Shown here: piece after piece, positions 1 to 64,000 of the stretch
How the letters are laid out: each line of letters opens with the position of its first letter
Position numbering within the stretch: the first letter of the stretch is position 1
Origin: a virus
Virus record (IMG/VR): IMGVR_UViG_3300023174_004998
Span: 1 to 64,000 of that record
DNA: 64,000 bases
Direction: 5' to 3' (one strand)
Translations under genes and position numbers: made by a program
Notes under the pieces: model-generated
Database searches by the model: none
Told to the model about the DNA's origin: nothing
Seen by the model: only the letters and a program-made list of their open reading frames with translations

Positions 1-195
1 ACACTACTCATCGGCTACTGCCATTTGATTGTTCGGCAATGTGTTTGGAGATACAGAGTGTTTCCACTCTGTAGATAGGGTTATACCCTACCCAGTAGTT
101 TTATCATCTGCGTTATCGCCACAGACTTCATCGTACTGTCCGCCCGTTTAGAGCATGTTTTGAGTGCGCTCTAGGACCTCGTTTCCTATCAACAC
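1..195 (-). ncRNA. Putative structured non-coding RNA downstream of the attenuator (runs off window)
   Basis: No ORF. Minus-strand hairpins: TAGAGC..GCTCTA, CAGTA..TACTG enclosing TCTGT..GCAGA, TAGGGT-ATA-ACCCTA (76-90), and perfect TACAGAGTG-GAAA-CACTCTGTA (52-73) with a GNRA loop. Confidence 0.45.
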
Positions 196-204
196 TTTGC
201 TCGA

Positions 205-384
205 TTATCGATCGGTGTGCCAGACTGGGCATGTAGCCCTGGCATCGATTTCTTTTCGAGCTCGATCTATCTTGCCTTGAAGTAATTGTTGCATACCATG
301 TTCATCTAGGACAAACCCACTATGCTCAAATGCTTGTTCGACAACTCGATCGGCAATTTTACTGTAATCAATTTTTTCTGTCAA
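205..384 (-). CDS. Small hypothetical protein, 59 aa (MTEKIDYSKIADRVVEQ...), not in ORF track
   Basis: TTG start preceded by AAGGAAAAA SD-like sequence; open to TAA at 205-207. Confidence 0.55.
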   Translation of the reverse strand: MTEKIDYSKIADRVVEQAFEHSGFVLDEHGMQQLLQGKIDRARKEIDARATCPVWHTDR

Positions 385-404
385 CTTCTATTTTTCCTTT
401 TGTA

Positions 405-442
405 TAAAACAGAAACCCCGGAGTGTTTAGTTCCGGGGCTCT
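405..442 (-). terminator. Intrinsic terminator of the attenuator
   Basis: CCCCGGA-ACTAAACAC-TCCGGGG followed by TTTCTGTTTT on the minus strand. Confidence 0.75.
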
Positions 443-468
443 GTGTAGAATAAGTTACTGTCTGACTT

Positions 469-585
469 CTACTCAGAACCCCTGACCCCGATCGCATCAT
501 TACGTAGGCAGGTGGGGTGCCACACGAGACTTGTTGGCTCCATCTGCTTAAATGATATCGAATAGGATCTTAAAGTTTTCATCAT
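469..585 (-). CDS. Putative attenuator leader peptide, 38 aa (MMKTLRSYSISFKQMEPTSLVWHPTCLRNDAIGVRGSE)
   Basis: ATG about 7 nt after a -10 box; its stop codon lies inside an antiterminator arm complementary to the terminator 5' arm. Confidence 0.6.
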   Translation of the reverse strand: MMKTLRSYSISFKQMEPTSLVWHPTCLRNDAIGVRGSE

Positions 586-592
586 AGTATCT

Positions 593-621
593 ATTGTATA
601 GGTTTATTTATACTGCGTCAA
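593..621 (-). promoter_or_regulatory. Sigma70-type promoter with embedded T4-like late promoter TATAAATA
   Basis: TTGACG-17nt-TACAAT; TATAAATA (605-612) lies in the spacer. Confidence 0.75.
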
Positions 622-643
622 CCTCGGGTTTGCCTTTTTACAA

Positions 644-677
644 CAAAAAACCCTACACAAGGTAGGGTTTTTGTTTT
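644..677. terminator. Intrinsic (probably bidirectional) terminator after the dctP-like gene
   Basis: AAAAACCCTAC-ACAAG-GTAGGGTTTTT inverted repeat with A/T tracts on both sides. Confidence 0.75.
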
Positions 678-690
678 GCTTGTCTACCTA

Positions 691-1647
691 TCAAGCCTTT
701 TTGATGCGTTCAATGAGATTGTCACCAAAAGTTGATTCAAACTCATCATACACCACTTGCATACGAGCTTTCATGTCTGCTGTTTCTTCAGCAGTGGGTT
801 CGTATACACTCTTGCCTTCGCTGATCAAACGGTCACGAGCTTGTTCGCCATCAACGATGGTAGTCTGACGCTCATTGCGACCTGCTTGGATAGCGGCTGT
901 CTTGATCACAGCACGAACTTCGTCGCTGAGGCTGTCCCAGAAACGATCACCAATGATCATTGTGGTCAAGAACAAACTGTGTTTGCTGTCTACCACTGAC
1001 TGGATTACGTCATTCTGGCTCAATGGATAGATACGGCTATAAACTGTGTCATTGCCGTTGCAGTTACCGTTGGCAACATGCTCACGTGCTTCTTCTGTTT
1101 CGCACACAAATGGCTCAACACCACTCATGGTACGGATCACAGCACGACCCACTGGGTTACGATTTGAACGCAGTTTTTCACCAGTCAAATCACTCAATGT
1201 GCTCACTGGCTTGTTTACGCCCAAGCAACGGAAGCCGCCTGAGTATGTGTAAGCAAGTCCACGAACATTGCTGTTGTCTGTGAGTTTGGCCAACAATGTT
1301 TCGCCAACTTCACCTTCCAACACACGGCTAGCATGCTCATGGTCGCTGAAAATATAAGGCATTTCAAACGCCAAGAAGTCATGTTCATAGTGTTCAGCCA
1401 ACCAAGTGGTGTACATTTGACTCATTTCGATTTTGCCAGCTTCCATCAAGTCTAACAAATCGTGCTTGGTAACCACAATGCCATCATTATACTTGGCACT
1501 GTATTCATTCAGCGTCATTACTTCAATTTCAATTTTTTCGGCTGATTGTTGTGCATTGATTTCTTTTTCAAAATCTTGTGCGGCACGTACAAACAAGCTC
1601 AATGGTTCGTGGGCTATAACCCAACGAATTTTAGTTGTTTTGCTCAT
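691..1647 (-). CDS. TRAP-type substrate-binding protein (DctP family), no signal peptide
   Basis: FEMPYIFSDHEHASRVLEGEVG, GGFR, DLTGEKLRS, FWDSLSDEVRAVIKTAA motifs typical of DctP; N-terminus is not hydrophobic. Confidence 0.8.
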   Translation of the reverse strand: MSKTTKIRWVIAHEPLSLFVRAAQDFEKEINAQQSAEKIEIEVMTLNEYSAKYNDGIVVTKHDLLDLMEAGKIEMSQMYTTWLAEHYEHDFLAFEMPYIFSDHEHASRVLEGEVGETLLAKLTDNSNVRGLAYTYSGGFRCLGVNKPVSTLSDLTGEKLRSNRNPVGRAVIRTMSGVEPFVCETEEAREHVANGNCNGNDTVYSRIYPLSQNDVIQSVVDSKHSLFLTTMIIGDRFWDSLSDEVRAVIKTAAIQAGRNERQTTIVDGEQARDRLISEGKSVYEPTAEETADMKARMQVVYDEFESTFGDNLIERIKKA

Positions 1648-1677
1648 TTTAAATGAACTCCTGTTTAACTTAATATT

Positions 1678-1788
1678 GCTTGCGATAAATCGCGTACGGA
1701 CGGCGTTCTAGGCATATCATGCTAGTAAAAGGGTAAACTACCCTAGGCGTCTTTGTATCCGGCGTCGATCACCTGACCGGCGCTGCCA
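1678..1788 (-). ncRNA. Riboswitch-like cis-regulatory RNA, copy A (5' UTR of dctP-like gene)
   Basis: Same conserved cores (GCARCGCC, GACGYCGG, GACGCCT, ACGCC, CCGTA, AGC) and the same four-hairpin layout as 2737-2850. Confidence 0.65.
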
Positions 1789-1791
1789 TTT

Positions 1792-2706
1792 TTATTTATC
1801 CAACACAACACCTTGTGTTAGACGTTTCCATTGCACTAACTGTGAATTAAACCAGTTGTCCAACTGTGCGTCGGGCATTTGATTGTTGGGTACACAGTTG
1901 TCAGCGGCATTGGCATCGCGTACACTTTGAGCACGACTAGCTTCTACCAGTACTTTACGTATGCTGGCAAAGCGGTCTTCGCTGAGTTTACGGCTGGCAA
2001 AAATCTGCTGTGGTGTGCTCATATCCAACAAGTCCTTGCTAAAACCTTGATTGGCCAGCAATTCTGTGCCTTTGATGCTGTTGCGGCCAGTTTGCCCAAG
2101 CCAATACACTTGTTTAGCAGATCCAGGACCTGTGTACTGTTCGCTGTCACCGTGGAATCCCACTGAAAAATCCACTGATCCGTTGAGTACGCCCAGCAAA
2201 GCTTCGCTGGTGCTCTTGAATGGTACGATGTTTAAATTGGGGTAATTTTTAGCAATTTGAATACTGACCAAATGTGTAGTAGTTCCCATGCCGCTCATGC
2301 CAATTGATAGCTTGGCATCTTTGGGCACTTCTTTCCAGTTTTTGTATTTGACACTGCTGATCACAAACGGGCTCACACACATAGGCAGGATGCTACGAAA
2401 ATCCGCCATGCTGTGGCTGTCATTTGGGAACAAGTTGGGTCGAATAAATCCAGCAGAACTGTTGATCCACAGTGTGTTTGTGGGATTATTGTTGGTAAAG
2501 TTTGCGGCCACAGTACCTCCAGCGCCTGGCTTGGTGTCAAACAAAAATGTGTATTGATTCTGTAATTTGTTTGCTTCAGCAACCAAGGCTCGGTAGAAGT
2601 TGGCTGCATTGTCACCAGCACCCCAACTATAAGCCAGTGTGATGGATTCTTTTGCTACTGCGTTGATACTTAAAGTTGCCAATAAAATGGCCATGAATTT
2701 TTTCAT
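1792..2706 (-). CDS. Tripartite tricarboxylate transporter substrate-binding protein (Bug/TctC family)
   Basis: Signal peptide; KPGAGGTVA, SGMGTTTHL, VPFKSTSEALLGVLNGSVD motifs. Confidence 0.8.
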   Translation of the reverse strand: MKKFMAILLATLSINAVAKESITLAYSWGAGDNAANFYRALVAEANKLQNQYTFLFDTKPGAGGTVAANFTNNNPTNTLWINSSAGFIRPNLFPNDSHSMADFRSILPMCVSPFVISSVKYKNWKEVPKDAKLSIGMSGMGTTTHLVSIQIAKNYPNLNIVPFKSTSEALLGVLNGSVDFSVGFHGDSEQYTGPGSAKQVYWLGQTGRNSIKGTELLANQGFSKDLLDMSTPQQIFASRKLSEDRFASIRKVLVEASRAQSVRDANAADNCVPNNQMPDAQLDNWFNSQLVQWKRLTQGVVLDK

Positions 2707-2736
2707 GTTAATTTTCCTTTTTAGTTTAGTTTGGCA

Positions 2737-2850
2737 GCTCGTAGAGAACTCTACATACGGTATGGCGTCAACAGTGTCTACACTGATAAAGGATTGATTT
2801 CTCCAGGCGTCATTAAATACACCGACGTCAACATGATGTTGGCGTTGCTA
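2737..2850 (-). ncRNA. Riboswitch-like cis-regulatory RNA, copy B (5' UTR of Bug gene)
   Basis: Homologous to 1678-1788, with different hairpin sequences that keep base pairing. Confidence 0.65.
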
Positions 2851-2875
2851 GATTTTACTTAGTACAGTCCCGATA

Positions 2876-3805
2876 TCAACGTAATTTTTCTATGCCAGCC
2901 TGCTGTCTCACAGCTTCCCAGCGTTGGTATTGGCGCTGTATCCACTGTTCAGGATCTTGCACTGGACGACCCAGTTCTAATCCCAGGGCCTGCACACTGT
3001 TTCTGTAGGCTTCGCTTTCATTGAGACTGCGCAAAGTATTCAGCATCAATGCTTTGTCTCTCAGTGGAGTGTCTTTGCGCACAGCTACACCGTACCAACT
3101 GTAAAAACTAAATCCAGGAAGCACCTTTGAAAACAGTGTAGCTGACGGCACAGCAGGATTTGGAGAGTCGCTACTCACTGCCAATATTTTTAACCGGCCG
3201 CTGTTGTGAAATTGCAGTTGGCTTTGTATTGTGTCAAAGCTACACTCAATGGTGCCACTCATCAAGGCAGTGCTGACTTCACTGGCGCCTTTGAAGTTCA
3301 CGATTTCTACTTGTGTAAGACGCAGTTGTGACACCACATACTTGGTCAAAAACAGTGCTCCACTGTTGCTGACTCCGCAGTTGATGGGTTTGGTTCTGGC
3401 TTGTTTTATAAAATCCTGGAAGCTGGTGATACCGCTCTGGTTGCTGACCACTAGCACACTGGGACTTTGTGTCATAGGCAACACCATGTCAAAGTCTTTG
3501 ATTTGGTAACCAGGATCTTGATAAACCACATGATTAAACAAAAATGGCCCTGTGGCTGCCATCAACCAGGTATTGCCATCAGCTGGACGATCCAACACAT
3601 AGCGCACACCAACTCTGGCATCAGCGCCTGGTTTGTTGACCACTATTGTAGATATTTTGCTGTCTTCTTGCAGATGTTTTTGTATTATCCGTGCAAACGA
3701 ACTGACTACACCGCCGGGTGCATAAGGGCTGACCAGTTCTTTGACATCATTGGCCTGTGCTGACATGGCCATCAGTGCTGTAACTAATGATAGAATAAGT
3801 TTCAT
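2876..3805 (-). CDS. Second Bug/TctC-family substrate-binding protein
   Basis: Signal peptide; PYAPGG, VVNKPGA, PADGNT, FKGASEVSTALMSG, GRLKILAVSS, WYGVAV motifs. Confidence 0.85.
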   Translation of the reverse strand: MKLILSLVTALMAMSAQANDVKELVSPYAPGGVVSSFARIIQKHLQEDSKISTIVVNKPGADARVGVRYVLDRPADGNTWLMAATGPFLFNHVVYQDPGYQIKDFDMVLPMTQSPSVLVVSNQSGITSFQDFIKQARTKPINCGVSNSGALFLTKYVVSQLRLTQVEIVNFKGASEVSTALMSGTIECSFDTIQSQLQFHNSGRLKILAVSSDSPNPAVPSATLFSKVLPGFSFYSWYGVAVRKDTPLRDKALMLNTLRSLNESEAYRNSVQALGLELGRPVQDPEQWIQRQYQRWEAVRQQAGIEKLR

Positions 3806-4335
3806 AAAAGTCCTTTGGTTGAATTAAGATTTATCTGTAGCGTGACACGGATATCAATTAAATCTTCCACGCTGTGCGGATATCTTCCGTCAACAAGATA
3901 CCAGCAACCTTGAGGTGTATCCACGCGATTTTCAGCAGTCAACTGATCGTAATTGTCAAACAGCTGACCTCGTGATTGATCTAGGTCATGGTTGGCTGCA
4001 GACCAAAATTGCAAATATCCATTGGCTGGATCAATCACGTGTAGCAGTGCATAATCACGTGTGGCATCACAGTGTGGACCGTGGCAGTTCATTCCAGTAC
4101 TGCCATATTGATATCTCATACCTATTTTGTCAATGTCCGCAGATATGTGAGCATGAACCCAATTGATAATGTCTTGATTGGCTTGATAAAAGCAACCGTG
4201 AGATGTGGTCTGTGGTTGATTGTTTCTAGTAACAACCCGCCCGGGAAACTGTCGAATCAACTCTGCCTGATCAGGATCATAGGTAGAATATACAGATTCA
4301 GGCAAAGTAGGAAAGTCAAAGAACTTTACTTGCAT
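3802..4335 (-). CDS. Putative 2OG-Fe(II) oxygenase/cupin-fold protein
   Basis: HxD (PHCDATR), distal H (YPHSVE) and R (IRVTLQI). Confidence 0.5.
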   Translation of the reverse strand: MQVKFFDFPTLPESVYSTYDPDQAELIRQFPGRVVTRNNQPQTTSHGCFYQANQDIINWVHAHISADIDKIGMRYQYGSTGMNCHGPHCDATRDYALLHVIDPANGYLQFWSAANHDLDQSRGQLFDNYDQLTAENRVDTPQGCWYLVDGRYPHSVEDLIDIRVTLQINLNSTKGLL

Positions 4336-4337
4336 GA

Positions 4338-5522
4338 TTAGAATTTAAAATGCAAATTGGTTCCTGGATCTTCAAAGTCTGCTTCACCTAGATAGTAAAA
4401 GGGACTGATAAATCCCACCAGGCCCACCGGACGACCCATTTCATTGTTGAAGAACTTGGGATCAATGTTGTCTGTGAGATATCGCAAACCGCTCTGCCAC
4501 ACACGATACGCATGAGTTTCTCGGAAGTTGACATAAAACCAGTAGTCCATTTCATTGTAGAAACTGTTGGTAGGTTTGGCAGTCTGGAATGTTGTAGGAT
4601 CATAATCAGGGTAAATCAAGGGCTTGACAATGTGTTCAAAAGCTGTGCGTTGTGTAAAGTTATAGTTGGGCCAACGTACCAGATGTTGTAGATATTTGTT
4701 GGTTTCAAGATTAAACCAGTTCTTGATCACATGAGCTTGTTTGATTATCATTTCTGGCAGATCAGGGCTCCAAAAAAAGTATTCGTTTGAAGCATTGGTA
4801 TAGCCAGCAAGATCTGGGTTGGCAGCATTGGCCTGTATGTCCATGAAATATAGATACCACTTTTTATCCTTGACGCAGACCTTGGGCTTGTCTACTCCCC
4901 AAAGTACACACACTCGCAGACCTTGGTCCAGTGTGCGTTTGTGATCGTCCACAGCATCTACAGTGTGTTTGAAAGGATGCCCTGGTTGAAAGTAATCTCT
5001 GGTTTTAAACACCCAAGACTCATCGTGCGTACTGACCAGCATGTCTTCGCTGTAGTCATGTATGGTGATTTTGGTTCTAGGGCTTTGCACAGATATCCAG
5101 TTTAACAATGGCAAGGCCGCATATTTTGCTTCACTGAGAGTGTTTTCAGGCTTGGTGTTGAAAGGGTCGTCGGCTACATTCTTTTCACCAGTTTTGGGAT
5201 AACGAAATACCACTTCATCTAAGTGTATGCCATTGTTGATAAAAGCATAGGCCACTGTGGCCGAGTCCGCGCCGCCGGAAAATTCCAGTCTGATATAGTC
5301 ATAACGGTCACGGATCTGTTGTGCTCGCATACGATACAGATTTTGTAAATCAGTACCAGGCTCAATGGAAGCATCTAAACTGGAAAATAATTCTTGGTTG
5401 AAATTCCACTGTGGGAATTCACCGGTAGTAGTGGCTTCTATCAAGGCTTCGGGTTTTGAATAAAACCTTTTTTGACCTACTGTGTAGAAACCTAATTTGG
5501 GATTTTGTTCTAGGAGATTCAT
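4338..5522 (-). CDS. PP-loop (adenine nucleotide alpha-hydrolase-like) ATPase, unknown substrate
   Basis: LEFSGGADS PP-loop and GVDKP motif; lacks the C-terminal QueC zinc-binding Cys cluster. Confidence 0.6.
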   Translation of the reverse strand: MNLLEQNPKLGFYTVGQKRFYSKPEALIEATTTGEFPQWNFNQELFSSLDASIEPGTDLQNLYRMRAQQIRDRYDYIRLEFSGGADSATVAYAFINNGIHLDEVVFRYPKTGEKNVADDPFNTKPENTLSEAKYAALPLLNWISVQSPRTKITIHDYSEDMLVSTHDESWVFKTRDYFQPGHPFKHTVDAVDDHKRTLDQGLRVCVLWGVDKPKVCVKDKKWYLYFMDIQANAANPDLAGYTNASNEYFFWSPDLPEMIIKQAHVIKNWFNLETNKYLQHLVRWPNYNFTQRTAFEHIVKPLIYPDYDPTTFQTAKPTNSFYNEMDYWFYVNFRETHAYRVWQSGLRYLTDNIDPKFFNNEMGRPVGLVGFISPFYYLGEADFEDPGTNLHFKF

Positions 5523-5561
5523 GGCAGAGTATTTAAACGCTGGCCTCTGCCATGAATAGAT

Positions 5562-6074
5562 TTAGCTGTTGAGAACACGAGCAACCGAAGTGATCACAGC
5601 CGCAATACGACCAATGTCGCGAAGTTGTTCTACAGTGTAGCCTTCCTTCTTGAGAGTTTCGTAGTGCGCTTTTACGCAGAAGTGGCACTTGCCAACGATA
5701 CTGGCAGCTAGACTGTAGCTCTCAAATCGAGCCTTGGTCGTTCCACCATGAGAGCTAATAGCATTCATGCGTAGTTGTGCTGGCAAACCAGTGAGACGCT
5801 CGTCTTCAGCCATTTCAACATAGGGATACCATACATTGTTCATAGCCATTAAACTAGCGGCTGTCAATGCCGCATCTCTTTCAGTGGCATCTTCCAGGTC
5901 TGACTGTATAAATGTAACGAGTTTGCCATTGCCTGTTGCCATAGCGGCTGCGAGAGCACAGCCATTGGCTTCAACAAGATCAAGAGTGCTACGATTGACA
6001 ACGCTGTCAAGATTGAGACGTGTGTCTTTTGCATAGTCTGGCAATGCCTCCTTTATTGTATCTACCCAACTCAT
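5562..6074 (-). CDS. ahpD: Alkyl hydroperoxide reductase AhpD
   Basis: LPDYAKDTRLNL, MAMNNVWY, CHFCVKAH; translationally coupled to ahpC. Confidence 0.92.
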   Translation of the reverse strand: MSWVDTIKEALPDYAKDTRLNLDSVVNRSTLDLVEANGCALAAAMATGNGKLVTFIQSDLEDATERDAALTAASLMAMNNVWYPYVEMAEDERLTGLPAQLRMNAISSHGGTTKARFESYSLAASIVGKCHFCVKAHYETLKKEGYTVEQLRDIGRIAAVITSVARVLNS

Positions 6075-6613
6075 TACAGAGTCTCTCCACCCACAGAACG
6101 ATTACAAGCACAGAGTTCACCAGTTTGTAGCGCATCTAACACACGCAATGTTTCTTCTGGGCTACGACCCACGTTCAAATTGTTCACAGTGACGTGTTGG
6201 ATAACGTTGTCTGGGTCAACGATAAAAGTGGCGCGAAGTGCGGCACCTGCTGGCGCATAGAATACACCCAGCTGATTGATCAAGCTCAACTCACCACGCT
6301 GTGTATCAGCGAACTGATAATGTGTGATCTTTTGTAGATCTGGATGTGCTTGTTGCCAGCTCACTTTGCAGAACTCATTGTCTGTTGAACCTGTAAGCAA
6401 CACAGCATCACGGTCTTCGAAGTCTTTGGCTAACTTGTCGTATGCCACGATTTCTGTTGGGCATACAAATGTAAAGTCCTTTGGATAGTAAACGATCACT
6501 TTCCACTTGCCTTCGTATGACTTCTCCGTGATGTCAAAGAATGCATCTTTTGGTTGTCCTGGACGGACTCCAGTCAATGCAAATGCCTCTAATTTATCTC
6601 CTACTGTTTTCAT
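6074..6613 (-). CDS. ahpC: Peroxiredoxin AhpC
   Basis: YPKDFTFVCPTE, RATFIVDP, VGRSPEETLRVLDALQ, resolving LCAC. Confidence 0.95.
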   Translation of the reverse strand: MKTVGDKLEAFALTGVRPGQPKDAFFDITEKSYEGKWKVIVYYPKDFTFVCPTEIVAYDKLAKDFEDRDAVLLTGSTDNEFCKVSWQQAHPDLQKITHYQFADTQRGELSLINQLGVFYAPAGAALRATFIVDPDNVIQHVTVNNLNVGRSPEETLRVLDALQTGELCACNRSVGGETL

Positions 6614-6668
6614 AACTTCTCCTTAGTGTTAAAAATTTGACAGCTCTCAGTGTTTCTACTGATGCTTT

Positions 6669-6754
6669 ATTGTAATAGTATGTATCAATGAAATCAAGCG
6701 ATTTAATAGATTTTTCCAGAATATTTTTTAATATCGATTATAGAAAAAATCAAT
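6669..6754 (-). promoter_or_regulatory. ahpC promoter with upstream OxyR-like binding site
   Basis: TTGATT-17-TACAAT (6669-6697); ATAG-N7-CAAT (6740-6754), TAAT at 6729 in 11-bp phase, further ATAG at 6706. Confidence 0.6.
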
Positions 6755-7304
6755 AATCCTCGCTGGCATCAGTGACCACTGCCCAACCTAACTGTAACAG
6801 ATCATCACGTACTTCGTCTGTTACTGTGCCTTCGGGCACCAATTCTTCAGGCAGAACTTCATCATAACTCATACCCCCGCGAATACCACTACAGTACCAA
6901 TCAATGTAGTCACCTTGACCACGCATGTCAGCAATGATACCTCCGGCATAACGCCAGGAGCAAGTGTACTTTTGATCTTTGAGCACGGGCCAGACATCCT
7001 GGCGTTGAAAGTCATTGTTGCACAAGGCCGCATAGAGATTCTGAGCATAGCTCTCGCTGACACGAACTTTCTCTACAATCCAATCGGTGCTTCTTAAATC
7101 GTATTCAAGATTGTTTTTCTGCCACTCAGGGTCAGCCTCTTGTTTTTCAGATTCTTCAGTCCAAGAATCATACCAATGGATCATGGCCTGCACGTCTGGA
7201 TCGTCTAGGCTACAGCCTTCTTCTAGTTTGCGCTTGACGTAGGAATCACGCTGAAACGTGTTTCTTTCTGAGCTTGCGCTGAGGACGGGTTTCTTTTGAT
7301 TCAT
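6750..7304 (-). CDS. Hypothetical phage protein
   Basis: ORF with SWRYAGGIIA..DYIDWYCSG; start taken at MNQKK. Confidence 0.6.
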   Translation of the reverse strand: MNQKKPVLSASSERNTFQRDSYVKRKLEEGCSLDDPDVQAMIHWYDSWTEESEKQEADPEWQKNNLEYDLRSTDWIVEKVRVSESYAQNLYAALCNNDFQRQDVWPVLKDQKYTCSWRYAGGIIADMRGQGDYIDWYCSGIRGGMSYDEVLPEELVPEGTVTDEVRDDLLQLGWAVVTDASEDY

Positions 7305-7512
7305 TGCGTTCTTTGAACTCTTTTGAGACATAGTATTCTATCAGTCGTTGTTGGATCATGGACAACAGTTCACCTTGTTCGTCTACAACAAAACGCACCG
7401 GGCACCGACCCCAGGTAGAATATTTTTGGAATTCGGCAAACCAACGTCGATGCTGTTTGTTGGTAGCATCAAATACCACCCAGGGTCGACCCCAGTGTTC
7501 CAGTCTACTCAT
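7246..7512 (-). CDS. Hypothetical protein
   Basis: ORF overlapping neighbours in operon fashion. Confidence 0.55.
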   Translation of the reverse strand: MSRLEHWGRPWVVFDATNKQHRRWFAEFQKYSTWGRCPVRFVVDEQGELLSMIQQRLIEYYVSKEFKERNESKETRPQRKLRKKHVSA

Positions 7513-7817
7513 TGTAAACGATTCCTCCTGGTTTCTGTATCGTGATCCTTGAATGCTTGTTCAAGCATGGCACGTTCTTCAGGATCCATGGATTCAAAAT
7601 CTTCATCTGTGAGCTGTCTGCTGTTGGCTCGTAGTTCTTCCGGAGTCATGTTGGCAAACATGCCGGTGAGTTCTGCCATGATAGCATCCAGTTCTTCTTG
7701 ACTGTCTACTTCAAGGTGATCAAAACAGCCAGGTGCAAACTCGACCTTTAGTGGCTCGCCTTCTACGGGTTCAATCTTGGTAGTGGCCGCAAGTTTGAGT
7801 TTTTTGTTTTCAGACAT
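7509..7817 (-). CDS. Hypothetical acidic protein
   Basis: ORF with coupled start/stop. Confidence 0.55.
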   Translation of the reverse strand: MSENKKLKLAATTKIEPVEGEPLKVEFAPGCFDHLEVDSQEELDAIMAELTGMFANMTPEELRANSRQLTDEDFESMDPEERAMLEQAFKDHDTETRRNRLQ

Positions 7818-8076
7818 TGGAGTTTTCCTTGTTTTCTTCGTAGTCTCGGATCATCCGATACAAAGGTTCAATCGGATCTCCTCTGCGCTCAATGACGTCC
7901 GGGCATGCTTCAGCCAATTTACTGAGATGATAATCGTCGGGAAAATGGCGCAACACACTCAATGCCCTGCGACGAATATCTTTGGGCACACGAGGGGTCT
8001 TTTGAGTATTCAGCAAATCTTCGCAGAACTGCTTGGCATACACAATGGCTCGATATCTTTCGTCTGGCAATGTCAT
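7810..8076 (-). CDS. Hypothetical protein (true start MTLPDERYRA)
   Basis: AAGGA SD before ATG at 8076; the upstream extension in the ORF track runs through the tRNA. Confidence 0.65.
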   Translation of the reverse strand: MTLPDERYRAIVYAKQFCEDLLNTQKTPRVPKDIRRRALSVLRHFPDDYHLSKLAEACPDVIERRGDPIEPLYRMIRDYEENKENSNV

Positions 8077-8090
8077 ATGTTTCCTTGATA

Positions 8091-8165
8091 TGGTGGGCCT
8101 ACTAAGAATTGAACTTAGACTCAATCGATTATGAGTCGACTGCTTTACCATTAAGCTATAGGCCC
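8091..8165 (-). tRNA. tRNA with CAT anticodon, most like tRNA-Ile2 (lysidine type); encoded CCA
   Basis: GGGCCTA/TAGGCCC acceptor stem, TGGTAAAG D-loop, TCGA-CTCATAA-TCGA anticodon arm, TTCAATT T-loop, ACCA end; anticodon arm resembles bacterial ileX. Confidence 0.9.
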
Positions 8166-8173
8166 ATGTGTAT

Positions 8174-8202
8174 ATTGTAGCAGAGTAGAGATTATTTGTC
8201 AA
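8174..8202 (-). promoter_or_regulatory. Near-consensus sigma70 promoter for the tRNA
   Basis: TTGACA-17-TACAAT, ending 8 nt before the tRNA 5' end. Confidence 0.85.
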
Positions 8203-8203
8203 C

Positions 8204-8230
8204 AAAAAAATAGGATCCAAAAGGATCCTA
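8204..8230 (-). terminator. Intrinsic terminator after the glycosyltransferase
   Basis: TAGGATCC-TTTT-GGATCCTA followed by T7. Confidence 0.75.
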
Positions 8231-8271
8231 TACTGGTAACTTATCCTATTCTACGCCACCAGCGAGGCGAG

Positions 8272-9261
8272 TTATACCAAATTGTTTTTAAATATTTCCC
8301 ATGCTCGTTGCCAACTCCAACGTTGACTTCCTTGAACTACCAAATTTTGATCCAGGGTTAGACACTGATCCACTGCCACACGCAGGTCTTGAGACATGTA
8401 TCCTGTCACACCCTGATCAACCACATCCAAGGGGCCCTGCACAGGATATGCCGCAACTGGTGCGCCGCAGGCCATGGCCTCAATCATGACAATTCCAAAC
8501 GTCTCCCATTGGCTGGGGAAAACAAACACATCGGCCATTCGATAATAGTCCGCTAATTCTTTACCAGTTTTAAATCTCACAAATTCCACTTCGGGATATG
8601 TTGCTTCATATTCTTCACGCATGGGCCCATCTCCGACCATGATCTTGCGGGCACCGGGATAATCCAACCGAAAAAAATCTTCTAGATTCTTTTCTTTGCT
8701 CACACGGCTCACACACAACAGCAAAGGATTTTGATTGGGTCCCCGAGGTCTAGGGTAAAATATATCACGATCAACACCACGTGTCCAACTAACAATTTCG
8801 CCATCAAAGCCATGATCACGTAGTTCTTGGACCATGGTATCTGTGGTGGTTAGTACCTTACCTGAGTGTTTGTGAAACCAACGCACTAAAGGCCAAGTAA
8901 GGGCTTCAGGTATTCCAAACAGTTTTCTAAGTCCTTCCGGAAACTTAGTATGATAAGCAGTATTGTAGCGACGACCGTGTTTGTCAAGATATTGTCTAGC
9001 ACACAGACCCATAGGACCCTCTGTGGCGATATGGATATGATCCGGAGATATCTCCTCAATCGCCTGGCCGATCTTCCGGGGAAAGGCAATCTTGACTTCG
9101 TTGTAGCCAGGGCAATTAACATGGCGGAACCTCCCGGGATCAAGATAAACAACACGATAACCGTCGAGAAGCGCCATAGCCTCAATATTTTTGTAGGTCG
9201 TAACCACGCCATTGATCTGCTCCGATAAGTTATCAGTTATTATCAGTATAGTCTTTGTCAT
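8272..9261 (-). CDS. GT4 glycosyltransferase (Agt-like glycolipid synthase)
   Basis: QINGVVTT, HIATEGPMG, YHTKFPE, RVSKEKNL, FPSQWETFGIVMIEAMACG. Confidence 0.85.
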   Translation of the reverse strand: MTKTILIITDNLSEQINGVVTTYKNIEAMALLDGYRVVYLDPGRFRHVNCPGYNEVKIAFPRKIGQAIEEISPDHIHIATEGPMGLCARQYLDKHGRRYNTAYHTKFPEGLRKLFGIPEALTWPLVRWFHKHSGKVLTTTDTMVQELRDHGFDGEIVSWTRGVDRDIFYPRPRGPNQNPLLLCVSRVSKEKNLEDFFRLDYPGARKIMVGDGPMREEYEATYPEVEFVRFKTGKELADYYRMADVFVFPSQWETFGIVMIEAMACGAPVAAYPVQGPLDVVDQGVTGYMSQDLRVAVDQCLTLDQNLVVQGSQRWSWQRAWEIFKNNLV

Positions 9262-10009
9262 GTTCTTTAGTCCATGTTACTATTTCCCAACAACCGTCAT
9301 GGTGTTCTACCAGTGCTGTACAACTTTCGACCCAGTCACCGTCGTTCATGTAGGTAACACCATTGATTTCTTTGATCTCTGCGTGATGTATGTGTCCACA
9401 GATGACTCCATCAAAACCGCGTTTCTTACAGTAGTTGGCTAGATTTTCTTCAAACTTGAACATAAAGTCCACTGCTTTTTTTACTCTGTGCTTAAGATAA
9501 CGACTAAGACTAAAGTACCCAAAACCCAGTCTATGACGGATCCAATTAAATTTTGAATTAAGTGAAAGAATGAAGTCATATGCTTTGTCTCCTAAAAAAC
9601 TGAGCCAGGGTGCCAGTCTGGTAATGCCGTCAAACAGATCACCGTGTACCACAAGATAGTGTCGGCCGTCAACACCTATGTGTTCTGTTTGGTTATGTAT
9701 TTCTATCATGCCAAATGAGAAGCCATACGGTATCATGGGTCTTAGGAATTCATCATGATTGCCTGCTATGAATACTACACGAGTTCCACGCTTGGCATGT
9801 CCCAGTACTCTACGTACTACATTGGTATGGCTTTGCTTCCACCGCCACTTGTTTTGTTGAATCTTCCAGGCGTCGATGATGTCACCCACAAGATACAGTG
9901 TTTCGCAGGTGTTGTGTTTGAGAAAGTTGTTGAGAGCTTCAGCCTTGCAGTCTCGAGTTCCAAGATGCACATCTGAAATAAAGATAGACCTGTAGATTTT
10001 CTCTGGCAT
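9233..10009 (-). CDS. LpxH/PlcP-family metallophosphoesterase (phospholipase C-like)
   Basis: FISDVHLG, LVGDIID, GNHDE, HGDLFD, CGHIH, NDGDWVESCTA. Confidence 0.88.
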   Translation of the reverse strand: MPEKIYRSIFISDVHLGTRDCKAEALNNFLKHNTCETLYLVGDIIDAWKIQQNKWRWKQSHTNVVRRVLGHAKRGTRVVFIAGNHDEFLRPMIPYGFSFGMIEIHNQTEHIGVDGRHYLVVHGDLFDGITRLAPWLSFLGDKAYDFILSLNSKFNWIRHRLGFGYFSLSRYLKHRVKKAVDFMFKFEENLANYCKKRGFDGVICGHIHHAEIKEINGVTYMNDGDWVESCTALVEHHDGCWEIVTWTKEHDKDYTDNN

Positions 10010-10030
10010 GCTATTATTTACTGCAATGCC

Positions 10031-10059
10031 AGAAAAGTTTTATGACTGTTGTGTTACAG
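10031..10059 (-). promoter_or_regulatory. Pho box (PhoB site)
   Basis: 11-bp-phased repeats CTGTAAC-ACAA-CAGTCAT-AAAA-CTTTTCT, against consensus CTGTCAT. Confidence 0.7.
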
Positions 10060-10070
10060 TTCTAGGTACA

Positions 10071-10277
10071 TTATCTTTCTGTGCCGTTGATCTTTCGTAG
10101 TCGTGTGATTTTTTCAAAATCCTCGCCGCATTCTTTGGAACAAAACGCACCCGGCGTTGGCTCCTCGCACACCAAACAATATCCTGTGATAGGCGGCACC
10201 TTGGGTCTACGATTTAGGTTTGTCTGTAGCCAAAGCTCTGTTGCGGCATCTGCATCGTCAAATAAATCACTCATCAA
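10071..10277 (-). CDS. Small C4 zinc-finger protein (TraR/DksA-like layout)
   Basis: N-terminal DxxDxA motif; CLVC..FCSKEC. Confidence 0.55.
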   Translation of the reverse strand: MMSDLFDDADAATELWLQTNLNRRPKVPPITGYCLVCEEPTPGAFCSKECGEDFEKITRLRKINGTER

Positions 10278-10289
10278 TGTTTTCCTCGA

Positions 10290-10589
10290 TTACTCATTAG
10301 TTTTTAATCCATTGCTCTTGCGATCAGTGGGCGTGTCAATGTCTTGAAATAGACGTTTTTCTTGAGTGGTCAATTTATCCTTGTGCGTTTTGCGTGGATT
10401 GCCACACAAGTAACAGTCTGGATTACCACAGTCCATGACATGGTGTTTGGCCAATCGATGGGGCTGATTAACTGCTTGATCAGCAGGAGTTAATCCGTGC
10501 TGTTTGGCAATTTTGAGTTGCTTGTTAATGGCGTTTTCATCTTTGTGCAACCGCCGTGAATGTTTGATTTTATCTTCGTCTTTACTCAT
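10290..10589 (-). CDS. Hypothetical basic protein with CxxxxCxxC
   Basis: DCGNPDCYLCGNPRK; TAAATA 5 nt upstream. Confidence 0.6.
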   Translation of the reverse strand: MSKDEDKIKHSRRLHKDENAINKQLKIAKQHGLTPADQAVNQPHRLAKHHVMDCGNPDCYLCGNPRKTHKDKLTTQEKRLFQDIDTPTDRKSNGLKTNE

Positions 10590-10616
10590 AACAATATTTA
10601 ATCTCCCAATCCTCAG

Positions 10617-11162
10617 TTAACTTTTACACTTGAGCAAATTCAGCAAGTCTTGATATGTCAAGGTCTGTATGAGATAGTTATCCAAATGTACTTGTAGCGT
10701 TTCTGCGTTGATGTGAAACTGCCCTTCACCTACATTGCCTTTGTGCTGTTTGTTGTTGTAGCCAATGGTATCGTTGATCTTGTCTGGAGTGATGCGAAAA
10801 ATCTTGATGCAGTCATCAAAGAACAAACCATAGTAAAGAACTTCAAACTCAGACTTTTTGACCTGCTGTATATTGCACCAAAAATCATGCTCTTTCCAGT
10901 TCTTGAATTTTACGGCACGGTTGGCACTGGCTTCTGCGGCAATGCTTTCCAAGATATTGCTTTCTGTGATGGGAGTCAAGCTCTGTCGCACCGTGGAGAA
11001 TTTGACTTCTATGCGTTGGTTCAGCGTGGTATCAAATAAATCGTGAAAGATGTTTTTACTCTTATCCAGGCTCTTGATCAATTTGATCATGACTTCGGCT
11101 ACTTTGCCAAAGCGACGTGTGTTGAGTAAAAATATACCTTGTTTGAGTTCTTTTGCTGTCAT
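10617..11162 (-). CDS. Putative PD-(D/E)xK nuclease-fold protein
   Basis: GKVAE...HDLFD...RIEVKFS spacing. Confidence 0.4.
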   Translation of the reverse strand: MTAKELKQGIFLLNTRRFGKVAEVMIKLIKSLDKSKNIFHDLFDTTLNQRIEVKFSTVRQSLTPITESNILESIAAEASANRAVKFKNWKEHDFWCNIQQVKKSEFEVLYYGLFFDDCIKIFRITPDKINDTIGYNNKQHKGNVGEGQFHINAETLQVHLDNYLIQTLTYQDLLNLLKCKS

Positions 11163-11163
11163 T

Positions 11164-11433
11164 TTAAATCTCCAGTTCTCTGGCCTGTAGCTTGATCCAA
11201 GTTAGTTCTTTTGTATGTATCTTTTCATGCACATCGCGGCCATGCATTCTAACCAACACAGCACCATTGGCGTTTTCTAACCATATGCGAGTGGCATGCT
11301 CATAGCATTGTCCGTGCAAGGTGCGCTGATATTGGGTACTGAATTCAGGGTGATACCCACGCTGGATAGCATAGCGAGTGGGCTTGTCAAACATCTTCAT
11401 TCCCTCAGGAAATTCATAATAGTAATCAATCAT
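11164..11433 (-). CDS. Hypothetical protein
   Basis: Coupled ORF. Confidence 0.5.
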   Translation of the reverse strand: MIDYYYEFPEGMKMFDKPTRYAIQRGYHPEFSTQYQRTLHGQCYEHATRIWLENANGAVLVRMHGRDVHEKIHTKELTWIKLQARELEI

Positions 11434-11645
11434 CGTCCGTAGGTCCTTTTTATTTTTTGTAGTGTTCTTTTAGCAAACTCTGCACTGGCATGGTCAGGGT
11501 ACATTCGCTTAATATCATCCAGTGCTGTCCACATCAGTTCGTGTTCATCTTGTAGGTCATACACTCGGTTGCGCAGATTGCTGGCATCCAAGATGCTCAT
11601 CACACCTGATATCACACGAGCAATTAGCAACGACCAAAAATTCAC
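11430..11645 (-). CDS. Hypothetical protein
   Basis: Coupled ORF. Confidence 0.5.
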   Translation of the reverse strand: MNFWSLLIARVISGVMSILDASNLRNRVYDLQDEHELMWTALDDIKRMYPDHASAEFAKRTLQKIKRTYGR

Positions 11646-11873
11646 TCAATCCCATTTCAGTTTAAAAAGCACAGCATCCTTTTCATCAAAAAATCTATAT
11701 TCACCTACTTCGTCCCACTGTACACTGACGTCGCTGACATCTTGTACATGGTATCCTACATAGCTGGTACAGTTATTTCTAGCCCAACTGTCTATGTCCA
11801 ACCAATATTGTTCGGTCCGATTGTATCGATAACTGTTTTTGTTGTCATTGATATACACACTATGTACGTTCAT
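11646..11873 (-). CDS. Small protein, FxFxxxxDAxxFxLxW family
   Basis: C-terminal YRFFDEKDAVLFKLKW. Confidence 0.6.
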   Translation of the reverse strand: MNVHSVYINDNKNSYRYNRTEQYWLDIDSWARNNCTSYVGYHVQDVSDVSVQWDEVGEYRFFDEKDAVLFKLKWD

Positions 11874-12141
11874 GCCTGCTCCATCTCAATGCAAACAACA
11901 TAGCATCCTGCGGGTTTTCAAAACGAAAAGCAAATCCATCTACTCCACCAACACCAATGCCATGTCTTGGAAAACGTTGGAAATCTTCCCATCCATGTAA
12001 ATGATAACATCCTCCTGGCGTTTTGTCAAGCCAAGCGATGATATCATTTGGCGCATGGTCTGCATGCTCCAGCATGGTCGCCCAAGAAACAACAATTTCT
12101 GTCCAATCGTTGGGAGGCGGCCATGTCTCAATCTTTGTCAT
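11860..12141 (-). CDS. Small protein, FxFxxxxDAxxFxLxW family
   Basis: C-terminal FRFENPQDAMLFALRW. Confidence 0.6.
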   Translation of the reverse strand: MTKIETWPPPNDWTEIVVSWATMLEHADHAPNDIIAWLDKTPGGCYHLHGWEDFQRFPRHGIGVGGVDGFAFRFENPQDAMLFALRWSRHERT

Positions 12142-12430
12142 TGAGTTGATCGGCAAACTTGATCAGGAACCAACTCTGAGCCGATTCCGTATAAAAATCC
12201 AACACAGTGTACTCTTGATAGAATCCATAGGCCTGTCCGTTTTCTCGACGACCAGTTTCTACCCACTCTTTGTGATAGCGTTGAGTGAATCCCAACACCT
12301 TTTTCATTTTTGATCTGATCAAGAGTACACTGGGCTCGTCCTTGTACTCCTGTGTAAGCACCAGCATGATGTCTTGCCACACACGATGTGGCATGGTGAT
12401 CATGTCGTTGGTTATTTTGTGAGGTCGCAT
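12128..12430 (-). CDS. Small protein, divergent member of the same family
   Basis: C-terminal LDFYTESAQSWFLIKF. Confidence 0.55.
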   Translation of the reverse strand: MRPHKITNDMITMPHRVWQDIMLVLTQEYKDEPSVLLIRSKMKKVLGFTQRYHKEWVETGRRENGQAYGFYQEYTVLDFYTESAQSWFLIKFADQLNDKD

Positions 12431-13578
12431 GCAGGTCTCACAGCTTCTAACTCAGGTATGTAATCTTTCAACTGGATTCCTCTGCTTGCATCCAGTTGAT
12501 CGTTGTAGGCAAAAAATTTGTTTAACTTAGTTGCACCAACCACAGCAGTTTTTATACCATTGATAAAATAGTCAATCCTGTTGCGGTAGAAATCATCAAT
12601 TTCATAATTGCGTGATTGCTTACACTGTTCAAGATCTGCTAGAGCAAGCTCTTTGTTGGGAAACAAGAAAGGTGACACTTCTGCATCCGACCTGGGATTC
12701 ATTGCTTCGTTGATCAAGATCACAGGTACATTGTATTCTCGATCTAGGAACTTTATCAACTGACTTAGATTGGCAATATTCCAAATACTAGCACATACAC
12801 TAAAACAAACTTGATCTGTGATGGTTCTCAAACGATGTATGTTGCGAGTCAATGTGGTCCAGTCCGACGGCCAGCGTATGTAACGATTCACTTGATCATA
12901 TCCATCGATGCTCACAGTAAACTGCACATTGGTAAATTTGCTCAACAATTCAAACACCCGCGGATTCACATTGGTAGCGTTGGTAATGACCATGAGCTCT
13001 ATGTCTTGTCTACCATGCTCCAGTGCCTGTGAAAGAAATGTTTGAAACTCAGGCATGATGGTGGGCTCGCCGCCAGCTACAATAACTTTTTCTACAGTGT
13101 GGTAATCAACGACTTCGCTGAGTTTGACACGTCTACTGGTATCAACCACAGTCCATCCAATGCGTTCATATTCTTTGACCAACTGCGAACTAGCGCCTGG
13201 ATGGCACATGCGACAGCTTAAATTGCAGGTGTTGTCATTGCGGATGTCGTAATATCGTACTGCAGGCTGTACTTGATCTAGTGTAGTGATACCCGTCTTA
13301 GTCATCCATTCCGCACTGTCACGCTGACGGTAGCTTTCACCACCATTGGCTTCAACCTTGTAGCAATTCTGGCACTCCCGCACAGGTATTCCGGCCAGCA
13401 TGTCTGACCGTATGCGTTGGAAGTCTGGATCTGTGGCATAATCAAAACCCACAGGAAATTGCTTGATGTTATCTCCATAGCAACAAGGCTTTATAGCATC
13501 ATTCTCATTGACGTGCAGATGCACAAACGGCATCATGCAAAATGATTGATTTTGTTCTAGCAGTTGTTTAGGATCCAT
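12412..13578 (-). CDS. Radical SAM protein with N-terminal twitch/SPASM-like Cys domain
   Basis: CNLSCRMC, GGEP, TNAT, VSIDG, YIRWPSDW; N-terminal FC..PCC..CQNC. Confidence 0.85.
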   Translation of the reverse strand: MDPKQLLEQNQSFCMMPFVHLHVNENDAIKPCCYGDNIKQFPVGFDYATDPDFQRIRSDMLAGIPVRECQNCYKVEANGGESYRQRDSAEWMTKTGITTLDQVQPAVRYYDIRNDNTCNLSCRMCHPGASSQLVKEYERIGWTVVDTSRRVKLSEVVDYHTVEKVIVAGGEPTIMPEFQTFLSQALEHGRQDIELMVITNATNVNPRVFELLSKFTNVQFTVSIDGYDQVNRYIRWPSDWTTLTRNIHRLRTITDQVCFSVCASIWNIANLSQLIKFLDREYNVPVILINEAMNPRSDAEVSPFLFPNKELALADLEQCKQSRNYEIDDFYRNRIDYFINGIKTAVVGATKLNKFFAYNDQLDASRGIQLKDYIPELEAVRPACDLTK

Positions 13579-13585
13579 TGCCTAT

Positions 13586-13873
13586 TTAACGAGTTAGTTG
13601 TGCCCAGATCATCCATTCTTTAAAAGCATTGTACACGAGTTGCGCTTCTTTGTCATCCTGAGGAACTTTCACCCCACGTACCCAAAATCCGTCTGGGCCA
13701 ACTCTGAGCATTTCACTGCCGCCGGCCATGCAAGTTATGGTGTTGGGATTGTGATCGTTTCGGAAGGTGTATCCAGAGTCACTGGGAGGAACTGCTCCAT
13801 ACAACGGATCCAATTTCATTTCTGCCATGGTACGATCATGATCTTCCTGCCAAAAATCGTGTTGTGTTTTCAT
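13586..13873 (-). CDS. Hypothetical protein
   Basis: TGATG overlap with the upstream gene. Confidence 0.55.
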   Translation of the reverse strand: MKTQHDFWQEDHDRTMAEMKLDPLYGAVPPSDSGYTFRNDHNPNTITCMAGGSEMLRVGPDGFWVRGVKVPQDDKEAQLVYNAFKEWMIWAQLTR

Positions 13874-14544
13874 CACCAAGCTCCGGGCCACGCGGCATAA
13901 CGATTGATTGCTGTATAAGCTGAACACATCTTTTTGGCCATGTCACTCTTGTGGCGACGGCTCCAATAGCGATCAGCGATAACAGTGAGATCTTCTAGAT
14001 CTTCTCTAGAGCCTGACCACTTGATATCAGCCACTGCCAAAGGACGGCCACGCCAGGACGCAAATCCATGATCCCAAATACGTTGTATGATATCCTGCCT
14101 ATTGGTCAGTCTGGTGCCAGTAGACAAGTCATAAATGCCGTGTGTTTTGCGTGTGGCAAAAGCACGACGCCAGGTCCTAAAACTGTGACAAAAGCCCTGC
14201 CCAGAATCTTGTACAGAGAAGTCTATGTTGGGAGAATCTATCCACTCTCGGTATTGTTGGGTCCACTCTCTGGGCAAAAGATCTTGCTCTATGCTGTTGC
14301 TGTTGTGATCGGCCAAGTACTGGATTTTGTTTCCATGCAACACAAGATGAGTGGCGCTGTGTTTCTTGCCCAAGGACAACAAGAAATCTAAGTTGCTGGC
14401 CGCATCTTCATCAGCTTTGGGGCCAATGGTAAACATCAGCAAGGCATCGCTTTCCTTGGTATTATACCCTGCACCCCAACGATAGCCTCGACGTAGTCGT
14501 TCTTCAGCATCACGCACGGCATAGATATTTTCGTATTTTAGCAT
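13873..14544 (-). CDS. Hypothetical protein
   Basis: 223 aa coupled ORF. Confidence 0.55.
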   Translation of the reverse strand: MLKYENIYAVRDAEERLRRGYRWGAGYNTKESDALLMFTIGPKADEDAASNLDFLLSLGKKHSATHLVLHGNKIQYLADHNSNSIEQDLLPREWTQQYREWIDSPNIDFSVQDSGQGFCHSFRTWRRAFATRKTHGIYDLSTGTRLTNRQDIIQRIWDHGFASWRGRPLAVADIKWSGSREDLEDLTVIADRYWSRRHKSDMAKKMCSAYTAINRYAAWPGAW

Positions 14545-14774
14545 CAGCGTACCCTTTCAATTATTTCTCTAGCATCAGGAAACTCTGTGATACCTTCTAA
14601 AAACTCTTCTAGCATCTCGTGTATCAACAAGGTTCTGAGACTTTGTGCTTGTTGTTGATCGGTTTTAGGAAGACTGCGAACAAAATTTTCAACTGATTGT
14701 TCGTCATCCAGTGTCCACATGATATCCAACAAGGCCACTTGCTTCTTGGTAAGTCCCTCAATCTTATACTCCAT
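14544..14774 (-). CDS. Hypothetical protein
   Basis: Coupled ORF. Confidence 0.55.
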   Translation of the reverse strand: MEYKIEGLTKKQVALLDIMWTLDDEQSVENFVRSLPKTDQQQAQSLRTLLIHEMLEEFLEGITEFPDAREIIERVR

Positions 14775-14982
14775 GATTCAGCTCCTTGAGTTCGTACTCA
14801 CTAAGGTCAATGATGTTGTTCAAATCTTTTGCGCCACGACGAATGTAGGCTGTGCCACCATCAGTGAAGATCTCTCCACATTTGCAACGAACAAAACTGT
14901 GACGACCAACACTTTCAATGATATCTTCGCACAGTCGGCACTGGCAACGATTGCGTATTACACGATAAAGCATGTCATCCAT
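14764..14982 (-). CDS. Small zinc-ribbon protein
   Basis: CRLC..CKCG..DGG; AAGGAG SD. Confidence 0.6.
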   Translation of the reverse strand: MDDMLYRVIRNRCQCRLCEDIIESVGRHSFVRCKCGEIFTDGGTAYIRRGAKDLNNIIDLSEYELKELNHGV

Positions 14983-14991
14983 AATTACTCC

Positions 14992-15360
14992 TTATTTTAC
15001 CAATGTTAACCAGACTTGTTCTTTTTCGTAGGCTGTTCGATATTCAGATCTAAATCCGTGTGTGTCACGTGCCCAGGCCGCTACCTTGTCATAGTTGCCC
15101 CAGGCCACTTCAGGACATTCCGTAGTGATCCATCGACCAATGGCCCACATCATCTGACGATTGGCAGTGTCAGCACAAGCAATAGCACGTGGCATGTCCA
15201 TGGCCAGCATGGCAGTGAGAAATCCGCCAGGCTCATAGCCATTGACCAAGTACAGAGTGAGAGCTTGTTGAGTATGATCAGGAATAGTCATACCCATGAA
15301 GCCTGGTTCACCGGTTTCAAAGTCCAGCATCTTGTTAGTAAGTAGTCTTTTCTTTTTCAT
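14992..15360 (-). CDS. Hypothetical protein
   Basis: PGGFLTAML..AD..N motif. Confidence 0.55.
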   Translation of the reverse strand: MKKKRLLTNKMLDFETGEPGFMGMTIPDHTQQALTLYLVNGYEPGGFLTAMLAMDMPRAIACADTANRQMMWAIGRWITTECPEVAWGNYDKVAAWARDTHGFRSEYRTAYEKEQVWLTLVK

Positions 15361-15761
15361 ATTTGCCTTGTCAATGCACTCAGCATCAAATAGTTCTGCC
15401 AGGCCTGTTGTACACTCTCAGGTTGTTGGAATTGTTCGTGGCCAATGGGGCCGGTGTCTACCCATACATAAGGAGTACGGCGCGGATGAGCACCAAACTG
15501 CCTGGGCTGGTGCAACAGGCCAGAGTCATACAGCTCAATAGAAATGTCGCGGTATCTCTGTTCATCTTCATCCTTGGTATGTATCCATTCAGGATTGCTG
15601 AATCCAGATCTCGTGCGATAGCCATTCCAAATACTAATCCATTGTTCATCGTTGTGCGGGTCAAAGTCAGTGCGGGTAATAATAACCAACACATCGTCCA
15701 TGCTGACGTTACCTTCCACAATGTCGCGAACACATCGGCTATAACTAAAACCAATTTTCAT
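15357..15761 (-). CDS. Hypothetical protein (start MKIGFSYSRCVRDI)
   Basis: AAGGA SD; ATGA overlap. Confidence 0.6.
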   Translation of the reverse strand: MKIGFSYSRCVRDIVEGNVSMDDVLVIITRTDFDPHNDEQWISIWNGYRTRSGFSNPEWIHTKDEDEQRYRDISIELYDSGLLHQPRQFGAHPRRTPYVWVDTGPIGHEQFQQPESVQQAWQNYLMLSALTRQI

Positions 15762-15889
15762 ACTACTTCCTTGTTGCGGTGTTTGGGCTGACGCTGATAC
15801 CAAGTACGCACCCGCATGACCACAGCACGGTGCCGATTGTGTTTGGCTACCCAGTTGCGTGTTTTTGGTGCGTCCTTGATCTTGTTCAT
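15758..15889 (-). CDS. 43 aa highly basic peptide (MNKIKDAPKTRNWVAKH..YQRQPKHR), not in ORF track
   Basis: Fills the gap exactly with an ATGA overlap; YxRxxKH recalls the ArfA C-terminal motif. Confidence 0.55.
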   Translation of the reverse strand: MNKIKDAPKTRNWVAKHNRHRAVVMRVRTWYQRQPKHRNKEVV

Positions 15890-15890
15890 G

Positions 15891-16076
15891 TCAATCATAC
15901 TGCACGTCTACAATACGTCCTTCACGGAAAATGTAATAACAATCTACCAACCCATACGTGACCCAAATGCAATCATTGCCAGGGCGCATGGCATAGTCTT
16001 CAATGCCTTTGTCCTGCAGATCTTTTTGAACTAACAGGGCCTCCAATGAGTTTACTTCAGTCATGCTCAATCCCAA
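15891..16076 (-). CDS. Hypothetical protein
   Basis: Short ORF in operon. Confidence 0.5.
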   Translation of the reverse strand: MGLSMTEVNSLEALLVQKDLQDKGIEDYAMRPGNDCIWVTYGLVDCYYIFREGRIVDVQYD

Positions 16077-16294
16077 GACTTTTTGTCACCATAGCGTTCA
16101 TTGTGATCGTATCCGGCATGGTAAGCTTCGATGTCTTCGTCGCTCATGACGTCCGCTGAAACTTCTGGACTAGATCCAGTGGCACCTAAGTACAAGTGCG
16201 GGCGACGTGGACGGCTGTAATAACTGTCTGCGGACCCACGATCAAATGCACTACCATGACGTGTATCGTATTCTGTAATGTCTGATACAAACAT
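16067..16294 (-). CDS. Hypothetical early protein
   Basis: RHGSAFDRGSADSYY..Y.AGY; AAGGAG SD. Confidence 0.6.
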   Translation of the reverse strand: MFVSDITEYDTRHGSAFDRGSADSYYSRPRRPHLYLGATGSSPEVSADVMSDEDIEAYHAGYDHNERYGDKKSWD

Positions 16295-16319
16295 ATCTGC
16301 TCCTTTTTATGATTCTTTA

Positions 16320-16348
16320 ATTATAACAAATGATTCTTTTCTGGTCAA
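16320..16348 (-). promoter_or_regulatory. Early sigma70 promoter
   Basis: TTGACC-AGAAA..17-TATAAT. Confidence 0.8.
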
Positions 16349-16509
16349 GCGCCATAGTAAACCGGGTCACGATCTGCTTGATCCAACTGTTCGATGTAGT
16401 TCTCAACATCAGCTTCGCTGATATCAAACTGTCCAGAGATTTGTTTGACTGTGGCACCCCGGGTCAGTGCTTCTTCAATGTCCAAGGCCAAATTTGAAAA
16501 ATATCCCAT
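16345..16509 (-). CDS. 54 aa hypothetical protein (MGYFSNLALDIEE...), not in ORF track
   Basis: TAATG overlap with the upstream gene; AAGGA SD. Confidence 0.55.
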   Translation of the reverse strand: MGYFSNLALDIEEALTRGATVKQISGQFDISEADVENYIEQLDQADRDPVYYGA

Positions 16510-16850
16510 TATGCTTTCCTTTCACGTACATCGGTGTTTAAGTTTGGGCGGTGAGTGCGGATCAACTCACGCTCTAATTGGTGTGCTTCAGTTTTGCCAC
16601 GCACCACTTCTAGGATACCGTAGTTGAATGATTCGGTACCACGCTCACGCAAGGCTTCGTACAATGCCCAACTTTTGTCTTCGGAACGGCTACGATACAG
16701 ATGCTTGTTCATACGCACCCGCAGGCTTTTTTGCACAGTGCTTTCTGTTTTGGCAGTGACACCAATGTAGAAGTCCTCACCCGAGCGTATCACGTAAATG
16801 ATATGGGTACGATCTACTCGTTTTTTGCGGGTTACTTTTTTAATTTCCAT
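16509..16850 (-). CDS. GIY-YIG-domain protein
   Basis: HIIYVI..FYIGVT..R..H...E..LI....P.LN; start at MEIKK. Confidence 0.7.
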   Translation of the reverse strand: MEIKKVTRKKRVDRTHIIYVIRSGEDFYIGVTAKTESTVQKSLRVRMNKHLYRSRSEDKSWALYEALRERGTESFNYGILEVVRGKTEAHQLERELIRTHRPNLNTDVRERKA

Positions 16851-16856
16851 ACATAT

Positions 16857-16885
16857 ATTATAACCGAAAACGCATTTCTGGTCAA
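16857..16885 (-). promoter_or_regulatory. Early sigma70 promoter (near-leaderless)
   Basis: TTGACC-AGAAA..17-TATAAT, 6 nt before ATG. Confidence 0.8.
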
Positions 16886-16991
16886 CCAACAAGAATGCAC
16901 TAAGTTAGTGCTTGCTAACCCAGCAAAACCGTGGGTTTTTGGTGTTGTATTTTAGCCACAATTATACGAAATAACGAATTACCTGTCAACC

Positions 16992-17975
16992 GTGCCCAAT
17001 TACACAGAACCCAACTTCAACAAAGCCATGATCCACATGCTACGGGGCTGTGGGGTTGACCCGCATTTTCTGCCCTGTGCCCTGGGGCGTCCCATTGTGA
17101 GCAGTCGCTGGCACATTGAGTTGCCAGAAATACCCGAGCATCGTTGGCGTCAGCCCAATTTCCGACTGGTCATACACGCCCAGGATTTCATACATTTTTT
17201 TGATAATCTCTGCGTGGAACTGCATTGGTTGGAACAACAGTACACACCTGAGCAACAATCAAAGATCATTTTTGTGTGCTGGGATCATAGACTGCATGAC
17301 ATATGGGAAGGTCGTATCAAAGTGGTCAATTTCGCCAGCCACAGTTTTGAATTGGTACATCAGTTGCGAGCTCGTTGGCCTGAGTGGCGGGATGTACACA
17401 ATAAAAATATACAATACAATTGGATCTGCCTAAATGGTCGAGCCAGAGAATACCGACAAGAAGTCTACAATCTACTGAGACACGAATCCACAGGATTTGT
17501 CAGTCACAGTATATTCAACCCCATTGACATACATCCCTACCAGGACTACAATTTTAACAATGTAGATAATTTTGTCAAACTCATGCCAGTGTATCAGTCA
17601 GCTCATGCTTCTGTACTAACTGAAAGTCTGTATCAAGACGTTGGCGGAATTGTAACAGAAAAAACACTGCTGGCCATAGCGGCACGACATCCCTTTATGT
17701 GCATAGGGCATAGATACTGTCATGAAGATGTGGCCCGTTTGGGATTCCAAAACTACAACGACGTGTTTGATCTCAGCTATGATTCAGAAGACAAATCAAC
17801 TAGACTGTATTCTGCTATAGAAAAGAATCGACAGCACCTTAGAGATTTTGCAGATGTTTCAGCAGTGCAAGAAAAAATCAACGCCAACTTTGAATGGCTC
17901 ATGGGTGGATATGCTGACAGCATTCGTGCTCTGGCCGAAGGTCAACTACGGAAGCTGTTTGAGAAAGGTTTTTAA
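16992..17975 (+). CDS. Hypothetical protein, possible GT-B glycosyltransferase-like
   Basis: VTEKTLLAI..HPF...G...GF..Y..FD.SYD; only credible plus-strand gene. Confidence 0.6.
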   Translation: MPNYTEPNFNKAMIHMLRGCGVDPHFLPCALGRPIVSSRWHIELPEIPEHRWRQPNFRLVIHAQDFIHFFDNLCVELHWLEQQYTPEQQSKIIFVCWDHRLHDIWEGRIKVVNFASHSFELVHQLRARWPEWRDVHNKNIQYNWICLNGRAREYRQEVYNLLRHESTGFVSHSIFNPIDIHPYQDYNFNNVDNFVKLMPVYQSAHASVLTESLYQDVGGIVTEKTLLAIAARHPFMCIGHRYCHEDVARLGFQNYNDVFDLSYDSEDKSTRLYSAIEKNRQHLRDFADVSAVQEKINANFEWLMGGYADSIRALAEGQLRKLFEKGF

Positions 17976-18308
17976 GTCGCCGTACAAGGTGGCCATCATG
18001 GCTTCGCGACTGCTAAACATTATCAGTCGACGTGCCAGTTTCTTTTCTATTTCTATGTAGTAAGGTGCCTGCAGTTTGCGGTCCAACAGCAAGATAAGAT
18101 TGCGATCAAACTTGCTGGGATCTAGATCCACAGTCCAGCTTTCAATGTCCATGAGTTTCAATGTTTGATATCCCAAGCCAGTGAGCCTGAGTCCGCCGGT
18201 GTTGCGTATGTTGACCCACCATATGGGTATGACATCTTCTGCGGTGTGACCGTGTCCAGCAGGTAATTCGTTGAGCAGTGCTCGGGTGAGTTCTAGTTTA
18301 TTTCGCAT
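17946..18308 (-). CDS. Hypothetical protein
   Basis: GGLRLT..G motif; coupled ORF. Confidence 0.6.
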   Translation of the reverse strand: MRNKLELTRALLNELPAGHGHTAEDVIPIWWVNIRNTGGLRLTGLGYQTLKLMDIESWTVDLDPSKFDRNLILLLDRKLQAPYYIEIEKKLARRLIMFSSREAMMATLYGDLKTFLKQLP

Positions 18309-18594
18309 CGGGGTAGATACGATCCCCGCTTTTGAGTAATACCACCGAGAACTTGTCGGTTTTGAATTGTGTGTTCAGCTTCTTGGCCAAGTTAATGGCA
18401 TGCCCAGGATTTGAGAATGAAACTTTTTTGTACTTGGGGCCAGGATACTGCACCAAGAAGTTGGAGGTCTTGAGGTTGATAGGGTTGTTGTCAAAGAACA
18501 CAGCCCATATACCTTCAGATGCTAACACCTGTTCGGTTTTGTAAGTGCTCTTGTTGGTAAGTTCTACGAGAACTTTGGGTTTTGGTCGGCTCAT
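18298..18594 (-). CDS. Hypothetical basic protein (MSRPKPKVL...)
   Basis: GGAG SD and CATAAATA upstream. Confidence 0.65.
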   Translation of the reverse strand: MSRPKPKVLVELTNKSTYKTEQVLASEGIWAVFFDNNPINLKTSNFLVQYPGPKYKKVSFSNPGHAINLAKKLNTQFKTDKFSVVLLKSGDRIYPDAK

Positions 18595-18632
18595 AATAAT
18601 CTCTCCAGTTTATTTATGATAAACTACGTAGA

Positions 18633-18839
18633 TTAAAATGATCCTCCTTGCATTTCCACTGTGACCACATCTGGGGTAGCAGATGGCTGTACACGCAGTT
18701 GCTCTAGGTCTAACAGTAGACGAGTTATCTCTGTGTGTAGCATTTTTGCATCTTGCAACGAACATGAGAAGTCCTTGGAGCCCCGCATTTCAAAATGCTG
18801 AAGGCGATCCACGAACTTCTTTATGTAAAGATTACTCAT
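18633..18839 (-). CDS. Hypothetical protein
   Basis: TAATG overlap. Confidence 0.55.
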   Translation of the reverse strand: MSNLYIKKFVDRLQHFEMRGSKDFSCSLQDAKMLHTEITRLLLDLEQLRVQPSATPDVVTVEMQGGSF

Positions 18840-19285
18840 TACTGGAATGTAAACTCGTCTGGTGAGTGTGTTGGTCCACGATAATCATAGCGTTGTAGCA
18901 AAATTAGCTTGGGACAGAATTCAGTGGTCCAATGACCATTGACTTCAATTTGATACCAACCAGCGGCAAACCACGATTTGGATTTCTTTTTCTTTGTGTA
19001 GATAGGTAATCTACGTTGCACATCGTAAATGGCATTGTGCGGAGAGGAGTCAGTGGCAAATCCATTGACTGCGTACTCTTTCTTTTCTTTCTTTTTTGTA
19101 GGAGGGTCTTCAAAAAAGATCTGTGTCTTGTTCTTTATTGTCTTAATGGTTTTGAATTCTTGCTGGTCGTTGTACATACGAACAGTGAATGAACCATTGT
19201 TGGTCACTTCAACGGATCCTATTTTGGCATCATTTTCTTTGAGGATCCAATATTTGTTTGCTACTACAGGTTTAGCTAGAATCAT
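18839..19285 (-). CDS. Hypothetical protein
   Basis: Coupled to rnh. Confidence 0.6.
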   Translation of the reverse strand: MILAKPVVANKYWILKENDAKIGSVEVTNNGSFTVRMYNDQQEFKTIKTIKNKTQIFFEDPPTKKKEKKEYAVNGFATDSSPHNAIYDVQRRLPIYTKKKKSKSWFAAGWYQIEVNGHWTTEFCPKLILLQRYDYRGPTHSPDEFTFQ

Positions 19286-20283
19286 TTATTCAACACTCCT
19301 TGGTACGTTTTGTTGAGCCATCGCCCAAATTGCTCGGCGTTTTCGCTGGCGCGGTTTAATTCATATTTACCACAGAATTTCATGAAGTGACTGCCAACTT
19401 GGCCCACGTCTTTGTGGCTGATTTGCTCCAGAATAGCCCCGTCTACTGCGGCTTTTACTGTGTCGGGCTGTGCTGTCAAATCAATGAGGCTACGATTGCG
19501 TACATAATCATCCAGCACACGATGCTCTGCACCGTTGTGATCAGTCCAGCGTTGTAGCATTAAATTGTTCCAGTTGTAGCCTTTGGCATTACGGTCAGCA
19601 AAGGCTTCTTGCAAGCCCACTTTGTTTTTAGTGCCTTTTGTACGCACCCCAGGAAATGCTGAAAATACATTGTCTGACGTGTCGCCACGCATGCACTTTT
19701 CAAATAGCAACCATTCTGGGTCGGGAATCTTTTTGGGCTCTTTTGTTTTCTTATCAATCACTGGTTTGCCTCGGGCATCAAAGATGCCTTTGACAGTGAG
19801 TAACTCATCTGTGATGCCATTGTATTGATGAACATTTTCTGCCAAGAGTTGCACAAAATCTGTATCGCTGGAAATGATGTAGTGTTCGTCCGCAGGATGC
19901 AAGGCAATCCAGCGAGCAATGATGTCATCTGCTTCGGCATTGGGTTCACGCAGTACACTACAGTTGGTACGTTTTTCCAAGTACTCTTTGAACATGTCAA
20001 ATGTTTCCCAGAACAGCTTGTCTTCTTCTGCTTCACGTTCTGTATGTGCGGCACGGGCATCACTGCGATTCTTTTTATAGGGCGTATAAAAGTCCTTGCG
20101 CCAGCTTCTCCCCTCCAGTGCAAATACCACATGATCTGCAGGAAATCGATTGAATACCTTGTTTACAGCACTCAATGTGATGTGTAGAGCATAGCCTACT
20201 TTCTCCCAAGGATCCTCAGCACGAAAAGCCACGTGTCGGGCTCGGAAAAACATATTGGCAGTGTCAATCAGTAAGTAGCGCAT
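19282..20283 (-). CDS. rnh: T4-like RNase H / 5'-3' exonuclease
   Basis: LIDTAN, SWRK..Y..YK.NR, EADDIIA, SSDTDFVQL, GDTSDNV. Confidence 0.88.
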   Translation of the reverse strand: MRYLLIDTANMFFRARHVAFRAEDPWEKVGYALHITLSAVNKVFNRFPADHVVFALEGRSWRKDFYTPYKKNRSDARAAHTEREAEEDKLFWETFDMFKEYLEKRTNCSVLREPNAEADDIIARWIALHPADEHYIISSDTDFVQLLAENVHQYNGITDELLTVKGIFDARGKPVIDKKTKEPKKIPDPEWLLFEKCMRGDTSDNVFSAFPGVRTKGTKNKVGLQEAFADRNAKGYNWNNLMLQRWTDHNGAEHRVLDDYVRNRSLIDLTAQPDTVKAAVDGAILEQISHKDVGQVGSHFMKFCGKYELNRASENAEQFGRWLNKTYQGVLNK

Positions 20284-20286
20284 AGC

Positions 20287-20991
20287 TCATAAGAATTTGT
20301 TGTCGATACAGTATTGTAACATAAAACGAGCCCAAAAGCTATGAGCTTGTTTACCAAAATGCCAGGAATTGGGTGCTACCGTTTCGTGCCCATTCTTGGT
20401 CAATGTAGCCGAAAAGGTCTGATTTGGATCATAGGGCCCAATGTAGTTGACACCCCAGTCTTTCTTTTCTTTTATTGAAGAAAAATCATTGTTGCCATTG
20501 AAGAACACATGCGGAATATTCTTTTCTTTGAGTTCATTATGAAATGCCCAGATCATGTTGTGGGCATCTTGTGTTTTGGCTCTCCAGTCCAAGCCAATGA
20601 TGTAGTTACGGTACTGTTCCTGTAGTTCTTGTGGAACATGATCAGTACCACTGGCATTGACCTGATAGAATTTTCCGTTGCTGAGCCACTCTTCGCGCTC
20701 CCAGGTTGACCACTGTATGATCATCAGTGTGCGATACCAGTCCTGCGGGTTGGCATCAATCCAAGCACGGGTAGTGCGCAGAATACGATCATTTGAGCTG
20801 GCGCTTTCTGCTTCGCAACGAAACACTGCTTTGGCAGTATCGGCCAGAGTACGACCCCAGCTCACTGCTAGATTGTCAGGATGTGGTGCTCGCCCTTGAT
20901 AAAACAGTTGGCCATCGTCCATGGCAAATGCATGGGCATTTACAGCTTCTGCGGCTGCGGTGTGGCTGTCTCCGTTTACATACAATATCAT
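20287..20991 (-). CDS. SGNH/GDSL-like hydrolase-fold protein
   Basis: NGDSHT, SSNDRI, terminal WH..AH. Confidence 0.5.
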   Translation of the reverse strand: MILYVNGDSHTAAAEAVNAHAFAMDDGQLFYQGRAPHPDNLAVSWGRTLADTAKAVFRCEAESASSNDRILRTTRAWIDANPQDWYRTLMIIQWSTWEREEWLSNGKFYQVNASGTDHVPQELQEQYRNYIIGLDWRAKTQDAHNMIWAFHNELKEKNIPHVFFNGNNDFSSIKEKKDWGVNYIGPYDPNQTFSATLTKNGHETVAPNSWHFGKQAHSFWARFMLQYCIDNKFL

Positions 20992-21464
20992 TGTTGTTTG
21001 AGTGCCTTGAATGTTTCTGCTTCGGCTACACGTTTGCGCAGACTGCTGGAACTAAATGAATGATCACGTCCGTTGAACACAATTTCAATACCGCGCTGAA
21101 AACACTCTTGACGCCCACTGTAGTCTTTGTGTTCATATTCTACGCCCAGGATACGCACATCCACGGGCAAGATCAACAACAAGTCTATCAAGTCTTGCTC
21201 TGTTTGATACACAACCACTTCGTCCACATAGCGACAAGCGGCCAACTGTATCTGTCGTTCCACAATACTCTGTACAGGACAATTTTTAGTATCAGGGCGG
21301 TCTATGGTGGGATCAGTTTGCAATCCACAAATTAAGTAATCGCAATGATTCTTGGCTTCGGCCAACATGGCAATGTGTCCTGCATGCAACATGTCAAAGG
21401 TTGAGAAGGTGATACCAATCTTTTTACCGTCTTCTTTGAGTTTGCGAATGTGATTGAAAATCAT
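20988..21464 (-). CDS. Cytidylyltransferase (TagD-like)
   Basis: TFDMLHAGH, YVDEVV, RDHSFSSS; start at MIFNH. Confidence 0.85.
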   Translation of the reverse strand: MIFNHIRKLKEDGKKIGITFSTFDMLHAGHIAMLAEAKNHCDYLICGLQTDPTIDRPDTKNCPVQSIVERQIQLAACRYVDEVVVYQTEQDLIDLLLILPVDVRILGVEYEHKDYSGRQECFQRGIEIVFNGRDHSFSSSSLRKRVAEAETFKALKQQ

Positions 21465-21877
21465 CCTACTTCTCTCCTGCCATCGCCGATGTCTCGACTC
21501 TGCATGTAGCGTGATCCGTTGTTGATGGCTTCTACCTGTTCCCAAGTTTCCAGTACCACGTTGCGGCACACTGCTTGAAACCATTGGTCCACTAGATCTG
21601 CATCGGTCTTTCCTTGATATCCTGCACGTACCAAGTTGGCAATGAACTTCTCATTCCAGTCAAATTCAAATGCACCCGAGTTGATATCATTGGGGTCAAC
21701 GTCCATGCTCAGTATGGCGATGTAAGGCTCGCCCTTTTCTGTGGCCAAGTCTTTGTCGGACTTTTTCTTACCTTTTGACGGTTCTGCAGACTTTTTTATA
21801 TCTTTGACAACATTTTCGTTAGAATCCACTGTTTTGCTAACTTTTTCTTTTCTTTTAAACAGATCAAATATTCCCAT
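21461..21877 (-). CDS. Hypothetical protein
   Basis: Coupled ORF. Confidence 0.6.
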   Translation of the reverse strand: MGIFDLFKRKEKVSKTVDSNENVVKDIKKSAEPSKGKKKSDKDLATEKGEPYIAILSMDVDPNDINSGAFEFDWNEKFIANLVRAGYQGKTDADLVDQWFQAVCRNVVLETWEQVEAINNGSRYMQSRDIGDGRREVG

Positions 21878-22226
21878 TTTCTTTCCTTTTCAATTCCAGT
21901 AGCACTTGTAATTTATCGTAAGCATCCTTCAGCGTGGTATCTTCTTGTATTATCTTAAAATCCTGTATCCAGCTGGCAGTTGACGCCCATCCATCATCGC
22001 CGCCGTTGTTGCGATACACAGCATCAGCTTCGGTGAGATATCCTTCGTAGTGGTCAGGGTCAATGCCAAAGAACGCATTGCCATCCATCATGGCCAGAGT
22101 TTCTGCAATAGGGCGGAGTTTGCGTCGATCTTCGTCCGTGAACACTCTACGCCATCCGCCGTCGGGCTCTTCTATTTCGTAAACTATCTTGGCACGGTCA
22201 GGCGGATCTATATAAACTTTGCTCAT
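21864..22226 (-). CDS. Hypothetical protein
   Basis: Coupled ORF. Confidence 0.55.
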   Translation of the reverse strand: MSKVYIDPPDRAKIVYEIEEPDGGWRRVFTDEDRRKLRPIAETLAMMDGNAFFGIDPDHYEGYLTEADAVYRNNGGDDGWASTASWIQDFKIIQEDTTLKDAYDKLQVLLELKRKENGNI

Positions 22227-22705
22227 TCTACAATGTTTCCGTGCTCGTCTATTTCACACCAGGTATAGTCGCCCATCCATTTTACTCTGGCTATGTATTG
22301 ATAGTTATCTGGAGCCGCTGTGCTCCAGTCACTGGGCCCAAGATGTGTGAGTATGATTCTGTCATGCCTTGTATCTTGTGCTAGCCAGTAGGGCTTTCCG
22401 TGATAGGTTTGAAACTGATAGTAAGCACTGTGTACCATGTCTGTGATATCCAGTCGTCGCTTGATGCCTGCAGCCTGACGTTGTAACACTGTGACCAGTT
22501 CTAAAATACGATCGTATTCTTGCTGGGCATGCATCCTGGCCACATTGACCATGATGTCTTTTTGTTTTTCAACCGGAATAAGATCAAACTTGGGCCCACC
22601 AGCTTCGGTGGGGTAAGGAGTTATGTTCCTGTTAAAGAACTCGACTACTACATTGCCGGTGGCGATATCAAAACTATCACGACCTTTGGCACTGTTATTT
22701 TCCAA
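22223..22705 (-). CDS. Hypothetical protein (possibly DUF2452-like)
   Basis: PYPT..GGPKF, coiled coil, GP.DW..D.TW. Confidence 0.5.
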   Translation of the reverse strand: MENNSAKGRDSFDIATGNVVVEFFNRNITPYPTEAGGPKFDLIPVEKQKDIMVNVARMHAQQEYDRILELVTVLQRQAAGIKRRLDITDMVHSAYYQFQTYHGKPYWLAQDTRHDRIILTHLGPSDWSTAAPDNYQYIARVKWMGDYTWCEIDEHGNIVE

Positions 22706-23587
22706 TCAAGTACCCCAAGCATTGCGCCAGATATCTACCTGCAGTCTAGGACTGTAACGCCAGCCTCGTTCCAGGGCCATGGTTGCCACTTCTTGTGTAT
22801 TCAAGTTGTAGACCTGTGGAACACCGCCCACTGGCATCAAGTACACAGGGCCACCAAATCCAGCTTGTCTGTATTCTTCCACAGCACGTTCAGCATCAGC
22901 TACGTCTTGACGTGTGGCCACCACAAACTTGAGATAAGTGTAGCCTACCATTTCATAGCTCTTGACCACTTTGGGGTTGATTGCATTTTCCCACGATTCA
23001 CCAGAGCATGGTAGTTTAGGACTCACAGAGAAAGTCAAACGATCGTAGTCTCTACCATGACGTGTGAATTCTTCAAACAAGTATTCATGCACTTCAGGAT
23101 ATAACTCTTGACTACCATTGGTTTCAAAGGTGAGATCACGCAGTCCAGATCTGCGACAATACTCCAACATCTCAGGATACAGTTGTTGATAGCCCAGCAA
23201 TGGCTCTCCTCCGGTGATCACAAGATGTACTGCATCGCCTGTGCCTTGATCCCAACGGTTGTTGGGTATAAGAGCATGCATCTTGTTGGCAATGATATCC
23301 ACAGGATCCTGATCATTGAATCGTTTGAATTCAGGATAGATTGATGCGTAAGTGTCGCAACCAGATGTGACCAAGGGCAAGTCTTCAAACTTGTTGTACT
23401 TGTCGATGTTCTTGATGATCTCAACAACTTCTGGATTGTGTCCTTCTACTACTTCGTCTCGTGGACGACCGAACTTTTTGCAACGGAAGTTACAACCGTA
23501 GGTGCGGAAGAATACACTGGGCACTCCGGCCCATTTTCCTTCGCCTTGCAAACTATAAAATATTTCTGTGTATGTAATTTTTTCCAT
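22706..23587 (-). CDS. queE: 7-carboxy-7-deazaguanine synthase (radical SAM)
   Basis: EIFYSLQGEG..G.PSVF.RT.GCNFRC..(insert)..CDT, VITGGEPL, ETNGS, VSPKL. Confidence 0.92.
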   Translation of the reverse strand: MEKITYTEIFYSLQGEGKWAGVPSVFFRTYGCNFRCKKFGRPRDEVVEGHNPEVVEIIKNIDKYNKFEDLPLVTSGCDTYASIYPEFKRFNDQDPVDIIANKMHALIPNNRWDQGTGDAVHLVITGGEPLLGYQQLYPEMLEYCRRSGLRDLTFETNGSQELYPEVHEYLFEEFTRHGRDYDRLTFSVSPKLPCSGESWENAINPKVVKSYEMVGYTYLKFVVATRQDVADAERAVEEYRQAGFGGPVYLMPVGGVPQVYNLNTQEVATMALERGWRYSPRLQVDIWRNAWGT

Positions 23588-23749
23588 TTACCAATGCCTT
23601 ATAACACCTGCTATGATGAAACCGTTTGTGATAATATATGTTAACACAATCAGTGTGCGAATGCAAGCGATGATGTCAGCTTCTTGCTTATTCACACCAG
23701 CTTTTTCGCCTAAACTCCTTGCCCACAGACGCCAAATCTTCCTAAACAT
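23588..23749 (-). CDS. Small membrane protein
   Basis: WARSLGEK + C-terminal hydrophobic helix. Confidence 0.55.
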   Translation of the reverse strand: MFRKIWRLWARSLGEKAGVNKQEADIIACIRTLIVLTYIITNGFIIAGVIRHW

Positions 23750-24090
23750 CAGTGGTTTCTCTTTCCTTGAAATACGCAATTAAAAACCAAATCACTTTCT
23801 ACATCGTTGATCACTTTATGGAATGCACCATCAGGTATGAGCACGATATCTCCACCTATCACACGGAATGGTTCGCTGTCTTCTTCTCCAACGATCATTT
23901 TACCTGCACCTTGTATGAAGAAATAAACTTCTTCTTGTCCAGGATGCCTGTGCCCACGTGTTTGTTGTTTTCCACGAAGTTTGGTAGAACTCAACACAAG
24001 ATTATTTAGGTCGTGATTGTCCTTGAGCAAATAAACTTCTGTGTCTTTGACAACCTCGCCACCAATATCATGAAACGAATATTTCTTCAT
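23749..24090 (-). CDS. Cupin-domain protein
   Basis: GHRH..QEEVY, GD.VLIP.G.FH.V.N. Confidence 0.8.
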   Translation of the reverse strand: MKKYSFHDIGGEVVKDTEVYLLKDNHDLNNLVLSSTKLRGKQQTRGHRHPGQEEVYFFIQGAGKMIVGEEDSEPFRVIGGDIVLIPDGAFHKVINDVESDLVFNCVFQGKRNH

Positions 24091-24496
24091 CTAAATACCT
24101 TTTTAATTCTTTGTCTGTGGGTTCTACTGTGTAATTCTGCTTGAAGAATATCTCATAACTGTCTGACCCATATTTGCCAATACCATATAGCATTGTAGCA
24201 TCATCGCCGTCCCAAGTCAAGAAATCATGAGTCATTCCTTTGAGTCTTTGGTAACGCACATTGACCATGCCCAAAGGCCAGATCACGTCCTTGACTTCTT
24301 GTTCTGTGGCTTTAAGGAACTCCAACGGATGCGGCCAATGGTGCATGAAGATAGGGAACACTGTTTTCACAGGCTTACGCCCAGTTTGGTTGAGCATGAT
24401 CACTGCTACCATGTGTTGCCAGGCACCTTGAAGATTGGTTAGCCCAGCAGGTAACTGCTGTTGAACCATTAGGTCATCTCTTAAAGGCTGGATCAT
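24068..24496 (-). CDS. HhH-GPD DNA glycosylase, MBD4-like
   Basis: IMLNQT, PLGM...R, LYGIGKYGSDSYEIF, PTDKEL..Y. Confidence 0.75.
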   Translation of the reverse strand: MIQPLRDDLMVQQQLPAGLTNLQGAWQHMVAVIMLNQTGRKPVKTVFPIFMHHWPHPLEFLKATEQEVKDVIWPLGMVNVRYQRLKGMTHDFLTWDGDDATMLYGIGKYGSDSYEIFFKQNYTVEPTDKELKRYLDEEIFVS

Positions 24497-24962
24497 AGTC
24501 TTCTACCTTTCTTAATGTGTCTTTCCAAGTGTACGAGAGCAAGTCGCTTTCTACATATTCTCTATTGTGGTCTTTGATATCTAACAATACTCCACGCACA
24601 CAAAGATCCTTGTGAAGACCGCCAAATAATACTATGCGTGGATCTAGGTGTTCAATCACTGCTTTGGTTTGTTGATTGCTGGTTGTGATCCAATCCTGCT
24701 CTCTACATAAAACATTACGATGCGGAATCATTCCATTCTCTGTGATTTGTAAGTTATCGTGCCATCCATCTATGTTGTTGGATTTGACATGTTGTTGGTA
24801 CCAGGCAGTGTTTACAAAATCAAATTGCCAAATTTTTGTCCAGGTCGTTTGATTGGCATCCAACGCACAACGACGTGCATGCTCGGTCCACTTGATTTCT
24901 TTTAACGATGGGTCATCTTCCCAAACGTGAACCATTACTAAAACTACATCAGGCCGTGTCAT
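24474..24962 (-). CDS. Cysteine-hydrolase/isochorismatase-like protein
   Basis: VLVMVHVW, FGGLHKDLCV. Confidence 0.35.
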   Translation of the reverse strand: MTRPDVVLVMVHVWEDDPSLKEIKWTEHARRCALDANQTTWTKIWQFDFVNTAWYQQHVKSNNIDGWHDNLQITENGMIPHRNVLCREQDWITTSNQQTKAVIEHLDPRIVLFGGLHKDLCVRGVLLDIKDHNREYVESDLLSYTWKDTLRKVEDYDPAFKR

Positions 24963-26356
24963 ACATTCAAATATGGAAACACACCACGCCAGTCTGTGCC
25001 ACGACGGCGGTCTAGTTCATCGAGATAGATATGCAGTTTTGTAATTTCTTCTCGATTGTGTTCAGAGAATACTTCCAAATACTTTCTCATACCTTCCATA
25101 CGATCAACAGCTTCACGTTGTTCGTTGGTGTCTTTGGGCATGACTGCAAACACACGGTCAAAGGTCTCGCGCCAGAAATCATAAGCATAGATGTTGGGAT
25201 GCTGGAACATCTGCGAGCCAGTGTAGAATTGAAAATAGTGACCAATATGTCTGTTCTTGCCGTAGTGTGCCAGCTTCTCAATTAGATCGGGCATGGTTTT
25301 CATTGTAAGACAAGTTATAGTTTGATTGGCATTGAGTCGCAACCAATCTCCTTGATCAGCGGCCCAGGCAAATCTTTCTTCAAACTTGGCTAGATTTAAT
25401 CCAGACCTAGCATACTCTGCTTCTGCTCCCCAACAATCAATGCTGGCAGTGAGGTCAAATACTCGAATGTGTTTGCGTTGTTGTAAGTCTTGTATTCTAG
25501 GAATATAGAGATTCCATACCTTGTCCGGCACGTTGAGATTGCTGAATACACAGAATTGCAGTTCGGGATTTGGATTGCGTTCAATGATATCTAGCACGCC
25601 CGACATGAGTTCGTGCTGTATAAAAGTTTCGCCACCCAGCAAGTGTAATCGTTTCAATGACTTTATATTTTTTTCAAGCCATGACATAAACTTTTTAAAG
25701 TATTCTGTAGTGGTAACAGGAACTTCTGTGACTGGTATAACAACACCGCCTTGATTAAATTCACCAAACTTGCGATTCTCTTGTTCTATCTTGGAACTGA
25801 GATTGCTGTTGCAATAGGTACATTGCAGATTACAAGTATTCTGAGCAAATATTTCTACTATACGAGGACTTACTTCTGTAGCGGTGGGATCGCTTTCTAA
25901 CTCTGGTGGTGTAAGATCTCTTATTTCTAAATTGTGTTGTCGATCGCTCCATCCACCAGCATCTTCAATGACCTTGCAATACTCACACCCACCTTGAGGC
26001 CATTTACCTTGCAACATCAACTGTCGGTCTGCTAGTTTTTTAGGCACATTGTGAAAGTTATCAAAATCTTCCAGCGCAAAAGGCACAGGGTTTACTCTGT
26101 GACACGATGCTGTACTGAGCTGATTGAGATAGATGGTACTCCAAGTCCATTTGCTCTGACAAGCAGTTTTAGTAGAAATAGGAAATTTAATACCTTCCTT
26201 TTTTCGCATGGCAGTGAACTCTGCAATTTCTTGCTGTATCTCAGGAATGTCTGAACGATGGCCTTGCAAAAAGTCGTCATAGGCGGGCCAATCGGGACCG
26301 GCAAATACTCGATAATCTTCAGGTGTTATGTATAACCTAAGATTGGATGATTTCAT
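24959..26356 (-). CDS. Radical SAM protein
   Basis: CNLQCTYC, LGGETF, SIDCWG..AEYARSG; extra N-terminal Cys cluster; start at MKSSN. Confidence 0.85.
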   Translation of the reverse strand: MKSSNLRLYITPEDYRVFAGPDWPAYDDFLQGHRSDIPEIQQEIAEFTAMRKKEGIKFPISTKTACQSKWTWSTIYLNQLSTASCHRVNPVPFALEDFDNFHNVPKKLADRQLMLQGKWPQGGCEYCKVIEDAGGWSDRQHNLEIRDLTPPELESDPTATEVSPRIVEIFAQNTCNLQCTYCNSNLSSKIEQENRKFGEFNQGGVVIPVTEVPVTTTEYFKKFMSWLEKNIKSLKRLHLLGGETFIQHELMSGVLDIIERNPNPELQFCVFSNLNVPDKVWNLYIPRIQDLQQRKHIRVFDLTASIDCWGAEAEYARSGLNLAKFEERFAWAADQGDWLRLNANQTITCLTMKTMPDLIEKLAHYGKNRHIGHYFQFYTGSQMFQHPNIYAYDFWRETFDRVFAVMPKDTNEQREAVDRMEGMRKYLEVFSEHNREEITKLHIYLDELDRRRGTDWRGVFPYLNV

Positions 26357-26916
26357 AGTTTGTAATGCTCTTCGTTGGGGTGCCAGTTTTTCCACCACTC
26401 TTCCCAGGGGAATACTATCCATTGTGGGTCTGCTACTTTGTTTACCGTCTCTGCGGTGTAGTTTACATATATTTCAGCGGCACTGGTTTCATTGTCGTAC
26501 AGTGTGGCAATGCGTACATTATTGCCCCAGATTTCAGCCCATCTAGAATCGTTGGGGAAACAACTGTTCTGCCAATCTTGGCGTATCCAGTTTATAGTGG
26601 CGCCCGAGTCGTTGATGTCATCCACTATGAGAATGTTTTTTCTACCATCACCAGAGCACATTGGGTCATAAACTTCATGTCCAAATGCATCCTCGGCCAT
26701 CCAACAATTACTTTCGCATTCACCACCATCTCTCAAACTCACTTTGAGAGTTTCCATAGGGCAATCTAGATATTGGCTGATGAGATTGGCTGGCACCAGT
26801 CCACCACGTGTGATGCCCACTACATAGTCTGGACGCCATCCATCTAAATGCATCTGGCGCATGACCTCTTGAGTTTGTCTTTGTACATCAGTCCAACTTA
26901 CATAAACTTTTTTCAT
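26353..26916 (-). CDS. Type I phosphoribosyltransferase (purine PRT-like)
   Basis: GITRGGLVPA, ILIVDDINDSGAT, WIVFPWE. Confidence 0.88.
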   Translation of the reverse strand: MKKVYVSWTDVQRQTQEVMRQMHLDGWRPDYVVGITRGGLVPANLISQYLDCPMETLKVSLRDGGECESNCWMAEDAFGHEVYDPMCSGDGRKNILIVDDINDSGATINWIRQDWQNSCFPNDSRWAEIWGNNVRIATLYDNETSAAEIYVNYTAETVNKVADPQWIVFPWEEWWKNWHPNEEHYKL

Positions 26917-27518
26917 TTTTTTAGATAATTTATTATTGTTTCACGGCTCCATAAACACATGGCTCTGGGTTCAAATCTTGGTATCCAATCTTCTATACTG
27001 TCTATGGCTGGTTCAAACTCATAGGGTGCTCTATAAAAGTTAACTCCACGAAATCCGCCAGTTTGAATGTCAGTGTTGTTGAGATTGGGGTAGTTGGACA
27101 TCAACACATATTTTATATTACTGCGAGCAATGTTTTCAAACACTCGACGTATGTCTGCCTGGCTAAAGTGTATCAAACAATCGCGGCAAAATAACAAGTC
27201 TACTTCAGGGAATTCATCCTGCGAAATATCAAACACACGAAAGTCAACTGTGGGATGTTGTTGACGGTTTTTTTCTATCAAGGAGTCAACAATGTCTCCG
27301 CCAATGTAATGTAGTCCATCAGGAAGTTTAGTTTCACTCATCCACCCATAGTCGCCACAGGGTGCATCAAACATAGACTTGATATTGTAGCGTTCCAGGA
27401 ATGGTCCCAATTCTTTCCTCAAGTAATCAGTGTATACCATGGTACTTCCGTTGCCACACACAGTGTTATTGGCACGCCAATGTCCGTTGTTGACTATTTT
27501 TTCAAAGATATCTTTCAT
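26913..27518 (-). CDS. Class I SAM methyltransferase
   Basis: FDAPCGD, YIGGDIV, DLLFCRDCLIH. Confidence 0.8.
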   Translation of the reverse strand: MKDIFEKIVNNGHWRANNTVCGNGSTMVYTDYLRKELGPFLERYNIKSMFDAPCGDYGWMSETKLPDGLHYIGGDIVDSLIEKNRQQHPTVDFRVFDISQDEFPEVDLLFCRDCLIHFSQADIRRVFENIARSNIKYVLMSNYPNLNNTDIQTGGFRGVNFYRAPYEFEPAIDSIEDWIPRFEPRAMCLWSRETIINYLKK

Positions 27519-28240
27519 GATTGTCCTGTAATTTGTTTCATAAAGGTTAATTTTTCATCAATGCCTCTACTGCTGTGAGTATGCAAGATCAAGGATTTGT
27601 TGATGTCAATGCCGTTCCAAAGATCTTGGGCCCATAGCGGCGCTTGATTTGGTAACCACTGTGCTTGGTAAGCCCATTCAGGTCTTAGAGCTTGATCCAG
27701 TGTTAGCCCTTGGTCCCATAACATGGCATTTAATATAGTCTGCTCGGTGTTATAAGTACCTTCTTCCCAGTTGTCCAACATCTCAAGACCTAGGTCCCAT
27801 ATACGTTGTTCCATGCCAGCTGGAAAAAATCTCACACCTGCATTAAAAAAGTAAGGAAACTTACGCCCGTATTGATTGTTGGTATTGAGACTTTTTGGAT
27901 CTGTGAAATTAAACATCATGAACCGGTCAGATATTTGCCATGGATCAATGTCCTTGATTGCCACAGTATCAGGATCAGTGTACAAGATGTTGACATTGCC
28001 TTGACGCCACAAATCGTAGATTGCCCGGAAGGTTTGTTTGAATGCGTCATTGATGTTTTTTACAGAACCTTGTACAAACTTTAACTCCCAGTCACCTTTG
28101 AGATGCTTGGTATAACTGCCCACAGAGATCTGGTGCATCTCTACGTATTTTTTATGTAGGTCTTGTTCGTCACTGCGATCTTTGAAATGCCAGTTGGTAT
28201 CCTGTACCTGAAACAGACTTTTTACTAGATAATTTTTCAT
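27515..28240 (-). CDS. GT-A fold glycosyltransferase
   Basis: YTDPD, FNAGV, EQTILN. Confidence 0.65.
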   Translation of the reverse strand: MKNYLVKSLFQVQDTNWHFKDRSDEQDLHKKYVEMHQISVGSYTKHLKGDWELKFVQGSVKNINDAFKQTFRAIYDLWRQGNVNILYTDPDTVAIKDIDPWQISDRFMMFNFTDPKSLNTNNQYGRKFPYFFNAGVRFFPAGMEQRIWDLGLEMLDNWEEGTYNTEQTILNAMLWDQGLTLDQALRPEWAYQAQWLPNQAPLWAQDLWNGIDINKSLILHTHSSRGIDEKLTFMKQITGQS

Positions 28241-28980
28241 TGTCTAGGCACCATGTATAACCAGCTCATTGTGCTGGGGCGACCTTCATGCACCAAGGCC
28301 CACTTGTCGCAGTCACTGAGGTGATGCAAAAAATCAAACTGATAAGAATCTTTGTAAGTCTGCGACACTGATTGTATGTCGTGAGTGTCTTTGAATCGTT
28401 CCAGCAAGGCAGATGTAATAGGTAATCCCATACAGTCGTGACATTCTACCATGACGGAACACTTTGACAATGACTGTACTTGAGCAGGGTCTAGCAGTTC
28501 TAGTTCAGCACCTTCGCAGTCAAACACCAGCAACGGGTTCACAGCATCCTTGCAATGTTGTTCCAACCAGGCATGATCTACCATTTTTGTAACTGCTTGG
28601 AGATTTTTTAGTTGGTTGGCAGTGGCAGTGTCTTTGACAATGTCAGCTGAGCGCGGCTCTATGTCGACTGCCAACACTTGAGAGTCAGGCAACCGACCAG
28701 CCAGGCCCACGCTGTAATATCCTTCGGCACAGCCTACATTGATCACTACGTCAGGATTGTGAGCAATAGCTTGTTCAATAAAGTCATGTAGTTCATCTTC
28801 GTACACACCCATGAGCTTGGCCGCTGTGTCGCCATCACCCCACATGTACCTAGGAATTAACACAGTGCCTTGGAAAGGTCCTGTTTGTACCTTTGCACCA
28901 GTGACATGGAACATGTAAGGTAGCAGTTCCTGACGACGAGCATTGGCTACATCTTGTAGATAGCGTTGTAGATTCTTCAT
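28237..28980 (-). CDS. FkbM-like methyltransferase
   Basis: GVYE, NVGCAEGYY, FDCEGAE, VECH. Confidence 0.75.
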   Translation of the reverse strand: MKNLQRYLQDVANARRQELLPYMFHVTGAKVQTGPFQGTVLIPRYMWGDGDTAAKLMGVYEDELHDFIEQAIAHNPDVVINVGCAEGYYSVGLAGRLPDSQVLAVDIEPRSADIVKDTATANQLKNLQAVTKMVDHAWLEQHCKDAVNPLLVFDCEGAELELLDPAQVQSLSKCSVMVECHDCMGLPITSALLERFKDTHDIQSVSQTYKDSYQFDFLHHLSDCDKWALVHEGRPSTMSWLYMVPRQ

Positions 28981-29768
28981 TGTATCTTTCTAGCTTTGAC
29001 CAACAGGTGCCAGCCTAGATATTCTTTCACTGCTTGTCGTACATCTTCCGGCATGGCTTCAAACCAAGGCTCAAGTTCATAGTTTCCAGACTTGTATGCT
29101 GGTATATTGTACATGAAGCAATGATCCTGCCGCAGACGTTCTATGTGAAACTGACCTTCTAGCATTCGATGGATGTCTTCTCTGGTGTAGGCTTGCGCAT
29201 ACGGACAACCACTCTGTGCTTCAAATTGATCCAGGCCCTTTTGTATCATGGCATATTTCCATGAGTTCTTGGCATAGACCATGAAACGAAATTCTCCATC
29301 AGGTTTGAGTATGCGATGAACGTTGTCAATGATTGTGTCGATGGCCGGGAAATGATGAATAACACCATAGCTGTATACAAGATCAAATTGCCCCAAGGCC
29401 GCTAAGGCCGCAGTATCACTGGCATCGATGTTGTGAAACTCCCCTTCGAGTTCTAAAACTTTAAATCGTTGTCGAGCAATTTCCACACTTTGATCGCTGT
29501 AGTCTACACCCACATATTCAGCACCACGTTTGGCAAACTCTTCAGCATCACTGCCAATACCAGACCCAATCTCCAACACACGTCGACCTGCCCACAGATG
29601 GAATCCAGCAAACTCTCTAATGTGTGGTTCCACACGATATCTACGTTCTGAAACTTCTTGATAGAACTCTGGAGTGCCTAGCTCACTGCGACCATGCAGG
29701 ATATTGCATGGTTGTCGATTCCAATAGGCCTTGATTTTGTCTAATAGGTGTTGATCTATATTAAGCAT
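28977..29768 (-). CDS. Class I SAM methyltransferase
   Basis: VLEIGSGIG, FDLVYSYGVIHH, RILKPDG. Confidence 0.85.
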   Translation of the reverse strand: MLNIDQHLLDKIKAYWNRQPCNILHGRSELGTPEFYQEVSERRYRVEPHIREFAGFHLWAGRRVLEIGSGIGSDAEEFAKRGAEYVGVDYSDQSVEIARQRFKVLELEGEFHNIDASDTAALAALGQFDLVYSYGVIHHFPAIDTIIDNVHRILKPDGEFRFMVYAKNSWKYAMIQKGLDQFEAQSGCPYAQAYTREDIHRMLEGQFHIERLRQDHCFMYNIPAYKSGNYELEPWFEAMPEDVRQAVKEYLGWHLLVKARKIQ

Positions 29769-30624
29769 GGACTCTCACTTGACCGTTGGGATCTTGTTCC
29801 TTGCCGCACATGTATTCCCAGGGGTCTTGTTCTCCCAACATGACTTTCATGAACCACTCGCTGGGCTGACCAATGCGTTCTAGATACCATGCAATCTTGT
29901 TGGCATCGTTTACTCGTTTGTTACGGAAAGTTACATGATTAAAGTCTCGAGGATCATCAGGGCGGCCTTCCAGCATGGGTCTATTTTTAAATGTTGTGTC
30001 TTGATTGTTACCGGTGATGTCAAATCTATCGTGTAGCACTTCAACATCAATGTTTTGCATGATACCTGCAATATAGGATATCTGACTGATAGTAGCATCA
30101 GTGAGTTGATGGTTGCTGAGATGCCCTAATAGATAGAACCAGTCTCTAGGAACTATAGGAAAGATAGCATAGGGATGTTGATTATGAGTAGGCATCCTTA
30201 AACATAAAAACTTGCCATTGTGCTCGGTTATGCGTTGGTCCCACTCCGATGTCTGCATCACAGCATCATCATTCCAAAACATTAACCATTGCCCATTGGC
30301 CAGCCCAGCCAAAGCATTGAGGTACTCGTGCAGTCGAAGATAGCCTAAGGGAGTAAACTCAACCACTGTGGCGTCAACTCCACGTGATTCTAATTCTGGG
30401 AAAATATTTTGTTGACACCATTCAAGTGATTGTTTGTCATCGTTGTCAAAGGCCAACAATATTTCTAGCTCAGTTGGACTTTTGGCTAGATCAAGCAAAC
30501 TCAATAGGCTTCTTTTTAGCATCTCGGTTCTACCACGAGTGGGCAACAGCACTGATATTCCATGTGTGGCAGGCTTGGCCCATAATTTGTTTATACCTAC
30601 AGGCGGCGTTTTACTCATTGTCAT
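29761..30624 (-). CDS. GT2-family glycosyltransferase
   Basis: SVLLPTRGR, DNDD, WNDD. Confidence 0.75.
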   Translation of the reverse strand: MTMSKTPPVGINKLWAKPATHGISVLLPTRGRTEMLKRSLLSLLDLAKSPTELEILLAFDNDDKQSLEWCQQNIFPELESRGVDATVVEFTPLGYLRLHEYLNALAGLANGQWLMFWNDDAVMQTSEWDQRITEHNGKFLCLRMPTHNQHPYAIFPIVPRDWFYLLGHLSNHQLTDATISQISYIAGIMQNIDVEVLHDRFDITGNNQDTTFKNRPMLEGRPDDPRDFNHVTFRNKRVNDANKIAWYLERIGQPSEWFMKVMLGEQDPWEYMCGKEQDPNGQVRVHA

Positions 30625-31070
30625 CCTTCATATATAGCACTATTGGCTCCATGCTCTGCACATTCCACACGAACACAATAACAACGATTGTTAGTCTTTT
30701 CTCGAATCAACTGATCAGCAAAATTGAAAGCATGTTCGGCAAACTTTTCTGCACCTACCCCATCAAACATTCTAATTTCTACTAGATCCAGTGCTTCAAG
30801 TTCTTGAAATTTGGCCAAGTGTGGATCAGCTTTATCCAAAGCCAACTTGTGATCAAAGTGATCTTCCAGCCATGCTTTCAGCGGTTTGAGTCCGCCAAAG
30901 TCTACTGCCCAGTTTTTGTTGTCTAATGTATCACAGCCAAAAGTGAATGTAAACGCCAGACTGTAACCATGTAGCAAGTGACAGTGACTGTGATCGGCAT
31001 TGGGTTGCCGAAACACTGCCGAAAGACCAATGTTGTGTCCGTAGTGTTTTGTTGAGTAATACTTTGCCAT
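30621..31070 (-). CDS. queD: 6-carboxy-5,6,7,8-tetrahydropterin synthase
   Basis: HCHLLHGY, VDFGGLK, FDH, GAEKFA. Confidence 0.9.
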   Translation of the reverse strand: MAKYYSTKHYGHNIGLSAVFRQPNADHSHCHLLHGYSLAFTFTFGCDTLDNKNWAVDFGGLKPLKAWLEDHFDHKLALDKADPHLAKFQELEALDLVEIRMFDGVGAEKFAEHAFNFADQLIREKTNNRCYCVRVECAEHGANSAIYEG

Positions 31071-31075
31071 TGTTG

Positions 31076-31145
31076 TTCTCCTATGTTAGATTATAGCATA
31101 GGCGGCAGAATTTGTCGAGCGGGATGACGCCGAAGACCGCTGTTG
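31076..31145 (-). ncRNA. preQ1-I-like pseudoknot riboswitch candidate in the queD 5' UTR
   Basis: AGCGG-TCTTCGGCGTCATC-CCGCT stem-loop, A-containing tail, GCC(GCC) able to pair with loop GGC(G); adjacent CCTATG..CATAGG hairpin covers the SD. Confidence 0.5.
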
Positions 31146-31151
31146 AGATTT

Positions 31152-31340
31152 CTATTTATTGGGGTCATGAACTGGTGTACATTTAAGATGCTCATCACAG
31201 CGTTCAAAACTACCATTCTGTGTGTTCATTCGTATGATTTGATCTTTGTGTACTGTAAAGGTGTATTTGGCATTGTCTACTGCGGGCATGGTCACTTGGT
31301 ATCCTAACAAGACAACCATGAGTGCTGTCAAGATTTCCAT
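31152..31340 (-). CDS. Small exported protein
   Basis: Hydrophobic N-terminus, two Cys. Confidence 0.5.
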   Translation of the reverse strand: MEILTALMVVLLGYQVTMPAVDNAKYTFTVHKDQIIRMNTQNGSFERCDEHLKCTPVHDPNK

Positions 31341-31708
31341 TTTCTATAGTTTCCTTTGCCAGGTATCACGTTTCGAACTCCGCCCACAGGATCTTCGCAA
31401 TCACCCTGATGTCTTGGAATCATGTGTATGTGCGGATACATCACTGTTTGTCCACTGGCCTCACCTGAGTTCAACCCAATGTTGTAACCGTCGGCATCAC
31501 CTTTGAGTACTACCCATTCACCATATCTCTGTGCCAATCGAAAACAGTCCATGATGTTGTTGGGATTGTTGACTTTTGGTACGAACAATAAATGTCCTGG
31601 ACTCACCGGATACCGATCTCGAAAAATCCAAACTGTTTTGTCTTCAAAGTAGATATCGTCCCAAGGAGCAATACCTAGTTCTTGTGCTTGTTTCAATGTG
31701 GCTGCCAT
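31328..31708 (-). CDS. HIT-family nucleotide hydrolase
   Basis: D.YPVSPGHLLFVPK, GQTVMYPHIHMIPR. Confidence 0.88.
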   Translation of the reverse strand: MAATLKQAQELGIAPWDDIYFEDKTVWIFRDRYPVSPGHLLFVPKVNNPNNIMDCFRLAQRYGEWVVLKGDADGYNIGLNSGEASGQTVMYPHIHMIPRHQGDCEDPVGGVRNVIPGKGNYRKWKS

Positions 31709-31709
31709 G

Positions 31710-34079
31710 TTAAAAACTCCATAGTAATTCGTTCATGATCCGATACTGTCCTATCGAACTTACAGCAGTATTGAATCGATATTGTGTGTTCTTATCAAGC
31801 CTTTTGTGATACACTCCTCGAAGATAATAAGTGGGTGCTCGCAGGATATCAAGATTCTGTTTAGTATAAACTAACTGTCCTGATCTGTCAAATGAAGTGG
31901 GCATATTGGCTTCGATTTGTCCACTGATAACTCTAGGAGCCTGTCCGATATAGATTCCTATATCGTTTTTCTTGTCTCCCCAACGGTATCCTGTTTCCCC
32001 CCAGGTACCCATGGTAGGGCTTACGCGAGTAATCAAACCAGGATTGATATCAGTGGTCACGTACATAAGACTGGCACGAGCCACAAAACCACCTTGTTGA
32101 TAGGATACCACATTGTCAAATACCGAACTAGTTTTGACTGTGCCCCAGACTCCACTGAATGACACCCAAGGGTTAAAATTCAGTTTGGTATATTGCGCAC
32201 CAAAACTCCAGGAGTTTTTTCGCCATACAGCAGGAATACCAATACTGTACTCTCCAGCCTGTTGATCGCTGGCCACACGCATACCGTTGACCGAATATCC
32301 TCTGGCACCTGTAAGATATTCACTTGGCGATGTCATGTCGTGATCAGACCCGCTGAAATTATCTCGCTGAAAAGCATTCAAGGCCGTGACATTCATGGGT
32401 CGTGCATTGATCATAAACGGTCGTTGTAGTGTGTCCATGGCAATCATTTGACCAGATCCTATGTCTATACCACTGACATGTCCGCTGAGTATCTTTGCAC
32501 CTATTGACAGAGCACCCACAGGTCTCAGCGCGGCTTCTATATCAATCACGCTACCATTCCAATAAGTGGCCGCAGTCTGGGCCAACACAGCATTAGCTGA
32601 TGCGGTACTCATATACGGCCATTTCTGTTTGATTAGATCCACGGCGGCCTGCGCTGTCAGCGTGGCCTGCGAGCCCATTTGACTCATGTACACAGCCATC
32701 TTTTTGTCATTGTTGGCTTCGTACACAATCATAGTCACTAGATACATCTTGCCATCAGGTGCCTGGAAAATGTTTACTGTGCTGTTGGCTTCATTGGCAC
32801 CATTGCCCAAGCTGGCGGTCATGGATGCGGCCTGTTTCAAAAAGTCTGTGAATATTTTTTGATGAGCGGCTACATATTTTCCGTCAGAGCTTTTTAGCAG
32901 TACCTGTGTGCTGTTATGATTACCTGAAAAGTCCCACGCACTGACCAAGATATCTGTGCGACCATCACCATTGACATCAAGAAACTTGGGATTGTATGTA
33001 GAATAGGTGTTGGTATCGTAGTTGACCAGAGTAGTTGAAGTTACGTCTGTGAATGTGCCACCACCTTGATTGCTTAAAAATTGTATGGCACTACGTTTAA
33101 CAGTGTAGTCAAACGGACGACTGAAAACTATGACATCAGGACGTCCGTCTGTGTTAAAATCATGCGATACCACACGCACATTGTGATCCAACAATGGTGC
33201 CGGGAGATCACCAACATAGTTGTAATTTAGTTGTCCACCTACAATGGTGTATGAATACATCTTTGTGGTACGAGCATCGCTACAAGCTGGGTTTACAACA
33301 TTACAAGCATTGTCAGTGACAATGATTTGTTTCTGCCCGTTTTGTAAAAAATCATCTGCTACAATACTAGAACCACCCCATCGCAAATCGCCAGCATTGC
33401 CTCTACTGTCAATGTAAGGTGTAAAGTTGTTTACTCGATTGTTGATAGCCAATGTGGTGTTAGGCCCATAGTCCACAAACAATAAATCTTTAAATCCGTC
33501 TCCGTTCATGTCTGCAATGGCACTGTCATGCGCCCAGACATTGGTCAACGGAATAGAGATACGATTGAAGTGAGAGCCTTGGTTAGAAAAAACATAACCC
33601 GGGCCGTAATGTCTCATGTCAGTGCTGGGTGCTACCAACATGTCTTGTCGCCCTGTGTTAAACAAGTCGGCAAATTTTACACTGGGTTCTGTGCCTAGGA
33701 TTTCGTTGATACCTCCTGGAAACCATTGTGCTGTTCGGTCAACCAAGGTGCCGCCTTCCCAGGCCAGCAGTGTAAGTTTACTATTGCTCCAGGTTTCAGG
33801 AGTGGCATATTGCGTCTGTCGTCCTGCTAGTATAATGTCATTGCCACTACCGGTGATGTTGGCATTGAAGGTATCAAATACCGGAGCCGCACCATCTACT
33901 TTGGTCAGTGGATCTATAGCAGTGGCCACTCTCACAGGAGTATGGTATGGAACTTCTGATCTTAAGTAGCCACCACCGGAGCCTCCACTGCCACCTCCTC
34001 CGCCACCCCCTCCACAACCAGAGAGAGCGACTGCAAAAGCAGAGATAGAAACTGATAGTATAGTTCTTTTGAACTCCAT
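31710..34079 (-). CDS. Lipoprotein with FG-GAP/VCBS repeats and probable C-terminal outer-membrane beta-domain
   Basis: Start MEFKR; lipobox LSG-C then poly-Gly; DMNGDGFKD, DFNTDGRPD, DVNGDGRTD; ends LLWSF. Confidence 0.75.
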   Translation of the reverse strand: MEFKRTILSVSISAFAVALSGCGGGGGGGGSGGSGGGYLRSEVPYHTPVRVATAIDPLTKVDGAAPVFDTFNANITGSGNDIILAGRQTQYATPETWSNSKLTLLAWEGGTLVDRTAQWFPGGINEILGTEPSVKFADLFNTGRQDMLVAPSTDMRHYGPGYVFSNQGSHFNRISIPLTNVWAHDSAIADMNGDGFKDLLFVDYGPNTTLAINNRVNNFTPYIDSRGNAGDLRWGGSSIVADDFLQNGQKQIIVTDNACNVVNPACSDARTTKMYSYTIVGGQLNYNYVGDLPAPLLDHNVRVVSHDFNTDGRPDVIVFSRPFDYTVKRSAIQFLSNQGGGTFTDVTSTTLVNYDTNTYSTYNPKFLDVNGDGRTDILVSAWDFSGNHNSTQVLLKSSDGKYVAAHQKIFTDFLKQAASMTASLGNGANEANSTVNIFQAPDGKMYLVTMIVYEANNDKKMAVYMSQMGSQATLTAQAAVDLIKQKWPYMSTASANAVLAQTAATYWNGSVIDIEAALRPVGALSIGAKILSGHVSGIDIGSGQMIAMDTLQRPFMINARPMNVTALNAFQRDNFSGSDHDMTSPSEYLTGARGYSVNGMRVASDQQAGEYSIGIPAVWRKNSWSFGAQYTKLNFNPWVSFSGVWGTVKTSSVFDNVVSYQQGGFVARASLMYVTTDINPGLITRVSPTMGTWGETGYRWGDKKNDIGIYIGQAPRVISGQIEANMPTSFDRSGQLVYTKQNLDILRAPTYYLRGVYHKRLDKNTQYRFNTAVSSIGQYRIMNELLWSF

Positions 34080-34106
34080 AAAAACCCAGACTAGTTGAAC
34101 TGTAAG

Positions 34107-34135
34107 CAGTATAACAAAGTCTGGATTTCTAAACA
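34107..34135 (-). promoter_or_regulatory. Sigma70-like promoter for the lipoprotein gene
   Basis: TTGTTT-17-TATACT. Confidence 0.55.
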
Positions 34136-34150
34136 ACTCAACTGTGGTTT

Positions 34151-34312
34151 TTATACAACAGAATTGGTATTGGATTTTCTCTCTTTGTGTTTGGCCAAGG
34201 CATCTGCACTGCGTTGTTGGAAGTCCACCATGCTGTGGTAACCCATCTGATAACAAGGGCAATGATTACCCAAAATCTTACGGGCTAGCCAAATTCTAAA
34301 TTTCTTAACCAT
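34151..34312 (-). CDS. 53 aa hypothetical protein (MVKKFRIWLARKILG...), not in ORF track
   Basis: Open ATG..TAA filling the gap after folE. Confidence 0.45.
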   Translation of the reverse strand: MVKKFRIWLARKILGNHCPCYQMGYHSMVDFQQRSADALAKHKERKSNTNSVV

Positions 34313-34395
34313 ATCTTAATCTTATGAAAAAAAGTGTTGGATCATTGCAACGAACATGATCCACCATACATAAATTTCGTGTAATATGCGATCAA

Positions 34396-35217
34396 TCATC
34401 GTGGTGCAAACTCCTGTTGTAATTTGATATTGTCCATGAACTCTTTTTTGGTTGCAGGATCTGCTTGGAATACACCTTTTAATACTGTGGTCTGTGTCAA
34501 ACTGGAGTGAGCCATGATGCCGCGATTCTCACAGCATCCGTGCGTGGCCTGTATGTACACACCTACGTTTTCGCTGTCTGTGGCTTTCATTATTTCCCTG
34601 GCGATGTCGTTACATAGTTCTTCTTGAAGTGTGCCACGACGAGCACACCACTGAGCGATCCTAGTATATTTAGACAAGCCAATAAGTTTATTTGCGGCGA
34701 TGATTCCGATGTAAGCAACACCAGACACAGGCTGATGATGATGACTGCACATAGAACGCAGTTCGCTACGAACAACAAGCATACCTTCATATCTATCTTG
34801 GCTATCATTTGGAAAAGCTGTTGCATCTGGTGCTGGATCATATCGACCTCCCATAATTTCGTTGTAATACATCTTGGCCAAGCGACGTGCTGTGCCTTTT
34901 GAGTTTGGATCGTTTTCACGATCAATCAGCAAACGATCAAGCACCAGTTCAAATGCTTCTGTTGCTTCATCAATTAAGATTTTTTTGTCTGCTTCACTGA
35001 CATAGTCGCTAATGTTATCCCCGGCCCAGAAGCGTTTCTTATCACGTTTCATTTTAAAACGAATAGCATCGCCTAAGTATGCTTCTTGATATCCGCCGTC
35101 GCCGGACATGGCGCCTATCCCAGTTTCTATTACTGCATCTTCATAGCCAGGATGATACGGTGCTTCGTCTACTATTTTTTTAGAATTTTCTAGATCTTCT
35201 GATGTAAATGTTGTCAA
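34396..35217 (-). CDS. folE: GTP cyclohydrolase I
   Basis: SMCSHH, IGLSKYTR, LQE, HGCCENRG; N-terminal extension. Confidence 0.93.
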   Translation of the reverse strand: MTTFTSEDLENSKKIVDEAPYHPGYEDAVIETGIGAMSGDGGYQEAYLGDAIRFKMKRDKKRFWAGDNISDYVSEADKKILIDEATEAFELVLDRLLIDRENDPNSKGTARRLAKMYYNEIMGGRYDPAPDATAFPNDSQDRYEGMLVVRSELRSMCSHHHQPVSGVAYIGIIAANKLIGLSKYTRIAQWCARRGTLQEELCNDIAREIMKATDSENVGVYIQATHGCCENRGIMAHSSLTQTTVLKGVFQADPATKKEFMDNIKLQQEFAPR

Positions 35218-35261
35218 TTTATTTCTCCGAGTTAGGGTCGAGGATGACCAGTCTTGTTGCT

Positions 35262-35290
35262 ATTGTAACAGTTATTTAGATTTTTATCAA
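35262..35290 (-). promoter_or_regulatory. Sigma70 promoter with embedded TAAATA upstream of folE
   Basis: TTGATA-17-TACAAT. Confidence 0.7.
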
Positions 35291-35865
35291 GTCTTAATTG
35301 GAATATTTCTACAGTCAGGATAAACTCCGGGTTGTGAGTTTGGCTTAATATCAGGCAGTAGTTCTAGTCCTTTAACGCATAATTCCAAAGTAGGGCAGTA
35401 GTGGTATCCAAGTATTAGATCGGTTTCAGTTTCCCACGGTATGCGCAGGTCTCTACCATCTGACCGTTGCCGGCTCATCACACGATATGCTTCTGGGTCA
35501 TCCAACAAGATAGCACCTACCTTGCCCAACTGTAAGGGTTTGGTCCAGCCAAAGCTCAAACACTGCATGGTTCCTGGATTGTACATGTTGCGTTCCAATC
35601 TCCGAGCACTGTCCCAAATTCTTGTACCATAAAATTGATATTCGCCTGTCCATTTTTCAGTAATCATTTCATACTCAATATCAAGGTGATGCATGAGCAT
35701 GGGAACACTGAGATAGGTATATGCTGTAAATTTAGTTTTTTTGACGCCATCATATCGCATACACAATTCAAGAGCATGAGTACACCCGTCGGTCAAGACC
35801 ACATATGGTGCTCCGGTGTAGTCAGCCAAGGCAGATTCAAAATCAAACAGTGCCTTGAAACTCAT
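35287..35865 (-). CDS. Short DegT/DnrJ-like PLP-dependent protein
   Basis: FE..LA.YTGA, CTHALEL, WDSA, LSF..TKPL..GK.GAIL. Confidence 0.7.
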   Translation of the reverse strand: MSFKALFDFESALADYTGAPYVVLTDGCTHALELCMRYDGVKKTKFTAYTYLSVPMLMHHLDIEYEMITEKWTGEYQFYGTRIWDSARRLERNMYNPGTMQCLSFGWTKPLQLGKVGAILLDDPEAYRVMSRQRSDGRDLRIPWETETDLILGYHYCPTLELCVKGLELLPDIKPNSQPGVYPDCRNIPIKT

Positions 35866-36808
35866 CTAGTGTACCAAGCCCAGGCATGTTGAACCATGTG
35901 CTCCAAAGAAAATTTAGGAGCCCATCCTAGGGAATTAAATCGATCTGCGGATGCGGTAAGCACAGCTGGATCTCCTGCACGAACTGGACCAATTTCCAGA
36001 TCAACACGCTGTCCTGTTATTTTTTCAGCCATGTTGATGATATCGCGATTACTGAATCCTTGGTTGGTTCCTAGGTTAAAAATACCAACAGGAACATCAG
36101 GGTTCATGGCCATGACATGTGCGTCGGCAAGATCCTCCACATGTATATAATCTCTGATGCAAGTGCCATCTGGTGTGGAATAACTGTCACCGTAGAGAGT
36201 AAACGTTTTCCCATCTCTAATACTTTCAAGTACTCGAGCAATGATGTGTGTGGCTCCAGGTGCTTGTCCATGTCGTCCTTGACTATCAGCACCGCAGGCA
36301 TTGAAATAACGGAATGCCACAAAATCTAAGCCGTATGCTGTGGCATAACTTTTCATCATGAATTCAACCATGAGTTTACTTTCACCGTAGGGACTGATAG
36401 GAATAGCAGGATCTTCTTCCTGGCACGGAGTCATGATAGGTTCACCATATGTGGCCGCACTTGAGCTGAATATTACTCGAACATTTTTGTGATGATTTGC
36501 AATTAAAAAATCCAATAGAGTTTTGGTCTTGACAAAATTGTTGTGATAGTATTCTTCTGGATTCATTACACTGGGACCAACCAAACTGGTTCCAGCACAG
36601 TGAATGATAGCATCTGGGCAAAATAACTTAATGGCATCCAGTCCTAGCTCGCTGGCAAAGTCTCCTGTGTGCCACGAGCATGGTACTGCTATCAAGTTGC
36701 CCGGAGGCATCACACGATCCATGGCAAGTACATCATGCCCAGCATCTACTAATTTGATAGAGTTTCGCCGCCAATATACCCTGCGGCTCCGGTGACCACG
36801 ACCTTCAT
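35862..36808 (-). pseudogene. galE: UDP-glucose 4-epimerase with a 1-nt frameshift near 36760 (real lesion or sequence error)
   Basis: MKVVVTGAAGYIGGET in one frame; IKLVDAGHDV..SSSAATYG..PYGESK..RYFNACGA..RDYIHVEDLA in the next. Confidence 0.85.
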
Positions 36809-38004
36809 TGTTCGATCTTCACTACAGGATACTTGGCATGAGCCACATGGTCACGATATCGAGCACCACTACGCAACCACTTCTCGCCAGAGCCTTCAAG
36901 AATGTCAACAATACGATCCACAGTGCCGTTGTTCCAGTCTGATATCAACCCCATGTTGTGGTGTGGCTTTTCCAGCAACAAGGCCAGTTTGTTGAATGGG
37001 TCATCTTCGCTCCAAGGGATATAGAGCCTATCAGGGTCATTTGCAAAAGTTTCAGGGAAACTGCGATAAGCAGGATATAGAACATTGGCTCCGAGTGTAT
37101 CTGCTTCACTGACAGTGTTTGAGACCCAATCTTGTAAAGCACAGTTGAACAGCACACGAGTATCATTAAGGAGAGCATAGTAGTCATTCTTTGAAAGATT
37201 TTCAAAAATCTGTAGTGTGCCTTCATCGCTCATCTTACGGGCACGTTTGACATAGTCGGGATTGTTTGAGCGTAACGGTCCGCCGGAAAACACAGCAAAG
37301 CTGACATCCTTGTAGACTTTCTGATATTCTTCAGCCAAGTCCATAAAGAAGCCAGGTTGTTTTTCTTGATCGAATCTAGCGGCAAAGCCCACACGTTTTT
37401 GTCGTTGTTCAAATGGTCGGATATTTTCCTTGCCACCAATGCGTTCCAGCACTTCTTCCTTGCCAAATGCCAGGCCTGAGATGTTATAGATAGGTGCCTT
37501 CCACCCTGCGATACGCATGTGTGCTACCATTTCTTCATTGGTAGCTAACACGCCAGTCACAAAGCAGTTGACCATTTTTTCATACGTCGACATCCATTCT
37601 GCCATGCCCCAAACATGAACGAAGTCATCAGGATCAATGGCCTGAGCAAGACAGCGAACAAAAATACGAGGACGCTGGCTAGGATCCACTTGATCGAGAA
37701 TATAAGGTAGGCTCTCGATACCGGGCTGAAACATGTCTTCAAAGTAGATAACATCTTCATTGGTGACTTCTCCATTGCGCATCATTTGTACCAGATTCAT
37801 CATTTGGCTCATACCAAAGTAACTGCGGCCGTGTGCATCTAGAACTTGGCCAACACTGATGCTCTGTGTGTTGTCAATAGTATTGCCAGGCACATAAACT
37901 ACTTCGAGTCCTCGACGATCAAACACACGTCGATTCCACTCAGTTAGTTGTAGAGTGTATCGAGCTTCATAACTCTCTAAACCCATGTAAAATAATTTTC
38001 TCAT
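36805..38004 (-). CDS. GT-B fold glycosyltransferase, possibly DNA-modifying
   Basis: ARFDQEKQP, QDWVSNTVSEA..LGA.VLYP..RSFPE. Confidence 0.65.
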   Translation of the reverse strand: MRKLFYMGLESYEARYTLQLTEWNRRVFDRRGLEVVYVPGNTIDNTQSISVGQVLDAHGRSYFGMSQMMNLVQMMRNGEVTNEDVIYFEDMFQPGIESLPYILDQVDPSQRPRIFVRCLAQAIDPDDFVHVWGMAEWMSTYEKMVNCFVTGVLATNEEMVAHMRIAGWKAPIYNISGLAFGKEEVLERIGGKENIRPFEQRQKRVGFAARFDQEKQPGFFMDLAEEYQKVYKDVSFAVFSGGPLRSNNPDYVKRARKMSDEGTLQIFENLSKNDYYALLNDTRVLFNCALQDWVSNTVSEADTLGANVLYPAYRSFPETFANDPDRLYIPWSEDDPFNKLALLLEKPHHNMGLISDWNNGTVDRIVDILEGSGEKWLRSGARYRDHVAHAKYPVVKIEQ

Positions 38005-38369
38005 GAAAGATATTCCTTGAATTTTTCTTCGTACACTCGATAGTCAATTTTTGTAATTTTAATATTTTTTTCCAAAGAAAGCATATCTAATGCCCAATCT
38101 AATGCCAAAATGCTGGGGTCATAAACAAACTGGTCACCGTCTTTCAAAGTATGGTCATTGAAGATATCCGCTAAACTAGCCAGTACATTTCCTATAAACC
38201 AAATCTGATCAATGGGCGAACAATAAACTCCAGTGGGGATGTTTTCAGAATCTGGAAAGATTTCGTACACTGCATCTTCAGTCTGTCCCTTGAAAAGTTG
38301 TCTTAAATTTTTTACTATTTTTTTATGTAGTATATAATTTTTTAGATCATGTATGTAATAATAATTCAT
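38001..38369 (-). CDS. Hypothetical AT-rich gene
   Basis: ORF with AAAGGT SD. Confidence 0.5.
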   Translation of the reverse strand: MNYYYIHDLKNYILHKKIVKNLRQLFKGQTEDAVYEIFPDSENIPTGVYCSPIDQIWFIGNVLASLADIFNDHTLKDGDQFVYDPSILALDWALDMLSLEKNIKITKIDYRVYEEKFKEYLS

Positions 38370-38398
38370 TGTTACCTTTCGGTTTTTGTTTTAATGAA

Positions 38399-38665
38399 TC
38401 ACCGACGATCTACACGAGGACGTCGATCATCTCGACGGAAGTCTGGTCGGTAGCCTGCAAATCTGCGGCTATCCTCAGTCCACATATTTTTGGGTTCTTT
38501 GCCCGCTTCCAACTTACGGAACTGCTGGAACGGATATGACCGATTGTTGTAAAGATCTGCTGGATCATAGCGATAGCCATAGTCCACACAGAAGTTGAGA
38601 TACTTGTCGAGGTCTTCCCAGACAGCACGACTACGAGGATTGGGTTTGAACAGGGTTCGGCCCAT
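38399..38665 (-). CDS. Hypothetical protein
   Basis: AAGGA SD. Confidence 0.6.
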   Translation of the reverse strand: MGRTLFKPNPRSRAVWEDLDKYLNFCVDYGYRYDPADLYNNRSYPFQQFRKLEAGKEPKNMWTEDSRRFAGYRPDFRRDDRRPRVDRR

Positions 38666-38676
38666 ATTAGTTTCCT

Positions 38677-39126
38677 TTAAATAACAATTGAAAGATTAGG
38701 ACGGTGAGTATTATACTTAATGAGGCAGCCGTTCTCACCATCTTCGGCCACTTCAATCCACACTGCACGACCGGGATAACGGCCTGCAATTTGTAGATAC
38801 AGATCGTCTGCGATCATCTCGCAAGACTTCCAGTCAAGTTCTAAAACGGAACTTTGACCATTATACAGCGACTCGAGCCATCGTTTAAACTGGATGAACT
38901 CGATGTCCCGGTCATTGTGGAACACATCGATCCACACCCGGAAATGAAAAATGTGCCTATGAGGACTAGCAAGAAACGAAACATCATACTCTCCCGCGGT
39001 GCATAACGCTGGGTCTGTAGCCGCCGCAGGATATTTATGGATACCCTCTTTGCGGAATGTGATCCAGATCTTGCGCTCTGCACTTTGCATGATCCGATCT
39101 ATGGTTTCTCTTTCGCTGGCAATCAT
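38677..39126 (-). CDS. QueD-paralog T-fold protein (DpdL-like candidate)
   Basis: LASPHRHIF in place of QueD CxxxHGH; RDIEF, SCEMIA, EDGENG. Confidence 0.65.
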   Translation of the reverse strand: MIASERETIDRIMQSAERKIWITFRKEGIHKYPAAATDPALCTAGEYDVSFLASPHRHIFHFRVWIDVFHNDRDIEFIQFKRWLESLYNGQSSVLELDWKSCEMIADDLYLQIAGRYPGRAVWIEVAEDGENGCLIKYNTHRPNLSIVI

Positions 39127-39350
39127 TCTGCGTTCCTCATTTCTTGAATCCACTCATCCACACGAGCTTCGGCTTCGGGTTGGCTCATAGCTGGTACTGT
39201 GATACGATATGGTGTTCCTGGTCTATGACTGATATCGTAGCGTATAGTTCCACTTAGAATCATATCGTTTTCGTCACGTAACACAGTGAATTCCTGTAAG
39301 TGCTGAGCACGATAAATTGCTTGTTCTGCTAGTTCTTTAACGTCATTCAT
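39123..39350 (-). CDS. Hypothetical protein
   Basis: ATGA overlaps. Confidence 0.5.
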   Translation of the reverse strand: MNDVKELAEQAIYRAQHLQEFTVLRDENDMILSGTIRYDISHRPGTPYRITVPAMSQPEAEARVDEWIQEMRNAE

Positions 39351-39862
39351 TTTGATTCCTTTTGTTGGAATGGCCAATCAGTTGATGGAGTTAGTGGAGT
39401 GGGTGATACATTTTCTTCTATAGTCTCATTATACGCATCTTCGTCTACTAAGTCAATCTTTACAGGACCTAAAATGGCAACATGATCGTCTTCAATTTCC
39501 CAATTATGATCGCCGTCGTACAACCAAGCAGTACCGCAACGACCATCCTCGTCTTCTTGATCCCAACGCAGTATGGCTTCAATTTCTTCTTTTTCCTCAT
39601 CAGTAAAGTCATCATCAAACTCTACCCAAATACCACATAAATCATCAAGTTCACATCCCCAACCTACATCAGGACGACAATGCACACGATCCATTTCAGT
39701 ATCATACACTGGGTCATCCTCTTCGCGAAAACCCTGCCCCCAACGCCAAGTCTCTGTGACCTGGAACCCACGAATGCTACCATCTTTTTTGCGTTCGAAC
39801 ACATCTACAAAGTATTCAACTGATTTCTTTTCCAGTGGAGTAATACGATATAGTTTTGCCAT
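39347..39862 (-). CDS. Hypothetical acidic protein (start MAKLY)
   Basis: ORF; start adjacent to the upstream stop. Confidence 0.55.
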   Translation of the reverse strand: MAKLYRITPLEKKSVEYFVDVFERKKDGSIRGFQVTETWRWGQGFREEDDPVYDTEMDRVHCRPDVGWGCELDDLCGIWVEFDDDFTDEEKEEIEAILRWDQEDEDGRCGTAWLYDGDHNWEIEDDHVAILGPVKIDLVDEDAYNETIEENVSPTPLTPSTDWPFQQKESK

Positions 39863-39863
39863 G

Positions 39864-40376
39864 TTATAGTACCTTGTCTTGAGTATATTTAGACCAGTCA
39901 GTAAACACCGAACGTTTTTGTAAAGCATGCAGACTGTGGCACCACACACCAGGATTAGTTGCACGGAAATCCTTGTCATCAATCTTGAGTGTGGCATTAT
40001 ATCCAAACTGTTGGATATAAGGTAGCTTGACACTGATCATTGGGATAAAGTTATGATATTCTACCAAAGCACTTTCTAACAAACCTTCTGCTTGGTTAAC
40101 ATCAAGATCTAGTGTGCAAAGACAATCAGCATCCAAACACGGGCGAATCATTCCTTCCCAACTTCTCCAACCATCACCATCATTGGTATCCAACTTTGGA
40201 AAACTCTGATTGGCTCCAAAGTAGATATGTGTGCAATCATTGGCCAGGGCCATATCCATCACAGTGTCAGCATCTTGTACACCTACCACAAACAAAGTTT
40301 TTTGTCCGTATGCAGGAGAATGTTCTACTTCTGTGCCTACAAAGAAGTCTACTGTTTCGTGTCCAGGTCTATCCAT
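39864..40376 (-). CDS. Conserved-looking hypothetical protein in the dpd cluster (start MDRPG)
   Basis: GTEVEH..TLFVVG..HIYFGANQSF..KIDD.DF..TNPGVW. Confidence 0.6.
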   Translation of the reverse strand: MDRPGHETVDFFVGTEVEHSPAYGQKTLFVVGVQDADTVMDMALANDCTHIYFGANQSFPKLDTNDGDGWRSWEGMIRPCLDADCLCTLDLDVNQAEGLLESALVEYHNFIPMISVKLPYIQQFGYNATLKIDDKDFRATNPGVWCHSLHALQKRSVFTDWSKYTQDKVL

Positions 40377-40824
40377 TTTTATTCCTATGAGTTTCACACA
40401 GAGTTGAGATCCATCCTTGGCCGCCTGTGGTGCCAGGGTTACCACATTGTTCACAGGTAACAGCACTCATACTTTCCGCCATACGTACCATACCGTCAAT
40501 GATATCATCGCCGCCTGTGTAGTAAAAACGCAGTGTGCCAAACTTTTCTTTGACTTGATCCAGCGTTACTTGCGGAATAGCATCAGGAACTGGTCTCATA
40601 TCTTCTGGTGGTGCGGTACTGTTAAATCTAATAGCCCAGCCACGTTGTTTTTCTTTCCAATCAATGTGATGTTGAATATTGCCCATGAGACTGTCTAGTA
40701 TTTGAAACCAGCCATCGCCACATTCAAAACCCCAACACATGCAGGTTTCGGTCATAGGCTTGTTGCGATTGACCAGCATCTTGGGATACTTTTCACACAA
40801 CAGTTTGTCCAGTTCTTGTTTCAT
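40369..40824 (-). CDS. Hypothetical phage protein (QVKEKFGTLRFY, C-terminal Zn ribbon)
   Basis: ECGDGW, CEQCG..W..TLC. Confidence 0.65.
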   Translation of the reverse strand: MKQELDKLLCEKYPKMLVNRNKPMTETCMCWGFECGDGWFQILDSLMGNIQHHIDWKEKQRGWAIRFNSTAPPEDMRPVPDAIPQVTLDQVKEKFGTLRFYYTGGDDIIDGMVRMAESMSAVTCEQCGNPGTTGGQGWISTLCETHRNKNG

Positions 40825-42365
40825 TACACTTGATTTTCTAGTTGGTCTAGCAAGGTTTCATCAAATTCTTCTACAGGCACAACTTCTTCTTCGACATCAA
40901 ATAAGTTATTAAACATAGTGTGAGCATTGGTAGCACGTTTACCAGTAAAGCCTCTTGTGCCCACTACCCTTTCCCATATTGTAGCATACTCATCAATTAT
41001 TGCCAAGCTCTTTTGGCGATCACGGGCGGCAAACACTCGATCTATAATAGGGCGTACATCAAAGTCTGGGTTGATTGGGTGAACCATCATGTCTGGTGAC
41101 TCGCCTGCATCGTAGCGTCGATTGGCTTCTTGCACTGCTCGAATATGGTGCCAAACATTATGTCCCATCATCAGTGCGTAACTAAAACTATCCCATGAAG
41201 TACGACCTTCTTTGCCAATCTTATTTAGGTCACCAGGTTTGTAGATACAAACATCTTTGATGGCCATTCTGGCAGAAATCGGTGAGTCTTCAAACACATC
41301 ATGTATGTTATCCTGTAACACAGCATCTCTAAAGGTGCGATTGTCTGTAGCATACTTTTTGTCATCAGCTGTGGGGCTCATCATGTACGACCACTTGCCA
41401 CGATTGGCTGTACGAAGTTGAGTATAGATCTGTCCGTTGGCAGTGGCCAGGAACGGTGATGCACAGTCAAACGATATAGTAAAGTTGGCATTGTGATATT
41501 TGCGGATAGCACGTTGAATGTCTGTGAGTAGCACAGCCCACTCTAGTTTTGATGTGCCCAAGAAGTGCATCCAATCGTGTACACCTTTTTCCAACAATCC
41601 ATCGTGTATCAAATGCACCAAGCGTTTGAGAACCAAGTGTACATCACACATGTTCTGACCTCCCATGCCCCAGCCGTTGAAATGCTTGTTTGGGTACTTG
41701 TTGGGATCTGAATAGTGTTTCATGAGATCATACCAATGATCAGCTTCGGCATGATTACCACCTTGTAATACGTTTAAGATCTTGGTGTCACCGTAGCGAT
41801 TGGCAATCCAGAACTCGTTGTTGTATTGTGTAGCTGTCACAGCATCTTCATAGCTGTGAATACCCGACGCCTTGGCTGCCACTGGATCACGAAATGTCCA
41901 TGTAGGAATATCCATGGTCATGCCATAAGTGGATATGCCCATTTGCCATTTAAGAACTTTCTCTCGTTGTTGCTCTGACTTTTTATCTGTAGGGTCTGCC
42001 CAACGACCAGGCCACACACCTTTGGCAATCTGGAATCCGCCTGAGTCTGCTAACATAATAGTGTTAGGATCTCTGTTGCGAACCATGTCTTCTTTGGCAT
42101 CAAACTTGTTCAAGTCTAAATTGGCGTGTCCAGCTGAATACAACGACCAACGATATGGAAACAAGGCCTTGGTTGGATTGAGCCAGTTCATACTTTCCAT
42201 GTCACCAATTCCCGATGGTAGGCGGCCCGGGTCAAGACCTACTCCGTGTCGCTCACGTCCAATGTATCCAGCATAAAAACTGCTGATAGCAGGAAGAAAC
42301 ACAGCATAGTCGCTTTGTTTAGCAGTTAAATTGTCCTGTACTAGTTGTTCTGGTTCTCTGTCCAT
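40824..42365 (-). CDS. dpdA: TGT-fold 7-deazaguanine DNA transglycosylase (DpdA/DpdA2-like)
   Basis: ADSGGFQI, MDIP, VLQG, GWGMGG, HFLG, SFDCASP; no TGT Zn site; co-located with folE/queD/queE. Confidence 0.78.
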   Translation of the reverse strand: MDREPEQLVQDNLTAKQSDYAVFLPAISSFYAGYIGRERHGVGLDPGRLPSGIGDMESMNWLNPTKALFPYRWSLYSAGHANLDLNKFDAKEDMVRNRDPNTIMLADSGGFQIAKGVWPGRWADPTDKKSEQQREKVLKWQMGISTYGMTMDIPTWTFRDPVAAKASGIHSYEDAVTATQYNNEFWIANRYGDTKILNVLQGGNHAEADHWYDLMKHYSDPNKYPNKHFNGWGMGGQNMCDVHLVLKRLVHLIHDGLLEKGVHDWMHFLGTSKLEWAVLLTDIQRAIRKYHNANFTISFDCASPFLATANGQIYTQLRTANRGKWSYMMSPTADDKKYATDNRTFRDAVLQDNIHDVFEDSPISARMAIKDVCIYKPGDLNKIGKEGRTSWDSFSYALMMGHNVWHHIRAVQEANRRYDAGESPDMMVHPINPDFDVRPIIDRVFAARDRQKSLAIIDEYATIWERVVGTRGFTGKRATNAHTMFNNLFDVEEEVVPVEEFDETLLDQLENQV

Positions 42366-42988
42366 TTGTGGTTCTTTGCTCGTGTTATCAATCTGTATCC
42401 GCCGTGGTCTATAGGAGCCCACACAAAAAAATCATCGTGTACTTGTTGAGTAGTTGGCGGTTGCTTGTCCTCAGTTTGTATGCTCCAGTCAGGGAAAATA
42501 TGAAATCTATGATTGGGTATTTCTACCAAGGTATTCACACCCAACGGTCCATAGTGAACACATTTGCCCCACGCACTTCCTAAAATAATCCAATCTTGTA
42601 CTTCTGGCCAATAGTAATGCCCTTGATGTATAAAAGTTTCTCTTCTACTTAGGTGCACCGTTTGTTGATCAAATAATTTGTCATGTATGAGTCGAGTTGT
42701 GTGACACTCACCGGCATTTTTAATCAAATCAAACAGGGCATTATCATTGACCTGACTGTTGATAGTATCAGCGGCCCAATGATAGTTCTTAAGTGTATTA
42801 TAAATGCTTTTATCTGAATAGTCAATGACTATATTGGTTGTACAGTTTACTACACCAGCAATGGGATATTGAGCCAATTGAGTCAGAGCATTTTGATAAA
42901 ACTCATTGTTGGTGTCATCCTGCCAAACGTCAATGCAAAGCACTCCCCAAACCGGAGGTGCTTTGTATCGTACTACATCTCTAATCAC
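42341..42988 (-). CDS. Isochorismatase-like protein, paralog of 24474-24962
   Basis: VLCIDVW, ILGSAWGKCVH. Confidence 0.35.
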   Translation of the reverse strand: MIRDVVRYKAPPVWGVLCIDVWQDDTNNEFYQNALTQLAQYPIAGVVNCTTNIVIDYSDKSIYNTLKNYHWAADTINSQVNDNALFDLIKNAGECHTTRLIHDKLFDQQTVHLSRRETFIHQGHYYWPEVQDWIILGSAWGKCVHYGPLGVNTLVEIPNHRFHIFPDWSIQTEDKQPPTTQQVHDDFFVWAPIDHGGYRLITRAKNHKWTENQNN

Positions 42989-43716
42989 TTGCTGAGTGCT
43001 GGAAGGATATAATCATAAACAGCAATACCGCTGTCAACTGTGATCTTTGTAGCACCATCATCACTGATACGCACAGTTTTGTCTCCTGTGAGATTCATGA
43101 TAGAAATAAACTGTGACACTGGCCATAACCAAGGGCGGGTAAGTTTACCTGATACGCCTGGTTGAAACACAAAGTCACCTGCGTGTGTGCTATGATCGCC
43201 AAAGAAAAACTTCAAGTCGCCGTTTTCTGTCTTGGCCATGAAGTTTGGAGTCTCTGCGTTGGCCTGTGCCTGCATCTTGAGACGTTGAATAGCGGCCACT
43301 GTGGGCTCAAACTCCACTGCCCATGGCACCGGTTTCATTTTAAATTGTTTGAGCTGTTCTGCAACAACTTCTGACACCATGAAACGATAGTCGTTCTTGA
43401 AGTCGCCGACCTTGTTTTCAAAGTGTAAGCCCACTGGACTATCAACACCGTTGCGGTTTTGCCGGGTCACTGTGATTTGTGCATCTTCTTTGTACTCTTG
43501 TAAGTTTAACAAGATTTTGAGCTTGCCAAGATTTGGCATACCAAATGTGCCAATGAAGTCTGCCACTGGCGTGGCAAACTTGGCCTGCAATACCACGCTC
43601 TTGTCTGTGGCTACACCATCAATGGTGGTCTCTTTGTCTGTGCCTGTGATCTTGATCAATTCAATACACCCAAGATCATAAGTGTGTTCTACTAAATCTA
43701 ATAAATTATCTCTCAT
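42985..43716 (-). CDS. Probable sliding clamp / polymerase processivity factor
   Basis: 243 aa, beta-rich two-domain pattern, ends YDYILPA as in clamps; near the polymerase. Confidence 0.45.
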   Translation of the reverse strand: MRDNLLDLVEHTYDLGCIELIKITGTDKETTIDGVATDKSVVLQAKFATPVADFIGTFGMPNLGKLKILLNLQEYKEDAQITVTRQNRNGVDSPVGLHFENKVGDFKNDYRFMVSEVVAEQLKQFKMKPVPWAVEFEPTVAAIQRLKMQAQANAETPNFMAKTENGDLKFFFGDHSTHAGDFVFQPGVSGKLTRPWLWPVSQFISIMNLTGDKTVRISDDGATKITVDSGIAVYDYILPALSK

Positions 43717-43728
43717 CGTTTTCTCCTA

Positions 43729-44673
43729 TTAAATGCTTGATATTCTGCCTAGTGTTTGCCCGCCTCGTAAACTGGTTTTAGTTCCGGACTTCTGTAACTC
43801 CAACCAACTTACATTATTTTCCAAATCAAAACTTGATGCTATTCTAAAACCAATTTTTTCAGCCATGGCCTTGACACGTTTGCCTGGTGTATAACAATAA
43901 TACGAATTTTCAAAATTGTCAACCCCTATTGGATAATCGCAATTATTGTAAGTGAATATCACCATACCTCCGGGTCTAAGCAATAGATGTATTTCTTTGA
44001 GATACCGTTCAATCAACTCCAGAGGACGGAAGTTAAAAAAATCCACAGCCACAATCAATCCAAATTGATGTTGTGGAAGTTGATGAAATATACGTTTCTC
44101 ATTTTCTTTGACAGTGTAGTATCTTACCCGAGTTTGATATTCCGGGGTCCACATCTTCTTGACATTTTTAAATAATTCTGGATCAGTGTCTACCAGGTAC
44201 AATGGATCACACGCAGTGAGATGTTGAGAAATATCACCGTATGCCGGTCTTATTTCCATGGCTGGCCATTTCCAATGCCCAAGATCTCTAATCCTGCCAG
44301 AGAAGAAGTCCAGTGTTTCTTGTTGATATAAAAGTTTCTTAAAGTTGTGTCTATCTAAAATATAGTCAGCAGAGTCGTTGACGCCTTCTTGATAAACTGT
44401 TTGACTTTTAGCATAGTATGGTTCCTCTACACTTTTAACAAAGCCATCCAGAGCTTGTTTAAATCGCTGTATGTCCTGATCAATGGTGTCGAGTGTGTCT
44501 AATGCTAATTTTTTATTGTCCTTCATAGCGGTCTTGATGTTGTCAAAATCTATATTTTGCACATCAAGGTCAGTGATTACATGTTGTAGTAGGCTTTCAA
44601 TTTCATCGTAGACATGCTTGACACTGAGATTGTCAACCATGAACTTATAGGTGATTAGTCGGCTGAGTTTCAT
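43729..44673 (-). CDS. Coiled-coil plus class I methyltransferase-like protein
   Basis: FGLIVA..FFNF..LLRPGGMVIFTY. Confidence 0.55.
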   Translation of the reverse strand: MKLSRLITYKFMVDNLSVKHVYDEIESLLQHVITDLDVQNIDFDNIKTAMKDNKKLALDTLDTIDQDIQRFKQALDGFVKSVEEPYYAKSQTVYQEGVNDSADYILDRHNFKKLLYQQETLDFFSGRIRDLGHWKWPAMEIRPAYGDISQHLTACDPLYLVDTDPELFKNVKKMWTPEYQTRVRYYTVKENEKRIFHQLPQHQFGLIVAVDFFNFRPLELIERYLKEIHLLLRPGGMVIFTYNNCDYPIGVDNFENSYYCYTPGKRVKAMAEKIGFRIASSFDLENNVSWLELQKSGTKTSLRGGQTLGRISSI

Positions 44674-47330
44674 TCAAATGTAAACAATGATTGGAAAGTG
44701 TTTGTTGTGTTGGTAGCTGATCCTAGATCCCATTCTAACACTCCCAACAAGTTGTTGATCTTTTGATCTACCACAGTGGCTTCCATTTCTGCATCGTCAA
44801 ATGGCAATTCTTTAAACCATTGCGGCAAGTGCATCTCATCTGTGGGGTAGCCAATTGAAGTCCATCCCAGGGCATTGCTCTTGAGTTTGCATACAATGGT
44901 CTTCATACCATCAACGATTTGCAATGAATAGTTATCGCTGTTCATCCGACGCATGTTGTTCCAGTTCATGGCTGCTCGCACATGTCCAGGCATGTTGGCA
45001 CGACCTTCACGTTCTTCTTTCTTTTGATACTGAGTGAGATTGTTTACACGTTTGGGACTACCCTTCTCCCAACCTGGCCGCTCGGTAAATTCGTATTTGA
45101 ATTTGCGTATAATTTCAATGATCTCATCTCGTTGACTACCGTTGAGCACACGCTCTAACAAGTCCCACAAAAAGTCTTGAATGACTTTGGGTGTATCGGA
45201 TCTCTTTAAATCCAAGCCCATGGCTTTGATTGATCCTGTTTTTCCATCAACGTCCTTGCGCTTGCCTTCTTTGTCATAGATATTGACGGCATAACGTTTC
45301 TTGGTAATGAATAAACTGCGACCTGCTACAAGTTCACGACCGCCTTTGATAATTGAACCCATTTCTCTAGGGCAATGAAATGCTCGCTCCATGAAGCCTG
45401 GAAAACTATCGTTGACTTGATCAGCAATACTGTCGTAGAGTTGTACGCACATTTCTTTTGACCATTCCATGCGACCTTCTTTGACTTCTTTAGACAATAC
45501 TGGCCAGGCACTAAAGTATACAGAATCTGTGTCACCATAGATGATAGCTTCGCCTACGTGATCATACTTGCCAGTGATACATTCGTTGACATAGGCATCC
45601 ATGTGATAGGCAATGGCACGTCCTGTCAGCGTGGTTGATTGTCCAATGCGTTTGTCAAAGAATCTACAACCAGGGTTCAAGATGGCACCATACAGTGAAT
45701 TCAAGTTAATCTTCTTGACCAACTGACGCTTGTCCCAAAACTCTTGCTCTGCTTTATCTGTAGATTCTTTTAGTTTGGCCTGTAGTTCTTTGCGTTCTCT
45801 ATACCAACGTGCCAGCAAGCCGGGAATAACACCTTCACTTTCAAAGGTAAAGATTGTGCCATTGGCCGACAGGATCCAAGGCTGATTGCTATCAAAGATC
45901 ATCTTCCATACTTCTGGAGCAGAGTGTACAGTTTCTTCTCCATCCTGCCAGTCTATGGTGATCTCTGTGCCACGTTGTTGTTCCATCACTGCTGTGTATT
46001 CAAGGCTTCCAAACAAACCTTCCCAGGCCGCCGCAAAGCTGGACCCAGAGTTCATTTTGTCCCGGATATACCTATCAGTCATTGTTGGCCGGAGTTGTCC
46101 GATAATGGTTTCTGGCGCCATGTTAAGGGCTCTAATAGCCGAGGGATACAGCGAGTTGATGTCAATGGCACCGACCCATTCGTGGATGCCTTTTTTGGGA
46201 TAAGCAACATAGGCACCTGCGGCTTGTGTATCTTCATCTGTGAGTCTCTCTTTGCGGTTGGGAACTACTAGTCCACGTTCGTGGGCTTCATTGATGATGG
46301 CCTGTTCAGTTACAGCCACAGCACCCATGGTTGTTTGCAACAACACAGTGTTGGCATGTGCTAGTTCGTTGGCAAGGTCTAGAAATCGTAACTTTTTGTC
46401 CAAGCGGGCAAGCAACATGGTGTCCTGCCTGTTGTAGTCGATGAATGTCTTGAAGTTTTGATTGTATAGCTGATCCAGCGTTCCCTCAAACTGAGTTTTT
46501 CTCTCTCCAAGCTCATGATCGCCGATGGCATCCAGCGAGTAGGAATGACGTTCTTCATATGTGTATTTCCTATAAAGTTGCATATAGTCCATGTGTACTC
46601 GACCAATCAAGTCAAAGGTCAAGTTTTCTGCACCAAAGCGTTCAAAGGTGCGTTGCTTGGGAAATTGATTCCACAAACACATGCGACGTGTGTCGTCTTT
46701 GCTGAGTACACGAGTGATACGTTGTACTGTATACGGTATATCAAAGCCCTCTGAGTTCCAGCCACTCAACACATCTGCATCGTCGATGAGATCCAAGAAC
46801 GTGTTCAACATGTCCTCTTCACGATCAAACAGCATGGTATTTTCAAACTGGCCAGCGATCTCTTTGGCAGTTTCTGCGCTCATTGACTTGGGAGGAATTA
46901 CCAAGGTAACCAACTGGTCCAACCAATCAAGATACAGAGATATAGCAGTGATAGGGTTGAATGGATCGTCAGGCTTGGAGAATCCACGCTCGGGGTCAAA
47001 GTCTACCTCAATGTCAAAGAAACATGTTTGCAGTCGAGGTGCATCCTGGCCTTTGTAGTTGTCTTCAAAGCATCGAAACACAGGATTGATATCCGACTCA
47101 TAGATACCTTTGCCTGATTGTATGCGTAGTTCTTTGCGGAACTCTTTGTTGTTGCGGGTGGAAAATCTTGAAACAGGGTTGCCGTAGATACTACGGAACT
47201 TGCCTCGAGGATCATCATAGTAGAACACGTATGTGGCTGGGTACTCGCGATACTCGCGAAGACCATTCCGGCGTTCTACTACATGAATGCGATCGTGTTC
47301 ACGATCAAATAGTGCGTCTACGTAACTCAT
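44670..47330 (-). CDS. Family B DNA polymerase (gp43-like)
   Basis: FDIEV, GWNSEGFDIPY, YNRQD exonuclease motifs; DINSLYPS, KINLNSLYG, YGDTDS, KKRY. Confidence 0.96.
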   Translation of the reverse strand: MSYVDALFDREHDRIHVVERRNGLREYREYPATYVFYYDDPRGKFRSIYGNPVSRFSTRNNKEFRKELRIQSGKGIYESDINPVFRCFEDNYKGQDAPRLQTCFFDIEVDFDPERGFSKPDDPFNPITAISLYLDWLDQLVTLVIPPKSMSAETAKEIAGQFENTMLFDREEDMLNTFLDLIDDADVLSGWNSEGFDIPYTVQRITRVLSKDDTRRMCLWNQFPKQRTFERFGAENLTFDLIGRVHMDYMQLYRKYTYEERHSYSLDAIGDHELGERKTQFEGTLDQLYNQNFKTFIDYNRQDTMLLARLDKKLRFLDLANELAHANTVLLQTTMGAVAVTEQAIINEAHERGLVVPNRKERLTDEDTQAAGAYVAYPKKGIHEWVGAIDINSLYPSAIRALNMAPETIIGQLRPTMTDRYIRDKMNSGSSFAAAWEGLFGSLEYTAVMEQQRGTEITIDWQDGEETVHSAPEVWKMIFDSNQPWILSANGTIFTFESEGVIPGLLARWYRERKELQAKLKESTDKAEQEFWDKRQLVKKINLNSLYGAILNPGCRFFDKRIGQSTTLTGRAIAYHMDAYVNECITGKYDHVGEAIIYGDTDSVYFSAWPVLSKEVKEGRMEWSKEMCVQLYDSIADQVNDSFPGFMERAFHCPREMGSIIKGGRELVAGRSLFITKKRYAVNIYDKEGKRKDVDGKTGSIKAMGLDLKRSDTPKVIQDFLWDLLERVLNGSQRDEIIEIIRKFKYEFTERPGWEKGSPKRVNNLTQYQKKEEREGRANMPGHVRAAMNWNNMRRMNSDNYSLQIVDGMKTIVCKLKSNALGWTSIGYPTDEMHLPQWFKELPFDDAEMEATVVDQKINNLLGVLEWDLGSATNTTNTFQSLFTFE

Positions 47331-47400
47331 TTTTCTCCAGGTGGCTTATGGCCCACTCATGCCGTTCTTCATGCCCGTGTCGTGGGCGAGGCGCTGTTGT
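47331..47400 (-). promoter_or_regulatory. Structured 5' UTR of the DNA polymerase gene (possible autogenous operator)
   Basis: GCC[GCCC-ACGACAC-GGGC]..GGC nested stem, then GTGG-GCCATAAG-CCAC hairpin directly before GGAG SD. Confidence 0.5.
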
Positions 47401-47411
47401 GATAACAGTAA

Positions 47412-47672
47412 TTATAGAGTTTTGCCGACAGTGGTCAAAATTGTTTCCAACAAAGCATGGTCTTGTTGCTCGCGACCAAATTCAGCCTTGTGTGCCAACT
47501 TGATGGCTTTTTTGAGAATGTTGGGTTTGATATCCATTTCTTCTGCCACAGCCTTGATAGTGTCACTGAGTCCACCATTGAGTGTTTCGATCTCGTGCAT
47601 GACCTGCATGCCTTCGTTGATGATCTGTGTAAGTTTGGCTTTTTGTTCGCCTGAAAAAACTCGATTGTCCAT
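47412..47672 (-). CDS. Small dsDNA-binding protein (T4 DsbA/GapR-like)
   Basis: 86 aa helical; EIE.L...LSD.IK.VAEE..IKP.ILKK.IKL pattern. Confidence 0.55.
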   Translation of the reverse strand: MDNRVFSGEQKAKLTQIINEGMQVMHEIETLNGGLSDTIKAVAEEMDIKPNILKKAIKLAHKAEFGREQQDHALLETILTTVGKTL

Positions 47673-47696
47673 GTTTAAAAATCTCCTTGTTCAGCT

Positions 47697-47725
47697 ATTA
47701 TATAACAGATCTTTTGGAAAGTCAA
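47697..47725 (-). promoter_or_regulatory. Sigma70 promoter of the replication block
   Basis: TTGACT-17-TATAAT. Confidence 0.8.
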
Positions 47726-47742
47726 ACAGTTTTGGTAAAGAT

Positions 47743-47828
47743 GCTCACTTTTGACTTACTAACGGGTAGCGAATCCTTTTCAGTCAGGCCAGCAGCCGGC
47801 CACGCACCATAGCGGTCCTAAGGTGTGT
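47743..47828 (-). ncRNA. Structured intergenic RNA candidate (three stems plus pseudoknot)
   Basis: CACC..GGTG, GGCCGG-CTG-CTGGCC, TGACT..AGTCA with loop TTCGCT able to pair with 3' AGTGAG. Confidence 0.45.
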
Positions 47829-48509
47829 TCATGCCCATGCCACCATTTTGAATCTTTCTTGGGGTATGCCAAAGTAATTGCATTTCCAATCACTCTGTGC
47901 AAAGAAATCCAAATGATGCCATTGGTCTTTGTGCTTCAGTATATCTCGACCGGCCTGTTGCCAATTGATACTGTTTATTTTTTGTTCCATCTTTTGTCGA
48001 ACTGCATCCACTTCTACAAAATCAAAACCGTCGTATTCCCAATGTAGAACTTCAAACGCATTGCCTTCACGATCCACCCAGTCTATAGAAAAGTCTAGTC
48101 CCCATTTTGGCCTTAACTGTATGAGCTTGTGGCACAAGGGCATTTGCTCACTCCACTGTAGAAGTTGTTCTCGCGCCCGATCGGCATATCCCTTGCGTTC
48201 AAATAGATAGCTGTGATTCAACACAGCACCTTCTATGCGATGGCCTTGTTCAAACCAAGGTGTCTTGATAGCATGCCGATGTTCTCTATGATTGAAGAAT
48301 TTGGTTTTATTGCAGTTGGCAAATCTCTTTTCCAACGGACAAAGATCAAATCCATTTTGATCAAACAGTGCAAAGTCTTCGACCAATGGCACAAACAGCA
48401 TAGAGTCAGTGGCTGAATGCCAATACCCATCTGGGTCAAACTTATTGTTGGTCAGGCGTAGCATTTCTTGGTGTAGGATACCTAGTGGCACTGGGTCGGG
48501 TGGGATCAT
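47829..48509 (-). CDS. Hypothetical protein
   Basis: FDQNGFDL, ERKGY, PKWGLDFSID. Confidence 0.6.
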   Translation of the reverse strand: MIPPDPVPLGILHQEMLRLTNNKFDPDGYWHSATDSMLFVPLVEDFALFDQNGFDLCPLEKRFANCNKTKFFNHREHRHAIKTPWFEQGHRIEGAVLNHSYLFERKGYADRAREQLLQWSEQMPLCHKLIQLRPKWGLDFSIDWVDREGNAFEVLHWEYDGFDFVEVDAVRQKMEQKINSINWQQAGRDILKHKDQWHHLDFFAQSDWKCNYFGIPQERFKMVAWA

Positions 48510-48975
48510 GCTGATAGTTGCAGGCAGGATTGAGCCAGGCAGTGAGTCGGTCTTCTATGGCCTTGAGTTCTTGTTTCAACTGTGCCTGATTACCGTGTTG
48601 TGCCACAGTGGTTATGGGATAGAAACGTAGTTGTACATCTTTTAAATCATTGATACCATACCCAGCCGCGGCAAATCGATCGGCAAACTGTTTCCAGTTG
48701 TGCATCTGTGCAGCCGAAGTACATTGATCCAATAACTTCTGGATGTGTTTGTGCCAACGTGCTGTGAAGTTGTCAGCGGCGGCAATGCCCACATAGAAGT
48801 AGCCCCAGTCAGGATGTTTCCAAACATAGATGCCCGACTTCTTTGTTTCTGCTGGACGGTCATTGCGCAGACGTATGGTCAAGCCAGGACGGCCTTCTCG
48901 CTGTTTGACCAAGGAATAGATATCGTAGAAATTGTAGGTAACACTACGACCCAATTGTATTTCGTTCAATCTCAT
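48442..48975 (-). CDS. GIY-YIG-like nuclease domain with short MRLNEI leader
   Basis: SGIYVW..FYVG..R..H...E..L...NP.CN. Confidence 0.55.
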   Translation of the reverse strand: MRLNEIQLGRSVTYNFYDIYSLVKQREGRPGLTIRLRNDRPAETKKSGIYVWKHPDWGYFYVGIAAADNFTARWHKHIQKLLDQCTSAAQMHNWKQFADRFAAAGYGINDLKDVQLRFYPITTVAQHGNQAQLKQELKAIEDRLTAWLNPACNYQHDPTRPSATRYPTPRNATPDQQ

Positions 48976-49043
48976 ACTGGTGAGTAAGGGTTGCGATGAC
49001 GATCATAACCATCGTCTTCTGGATACACTGGATATTCGTTCAT
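48972..49043 (-). CDS. 23 aa peptide MNEYPVYPEDDGYDRHRNPYSPV, not in ORF track
   Basis: AGGA SD; fills the gap exactly with an ATGA overlap. Confidence 0.5.
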   Translation of the reverse strand: MNEYPVYPEDDGYDRHRNPYSPV

Positions 49044-49044
49044 G

Positions 49045-49677
49045 TTATCTTCCTGCATTGCGTATGGCTGCACCGTTGTTGAAACTCTGGCTCCAGGAGT
49101 TAGCAGTACGATTACCTTTGCGAGCACTCCACTCGTAGCCTGCACGATGCCCTGAACAGTCTTTGGTGCATTGACTGCCTTTGAACATCAGCTCGTTTAG
49201 CTGTTCTTCTGTAAGACTTTCATCTAGTTCGTCATCCCCAAACTCCATGTGGTCATATGGGCCCCAGGGTTTGCCTGTACGACTATCTAGTTCACCTGAT
49301 TCGTCACCGTGTTCATAGTAGTCATCGCTGTAGATTTCCACACCATCGAATGTGCCATTGTAGCCAATGTTAAACCTGCGTGTGACACCGTCAGGACAAA
49401 CAATGCCACGTTGTAACAATCGTTCTATGTCTTCTTGACTCTTGATACCTTTTTGCAAGTTGCCAGTATCATACACACCGTTGTACCAAGCTGATGCTAG
49501 AGTTCTAAAATAGTCTCCAGAATCACTGCCGCCTCCGGGTGCAAACTCATTTAAGTCTTCGTTCTTCTTGCGACCTTGGCAATGAGCACGTTGGCTGAAA
49601 CCTTTGGGGTTAGAGCAATCTATAGAGCGTTTGTATTTCCGGCTCCATTTTTCTGAGATGAATTCTTCAGCTCTCAT
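49045..49677 (-). CDS. Putative internal head protein, three modules (MRAEEFISE leader)
   Basis: CTS-like leader; modules separated by LNE sites. Confidence 0.65.
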   Translation of the reverse strand: MRAEEFISEKWSRKYKRSIDCSNPKGFSQRAHCQGRKKNEDLNEFAPGGGSDSGDYFRTLASAWYNGVYDTGNLQKGIKSQEDIERLLQRGIVCPDGVTRRFNIGYNGTFDGVEIYSDDYYEHGDESGELDSRTGKPWGPYDHMEFGDDELDESLTEEQLNELMFKGSQCTKDCSGHRAGYEWSARKGNRTANSWSQSFNNGAAIRNAGR

Positions 49678-50081
49678 TTGGTCACCGGTCCACCTTCGAC
49701 CCAAGCATCGCAGGTGCGCTTGGCTGCACACTTAAATTTTAGAAACTTGCAATATCCTAGATCGCCAGCATCTATGGTGTCATGTGGATCTGACCCTGGT
49801 TCACTGCCAATGCCCCTGGCTATACAATCCAGCATGTCAGGACTCATATCAAAGGCCGCACAGTTGCCACAGCGGTTGTTCTTTACTGATTCAATATCGT
49901 TGGTGTTCCAACGGTCGGCCAGTTCAGCCCAGTATTCTTCATTGGGCTCGTTGGGATTTAGCGGACCATAGTGATATTCATCTATGGCCTTTTGACGATT
50001 CTTGAGATTGAGATCAATGCTCTGCGTGGCTGGTGGACAGCCTTTTTCTAGAGCTTCTAACAAGTTGATATAGTTTCTCAT
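49674..50081 (-). CDS. Putative internal protein, Cys-rich (MRNYINLLE leader)
   Basis: CGNC..GYC..C....CDAW, HiPIP-like Cys spacing. Confidence 0.6.
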   Translation of the reverse strand: MRNYINLLEALEKGCPPATQSIDLNLKNRQKAIDEYHYGPLNPNEPNEEYWAELADRWNTNDIESVKNNRCGNCAAFDMSPDMLDCIARGIGSEPGSDPHDTIDAGDLGYCKFLKFKCAAKRTCDAWVEGGPVTK

Positions 50082-50686
50082 TTTGTTGATTTAGCTTCAG
50101 CACGGTCTTGTGCTTTGAGAGGTAAACTTACAGGGTATTGATAACAAGCTTCTGGGTTACCCTGACCAGCTTCGGTCAAGAATGATGTAGCTGCCGGAAC
50201 TTGTCCCGATGGGCATGAACACACAGCAATGCCATCAGCACCTTTGACACAGTTCCAACTGAAACAGTTGCTGGACTTGGCGCCAAGATTCAAACTGGCA
50301 TCACACTTTTGTACAGTGGCTTTTTGTTTCCATGGTAATGAACTAAAGTTGCTGGCTTCTTGTGGGTAAAACAGTTTGGGAGCAAACAAACTCCAAACAT
50401 TTTTATCACTAGTAGGCGCACATGAACCTTTCATATTGCCAGCTGAGGTATCAGCAATAGCATGGCCTTTGAGTATGGGGCAACGGCATTCTACTTCAGG
50501 ATATGGCACACCATTGTTGCCAGTGATCATTTTTGGTGTTCCATCTTTGTTCATGACTGGTTTGCAAGTGCTGGCGGCACACAGCGCATATTCGCCATCA
50601 CAGAGTGTAATACCAGCAGTGGGCAATTGAGCCAACACAGGGGTTGACAGCATTATGAATGCTACTATTGCTAATAATTGTTTCAT
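50078..50686 (-). CDS. Secreted Cys-rich protein
   Basis: Sec signal peptide; about 12 Cys. Confidence 0.65.
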   Translation of the reverse strand: MKQLLAIVAFIMLSTPVLAQLPTAGITLCDGEYALCAASTCKPVMNKDGTPKMITGNNGVPYPEVECRCPILKGHAIADTSAGNMKGSCAPTSDKNVWSLFAPKLFYPQEASNFSSLPWKQKATVQKCDASLNLGAKSSNCFSWNCVKGADGIAVCSCPSGQVPAATSFLTEAGQGNPEACYQYPVSLPLKAQDRAEAKSTK

Positions 50687-50699
50687 TGTTTTCCTTTGA

Positions 50700-50801
50700 T
50701 TAAGTTTTTAATAACTGCTTGAGTTTGTCCAACGCGGCATTGAAGTTCTCTGCTATTATTGTAAATGCTTGTCCTTCTACAGTAAAGTTATATGTTCTCA
50801 T
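50700..50801 (-). CDS. 33 aa peptide MRTYNFTVEGQAFTIIAENFNAALDKLKQLLKT, not in ORF track
   Basis: AAGGAG SD; fills the gap. Confidence 0.5.
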   Translation of the reverse strand: MRTYNFTVEGQAFTIIAENFNAALDKLKQLLKT

Positions 50802-50802
50802 T

Positions 50803-51333
50803 TCATGCTCCTTTGTTTTTGATCCAGTCATCTGGAGTCTTGTTGTGCTTGGCTACAAAACGATCATGTAGCTGTTTGGCAGTTATTTTTGATTTTTTAG
50901 CGATGGACTGCATCATGTGATCAATGGCATCGTAACTGGTGGGATTTTTTAAAACCTTTTCTAAATCCTTGACCTCGTCTTCACGCACCCGGGTAGCTAC
51001 GTTCTTAGCTGGGCCTCGGCGTTCGGGATTGGGATCTTCTCTACGCTTCTTGGCCGCGGCTGATGCACGTTTCTTTTTGCCCAGTGCATAGGCCTTGGAT
51101 CTTGGCAAACACTTGGGTTTACCTTCCGAATCATCGCCACGGGCACAGTCGCCACGAATCTTGCCATCGGGCCCAAAGCGTACCCATTTTTCCTTGAACC
51201 ACTTCTTGAGATCCTCTTCCATTTGCTGTTCGCTCACAGGCACACAGTTAGGCACCATGCGGTCACCTTTTTTCTTCATGCCTGCTTGACGATATCCAGT
51301 CCAGCAAGCTTCGAGGATTTCTTGATATCTCAT
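50803..51333 (-). CDS. Putative internal protein, three basic modules (MRYQEILE leader)
   Basis: ACWTGY..VPNCVP; DLKKWFKEKW..KPKCLP; YDAIDHMM..TPDDWIK. Confidence 0.65.
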   Translation of the reverse strand: MRYQEILEACWTGYRQAGMKKKGDRMVPNCVPVSEQQMEEDLKKWFKEKWVRFGPDGKIRGDCARGDDSEGKPKCLPRSKAYALGKKKRASAAAKKRREDPNPERRGPAKNVATRVREDEVKDLEKVLKNPTSYDAIDHMMQSIAKKSKITAKQLHDRFVAKHNKTPDDWIKNKGA

Positions 51334-54300
51334 TTTTTCTTACCGCCATTGCCCCAGTTGTCAGCACCTTTTTTACGACACTGTACTAAAGCACCTGAAG
51401 CATAGGCACTGGGCCAAACTTTGTAACGTGATTTAACTTTATTGTAGCAAGCGTCTTGTTTTTCATCCAACTGGTCTTCGCCCAGTTCTATGTCACGACG
51501 ATCTTTGGCTCTTTTCTTAGCATAGTCGGTTTGTGGATTCTTTGGTTGACGTGCAACTGGTTTGCCGGCATCTACATCACGTTCACGAGCACGACGCTTT
51601 TGATAATCAGTTTGACCTTCCGCCACACCTTGCTGACTCAGTGCTTGACGTGCTTGTTTCAAGCGCACCAAGGCAGTGCTTTCACCTAACATTGAATCTT
51701 CGTCTTCACGATACACGGCCTTCTTCATGGCCAAGAACTTTTGCAGTGCTGCCAAGTCTTTGGTGTATTTGTCTTTGAGATCTTGGAATTGACGATCTGT
51801 TTCTGGCACAGGATACAGTTCTTCCATTTCAATATCTGCTTGCAGGCCAGGGTAGATACCGCCACGCACATTCTGTGCCTTTAAGAACAGCTTGTCGATC
51901 TGTTCTTTCATCTGGATTAACTCATCCAACAATGCTATGTGACGTCTAAGACTTAGAAATTCTTCATGACGTTGAGTACGTTGAGCATTTGATGGACGAC
52001 CACGACGTGGTCCAGCAGGTGTATTGAGATCAACTGCGGCCGGCGCTGGCTGTGCAGGTTGTTGTAGACTGCGCAACACTGACATGGCCTTGTCATTGAG
52101 TGCTTCTTTGATGTAGCCTTGCTTGATACCAACTTTGAGCAAATCGCCAATACGTTGTTGTATCGCGGCCTTGGCTTCTGGATCACTCATCAGCGCGATG
52201 TCTTTTTGTAGTTCACGCATCACACGCATTTTTTCTGCCCAGTCGCTCACAGTCGTGATGGCATTGTATCCTGAACGATTTAAATCTTCAGTTTCACGTA
52301 TCTTGATACCTTGGCTTTGTGCGCGGCCTTCTAACTCAGCAATCTTCAAACGGATGGCTTCTTTCTCACCAGGAGAAGCATTGGCCATCTGACGGAATAG
52401 TCGATCACGTGCATTTAAAAACTCTTCACGTTGTTTATTGCTACCGCCTGGTGTGGGTTGTGCAATGTTGAACTTGTCCATGCGTTGATTTTCACGTGCG
52501 ATACCAGTCCAGTTAATAGTACCTGTGGGCCAGCGTACACCAATTTCCATGGAAGGATATTTCTTCTTTAGAGCTTGTGCATGAGCAAAGGCTTTGTTGG
52601 AACTGTGGTGCTGTTTGAGATCACTGACAATACCATCCTTGCGACGTACCACACGGAAGTCGCCCACTGGTTCTTCTTCCCCAGCTGATTGTTCTCTGCG
52701 TTTGAAATTTTGTGAAGCCTGCTGACCCGCTTTCCATTGCTGTTCAATGTCTAGGTCTTTGAAACGACCTTCTTCAACATAGTCTTCCTCATCAGCATAG
52801 TCATTGTATTTGACATTGGAAGCATGAAACGCATGTTTACCAAAATTGTAGAGATCCACTATGACAAAGTGCTTGTCACGGCCAAAGCCTGAGACATCAC
52901 CAGTCTTGCCAGCATGCTCTACGTTGCCACCAATGATCACAGGATCACCAATGTGTAATTCTTCATTGCTTTCGTTCATACCAACTGCTTTGCCAAAATC
53001 TCCCATGTCTACTCCTTGCAGTGCGGCTGCCATTGGGTCCACTGCGGCATCTGATTTTTTCTTTCGAGCACGACTGATAGGAATCACTTTTCCATCATCC
53101 TTGGGTATTTCCACATACGGTGGTGCCTGTATCACAGTTGGTTCAGCGATTTTCTTGGGAGCGGTTTTCTTGGGAGCGGCTTTCTTACGAACTGCTGGTT
53201 TCTTTTTCTTCTCAGGAGCAGGCTGTGCCACGTCTGTTGGTTGTTGCTGTGGTTGAGTAGCAACTTCTGGTTCTGCGGGTTTCTCTGCGGCCTTTGGTTG
53301 TGTTGCTTGCGGTTCTTCAGGTTTCACAGCAGGCTTGGCCGGAACTTCAGGAGCAGTTTTGGCTACCACTGGTTCTGGTTGTTGTTTGAGTTGTTGTATT
53401 TCTTGATCTTGTTGTTGCACCACAGCGGCCAACTGTTGCATCTGTTGATCTTGAGAATCGTTGTCTTTGCGTAGTTGATCAATTTCAGCTTGTGCGGCCT
53501 GCGATTTTTCTAATTCGTCCTGTACAAAGGCTTCAATGTCACTGCCGGCCGCACTTTGACGAGCACGGGCCAGCTGGAAAGCTCTGGCCACTCGGGGATT
53601 TACCATGCTCTTACGATCTAATTCTGTTATTTCAGAATTTTTTTTTTGAGCTTCAGCTTCTTTGATTTTGGGAGTGCCCATGCCAGGCAGATCCATCTGG
53701 CCTGGAGGAACAGGTTCTGTGCCTGGTGCAACATAGGCAGGAACTTTCTTAGGCATCATACCTTTGGCACGCAATTTGTCAATGTAGTCAACCATGGCCA
53801 ACTTGTCACCAAATGTATTAAGAATGATGTTGACTTTTTGCTGTGGCTTCATACGGCCAAAGTCTTTTAATATAGCATAGATCTGCGAACGATAAAGAGT
53901 AAGAGGGCGATCGCCAGCAAATTCGAATTCACTGTAGGGCTTGTTTTCCATGTAGTCTTTGATCATGCGTTCCCAATTGATCTTGCCTGCTGTTTGTGTA
54001 GTAGGACGATCTGGATTGGCCATGGCGATCTCTTCTACAGCTTGATCTTCTTCCATCTGTCCGGGCATGGTATCACCTGTGACACCACGTTCGCCAGGAA
54101 TACTACCTTGGAAATTCTTTTGTTTGTCAATGAGTTGACGCAGTTGTTTCATGTGCTGATCAAACTTCACAGGATCTGCAAGATGATTCAAGAACTCTTC
54201 CTGACGACCTGCTTTGTTAAATGCTTTGTACTTGGCAAATATCCAACGTGTTTCCATTGGATCTAGAGTGATTGTTTCACCGCCAATGTTGAGTACAGCA

Positions 54301-54386
54301 TCCTGTCCTGATTGGGAGGCCTGCATCAAGGCTCGTAAATTATCGTAGCCTGTGGTAGTATCTTCGATCAAGTTCAGTAAATTCAT
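51330..54386 (-). CDS. Large modular putative internal polyprotein, 1018 aa (MNLLNLIE leader)
   Basis: Modules bounded by MEE/IKE/MNE/VEE/IRE/LGE/VAE/LDE; KOW-like module; C-terminal KQDACY..WPSAYASG. Confidence 0.7.
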   Translation of the reverse strand: MNLLNLIEDTTTGYDNLRALMQASQSGQDAVLNIGGETITLDPMETRWIFAKYKAFNKAGRQEEFLNHLADPVKFDQHMKQLRQLIDKQKNFQGSIPGERGVTGDTMPGQMEEDQAVEEIAMANPDRPTTQTAGKINWERMIKDYMENKPYSEFEFAGDRPLTLYRSQIYAILKDFGRMKPQQKVNIILNTFGDKLAMVDYIDKLRAKGMMPKKVPAYVAPGTEPVPPGQMDLPGMGTPKIKEAEAQKKNSEITELDRKSMVNPRVARAFQLARARQSAAGSDIEAFVQDELEKSQAAQAEIDQLRKDNDSQDQQMQQLAAVVQQQDQEIQQLKQQPEPVVAKTAPEVPAKPAVKPEEPQATQPKAAEKPAEPEVATQPQQQPTDVAQPAPEKKKKPAVRKKAAPKKTAPKKIAEPTVIQAPPYVEIPKDDGKVIPISRARKKKSDAAVDPMAAALQGVDMGDFGKAVGMNESNEELHIGDPVIIGGNVEHAGKTGDVSGFGRDKHFVIVDLYNFGKHAFHASNVKYNDYADEEDYVEEGRFKDLDIEQQWKAGQQASQNFKRREQSAGEEEPVGDFRVVRRKDGIVSDLKQHHSSNKAFAHAQALKKKYPSMEIGVRWPTGTINWTGIARENQRMDKFNIAQPTPGGSNKQREEFLNARDRLFRQMANASPGEKEAIRLKIAELEGRAQSQGIKIRETEDLNRSGYNAITTVSDWAEKMRVMRELQKDIALMSDPEAKAAIQQRIGDLLKVGIKQGYIKEALNDKAMSVLRSLQQPAQPAPAAVDLNTPAGPRRGRPSNAQRTQRHEEFLSLRRHIALLDELIQMKEQIDKLFLKAQNVRGGIYPGLQADIEMEELYPVPETDRQFQDLKDKYTKDLAALQKFLAMKKAVYREDEDSMLGESTALVRLKQARQALSQQGVAEGQTDYQKRRARERDVDAGKPVARQPKNPQTDYAKKRAKDRRDIELGEDQLDEKQDACYNKVKSRYKVWPSAYASGALVQCRKKGADNWGNGGKKK

Positions 54387-55204
54387 TATTGTTCTTCCAA
54401 GTAATCTTCGTTTTGTGTTGTACGCATACGACGTCTGTTGAGATACATCTCACAGGCCATCACAGCATGATCCAGGCTTTCAAACTTTGCTGAATGCGGT
54501 TTATTCTTTATGGTAATACGGAAACCATCATCTTCGTTTCCGTGTATCTTGATTTCTTTACCATCATCAGTGACGATGGTTTTCACAGCAGAAGTGATCT
54601 TGTCAATGTCCTGCGGTACTTTGTCTTTGAGATCAGAGTCTGATTTGATTTCTTTTGATAGATCAGATAGATAGTCGCCCAGTTTCTTTTTTACAGTGGA
54701 GATGACATCCTCAGTGGCCTTGGCTTCCGACAAACTTGAACCGGCCAGTATTTGTTCAACACTGCGCACATAGGCTGATACATCACTGCTGCCAATTTCG
54801 TCTACATCGCCCACAAACTCAGCAACATCACGTGCGGCATCCATCACTGCCTGTGGACCATAACGGCCCAACAAACTGGTGTGTTGCATCATGATACGAT
54901 GCAAGATAGCACGTTCTACTGGGTTGTCATTATCTTCGCTTTCCAAAAATGATTTGGTATCTGGATCCACACCATCAGGAGTCTCATCTGCTCCAGTGTC
55001 ACCTACTTCGCTACCCCAACCTGTTTCGTCCCCTTCGCCAACCAAATAACCTTGTGTGGCGTTCTTGCCAGGATATGGGCCTGACAACTGTGGTGACGTG
55101 TTACGAGGCTTAAACAACGCAGGTAATTGCTTGACGCTTTTTTGTGCGGCGTCAATGCTTTCTATGCGATTGAACGATTCAAGTATCTTGCGTAGGTCTG
55201 CCAT
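54386..55204 (-). CDS. Putative internal protein (MADLRKILE leader)
   Basis: Modules after LVGE, FLE, LSE. Confidence 0.6.
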   Translation of the reverse strand: MADLRKILESFNRIESIDAAQKSVKQLPALFKPRNTSPQLSGPYPGKNATQGYLVGEGDETGWGSEVGDTGADETPDGVDPDTKSFLESEDNDNPVERAILHRIMMQHTSLLGRYGPQAVMDAARDVAEFVGDVDEIGSSDVSAYVRSVEQILAGSSLSEAKATEDVISTVKKKLGDYLSDLSKEIKSDSDLKDKVPQDIDKITSAVKTIVTDDGKEIKIHGNEDDGFRITIKNKPHSAKFESLDHAVMACEMYLNRRRMRTTQNEDYLEEQ

Positions 55205-55206
55205 GA

Positions 55207-55647
55207 TTATGCTCTTGCGTCTTTTAAGAAACTCTTGAGTTGCCATGCATACTTGCCATGACTGTCTTGACGTTCTGCCATGAAGTTGGCAATGTCCTCA
55301 CGTCCTTCGGCCTGTGCGACTTGAAATACTTGCATCACAATGCTCTTCATTGTTTCTGTATCTGCCAATAATTCTTCTAACATTAGTCGAGCACGTGGAA
55401 TCTTTGTCTGTCCAGGAATTTGACTGAGTTCATTGAAACGCTCTAGGCTGCCTGGTGCATAGTCTTCCAAGGTGCGAATGTACTCAGCAATCTTGTCTAC
55501 AGCACCATATGCATCTGCATAGATTTCAGCAAAAAATTCGTGCAATTGAGCAAAGTCTGGACCTTCCACATTCCAGTGGAACATCTGTGCTTTTAAGTAA
55601 TAAGCAAAATTACTGGCTAATAGAGTTTTCAAATCGTCTGACAGCAT
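55207..55647 (-). CDS. dps: Dps-family ferritin-like protein
   Basis: HWNVEG..F..LHEFF, VD.IAE.IR, H.K..WQL. Confidence 0.9.
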   Translation of the reverse strand: MLSDDLKTLLASNFAYYLKAQMFHWNVEGPDFAQLHEFFAEIYADAYGAVDKIAEYIRTLEDYAPGSLERFNELSQIPGQTKIPRARLMLEELLADTETMKSIVMQVFQVAQAEGREDIANFMAERQDSHGKYAWQLKSFLKDARA

Positions 55648-55792
55648 TGGGTTTCTTCTTTCTAGAATTCTTTTTATATTTATCCGCAGGCACTATAGGC
55701 TGGGTTCTTGACAACACAGCACCCATGGGCATGGCAACAGTGGCTATGCCGCCGCTAACCGTGGTTTCTGCTATAAATTCATGCGCTCTCAT
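55610..55792 (-). CDS. Small putative internal protein (MRAHEFIAE leader)
   Basis: Last five leader residues (EFIAE) match T4 IPII/IPIII MKTYQEFIAE. Confidence 0.6.
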   Translation of the reverse strand: MRAHEFIAETTVSGGIATVAMPMGAVLSRTQPIVPADKYKKNSRKKKPNAVRRFENSISQ

Positions 55793-56078
55793 TGACGATC
55801 TCAAAGGTTTTTGAGTCAATGACTTGTGCAGGGCCATTGGATACTTTTAAGTTGCGTATTTTAAATTGACAGTCTGGATCGCCAAGATTATCTACTCTTA
55901 TAGTGTATTTTCCTGGTGGCGCATCTAGAGATATATTTTCTTCAAGATACTGTGTACCGCCCCAGATATAGGTACGCTCTGTGAATAGCTCATGATTCAC
56001 ATATAATCGATAAACTGGGGGCACCTTTTTCCAATCACAAAAAAGGTCTAGGTTTACTTTTACAAAATGTTTACGCAT
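55779..56078 (-). CDS. Hypothetical beta-rich protein (start MRKHF)
   Basis: TAAATA 5 nt upstream. Confidence 0.6.
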   Translation of the reverse strand: MRKHFVKVNLDLFCDWKKVPPVYRLYVNHELFTERTYIWGGTQYLEENISLDAPPGKYTIRVDNLGDPDCQFKIRNLKVSNGPAQVIDSKTFEIVNESA

Positions 56079-56106
56079 ACAGATATTTACCGCATGCGTA
56101 ATTGTG

Positions 56107-56847
56107 TCATTTATGAAAGTTGTCGTACCAGCTGGCTTGCCTACTGAGTTGTATACCACGTTGGCGTTCAGCTTTGTTGCCTGATTTTTTCATTTTGTTG
56201 GCTTTGGCTCGCAGGCGCTTTAGATCTGTTTGACTTAACTTTTCTCCAGAACCCTTGCCCAAATAGGCAGCGGCTTTGCGTTTGATGCTACCTGGGCGGC
56301 TACCGGGCTTGGCAGCTCCGGTAAAATCTTCCACGGTATTGAGATAGGATACAAGTGTTTCGTTCATGCCAGACTCCTGAAAAATAGGACCTTGAACAGT
56401 GTTACCACGCTGTCCAACAATGACTTGATTAAGGTGTTGTGCCCATTCTGGATTTGCATCAAAATGGCGTCGACGTAGTCCCAAAGGAAATAAATGTACT
56501 TCCACAGGATCGTCACCTTCGCTTTGCAGTATGGCCATCATTCTATGGCGGCCATCATGCCCAACTACTCTAGCTGGTTTAGATAAATTGTTTGATTCCC
56601 AGCCCTCGGGTATGTCTATTTCCAAGAACGGTGCGCCAATGCCTTCTGTATCTTTGTGTTGTTTGACATATTCTACAGCTTCTTGATCTTGTGGAGTATT
56701 GGGCATGGGCAATGCCAACTTTAAGAAAGTACTGGGACGCATGGCTACTCGCAGTCCAAAGTAGTCAATTTCTTGATTCTTGGGAACACTACCAATGCCT
56801 GATTGGTTGTTGATCTTGTATTCGTCAATAAACTCGTGGGATCTCAT
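56107..56847 (-). CDS. Putative internal protein: ParB/Srx-like domain plus basic module (MRSHEFIDE leader)
   Basis: VVGHDGRHR motif. Confidence 0.65.
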   Translation of the reverse strand: MRSHEFIDEYKINNQSGIGSVPKNQEIDYFGLRVAMRPSTFLKLALPMPNTPQDQEAVEYVKQHKDTEGIGAPFLEIDIPEGWESNNLSKPARVVGHDGRHRMMAILQSEGDDPVEVHLFPLGLRRRHFDANPEWAQHLNQVIVGQRGNTVQGPIFQESGMNETLVSYLNTVEDFTGAAKPGSRPGSIKRKAAAYLGKGSGEKLSQTDLKRLRAKANKMKKSGNKAERQRGIQLSRQASWYDNFHK

Positions 56848-57164
56848 TAGCGCACCCGTAACACAGGATTGCGCCCGTGGTAGTTTTCGTTGTGATACAC
56901 AGTATTCAACAACAGCTTGTTGGGATCAAAGGCCGACCTCATCATGCCAAGATGTATGTTGTGGTGACTGTCAAAAACATTGAACTGTGTGTTAGGTTCC
57001 AACTCTTTGATGTGTCTGCGAGCACGATCTAATCTGTTGAGTATGCCTACGATTATGGGCATAGAGATTCCACGCTTTTCAGCACGATTGTCCAAGTGCG
57101 GACTCACACGTATGCGGAATCCACCTGCGTTGAGATCTTCAGTGACAAATTCTTGAGCTTTCAA
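56847..57164 (-). CDS. Putative internal protein, possible RNase-toxin-like fold (MKAQEFVTE leader)
   Basis: SPH..RA..RGI..LNTVY; TTG start. Confidence 0.55.
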   Translation of the reverse strand: MKAQEFVTEDLNAGGFRIRVSPHLDNRAEKRGISMPIIVGILNRLDRARRHIKELEPNTQFNVFDSHHNIHLGMMRSAFDPNKLLLNTVYHNENYHGRNPVLRVR

Positions 57165-57343
57165 CGCACTCTCCTGATGGCACCAATGTGATGATCTTCT
57201 ATACCATACTGTGCTTTCAATAACTGGCGTGCTTCTGCTTGATTGTGAGCATACACTGACACTTCAATCCTACCTGTGTAGTTGGGATTGCTGATGGTAA
57301 TTTTAGCCAACCAACGGTGTCCTGTGAGTTCTTTTGCTCGCAT
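57161..57343 (-). CDS. Small protein with MRAKEL leader
   Basis: TAAGTA 7 nt upstream. Confidence 0.55.
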   Translation of the reverse strand: MRAKELTGHRWLAKITISNPNYTGRIEVSVYAHNQAEARQLLKAQYGIEDHHIGAIRRVR

Positions 57344-57356
57344 AATGTATTACTTA

Positions 57357-58247
57357 TTAGTTTGTCTCAAAGTTCTTTTGAACGCGATATGTTTCGTCCG
57401 GGAACTTGGCCAAGTAAGCGTCAATCATGTGATCGAAACTACTGCCAAATCTGGCTTTCAAACTTTTCAAGCTCACTGCCTGATCTTTTTCGTTCATGAA
57501 CTGACCTGTTTGTTCGTTGTTGATGATATAGTCTTCACCACGATCGTGATATATTTCCAAATAATCACTGTCATTGTACACAGGCAGATCGCCAATGCTG
57601 TAGTCAAACCACAGCTGATACTTTTCACCTGGATGTTGAGGTTGTTGCGGTACAACTATCAGCAGGGGTGTGTTTTCAGCATAGTTGTTGAAATAGTTCT
57701 TGCCTTTGGTTGCCGCTGTACACCAGCGTGTGCCTTGCCCATAGTAACAGGCCGCGGCTTGATCGTAGGGCATGATCACTCGAACTTGCTGATCCTGATA
57801 TATTTCTTCAGCCTGTCCTTTGTCTTTTAACTCAGGTGCTTCGGGATCTGGATATTCATCCATCACACTCATGAAGTCACCAAAGTTACTGTAGCCCAAG
57901 ATATCATTTCTGGGTGCTGGTATTTTTTTTCTGCGAGTTAATACATAGAACTTTTCCAAATATTCACGCACCTGTGTGAGTACATCTTCAAGAAATGTTT
58001 CACCTTTGATGTAGGTACGAGCCAACCAAGGCATGTACTGTTTGTTGGGTGAAGGGTCTGCCAGTTCCAACATGCGGATCAAAGCTTCTATAGTATCATC
58101 GTCGCTGTCTTGTGGGCCAAGATCACGACCCAGTACTCTGCGTATGCGGCCCGGCCCTTCTCTACGGAATGTGTTCAGCACTTGAGTTCCCAGGCGTTGC
58201 TTGGTTATGTCACGGCTGTATTCTAATAGGAATTCCTGGGCTCTCAT
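57357..58247 (-). CDS. Putative internal protein, PcfJ-like (MRAQEFLLE leader)
   Basis: ADP..NKQY..WL; AACYYG.GTRWCTA..F..Y. Confidence 0.6.
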   Translation of the reverse strand: MRAQEFLLEYSRDITKQRLGTQVLNTFRREGPGRIRRVLGRDLGPQDSDDDTIEALIRMLELADPSPNKQYMPWLARTYIKGETFLEDVLTQVREYLEKFYVLTRRKKIPAPRNDILGYSNFGDFMSVMDEYPDPEAPELKDKGQAEEIYQDQQVRVIMPYDQAAACYYGQGTRWCTAATKGKNYFNNYAENTPLLIVVPQQPQHPGEKYQLWFDYSIGDLPVYNDSDYLEIYHDRGEDYIINNEQTGQFMNEKDQAVSLKSLKARFGSSFDHMIDAYLAKFPDETYRVQKNFETN

Positions 58248-58444
58248 TTCTTTCGCCCCGATTTCATATTGGCACACCAATGGTACATCTTGGCACGTTC
58301 GCCAGAAGCATTTTTAGCACGTCGACGTAGATCAGTTACACTGCCCGAGCAACTGGCACCTGCACGTTTTACACGGCCTGGGCGACTTTTTCCTTTGACC
58401 CGACCGTCGGCAAAGTTTTCCGTTACAAATTCATGTGCTCTCAT
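58244..58444 (-). CDS. Small basic putative internal protein (MRAHEFVTE leader)
   Basis: CTS-like leader plus K/R-rich module. Confidence 0.65.
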   Translation of the reverse strand: MRAHEFVTENFADGRVKGKSRPGRVKRAGASCSGSVTDLRRRAKNASGERAKMYHWCANMKSGRKK

Positions 58445-59217
58445 AAACTAAAAGGATCCATTATAACTAAATGACCATCGCTTCTACGGCGCAGGTTTTC
58501 TATGTTGCTCAAATCTAACGGTGCATGACCGCCCAAGGCGTCAATGAGATCTTCAGTGGCCATGAGCAACCCTTGGACTTCGTCGTCATCCAACTCAGGA
58601 GGCATTGGGTTATTCTGTTGATAAGCATCAGCATATCCACGTGCCGCCGCGTTCATCAAATCTTCAAGGTATTCCAATGTGGCTTCTTCATTGGCCACAT
58701 AGTCCAGATATTCCATTTCATACACAAAATAAGTTTCACCGTTGAGAGAGAATTCACCTGTGTTGTAGATACGAGGATAGTAGGGATTGCGCTGATTGCG
58801 TAGGAAAAACGCTACATAATCTCGAACAATCTTTTCACGTTCAGGATCACCAATGCCCAGCACTTTGACCACTGTGTTCCTAGGACTGACAAATGCCATC
58901 TGATCGCGGCCTTCGCCAGCAAACTGATACCCACGTTTGAAAAAGTAGTCTTCAATGTGTTGGCTGACTGTGAGTTCGTCATCAGCGTTGATTTCTGTAA
59001 GTCCTTTTTTCTTGGCAAAGTCAATTTGACGCAACATGGCATTGATGTCTACTGGATCACGCCCACGTACTTTTAAATCTGTTTCTAAGTCCTGTGGTGA
59101 TGGATCATCTTTTCTCAGCATGCCTGGGTGGCGAGCAAGACTGGGCCTTTTAGTAGTAGGCGGCACAATGGGGGTGACAGGAGTTATGACTTCAGTTACA
59201 AACTCTTGGGCTCTCAT
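58441..59217 (-). CDS. Putative internal protein with protein-kinase-like domain (MRAQEFVTE leader)
   Basis: GEGRDQMAF, VVKV, P.IY, MEYL, DL...EN, LVIMDP. Confidence 0.6.
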   Translation of the reverse strand: MRAQEFVTEVITPVTPIVPPTTKRPSLARHPGMLRKDDPSPQDLETDLKVRGRDPVDINAMLRQIDFAKKKGLTEINADDELTVSQHIEDYFFKRGYQFAGEGRDQMAFVSPRNTVVKVLGIGDPEREKIVRDYVAFFLRNQRNPYYPRIYNTGEFSLNGETYFVYEMEYLDYVANEEATLEYLEDLMNAAARGYADAYQQNNPMPPELDDDEVQGLLMATEDLIDALGGHAPLDLSNIENLRRRSDGHLVIMDPFSL

Positions 59218-59807
59218 GATCCCATCCACCGTGCTATCATTGTGGTGCGAGCACTTGAATACACACCAGTGCCACGTCGAGTGCTACGCATGCTTCGGCT
59301 ACCAGGTTCTACAGGAAATGTAAAACGAGTCCAAGTTTTGTTTTGATCTACTACGTTGTCTCCAGGCCGTGGACGATATTCTGGAGTGCGTTCCATGGTA
59401 TAGCCTTTGACTTCTACTCCTGGTATGGAGTTTAACATAAGCCACATGGCTTGTCCGTGCTTGGTTTGTGTGTCTCCAGCTTCCAATGTAAGTTTGAGTA
59501 TGTTGAGAGCAATACCATACAGAGCCTTGCCCAATCCTCGACCACGATAGTCAGGATCTGTGGCCACAGTTTCCACTTGCCAGGTTTTCAATGGATCAAG
59601 AGTTGCGCCAAGATCCAGTTCCGCAACCAGGGTGTCACCGTCAAAGATCATGATTTCCATAAATTCAGGATCTTTTTTGTTTACAGCATAGGTATAGCCA
59701 CTGCCGCCTGGCAAAGGTTTTTTCTTTATTTTATAGTCAGGTTGTCTCAATGTGTCTTTGTCACCAAAGTCACCTTGTGGTATGCGGGCTATTTCGTAAA
59801 ATCTCAT
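59214..59807 (-). CDS. GNAT acetyltransferase (MRFYEI leader)
   Basis: V..DPDYRGRGLGKALY, QT..G..MW. Confidence 0.75.
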   Translation of the reverse strand: MRFYEIARIPQGDFGDKDTLRQPDYKIKKKPLPGGSGYTYAVNKKDPEFMEIMIFDGDTLVAELDLGATLDPLKTWQVETVATDPDYRGRGLGKALYGIALNILKLTLEAGDTQTKHGQAMWLMLNSIPGVEVKGYTMERTPEYRPRPGDNVVDQNKTWTRFTFPVEPGSRSMRSTRRGTGVYSSARTTMIARWMGS

Positions 59808-62800
59808 ATCATCACCGGTAATACATCCAAGGCACCAGAGTAGTTGTTTTCTCTGGCCCACATTGATGCTATCCTGTTGGCATCACCTTGATTGTTGCCC
59901 GCTCCACTGAATCTATACAGTTCACGGCCAGCACCATCTACAACTTGCCACTGCCCAGAAAATTGATTACCAAATGGTGCACCACTGGATTGAGGGAAGT
60001 TTTGTGCAACATCTGGTTCAATGTCTTGCACATGGCGTCGAAGCTCTGCAGACCAATCACCTATTCCTCCTGCAGGTTGCGGTTCACCTATTCTAGCTTT
60101 TAAATCTCGAGAGTCTTGAGCATTGTCTGCGGCTCGCTTGACATCCTGTGGTTGAATTTCTAAATCGTCAGCATTCTCAAAGTCGTGAAGTACAGCCACT
60201 CGGGCTAATAGTTTTTGTGCTTGATCTTGATCAACACGCAGTATACTATCAATCACACGACCTGTGGGTTTGTAAACAACATCCCAATTGCTTTTTTGTT
60301 TGGGTTCTTTGATGCGCTTGGCCATTTGAGCGCGAGCACTTAACTTTTTCTCTGGCTCAGGAGTGTTGTCGGGTCTGCGATATACCTCGTAATCGTCAGA
60401 AAGTCGATCTCCGTATTCGGCCTGGACCTTTTCTTTGGCACGATCAATGTCACCAGCTCTAACAGTCAGTATGATGTCACCGTAGCTATCCATGACATCA
60501 AACCAAGGTTGTTTTAACCGCACATCCAACTGACGTGGGTCGTTGCTGTATTTTCTGGTATATTGATCGTATGCAGTATCGTAGTCACGAGCATAAAATG
60601 TATCAATGATTCCATCAGGACTATTTTTATTAGCCATGTCGTAGACTTCGTATTCTTGTTTGCCAGTGGTAGGTATTTCTTTTTGTAGTACAGTATCAGC
60701 CCACTGTTTCTTGAGTTGTTCTTTGTCAATGGTACCTGCTGAGTATTCAGAAAACAGTTTCAGTGCGTCATTCTGCGCACCTGGTGATATTAACTTGTAG
60801 AGTTTTTTAGCATACTCTCGGCGCTCAAGATCTGGACGGCTGGCAATGTACATGGCACGAGCAAAACGCAACATGGTATCTTTGATATCGTCCCATTCGC
60901 CACGACTCTCCATGGAGAGATAATCGCCACCCGGTGATCGGAATTCAATATAGCCATCCTGTATGTGCGCCGATGTGTATTTGCTAGTACCCACACCTTG
61001 CTGAACATAACGAGCAGCCAACTCAATGAGATTCTTCTGTACTAACTCCAATGCGCCCATTGGATCTGTTTTGGCTTCTGTGAGGTCGCCACGATTTCTA
61101 GCACCCTGTATGTTTTGTTTGAGTTTGCCCATGGCCGAAGCCGCATAGGTATTCGAAGCACGACCAAACTTGTCCAGTATGTACTCGTCACCCATGAACA
61201 GCACTAATTTAACATAGTCAACATCTCCGCCCACATAGGGTATAGATATGCCCATGTGCAGGCCTGTGCTGGAGTTGGTGTAGGCATCAGCTTCGTTTTG
61301 TGCCCACTCTATTACGTCTTTGAGCTTGTCAATGGTTTCCAACAATGGCATAGGTGGACTAACAATTTCCAGCCCCATGTCGTCGCCGTCATCAGGATCT
61401 AAACTACCGTCGGGTTCAATGATCCAGCGACCTTCTTTGCGTGTGGTTGAGTGATAGTTTCCGCTGACTTTGACTTCCATGCCCACCGCTTGTTGAAGAC
61501 TATCGCCAATTTCACTCCAGTCACGGTCTCCACCTCCGGATCCACCTCCGGTCCAGTAAGGCCAGTCAAGAGTATTTGAGTTGGCAATATCGCTCATGTA
61601 ACCATAGCGATCGCGCAAGAAATCACGCTCATCGTAGTCACCTGAGTCTCGCATCATTTCAAAATAGTATTCGCGAGCATTGTCATAGTATTCGCCTTGG
61701 CTCTCTACTTCACTAATGACTTCAGTTTCAAAATCTTCATGTGCGGCATCTGAGGCTTCTTGATACTTTTGATACAATTCGTTTTGTTTGGCATAAGCTG
61801 TTTGATCACTGCTTCTTGTAAATCTTGGTGCATCCTCGCCAGCTTGTAATATTGCTTGTGAATCATCGTCGGGAAACAGTTCATCTATTTTGTCAGCAAT
61901 GCGTTTTTCACGTTCTTCGTCATCACTCCAGACATTGGTTTCCATGTAGTCTCGGACTTGATCTTCAGCGTTTTCGCTCCAAGACTCTGCAATTTGTTCA
62001 TCTGCCCATTCAACAAATTCTTCAAAAAGTGTGTCGCGCAGATCTCGAGCACCGCGACCACTTAGACCATAACCCCAGTCATCGTTGGAAAAGAAGTCTA
62101 TGACATGATCAATATCGTCTGCACGTTCATCATAGTCATAGTCCGGCTCCATATCACCTTCGTCATCGTCACGCTTGGTATCACGGAAGATCAATTCAGC
62201 TTCAAAGCCAGCACGTATGCCTTGTGCTTCAGGACTACGAGCCCAGGCTTCCAAGGTGCCGGTGTTCATCCTTACTTCGTTTATGGGTTCAAATTCGCCA
62301 GACTCTTTGAATTCTTTCAGGGCATTGGCCAAGTTCTTCATCAACAAGTCAGGACGACCTTGACTGTCTGTTTGCAAGCCTAATTTATTGGCTTCCTTGC
62401 CCAACTGTCCAGGTTTGATGTCCACTGTGAGTGCTGTTTTAAATCTTGGATCTCGGGCCTGTTTCTTTGTGGGAATATAACCTGATGCATTTTCACGCAC
62501 AGGTGCAGGACCTTGTATCACAACCACAGCACGGAACTGACCACCTAGGTCATCGGCTTCATGTTCTACAGGGCGCCATTCGCCTATGGAAATAGGACCA
62601 TATCTTCGGTTAGCGTCTGCGTAAGCGGCGTTGAGTGCGGCTTGATAAGCGTCTTCACGTGTACGTCCAATGCCGTTGGCTGCCACACGTTCACCTTGTG
62701 CTTGTGGTCCACCCCAGATGCGTTTTCCACCCACACGTATTTCTTGATTGCCACGTGCTAGATCTCTTGCTATGCCTTTTAATTCTTCTTCGGCTCCTGC

Positions 62801-64000
62801 CTTGGTAAAGGTCTTGGGAGCATTGTATATCACACGCCCTAGATCATACGCAGGGCTCTGTGCTTTGGCAGCAGGCGATCCCAGGGCCATGGCTCCAGCC
62901 ACAGCGGCAGTGCCCAGAGCTTTGCCTAGGCCTTCGTCTAGATCATCCAATCTCCGTTGCCATTCTATTTCTTCTGGTGTACGAGGATCTTTCCAGTCGG
63001 GATTTTTTGTCAAATCCTGTAGTTCATAGGTATTAGCGCCCATTGGAACCAAGCCCAGGTACTGATGACTGTTGGGGGCCAAAAACGTTTGATCACTGCG
63101 CCAGCCACCTTGTTCCATGCCTTTGGCAGTTTTATACCAGGGTCGCCAACTATACTTAAACCTGACCAGGTTGCGTCCATCAATAATCTGTTGAGAAACA
63201 ACCTGTCTGAGCACTGCCTGTGTGCGGTATTGAGTATTTTGCTCTCTATCAGCCCAGGGATACCATACAATCTTGGCCTTTTTCTTCAACAAGGCACGTA
63301 TCTGATCCCCCAAGGGATTGTGCAAGTCTGCTTCAGTGCGTTTTCTGGGATGCCAGCTATCATCGTCGTCTTCGTCCTCCCAACGATCGCCATCATTTTT
63401 TGGTGGCTTGATCGGAGGTGATATTGATCCACCGCCTGGAGCAAATTCGGACAAGTTCTGTTGACGATACATCTGATACATTTTTACATAGTCTTGTTCT
63501 TGTCGAGTCAACGGACGACCTAATTTGACCTTAGCAATTATGAATCGATAGTATTGTTCAGCATCGCGATCTTTACTGACAGGAGTGGCAATAGTCTCAC
63601 CCACGTTGTAGGTAGGATCAGTCTTTTGTCGTGGCATACCTGCGGGCTGGTTGGGATCCACAGGGTCAATGTCTGTAGTATCAAGTCCTAATCTTTTTAA
63701 ATGGTCGATATACTTGTGTTCGGTATTTTCATCACCAAAACTTACAATGGTACTAGGTGGCCCTTTACCAAACTCGCTGGGGTCAACTTGATCTAGATTG
63801 GCAATGTGTTTGCCAAGTTTATACCAGTCGTACACATCTGAAACATCCACACGCACTGTGCCTCGGGGCATGGTGGGTTTGAATTCTGGGCCAGGCGGAG
63901 TCTGATCACCATATTGTGCGGCCACGCTGTCACCATCTTCGCTCACAGTGCTGGCAAAGAACTCAGGATATTTGTTTTGAAAATGGCGCATGATAATACC
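59804..64000 (-). CDS. Very large polyvalent protein (5' end outside window) containing a putative amidoligase (COOH-NH2 ligase) domain
   Basis: GFEAEL, IEPDGSL, GLEIVSP, TNSSTGLHM.IS, YIEFRSPGG; modules bounded by LSE/LDE/VRE/INE; frame open to the window edge. Confidence 0.75.
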   Translation of the reverse strand, partial: GIIMRHFQNKYPEFFASTVSEDGDSVAAQYGDQTPPGPEFKPTMPRGTVRVDVSDVYDWYKLGKHIANLDQVDPSEFGKGPPSTIVSFGDENTEHKYIDHLKRLGLDTTDIDPVDPNQPAGMPRQKTDPTYNVGETIATPVSKDRDAEQYYRFIIAKVKLGRPLTRQEQDYVKMYQMYRQQNLSEFAPGGGSISPPIKPPKNDGDRWEDEDDDDSWHPRKRTEADLHNPLGDQIRALLKKKAKIVWYPWADREQNTQYRTQAVLRQVVSQQIIDGRNLVRFKYSWRPWYKTAKGMEQGGWRSDQTFLAPNSHQYLGLVPMGANTYELQDLTKNPDWKDPRTPEEIEWQRRLDDLDEGLGKALGTAAVAGAMALGSPAAKAQSPAYDLGRVIYNAPKTFTKAGAEEELKGIARDLARGNQEIRVGGKRIWGGPQAQGERVAANGIGRTREDAYQAALNAAYADANRRYGPISIGEWRPVEHEADDLGGQFRAVVVIQGPAPVRENASGYIPTKKQARDPRFKTALTVDIKPGQLGKEANKLGLQTDSQGRPDLLMKNLANALKEFKESGEFEPINEVRMNTGTLEAWARSPEAQGIRAGFEAELIFRDTKRDDDEGDMEPDYDYDERADDIDHVIDFFSNDDWGYGLSGRGARDLRDTLFEEFVEWADEQIAESWSENAEDQVRDYMETNVWSDDEEREKRIADKIDELFPDDDSQAILQAGEDAPRFTRSSDQTAYAKQNELYQKYQEASDAAHEDFETEVISEVESQGEYYDNAREYYFEMMRDSGDYDERDFLRDRYGYMSDIANSNTLDWPYWTGGGSGGGDRDWSEIGDSLQQAVGMEVKVSGNYHSTTRKEGRWIIEPDGSLDPDDGDDMGLEIVSPPMPLLETIDKLKDVIEWAQNEADAYTNSSTGLHMGISIPYVGGDVDYVKLVLFMGDEYILDKFGRASNTYAASAMGKLKQNIQGARNRGDLTEAKTDPMGALELVQKNLIELAARYVQQGVGTSKYTSAHIQDGYIEFRSPGGDYLSMESRGEWDDIKDTMLRFARAMYIASRPDLERREYAKKLYKLISPGAQNDALKLFSEYSAGTIDKEQLKKQWADTVLQKEIPTTGKQEYEVYDMANKNSPDGIIDTFYARDYDTAYDQYTRKYSNDPRQLDVRLKQPWFDVMDSYGDIILTVRAGDIDRAKEKVQAEYGDRLSDDYEVYRRPDNTPEPEKKLSARAQMAKRIKEPKQKSNWDVVYKPTGRVIDSILRVDQDQAQKLLARVAVLHDFENADDLEIQPQDVKRAADNAQDSRDLKARIGEPQPAGGIGDWSAELRRHVQDIEPDVAQNFPQSSGAPFGNQFSGQWQVVDGAGRELYRFSGAGNNQGDANRIASMWARENNYSGALDVLPVMI

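Follow-up and report, generated by a model that had tools for sequence, protein, structure and literature searches.

The genes in the 49-65 kb stretch of this DNA, which comes from a jumbo phage of the T4 superfamily, probably code for internal head proteins in precursor form. The window, that is, the 64,000-nucleotide stretch of DNA analysed here, is part of a 96.5-kb fragment (completeness 26%) of a giant uncultured T4-like phage, in which small basic modules and enzymes are strung into long chains. Since a T4-type protease motif marks the joints between modules, and since these are the very points where relatives swap modules, it is likely that the chains enter the capsid and are cleaved into separate pieces. 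Our literature search returned no paper in which polyproteins, a prohead protease and either jumbo phages or ejection proteins were brought together in connection with chains of this kind. For comparison, we made use of about 100 related phage loci and of a close relative, G001, whose genome is 99% complete and whose array proteins are 62-90% identical to those described here.

Leaders and modules of the array

The array adjoins replication genes, with a DNA polymerase at 44670-47330, and its features described below all lie on the minus strand. Eight genes at 49-59 kb of the window, and none elsewhere in the 96.5-kb contig, start with the leader MRAxEF(I/V/L)xE. This leader resembles the capsid-targeting sequence (CTS) of T4, MKTYQEFIAE, at which the head protease cuts once (PMC8442874). 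The likeness, by which the leader resembles one of the capsid-targeting type, is seen for instance in a 60-aa protein (55610-55792) that reads MRAHEFIAE↓ (arrows mark module borders), followed by TTVSGGIATVAMP (charge +8); this protein also resembles the N-arm behind the predicted cut of the G001 capsid protein (YLKE↓NASAGSTVSGNIATL). Most array products have leaders of 5-9 residues ending in hydrophobic-x-Glu, including the variants MRYQEILE, MNLLNLIE and MDIYE, and their synonymous codons vary. Most array starts overlap the preceding stop codon in an ATGA; this overlap dictates Met-Arg (ATG AGA) as the first two residues and reveals coupling.

The 210-aa chain at 49045-49677 (ATG at 49677) comprises the leader MRAEEFISE↓ (49651-49677), module K (49564-49650; net charge +9 in 29 aa, two Cys), the joint NEDLNE↓ (49546-49563), an acidic middle cassette (49213-49545), the joint TEEQLNE↓ (49192-49212) and module T (49048-49191; +6 in 48 aa). 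In relatives, the space between these two joints is either empty or occupied by one of five unrelated middle cassettes. A 135-aa Cys-rich protein (49674-50081) starts with the leader variant MRNYINLLE↓A and is highly conserved (88-96% identity, 43 loci). The original prediction that ORF 50803 (50803-51333, 176 aa) consists of three modules joined at MEE and VRE was borne out. Its leader, MRYQEILE↓ (51310-51333), is followed by module A (51235-51309), the joint SEQQMEE↓ (51214-51234), module B (50995-51213; +13 in 73 aa), the joint TRVRE↓ (50980-50994) and module C (50806-50979). PHROG profiles and cyanophage tblastn hits match aa 3-52, 39-126 and 118-174 separately; relatives keep A and B and exchange the third module; E8 and E40 are invariant in 33 homologs; and AF2 predicts three separate units. 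The expectation that such sites lie in disordered linkers held for VRE118↓D119, which is placed between a disordered stretch (pLDDT<50, residues 108-115) and a confident helical module, but not for MEE40↓D41, which falls in a low-confidence predicted helix. Both AF2 models are of limited quality, and that of the 49045 protein (mean pLDDT 43.7) is too poor for placing sites.

The 1018-aa chain (51330-54386) starts with MNLLNLIE↓D and has the predicted internal repeats, QTDYQKRRARERD (starting at aa 925) and QTDYAKKRAKDRRD (starting at aa 952), as well as the predicted end, QLDE↓KQDACY. Towards this end are QGVAE↓ (51618-51632), two QTDY-K-basic repeats (51573-51614 and 51498-51542), a double joint IELGE↓DQLDE↓ (51462-51497) and module D (KQDACY..., 51333-51461; +9 in 43 aa, two Cys). 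Two relatives (L004 and L100) have insertions bracketed by GVAE↓ and (V/M)AE↓, a third (L043) lacks aa ~528-758, and in G001 module A replaces D. PHROG 727, 3477 and 38880 match solely aa 919-1017. The adjacent 286-aa protein (54386-55246) aligns with relatives from aa 15, where its own sequence reads MADLRKILE↓S, a leader variant.

In the 246-aa chain at 56107-56847, the leader MRSHEFIDE↓ (56821-56847) precedes a ParB-like unit with a DGRHR motif (aa 10-160), the joint ...LNTVE↓ (56329-56367) and the basic tail module P (56110-56328; +14 in 73 aa). Its mature start, YKINNQ, is found in L004 after KFTE↓, behind an extra 155-aa module, and in G001 after KINE↓, behind a 64-aa module; module P is missing from the G001 homolog and forms a separate 98-codon frame elsewhere in that genome. 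Next come proteins of 105 aa (56847-57164; TTG start, leader (M)KAQEFVTE↓D, with a G001 homolog beginning MRATEFVAE↓), 60 aa (57161-57343; degenerate leader MRAKEL), 296 aa (57357-58247; leader MRAQEFLLE↓Y), 66 aa (58244-58444) and 258 aa (58441-59217; leader MRAQEFVTE↓V), and a GNAT acetyltransferase (59214-59807; PF00583, E 8e-6) with the degenerate leader MRFYEI; one relative (L085) has a GNAT unit inside a 514-aa chain. In the 66-aa protein, MRAHEFVTE↓ is the leader and the remaining 57 aa form the basic module N (NFADG...HWCANMKSGRKK; +14, two Cys). In relatives, module N is the C-terminus of five different proteins, following AVEE↓, SIAE↓, DMEE↓, PVSE↓ or GMAE↓, so that hydrophobic-x-E (PHI-x-E) always precedes it. 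The proposed match between modules P and N stood in part: both follow V-E or T-E, both carry +14 and each is a movable module, but their homology is marginal (BLASTP 41% over 51 aa, E 0.018 in a 140-protein database), and hhalign of the two families was not significant (probability 3.7%, E 0.012, 20 columns).

The largest chain ORF (1798 aa) occupies 59804-64000 of the window, starts outside it at 65197 and begins MDIYE↓L. It contains a nucleotidyltransferase-like N-terminus, a Lys/Gly-rich linker, a zincin-like HELTH unit, other modules, a hydrophobic stretch rich in Ala and an amidoligase unit (61244-61510; Amidoligase_2, PF12224, E 1.8e-7; aa 828-916 when numbered on the window-internal ORF). 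The segment aa 1-~423 is retained in relatives, which exchange the remainder, with homology stopping at TVSE↓D. A ~105-aa module with exact borders, (V/L)PE↓ and VNE↓, is also present in L090 and absent from L096, L102 and L105. The joint NLSE↓FAPGGGS (63422-63454, aa 582-592) matches DLNE↓FAPGGGS (aa 41-51) of the 49045 chain, as originally noted. In relatives, L-x-E↓FAP plus a Gly/Ser/Asp-rich stretch follows at least eight different upstream sequences; the FAPGGGS element is thus a real recurring joint and linker start rather than a folded module.

The enzyme cargoes of the array include nucleotidyltransferase, zincin, amidoligase, GNAT and ParB-like units. Pfam matches are limited to Ferritin, GNAT, Amidoligase_2, GIY-YIG and a weak DUF5872, plus DUF6321 in cyanophages, and Pfam has no family for the small modules. 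Most of the latter are peptides with two Cys, and their conservation extends from jumbo phages of lakes to cyanomyoviruses of the sea; units A, B, C, D, K, N and P are each found alone or recombined in relatives or cyanophages. Almost no module sharing was detected by all-vs-all BLASTP within the contig, so that reuse is visible solely against relatives.

A protease-type motif in strict register at module joints

To locate internal module starts, the residues following each leader were sought inside longer proteins of the related loci. A test of the distance from HSP boundaries to sites in the two large ORFs was dropped as too imprecise, and direct alignments were used instead. The motif [LIVMF]-x-E stands directly before 136 of the 144 non-redundant internal module starts (94%), and the same holds for 53 of the 61 distinct upstream contexts (binomial probability about 5e-83 at a background of 1.86%, the contexts not being fully independent). 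The claims that reused modules start after (L/I/V/M)-x-E and that these sites mark boundaries beyond chance are therefore well founded (94% in register vs a background of 1.9%). Other registers reach 0-3%, bar a twin site at -5 (40%) and F-K-E in module B at +8 (32%). The overall density of the motif is ordinary, with no enrichment in the array region (1.86% of positions vs 1.71% in the rest of the contig), and since many copies are found within larger domains, the sites cannot all be cut. The same mature start is seen in modules A, B, C, D, K and N and in the ParB-like unit whether they follow a leader or an internal joint.

At the joints, P1 is Glu, P2 varies (E, A, D, N, K), and P3 is L (68%), I (12%), M (11%) or V (8%), i.e. 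L/I/M/V in 99%. Neither the small P3 (S/A/G) nor the S80 protease of phiKZ-type systems applies here, the protease of this lineage being S77. Joints have a charge of -2 to -5, except TRVRE (+1), whereas modules range from +4 to +14. One G001 joint, TKSE↓DPCW, is without the motif. As a negative control, the Roseobacter podophage CRP-7, which is not T4-like, has a bare module D with neither leader nor motif. Alignment across relatives gave the predicted picture: modules are inserted, dropped or replaced precisely at the joints, which bracket each change.

The head protease and the proposed processing

The 26%-complete, 96.5-kb fragment has no head genes and no S77 prohead protease gene. G001 encodes an S77 protease (285330-285953; PF03420, E 1.2e-27) adjoining portal, core, scaffold and capsid genes. 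A gp21-type (Peptidase S77) protease is thus present in the lineage, and its specificity for the joints is presumed from T4. The G001 capsid protein has YLKE↓NASAG before its conserved N-arm, L-K-E being the predicted maturation site, and an acidic head-core protein beside the protease repeats EELDE↓AKDEE. Together with the identical module starts after leader and joint, the capsid L-K-E points indirectly to putative leader removal by the prohead protease. With regard to virions, Pseudomonas phage PA5oct has a homolog of 57357-58247 (EST35_0205) whose annotation is that of a structural protein found by ESI-MS/MS, and the cyanophage S-P4 chain protein T4-GC0119 is annotated as a structural protein; T4-GC119 was not found in the accessible part of the supplements of Sullivan et al. 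2010 (PMC3037559). Stand-alone K modules of cyanophages Bellamy (gp122) and SynMITS9220M01 begin MK(S/T)FKQFQE↓. The T4 late promoter TATAAATA has one match in the window and none in the array.

Based on these observations, we propose that the leader, by analogy with the T4 CTS, would carry each protein into the prohead scaffolding core. The chains, consisting of basic, mostly two-Cys modules and some enzymes separated by short acidic joints ending in (L>I,M,V)-x-E, would then be cut by the prohead protease, of the gp21 type (Peptidase S77), behind every joint Glu that is accessible, so as to free basic modules and enzymes inside the head, where they may be retained. Leader and acidic spacer peptides could leave, like T4 propeptides. 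As each module would bring or meet a joint, its insertion, loss or exchange would be harmless to its neighbours, which would explain the cassette-like variation among relatives. Targeting, cleavage and retention are deduced from sequence, and the chain architecture is what a polyprotein cut by a head protease would be expected to look like. The original prediction of such polyproteins is favoured by the jointed chains, S77 in the lineage, the capsid L-K-E and the core EELDE; its "many small effectors" are doubtful, since the small modules are basic and conserved as far as cyanomyoviruses, for which DNA-associated internal head proteins, similar to the T4 internal proteins (IPs), fit better than fast-evolving, host-directed effectors.

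It is unlikely, in our view, that the chains stay intact, with the (E)(E)Q-L-D-E joints acting as acidic spacer helices or N-caps that separate basic modules and resembling leader ends merely through similar structural needs. A charge-balancing spacer would explain the uniformly acidic joints between basic modules, motif copies occur within folded domains as well, and the AF2 model has the MEE joint of ORF 50803 as part of a helix that continues into module B. A spacer, however, needs no fixed register, and yet Glu is last before the module in 94% of cases vs 0-3% in neighbouring registers; free P2, hydrophobic P3 and Glu at P1 make up a protease-site pattern; modules begin at the same residue behind a removable N-terminal leader; the motif is shared with the expected maturation site of the capsid protein and with the core protein; and module D is bare of it in a phage that is not T4-like. 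We consider it quite improbable that the joints are cut outside the capsid, by a cytoplasmic Glu-specific protease of host or phage, with the leader serving the start region, translational coupling or another address. The ATGA overlap does show coupling and fixes Met-Arg, the 96.5-kb fragment is without head genes, and the array lies next to replication genes and away from the head cluster (in G001, at 127-144 kb and 282-288 kb, respectively). Coupling, however, covers just the first two codons, whereas the remainder of the leader (E-F-hydrophobic-x-E) is conserved despite codon variation and agrees with the T4 CTS; T4 IP genes likewise sit outside the head cluster; and homologs are annotated virion proteins in PA5oct and S-P4.

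The joint could also be a DNA-level recombination signal, i.e. microhomology for cassette exchange that encodes a functionless peptide. In other phage mosaics, boundary sequences have been suggested to serve as points of exchange, and module exchange here falls exactly at the joints. We rejected this reading, which is highly improbable, on grounds of codon diversity: among the 131 distinct joint DNAs, every one of the six Leu codons occurs, as do Ile, Met and Val, which argues for selection on the peptide rather than on the DNA; the 23 cases of LDE comprise 10 different spellings; P2 is variable; and at most a GAA codon is conserved as DNA.

Implications and comparison with known systems

Cleavage at the joints would make the head-protease site a universal plug-in joint: any cassette placed between two (L/I/M/V)-x-E joints behind a leader would be packaged automatically and released separately. 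By this means, phages of the T4 superfamily in lakes and oceans, among them the abundant cyanomyoviruses, may evolve injected or DNA-bound cargo by shuffling within true polyproteins, an idea to which we give slightly less than an even chance. To our knowledge, this mode of gene expression is undescribed for tailed phages. Cleavage of the joints would mean that tailed phages handle their capsid cargo by a polyprotein strategy; long "hypothetical" ORFs of jumbo phages and cyanomyoviruses would have to be annotated as several products; T4-GC0119, a very common unexplained cyanophage structural gene, would be explained; mature internal head proteins could be predicted by a sequence rule; and the array would be a natural counterpart, with several cargoes, of the T4 CTS packaging system, which is already in use for protein delivery.

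T4 IPI, IPII, IPIII and Alt share with the array the leader pattern ending in hydrophobic-x-Glu (MKTYQEFIAE vs MRAHEFIAE), highly basic cargo, a gp21-family (S77) protease in the lineage and variable, non-core cargo genes. Alt, an enzyme trimmed at both ends (cut at ITE-6 and LTE-619; PMC5694885), is a precedent for enzyme cargo. T4 IPs are cut once (PMC8442874), and therefore multi-cargo chains are without direct T4 precedent: one cargo and one cut contrast with several exchangeable modules behind one leader and a putative site at each joint. The T4 core proteins gp22, gp67 and gp68 are cut by gp21 at multiple sites into short peptides, and EELDE of the G001 core protein is the chain-joint motif; T4 core proteins, however, are degraded and expelled, whereas the array modules are conserved, folded or basic, and seemingly meant to persist.

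The inner-body and ejection proteins of phiKZ, 201phi2-1 and SPN3US also belong to jumbo phages; in these, cleavage after Glu affects many of the head proteins, each at several sites, and the propeptides contain redundant sites. Their sites are (S/A/G)-x-E or A-x-E for an S80 protease, compared with L/I/M/V at P3 and S77 here, and their extra cuts mainly remove propeptides, whereas the array joints have conserved modules on both sides. Cyanophage "gp114"/T4-GC0119 contains the same modules K, B, D and A in varying order, mostly after x-x-Glu. Cultured cyanomyoviruses with a chain gene include S-SM1, Syn9, S-PM2, S-RIM8, S-CAM9 and S-P4. In contrast to the array, T4-GC0119 is flanked by the small terminase and by tail or head genes, starts without an MRAxEF leader, often has Phe or a non-hydrophobic residue at P3 (in S-P4, VQME↓G, VTNE↓A and TQNE↓S) and carries a C-terminal DUF6321 module that is absent from the array. 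Picornavirus and flavivirus polyproteins likewise encode several products in one frame, with short sites at domain borders for the virus's own protease. They have no homology to the array, whose proposed cutting would take place inside an assembling capsid and yield cargo rather than replication proteins, and whose set of sites, unlike theirs, is open to cassette exchange.

Module reuse and the hydrophobic-x-Glu joint

The large ORFs of the window are modular chains whose small units are reused, and the units meet at a strict hydrophobic-x-Glu joint defined at the peptide level. The original prediction had read them as polyproteins of shuffled modules, and all four sequence items that it cited are present in the sequence. 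ORF 50803 (50803-51333, 176 aa) does consist of three units, since PHROG profiles match aa 8-52, 41-126, and 121-174 separately; its three parts also match T4-like cyanomyoviruses separately (tblastn, cultured phages), and the cyanophage "gp114" proteins of S-CAM9 and S-RIM8 consist of the same small modules strung together. The recurring units include module K (WS-KYK-SI-C-NPKGFSQ-AHC-GRK), module B (L--WF...PKC plus a basic tail), module D (KDACY-KVKSRY-VWPSAYASGALV-CRK), and module A (CW-GY...VPNC). The cited FAPGGGS match proved to be part of a recurring element, L-x-E/FAP followed by Gly/Ser/Asp (a slash marks the proposed cut), which has at least eight different upstream sequences. The match proposed for the 56107-56847 tail and the 58244-58444 protein is itself weak (BLASTP E 0.018 in a tiny database; hhalign probability 3.7% over 20 columns), but both are independent, movable, and very basic modules.

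The register of the joint was determined with 54 distinct tags, each comprising the 30 residues after a leader, taken in all frames from ~100 related loci, the close relative G001, and this contig. Tag starts were fixed by the leader and not by eye (with the module D tag corrected by one residue), and the tags were then searched at sites without a preceding leader. The motif [LIVMF]-x-E occupies -3 to -1 in 136 of 144 non-redundant internal occurrences. Other registers near the module start carry it in 0-3%, except for -5 (40%), which is a second site, as in VSE/QELEE/, and +8 (32%), which is F-K-E within module B. The sites thus fall at module borders beyond chance: 53 of 61 distinct upstream contexts carry the motif, compared with 1.86% of positions (binomial ~5e-83, which overstates the case because the contexts are not fully independent, although the effect is still very large). 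The Roseobacter podophage CRP-7, a single negative control, encodes a bare module D (MATTKTKKDACY...) with neither leader nor motif, so the domain itself does not include the motif.

Among 131 distinct joint DNAs, the P3 residue is L (68%), I (12%), M (11%), or V (8%), with E, A, D, N, or K at P2. Leu is encoded by all six of its codons, and LDE has ten spellings in 23 cases; such codon diversity points to selection on the peptide, which argues against the joint being a DNA recombination signal.

Relatives exchange cassettes at these joints. In the window, the 58244 module (NFADG...) makes up a protein of its own behind a leader; in relatives it forms the C-terminal end of five different proteins, where it is preceded by AVEE/, SIAE/, DMEE/, PVSE/, or GMAE/. 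The mature start of 56107-56847, YKINNQ, lies behind the leader in the window, behind an extra 155-aa module and then KFTE/ in locus L004, and behind a 64-aa module and then KINE/ in G001. Module B is found directly behind the leader in L119, as is module C elsewhere, and module D forms a stand-alone 53-aa protein behind a leader. The family of the 49045 protein (49045-49677, 210 aa) keeps the order leader, K, L-x-E/, QLDE/, T, with five unrelated cassettes or none between the two joints. In the 1018-aa family (51330-54386), insertions in L004 and L100 open after GVAE/ and close with a new (V/M)AE/, L043 lacks ~230 residues, and module A, not D, stands at the G001 end. In the 1798-aa family (59804 to 65197), homology to distant relatives ends at TVSE/D, and a 105-aa module is bounded exactly by (V/L)PE/ and VNE/, with VVPE/DVNE/ at that place in other relatives; the chain in distant relatives has a terminal zinc-ribbon plus module D. 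Chains of 500-620 aa with up to six small modules occur at L108 3797-5638, L114 4001-5521, and L099 2576-4438, and show further recurring units after Glu joints, namely a CPECGG zinc-ribbon before module D, and AQQAAIAIAMKK-GKKP.

Leaders, gene layout, and relatives

The window covers positions 1 to 64,000 of one 96,550-bp IMG/VR contig (estimated completeness 26%) on which every gene is encoded by the minus strand. The family-B DNA polymerase (44670-47330) has its nearest matches in T4-superfamily jumbo phages (Sinorhizobium phage Phosso, 50% identity; Agrobacterium phage Atu_ph07, 47%; Rak2/121Q-like phages, 42%). G001 is 343.6 kb and 99% complete, with array proteins that share 62-90% identity with their counterparts in the window. 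Three paralogous ORFs of 369-487 aa are scattered on the contig (12412-13578, 24959-26422, and 74749-75858; mutual E 2e-25 to 3e-5). ORF 55779-56159, an array member with conserved copies in 19 loci, shares 30% identity over 71 aa with 35287-35865, 20 kb away (E 2e-4 within the contig).

The array is a densely packed gene run from 65197 down to 49045, in which starts mostly overlap the preceding stop as ATGA. Between 49045 and 59217 they are mostly ATGAGA, containing the preceding TGA, and no clear ribosome-binding site precedes them. Translation of these genes looks coupled, so that if one stop were lost, adjacent products would be joined into a chain whose internal joint is the leader. The leader, MRAxEF(I/V/L)xE or the shorter MRYQEILE, opens eight products and has no further occurrence in the rest of the contig. 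Its codons vary (GCT/GCG/GCA/GCC, CAA/CAT/CAC/CAG, TTC/TTT, and others), and hence the peptide is what is conserved. Shorter variants again end in hydrophobic-x-Glu: MNLLNLIE (1018-aa ORF), MDIYE (1798-aa ORF), MRNYINLLE (49674-50081), and MADLRKILE at aa 15 of 54386-55246. The T4 capsid-targeting sequence, MKTYQEFIAE, is cleaved off by the head protease (PMC8442874) and alone suffices for loading foreign proteins into the head (PMC8442874; PMC9026906).

Within the array, the sole Pfam matches are a leaderless Dps/ferritin-like protein (55207-55647; PF00210, E 1.6e-20), whose position is conserved across 46 related loci, GNAT (59214-59807), and an amidoligase unit inside the 1798-aa ORF. Just below it, a GIY-YIG protein (48442-48975), likewise recognised by Pfam, starts with MRLNEIQLG, a degenerate leader form, and may represent a homing-type nuclease bordering a variable region. 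Mid-array, a 202-aa Cys-rich protein (50078-50686) has a classical signal peptide (MKQLLAIVAFIMLSTPVLAQ), with neither leader nor family match.

Head protease and candidate substrates

Peptidase_S77 had no match on this contig, which is 26% complete. In G001 it is found (E 1.2e-27) among genes for portal, acidic core protein, scaffold, and Gp23-family capsid protein. The capsid protein reads YLKE/NASAGSTVSGNIATL immediately before the conserved N-arm, which, by analogy with T4 gp23, would be the expected T4-type maturation cut position. Between portal and protease, a 279-aa acidic protein (284473-285312, plus strand), starting MNKFEQLIE/Y, repeats EELDE/AKDEE, the chain-joint motif, four or five times; it is probably the gp67/gp68-like core protein and, as such, a substrate that the protease would naturally cut at several sites.

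The 60-aa leader protein 55610-55792 (MRAHEFIAE/TTVSGGIATVAMP...) and related proteins (VVE/NASAGATSSGSVATV...) are similar to the stretch downstream of the predicted maturation cut in the G001 major capsid protein (YLKE/NASAGSTVSGNIATL; G001 287077-288279); the comparison also covers L123 738-2234. The PA5oct structural protein EST35_0203 reads KVEE/TASAGASSAGGIASV. Proteins of this type may be capsid N-arm mimics carried as cargo.

Proposed packaging and cleavage of the chains

We consider leader-directed loading, followed by cutting of the joints by an S77 head protease, to be the best explanation and a reasonably probable one. The main rival, which we regard as unlikely, is that the chains stay uncleaved and the joints are acidic spacers. 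Joints have net charges of -2 to -5 (except TRVRE, +1), and the small modules are charged +4 to +14, most of them with exactly two Cys; in the 49045 protein, the middle cassette carries -14. If cutting occurs, acidic joints might mask the basic modules until cleavage. An AF2 model of ORF 50803 (33 sequences; mean pLDDT 65.7) gives module A as a hairpin (aa 14-32), module B as a small fold with a disordered basic tail (pLDDT <50 at 88-97 and 108-115), and module C as a confident helical bundle (aa 118-172, pLDDT ~80). In this model, VRE118/D119 falls at a linker-domain border, and MEE40/D41 in a low-confidence helix. Both joints of the 49045 protein lie in stretches of pLDDT <50, to which the poor model (43.7) lends little weight.

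As for packaging, Pseudomonas phage PA5oct has its homolog of 57357-58247 in a series of proteins that bear the annotation "structural protein, ESI-MS/MS", and a chain protein of cyanophage S-P4 is labelled "T4-like structural protein, T4-GC0119" in its record. The K module of cyanophages Bellamy and SynMITS9220M01 forms a 39-51-aa protein that begins MK(S/T)FKQFQE/, nearly the T4 leader. The small modules had been proposed to be effectors; given their basic charge and a conservation that extends from jumbo phages of lakes to cyanomyoviruses of the sea, they look more like DNA-associated internal head proteins than fast-changing effectors, and the T4 IPs are "highly basic" (PMC8442874). By analogy with T4 Alt, the enzyme units (nucleotidyltransferase-like, zincin-like, amidoligase, GNAT, ParB-like) are plausibly ejected cargo.

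Our literature search turned up no paper describing chains of this kind. T4 gp21 cleaves after Glu, cutting Alt at ITE-6 and LTE-619, and cleaves gp22, gp67, and gp68 many times (PMC5694885). In phiKZ-type phages, many head proteins are likewise cut at several sites, but at S/A/G-x-E and with an S80 enzyme, and the window's chain system lies outside that family.
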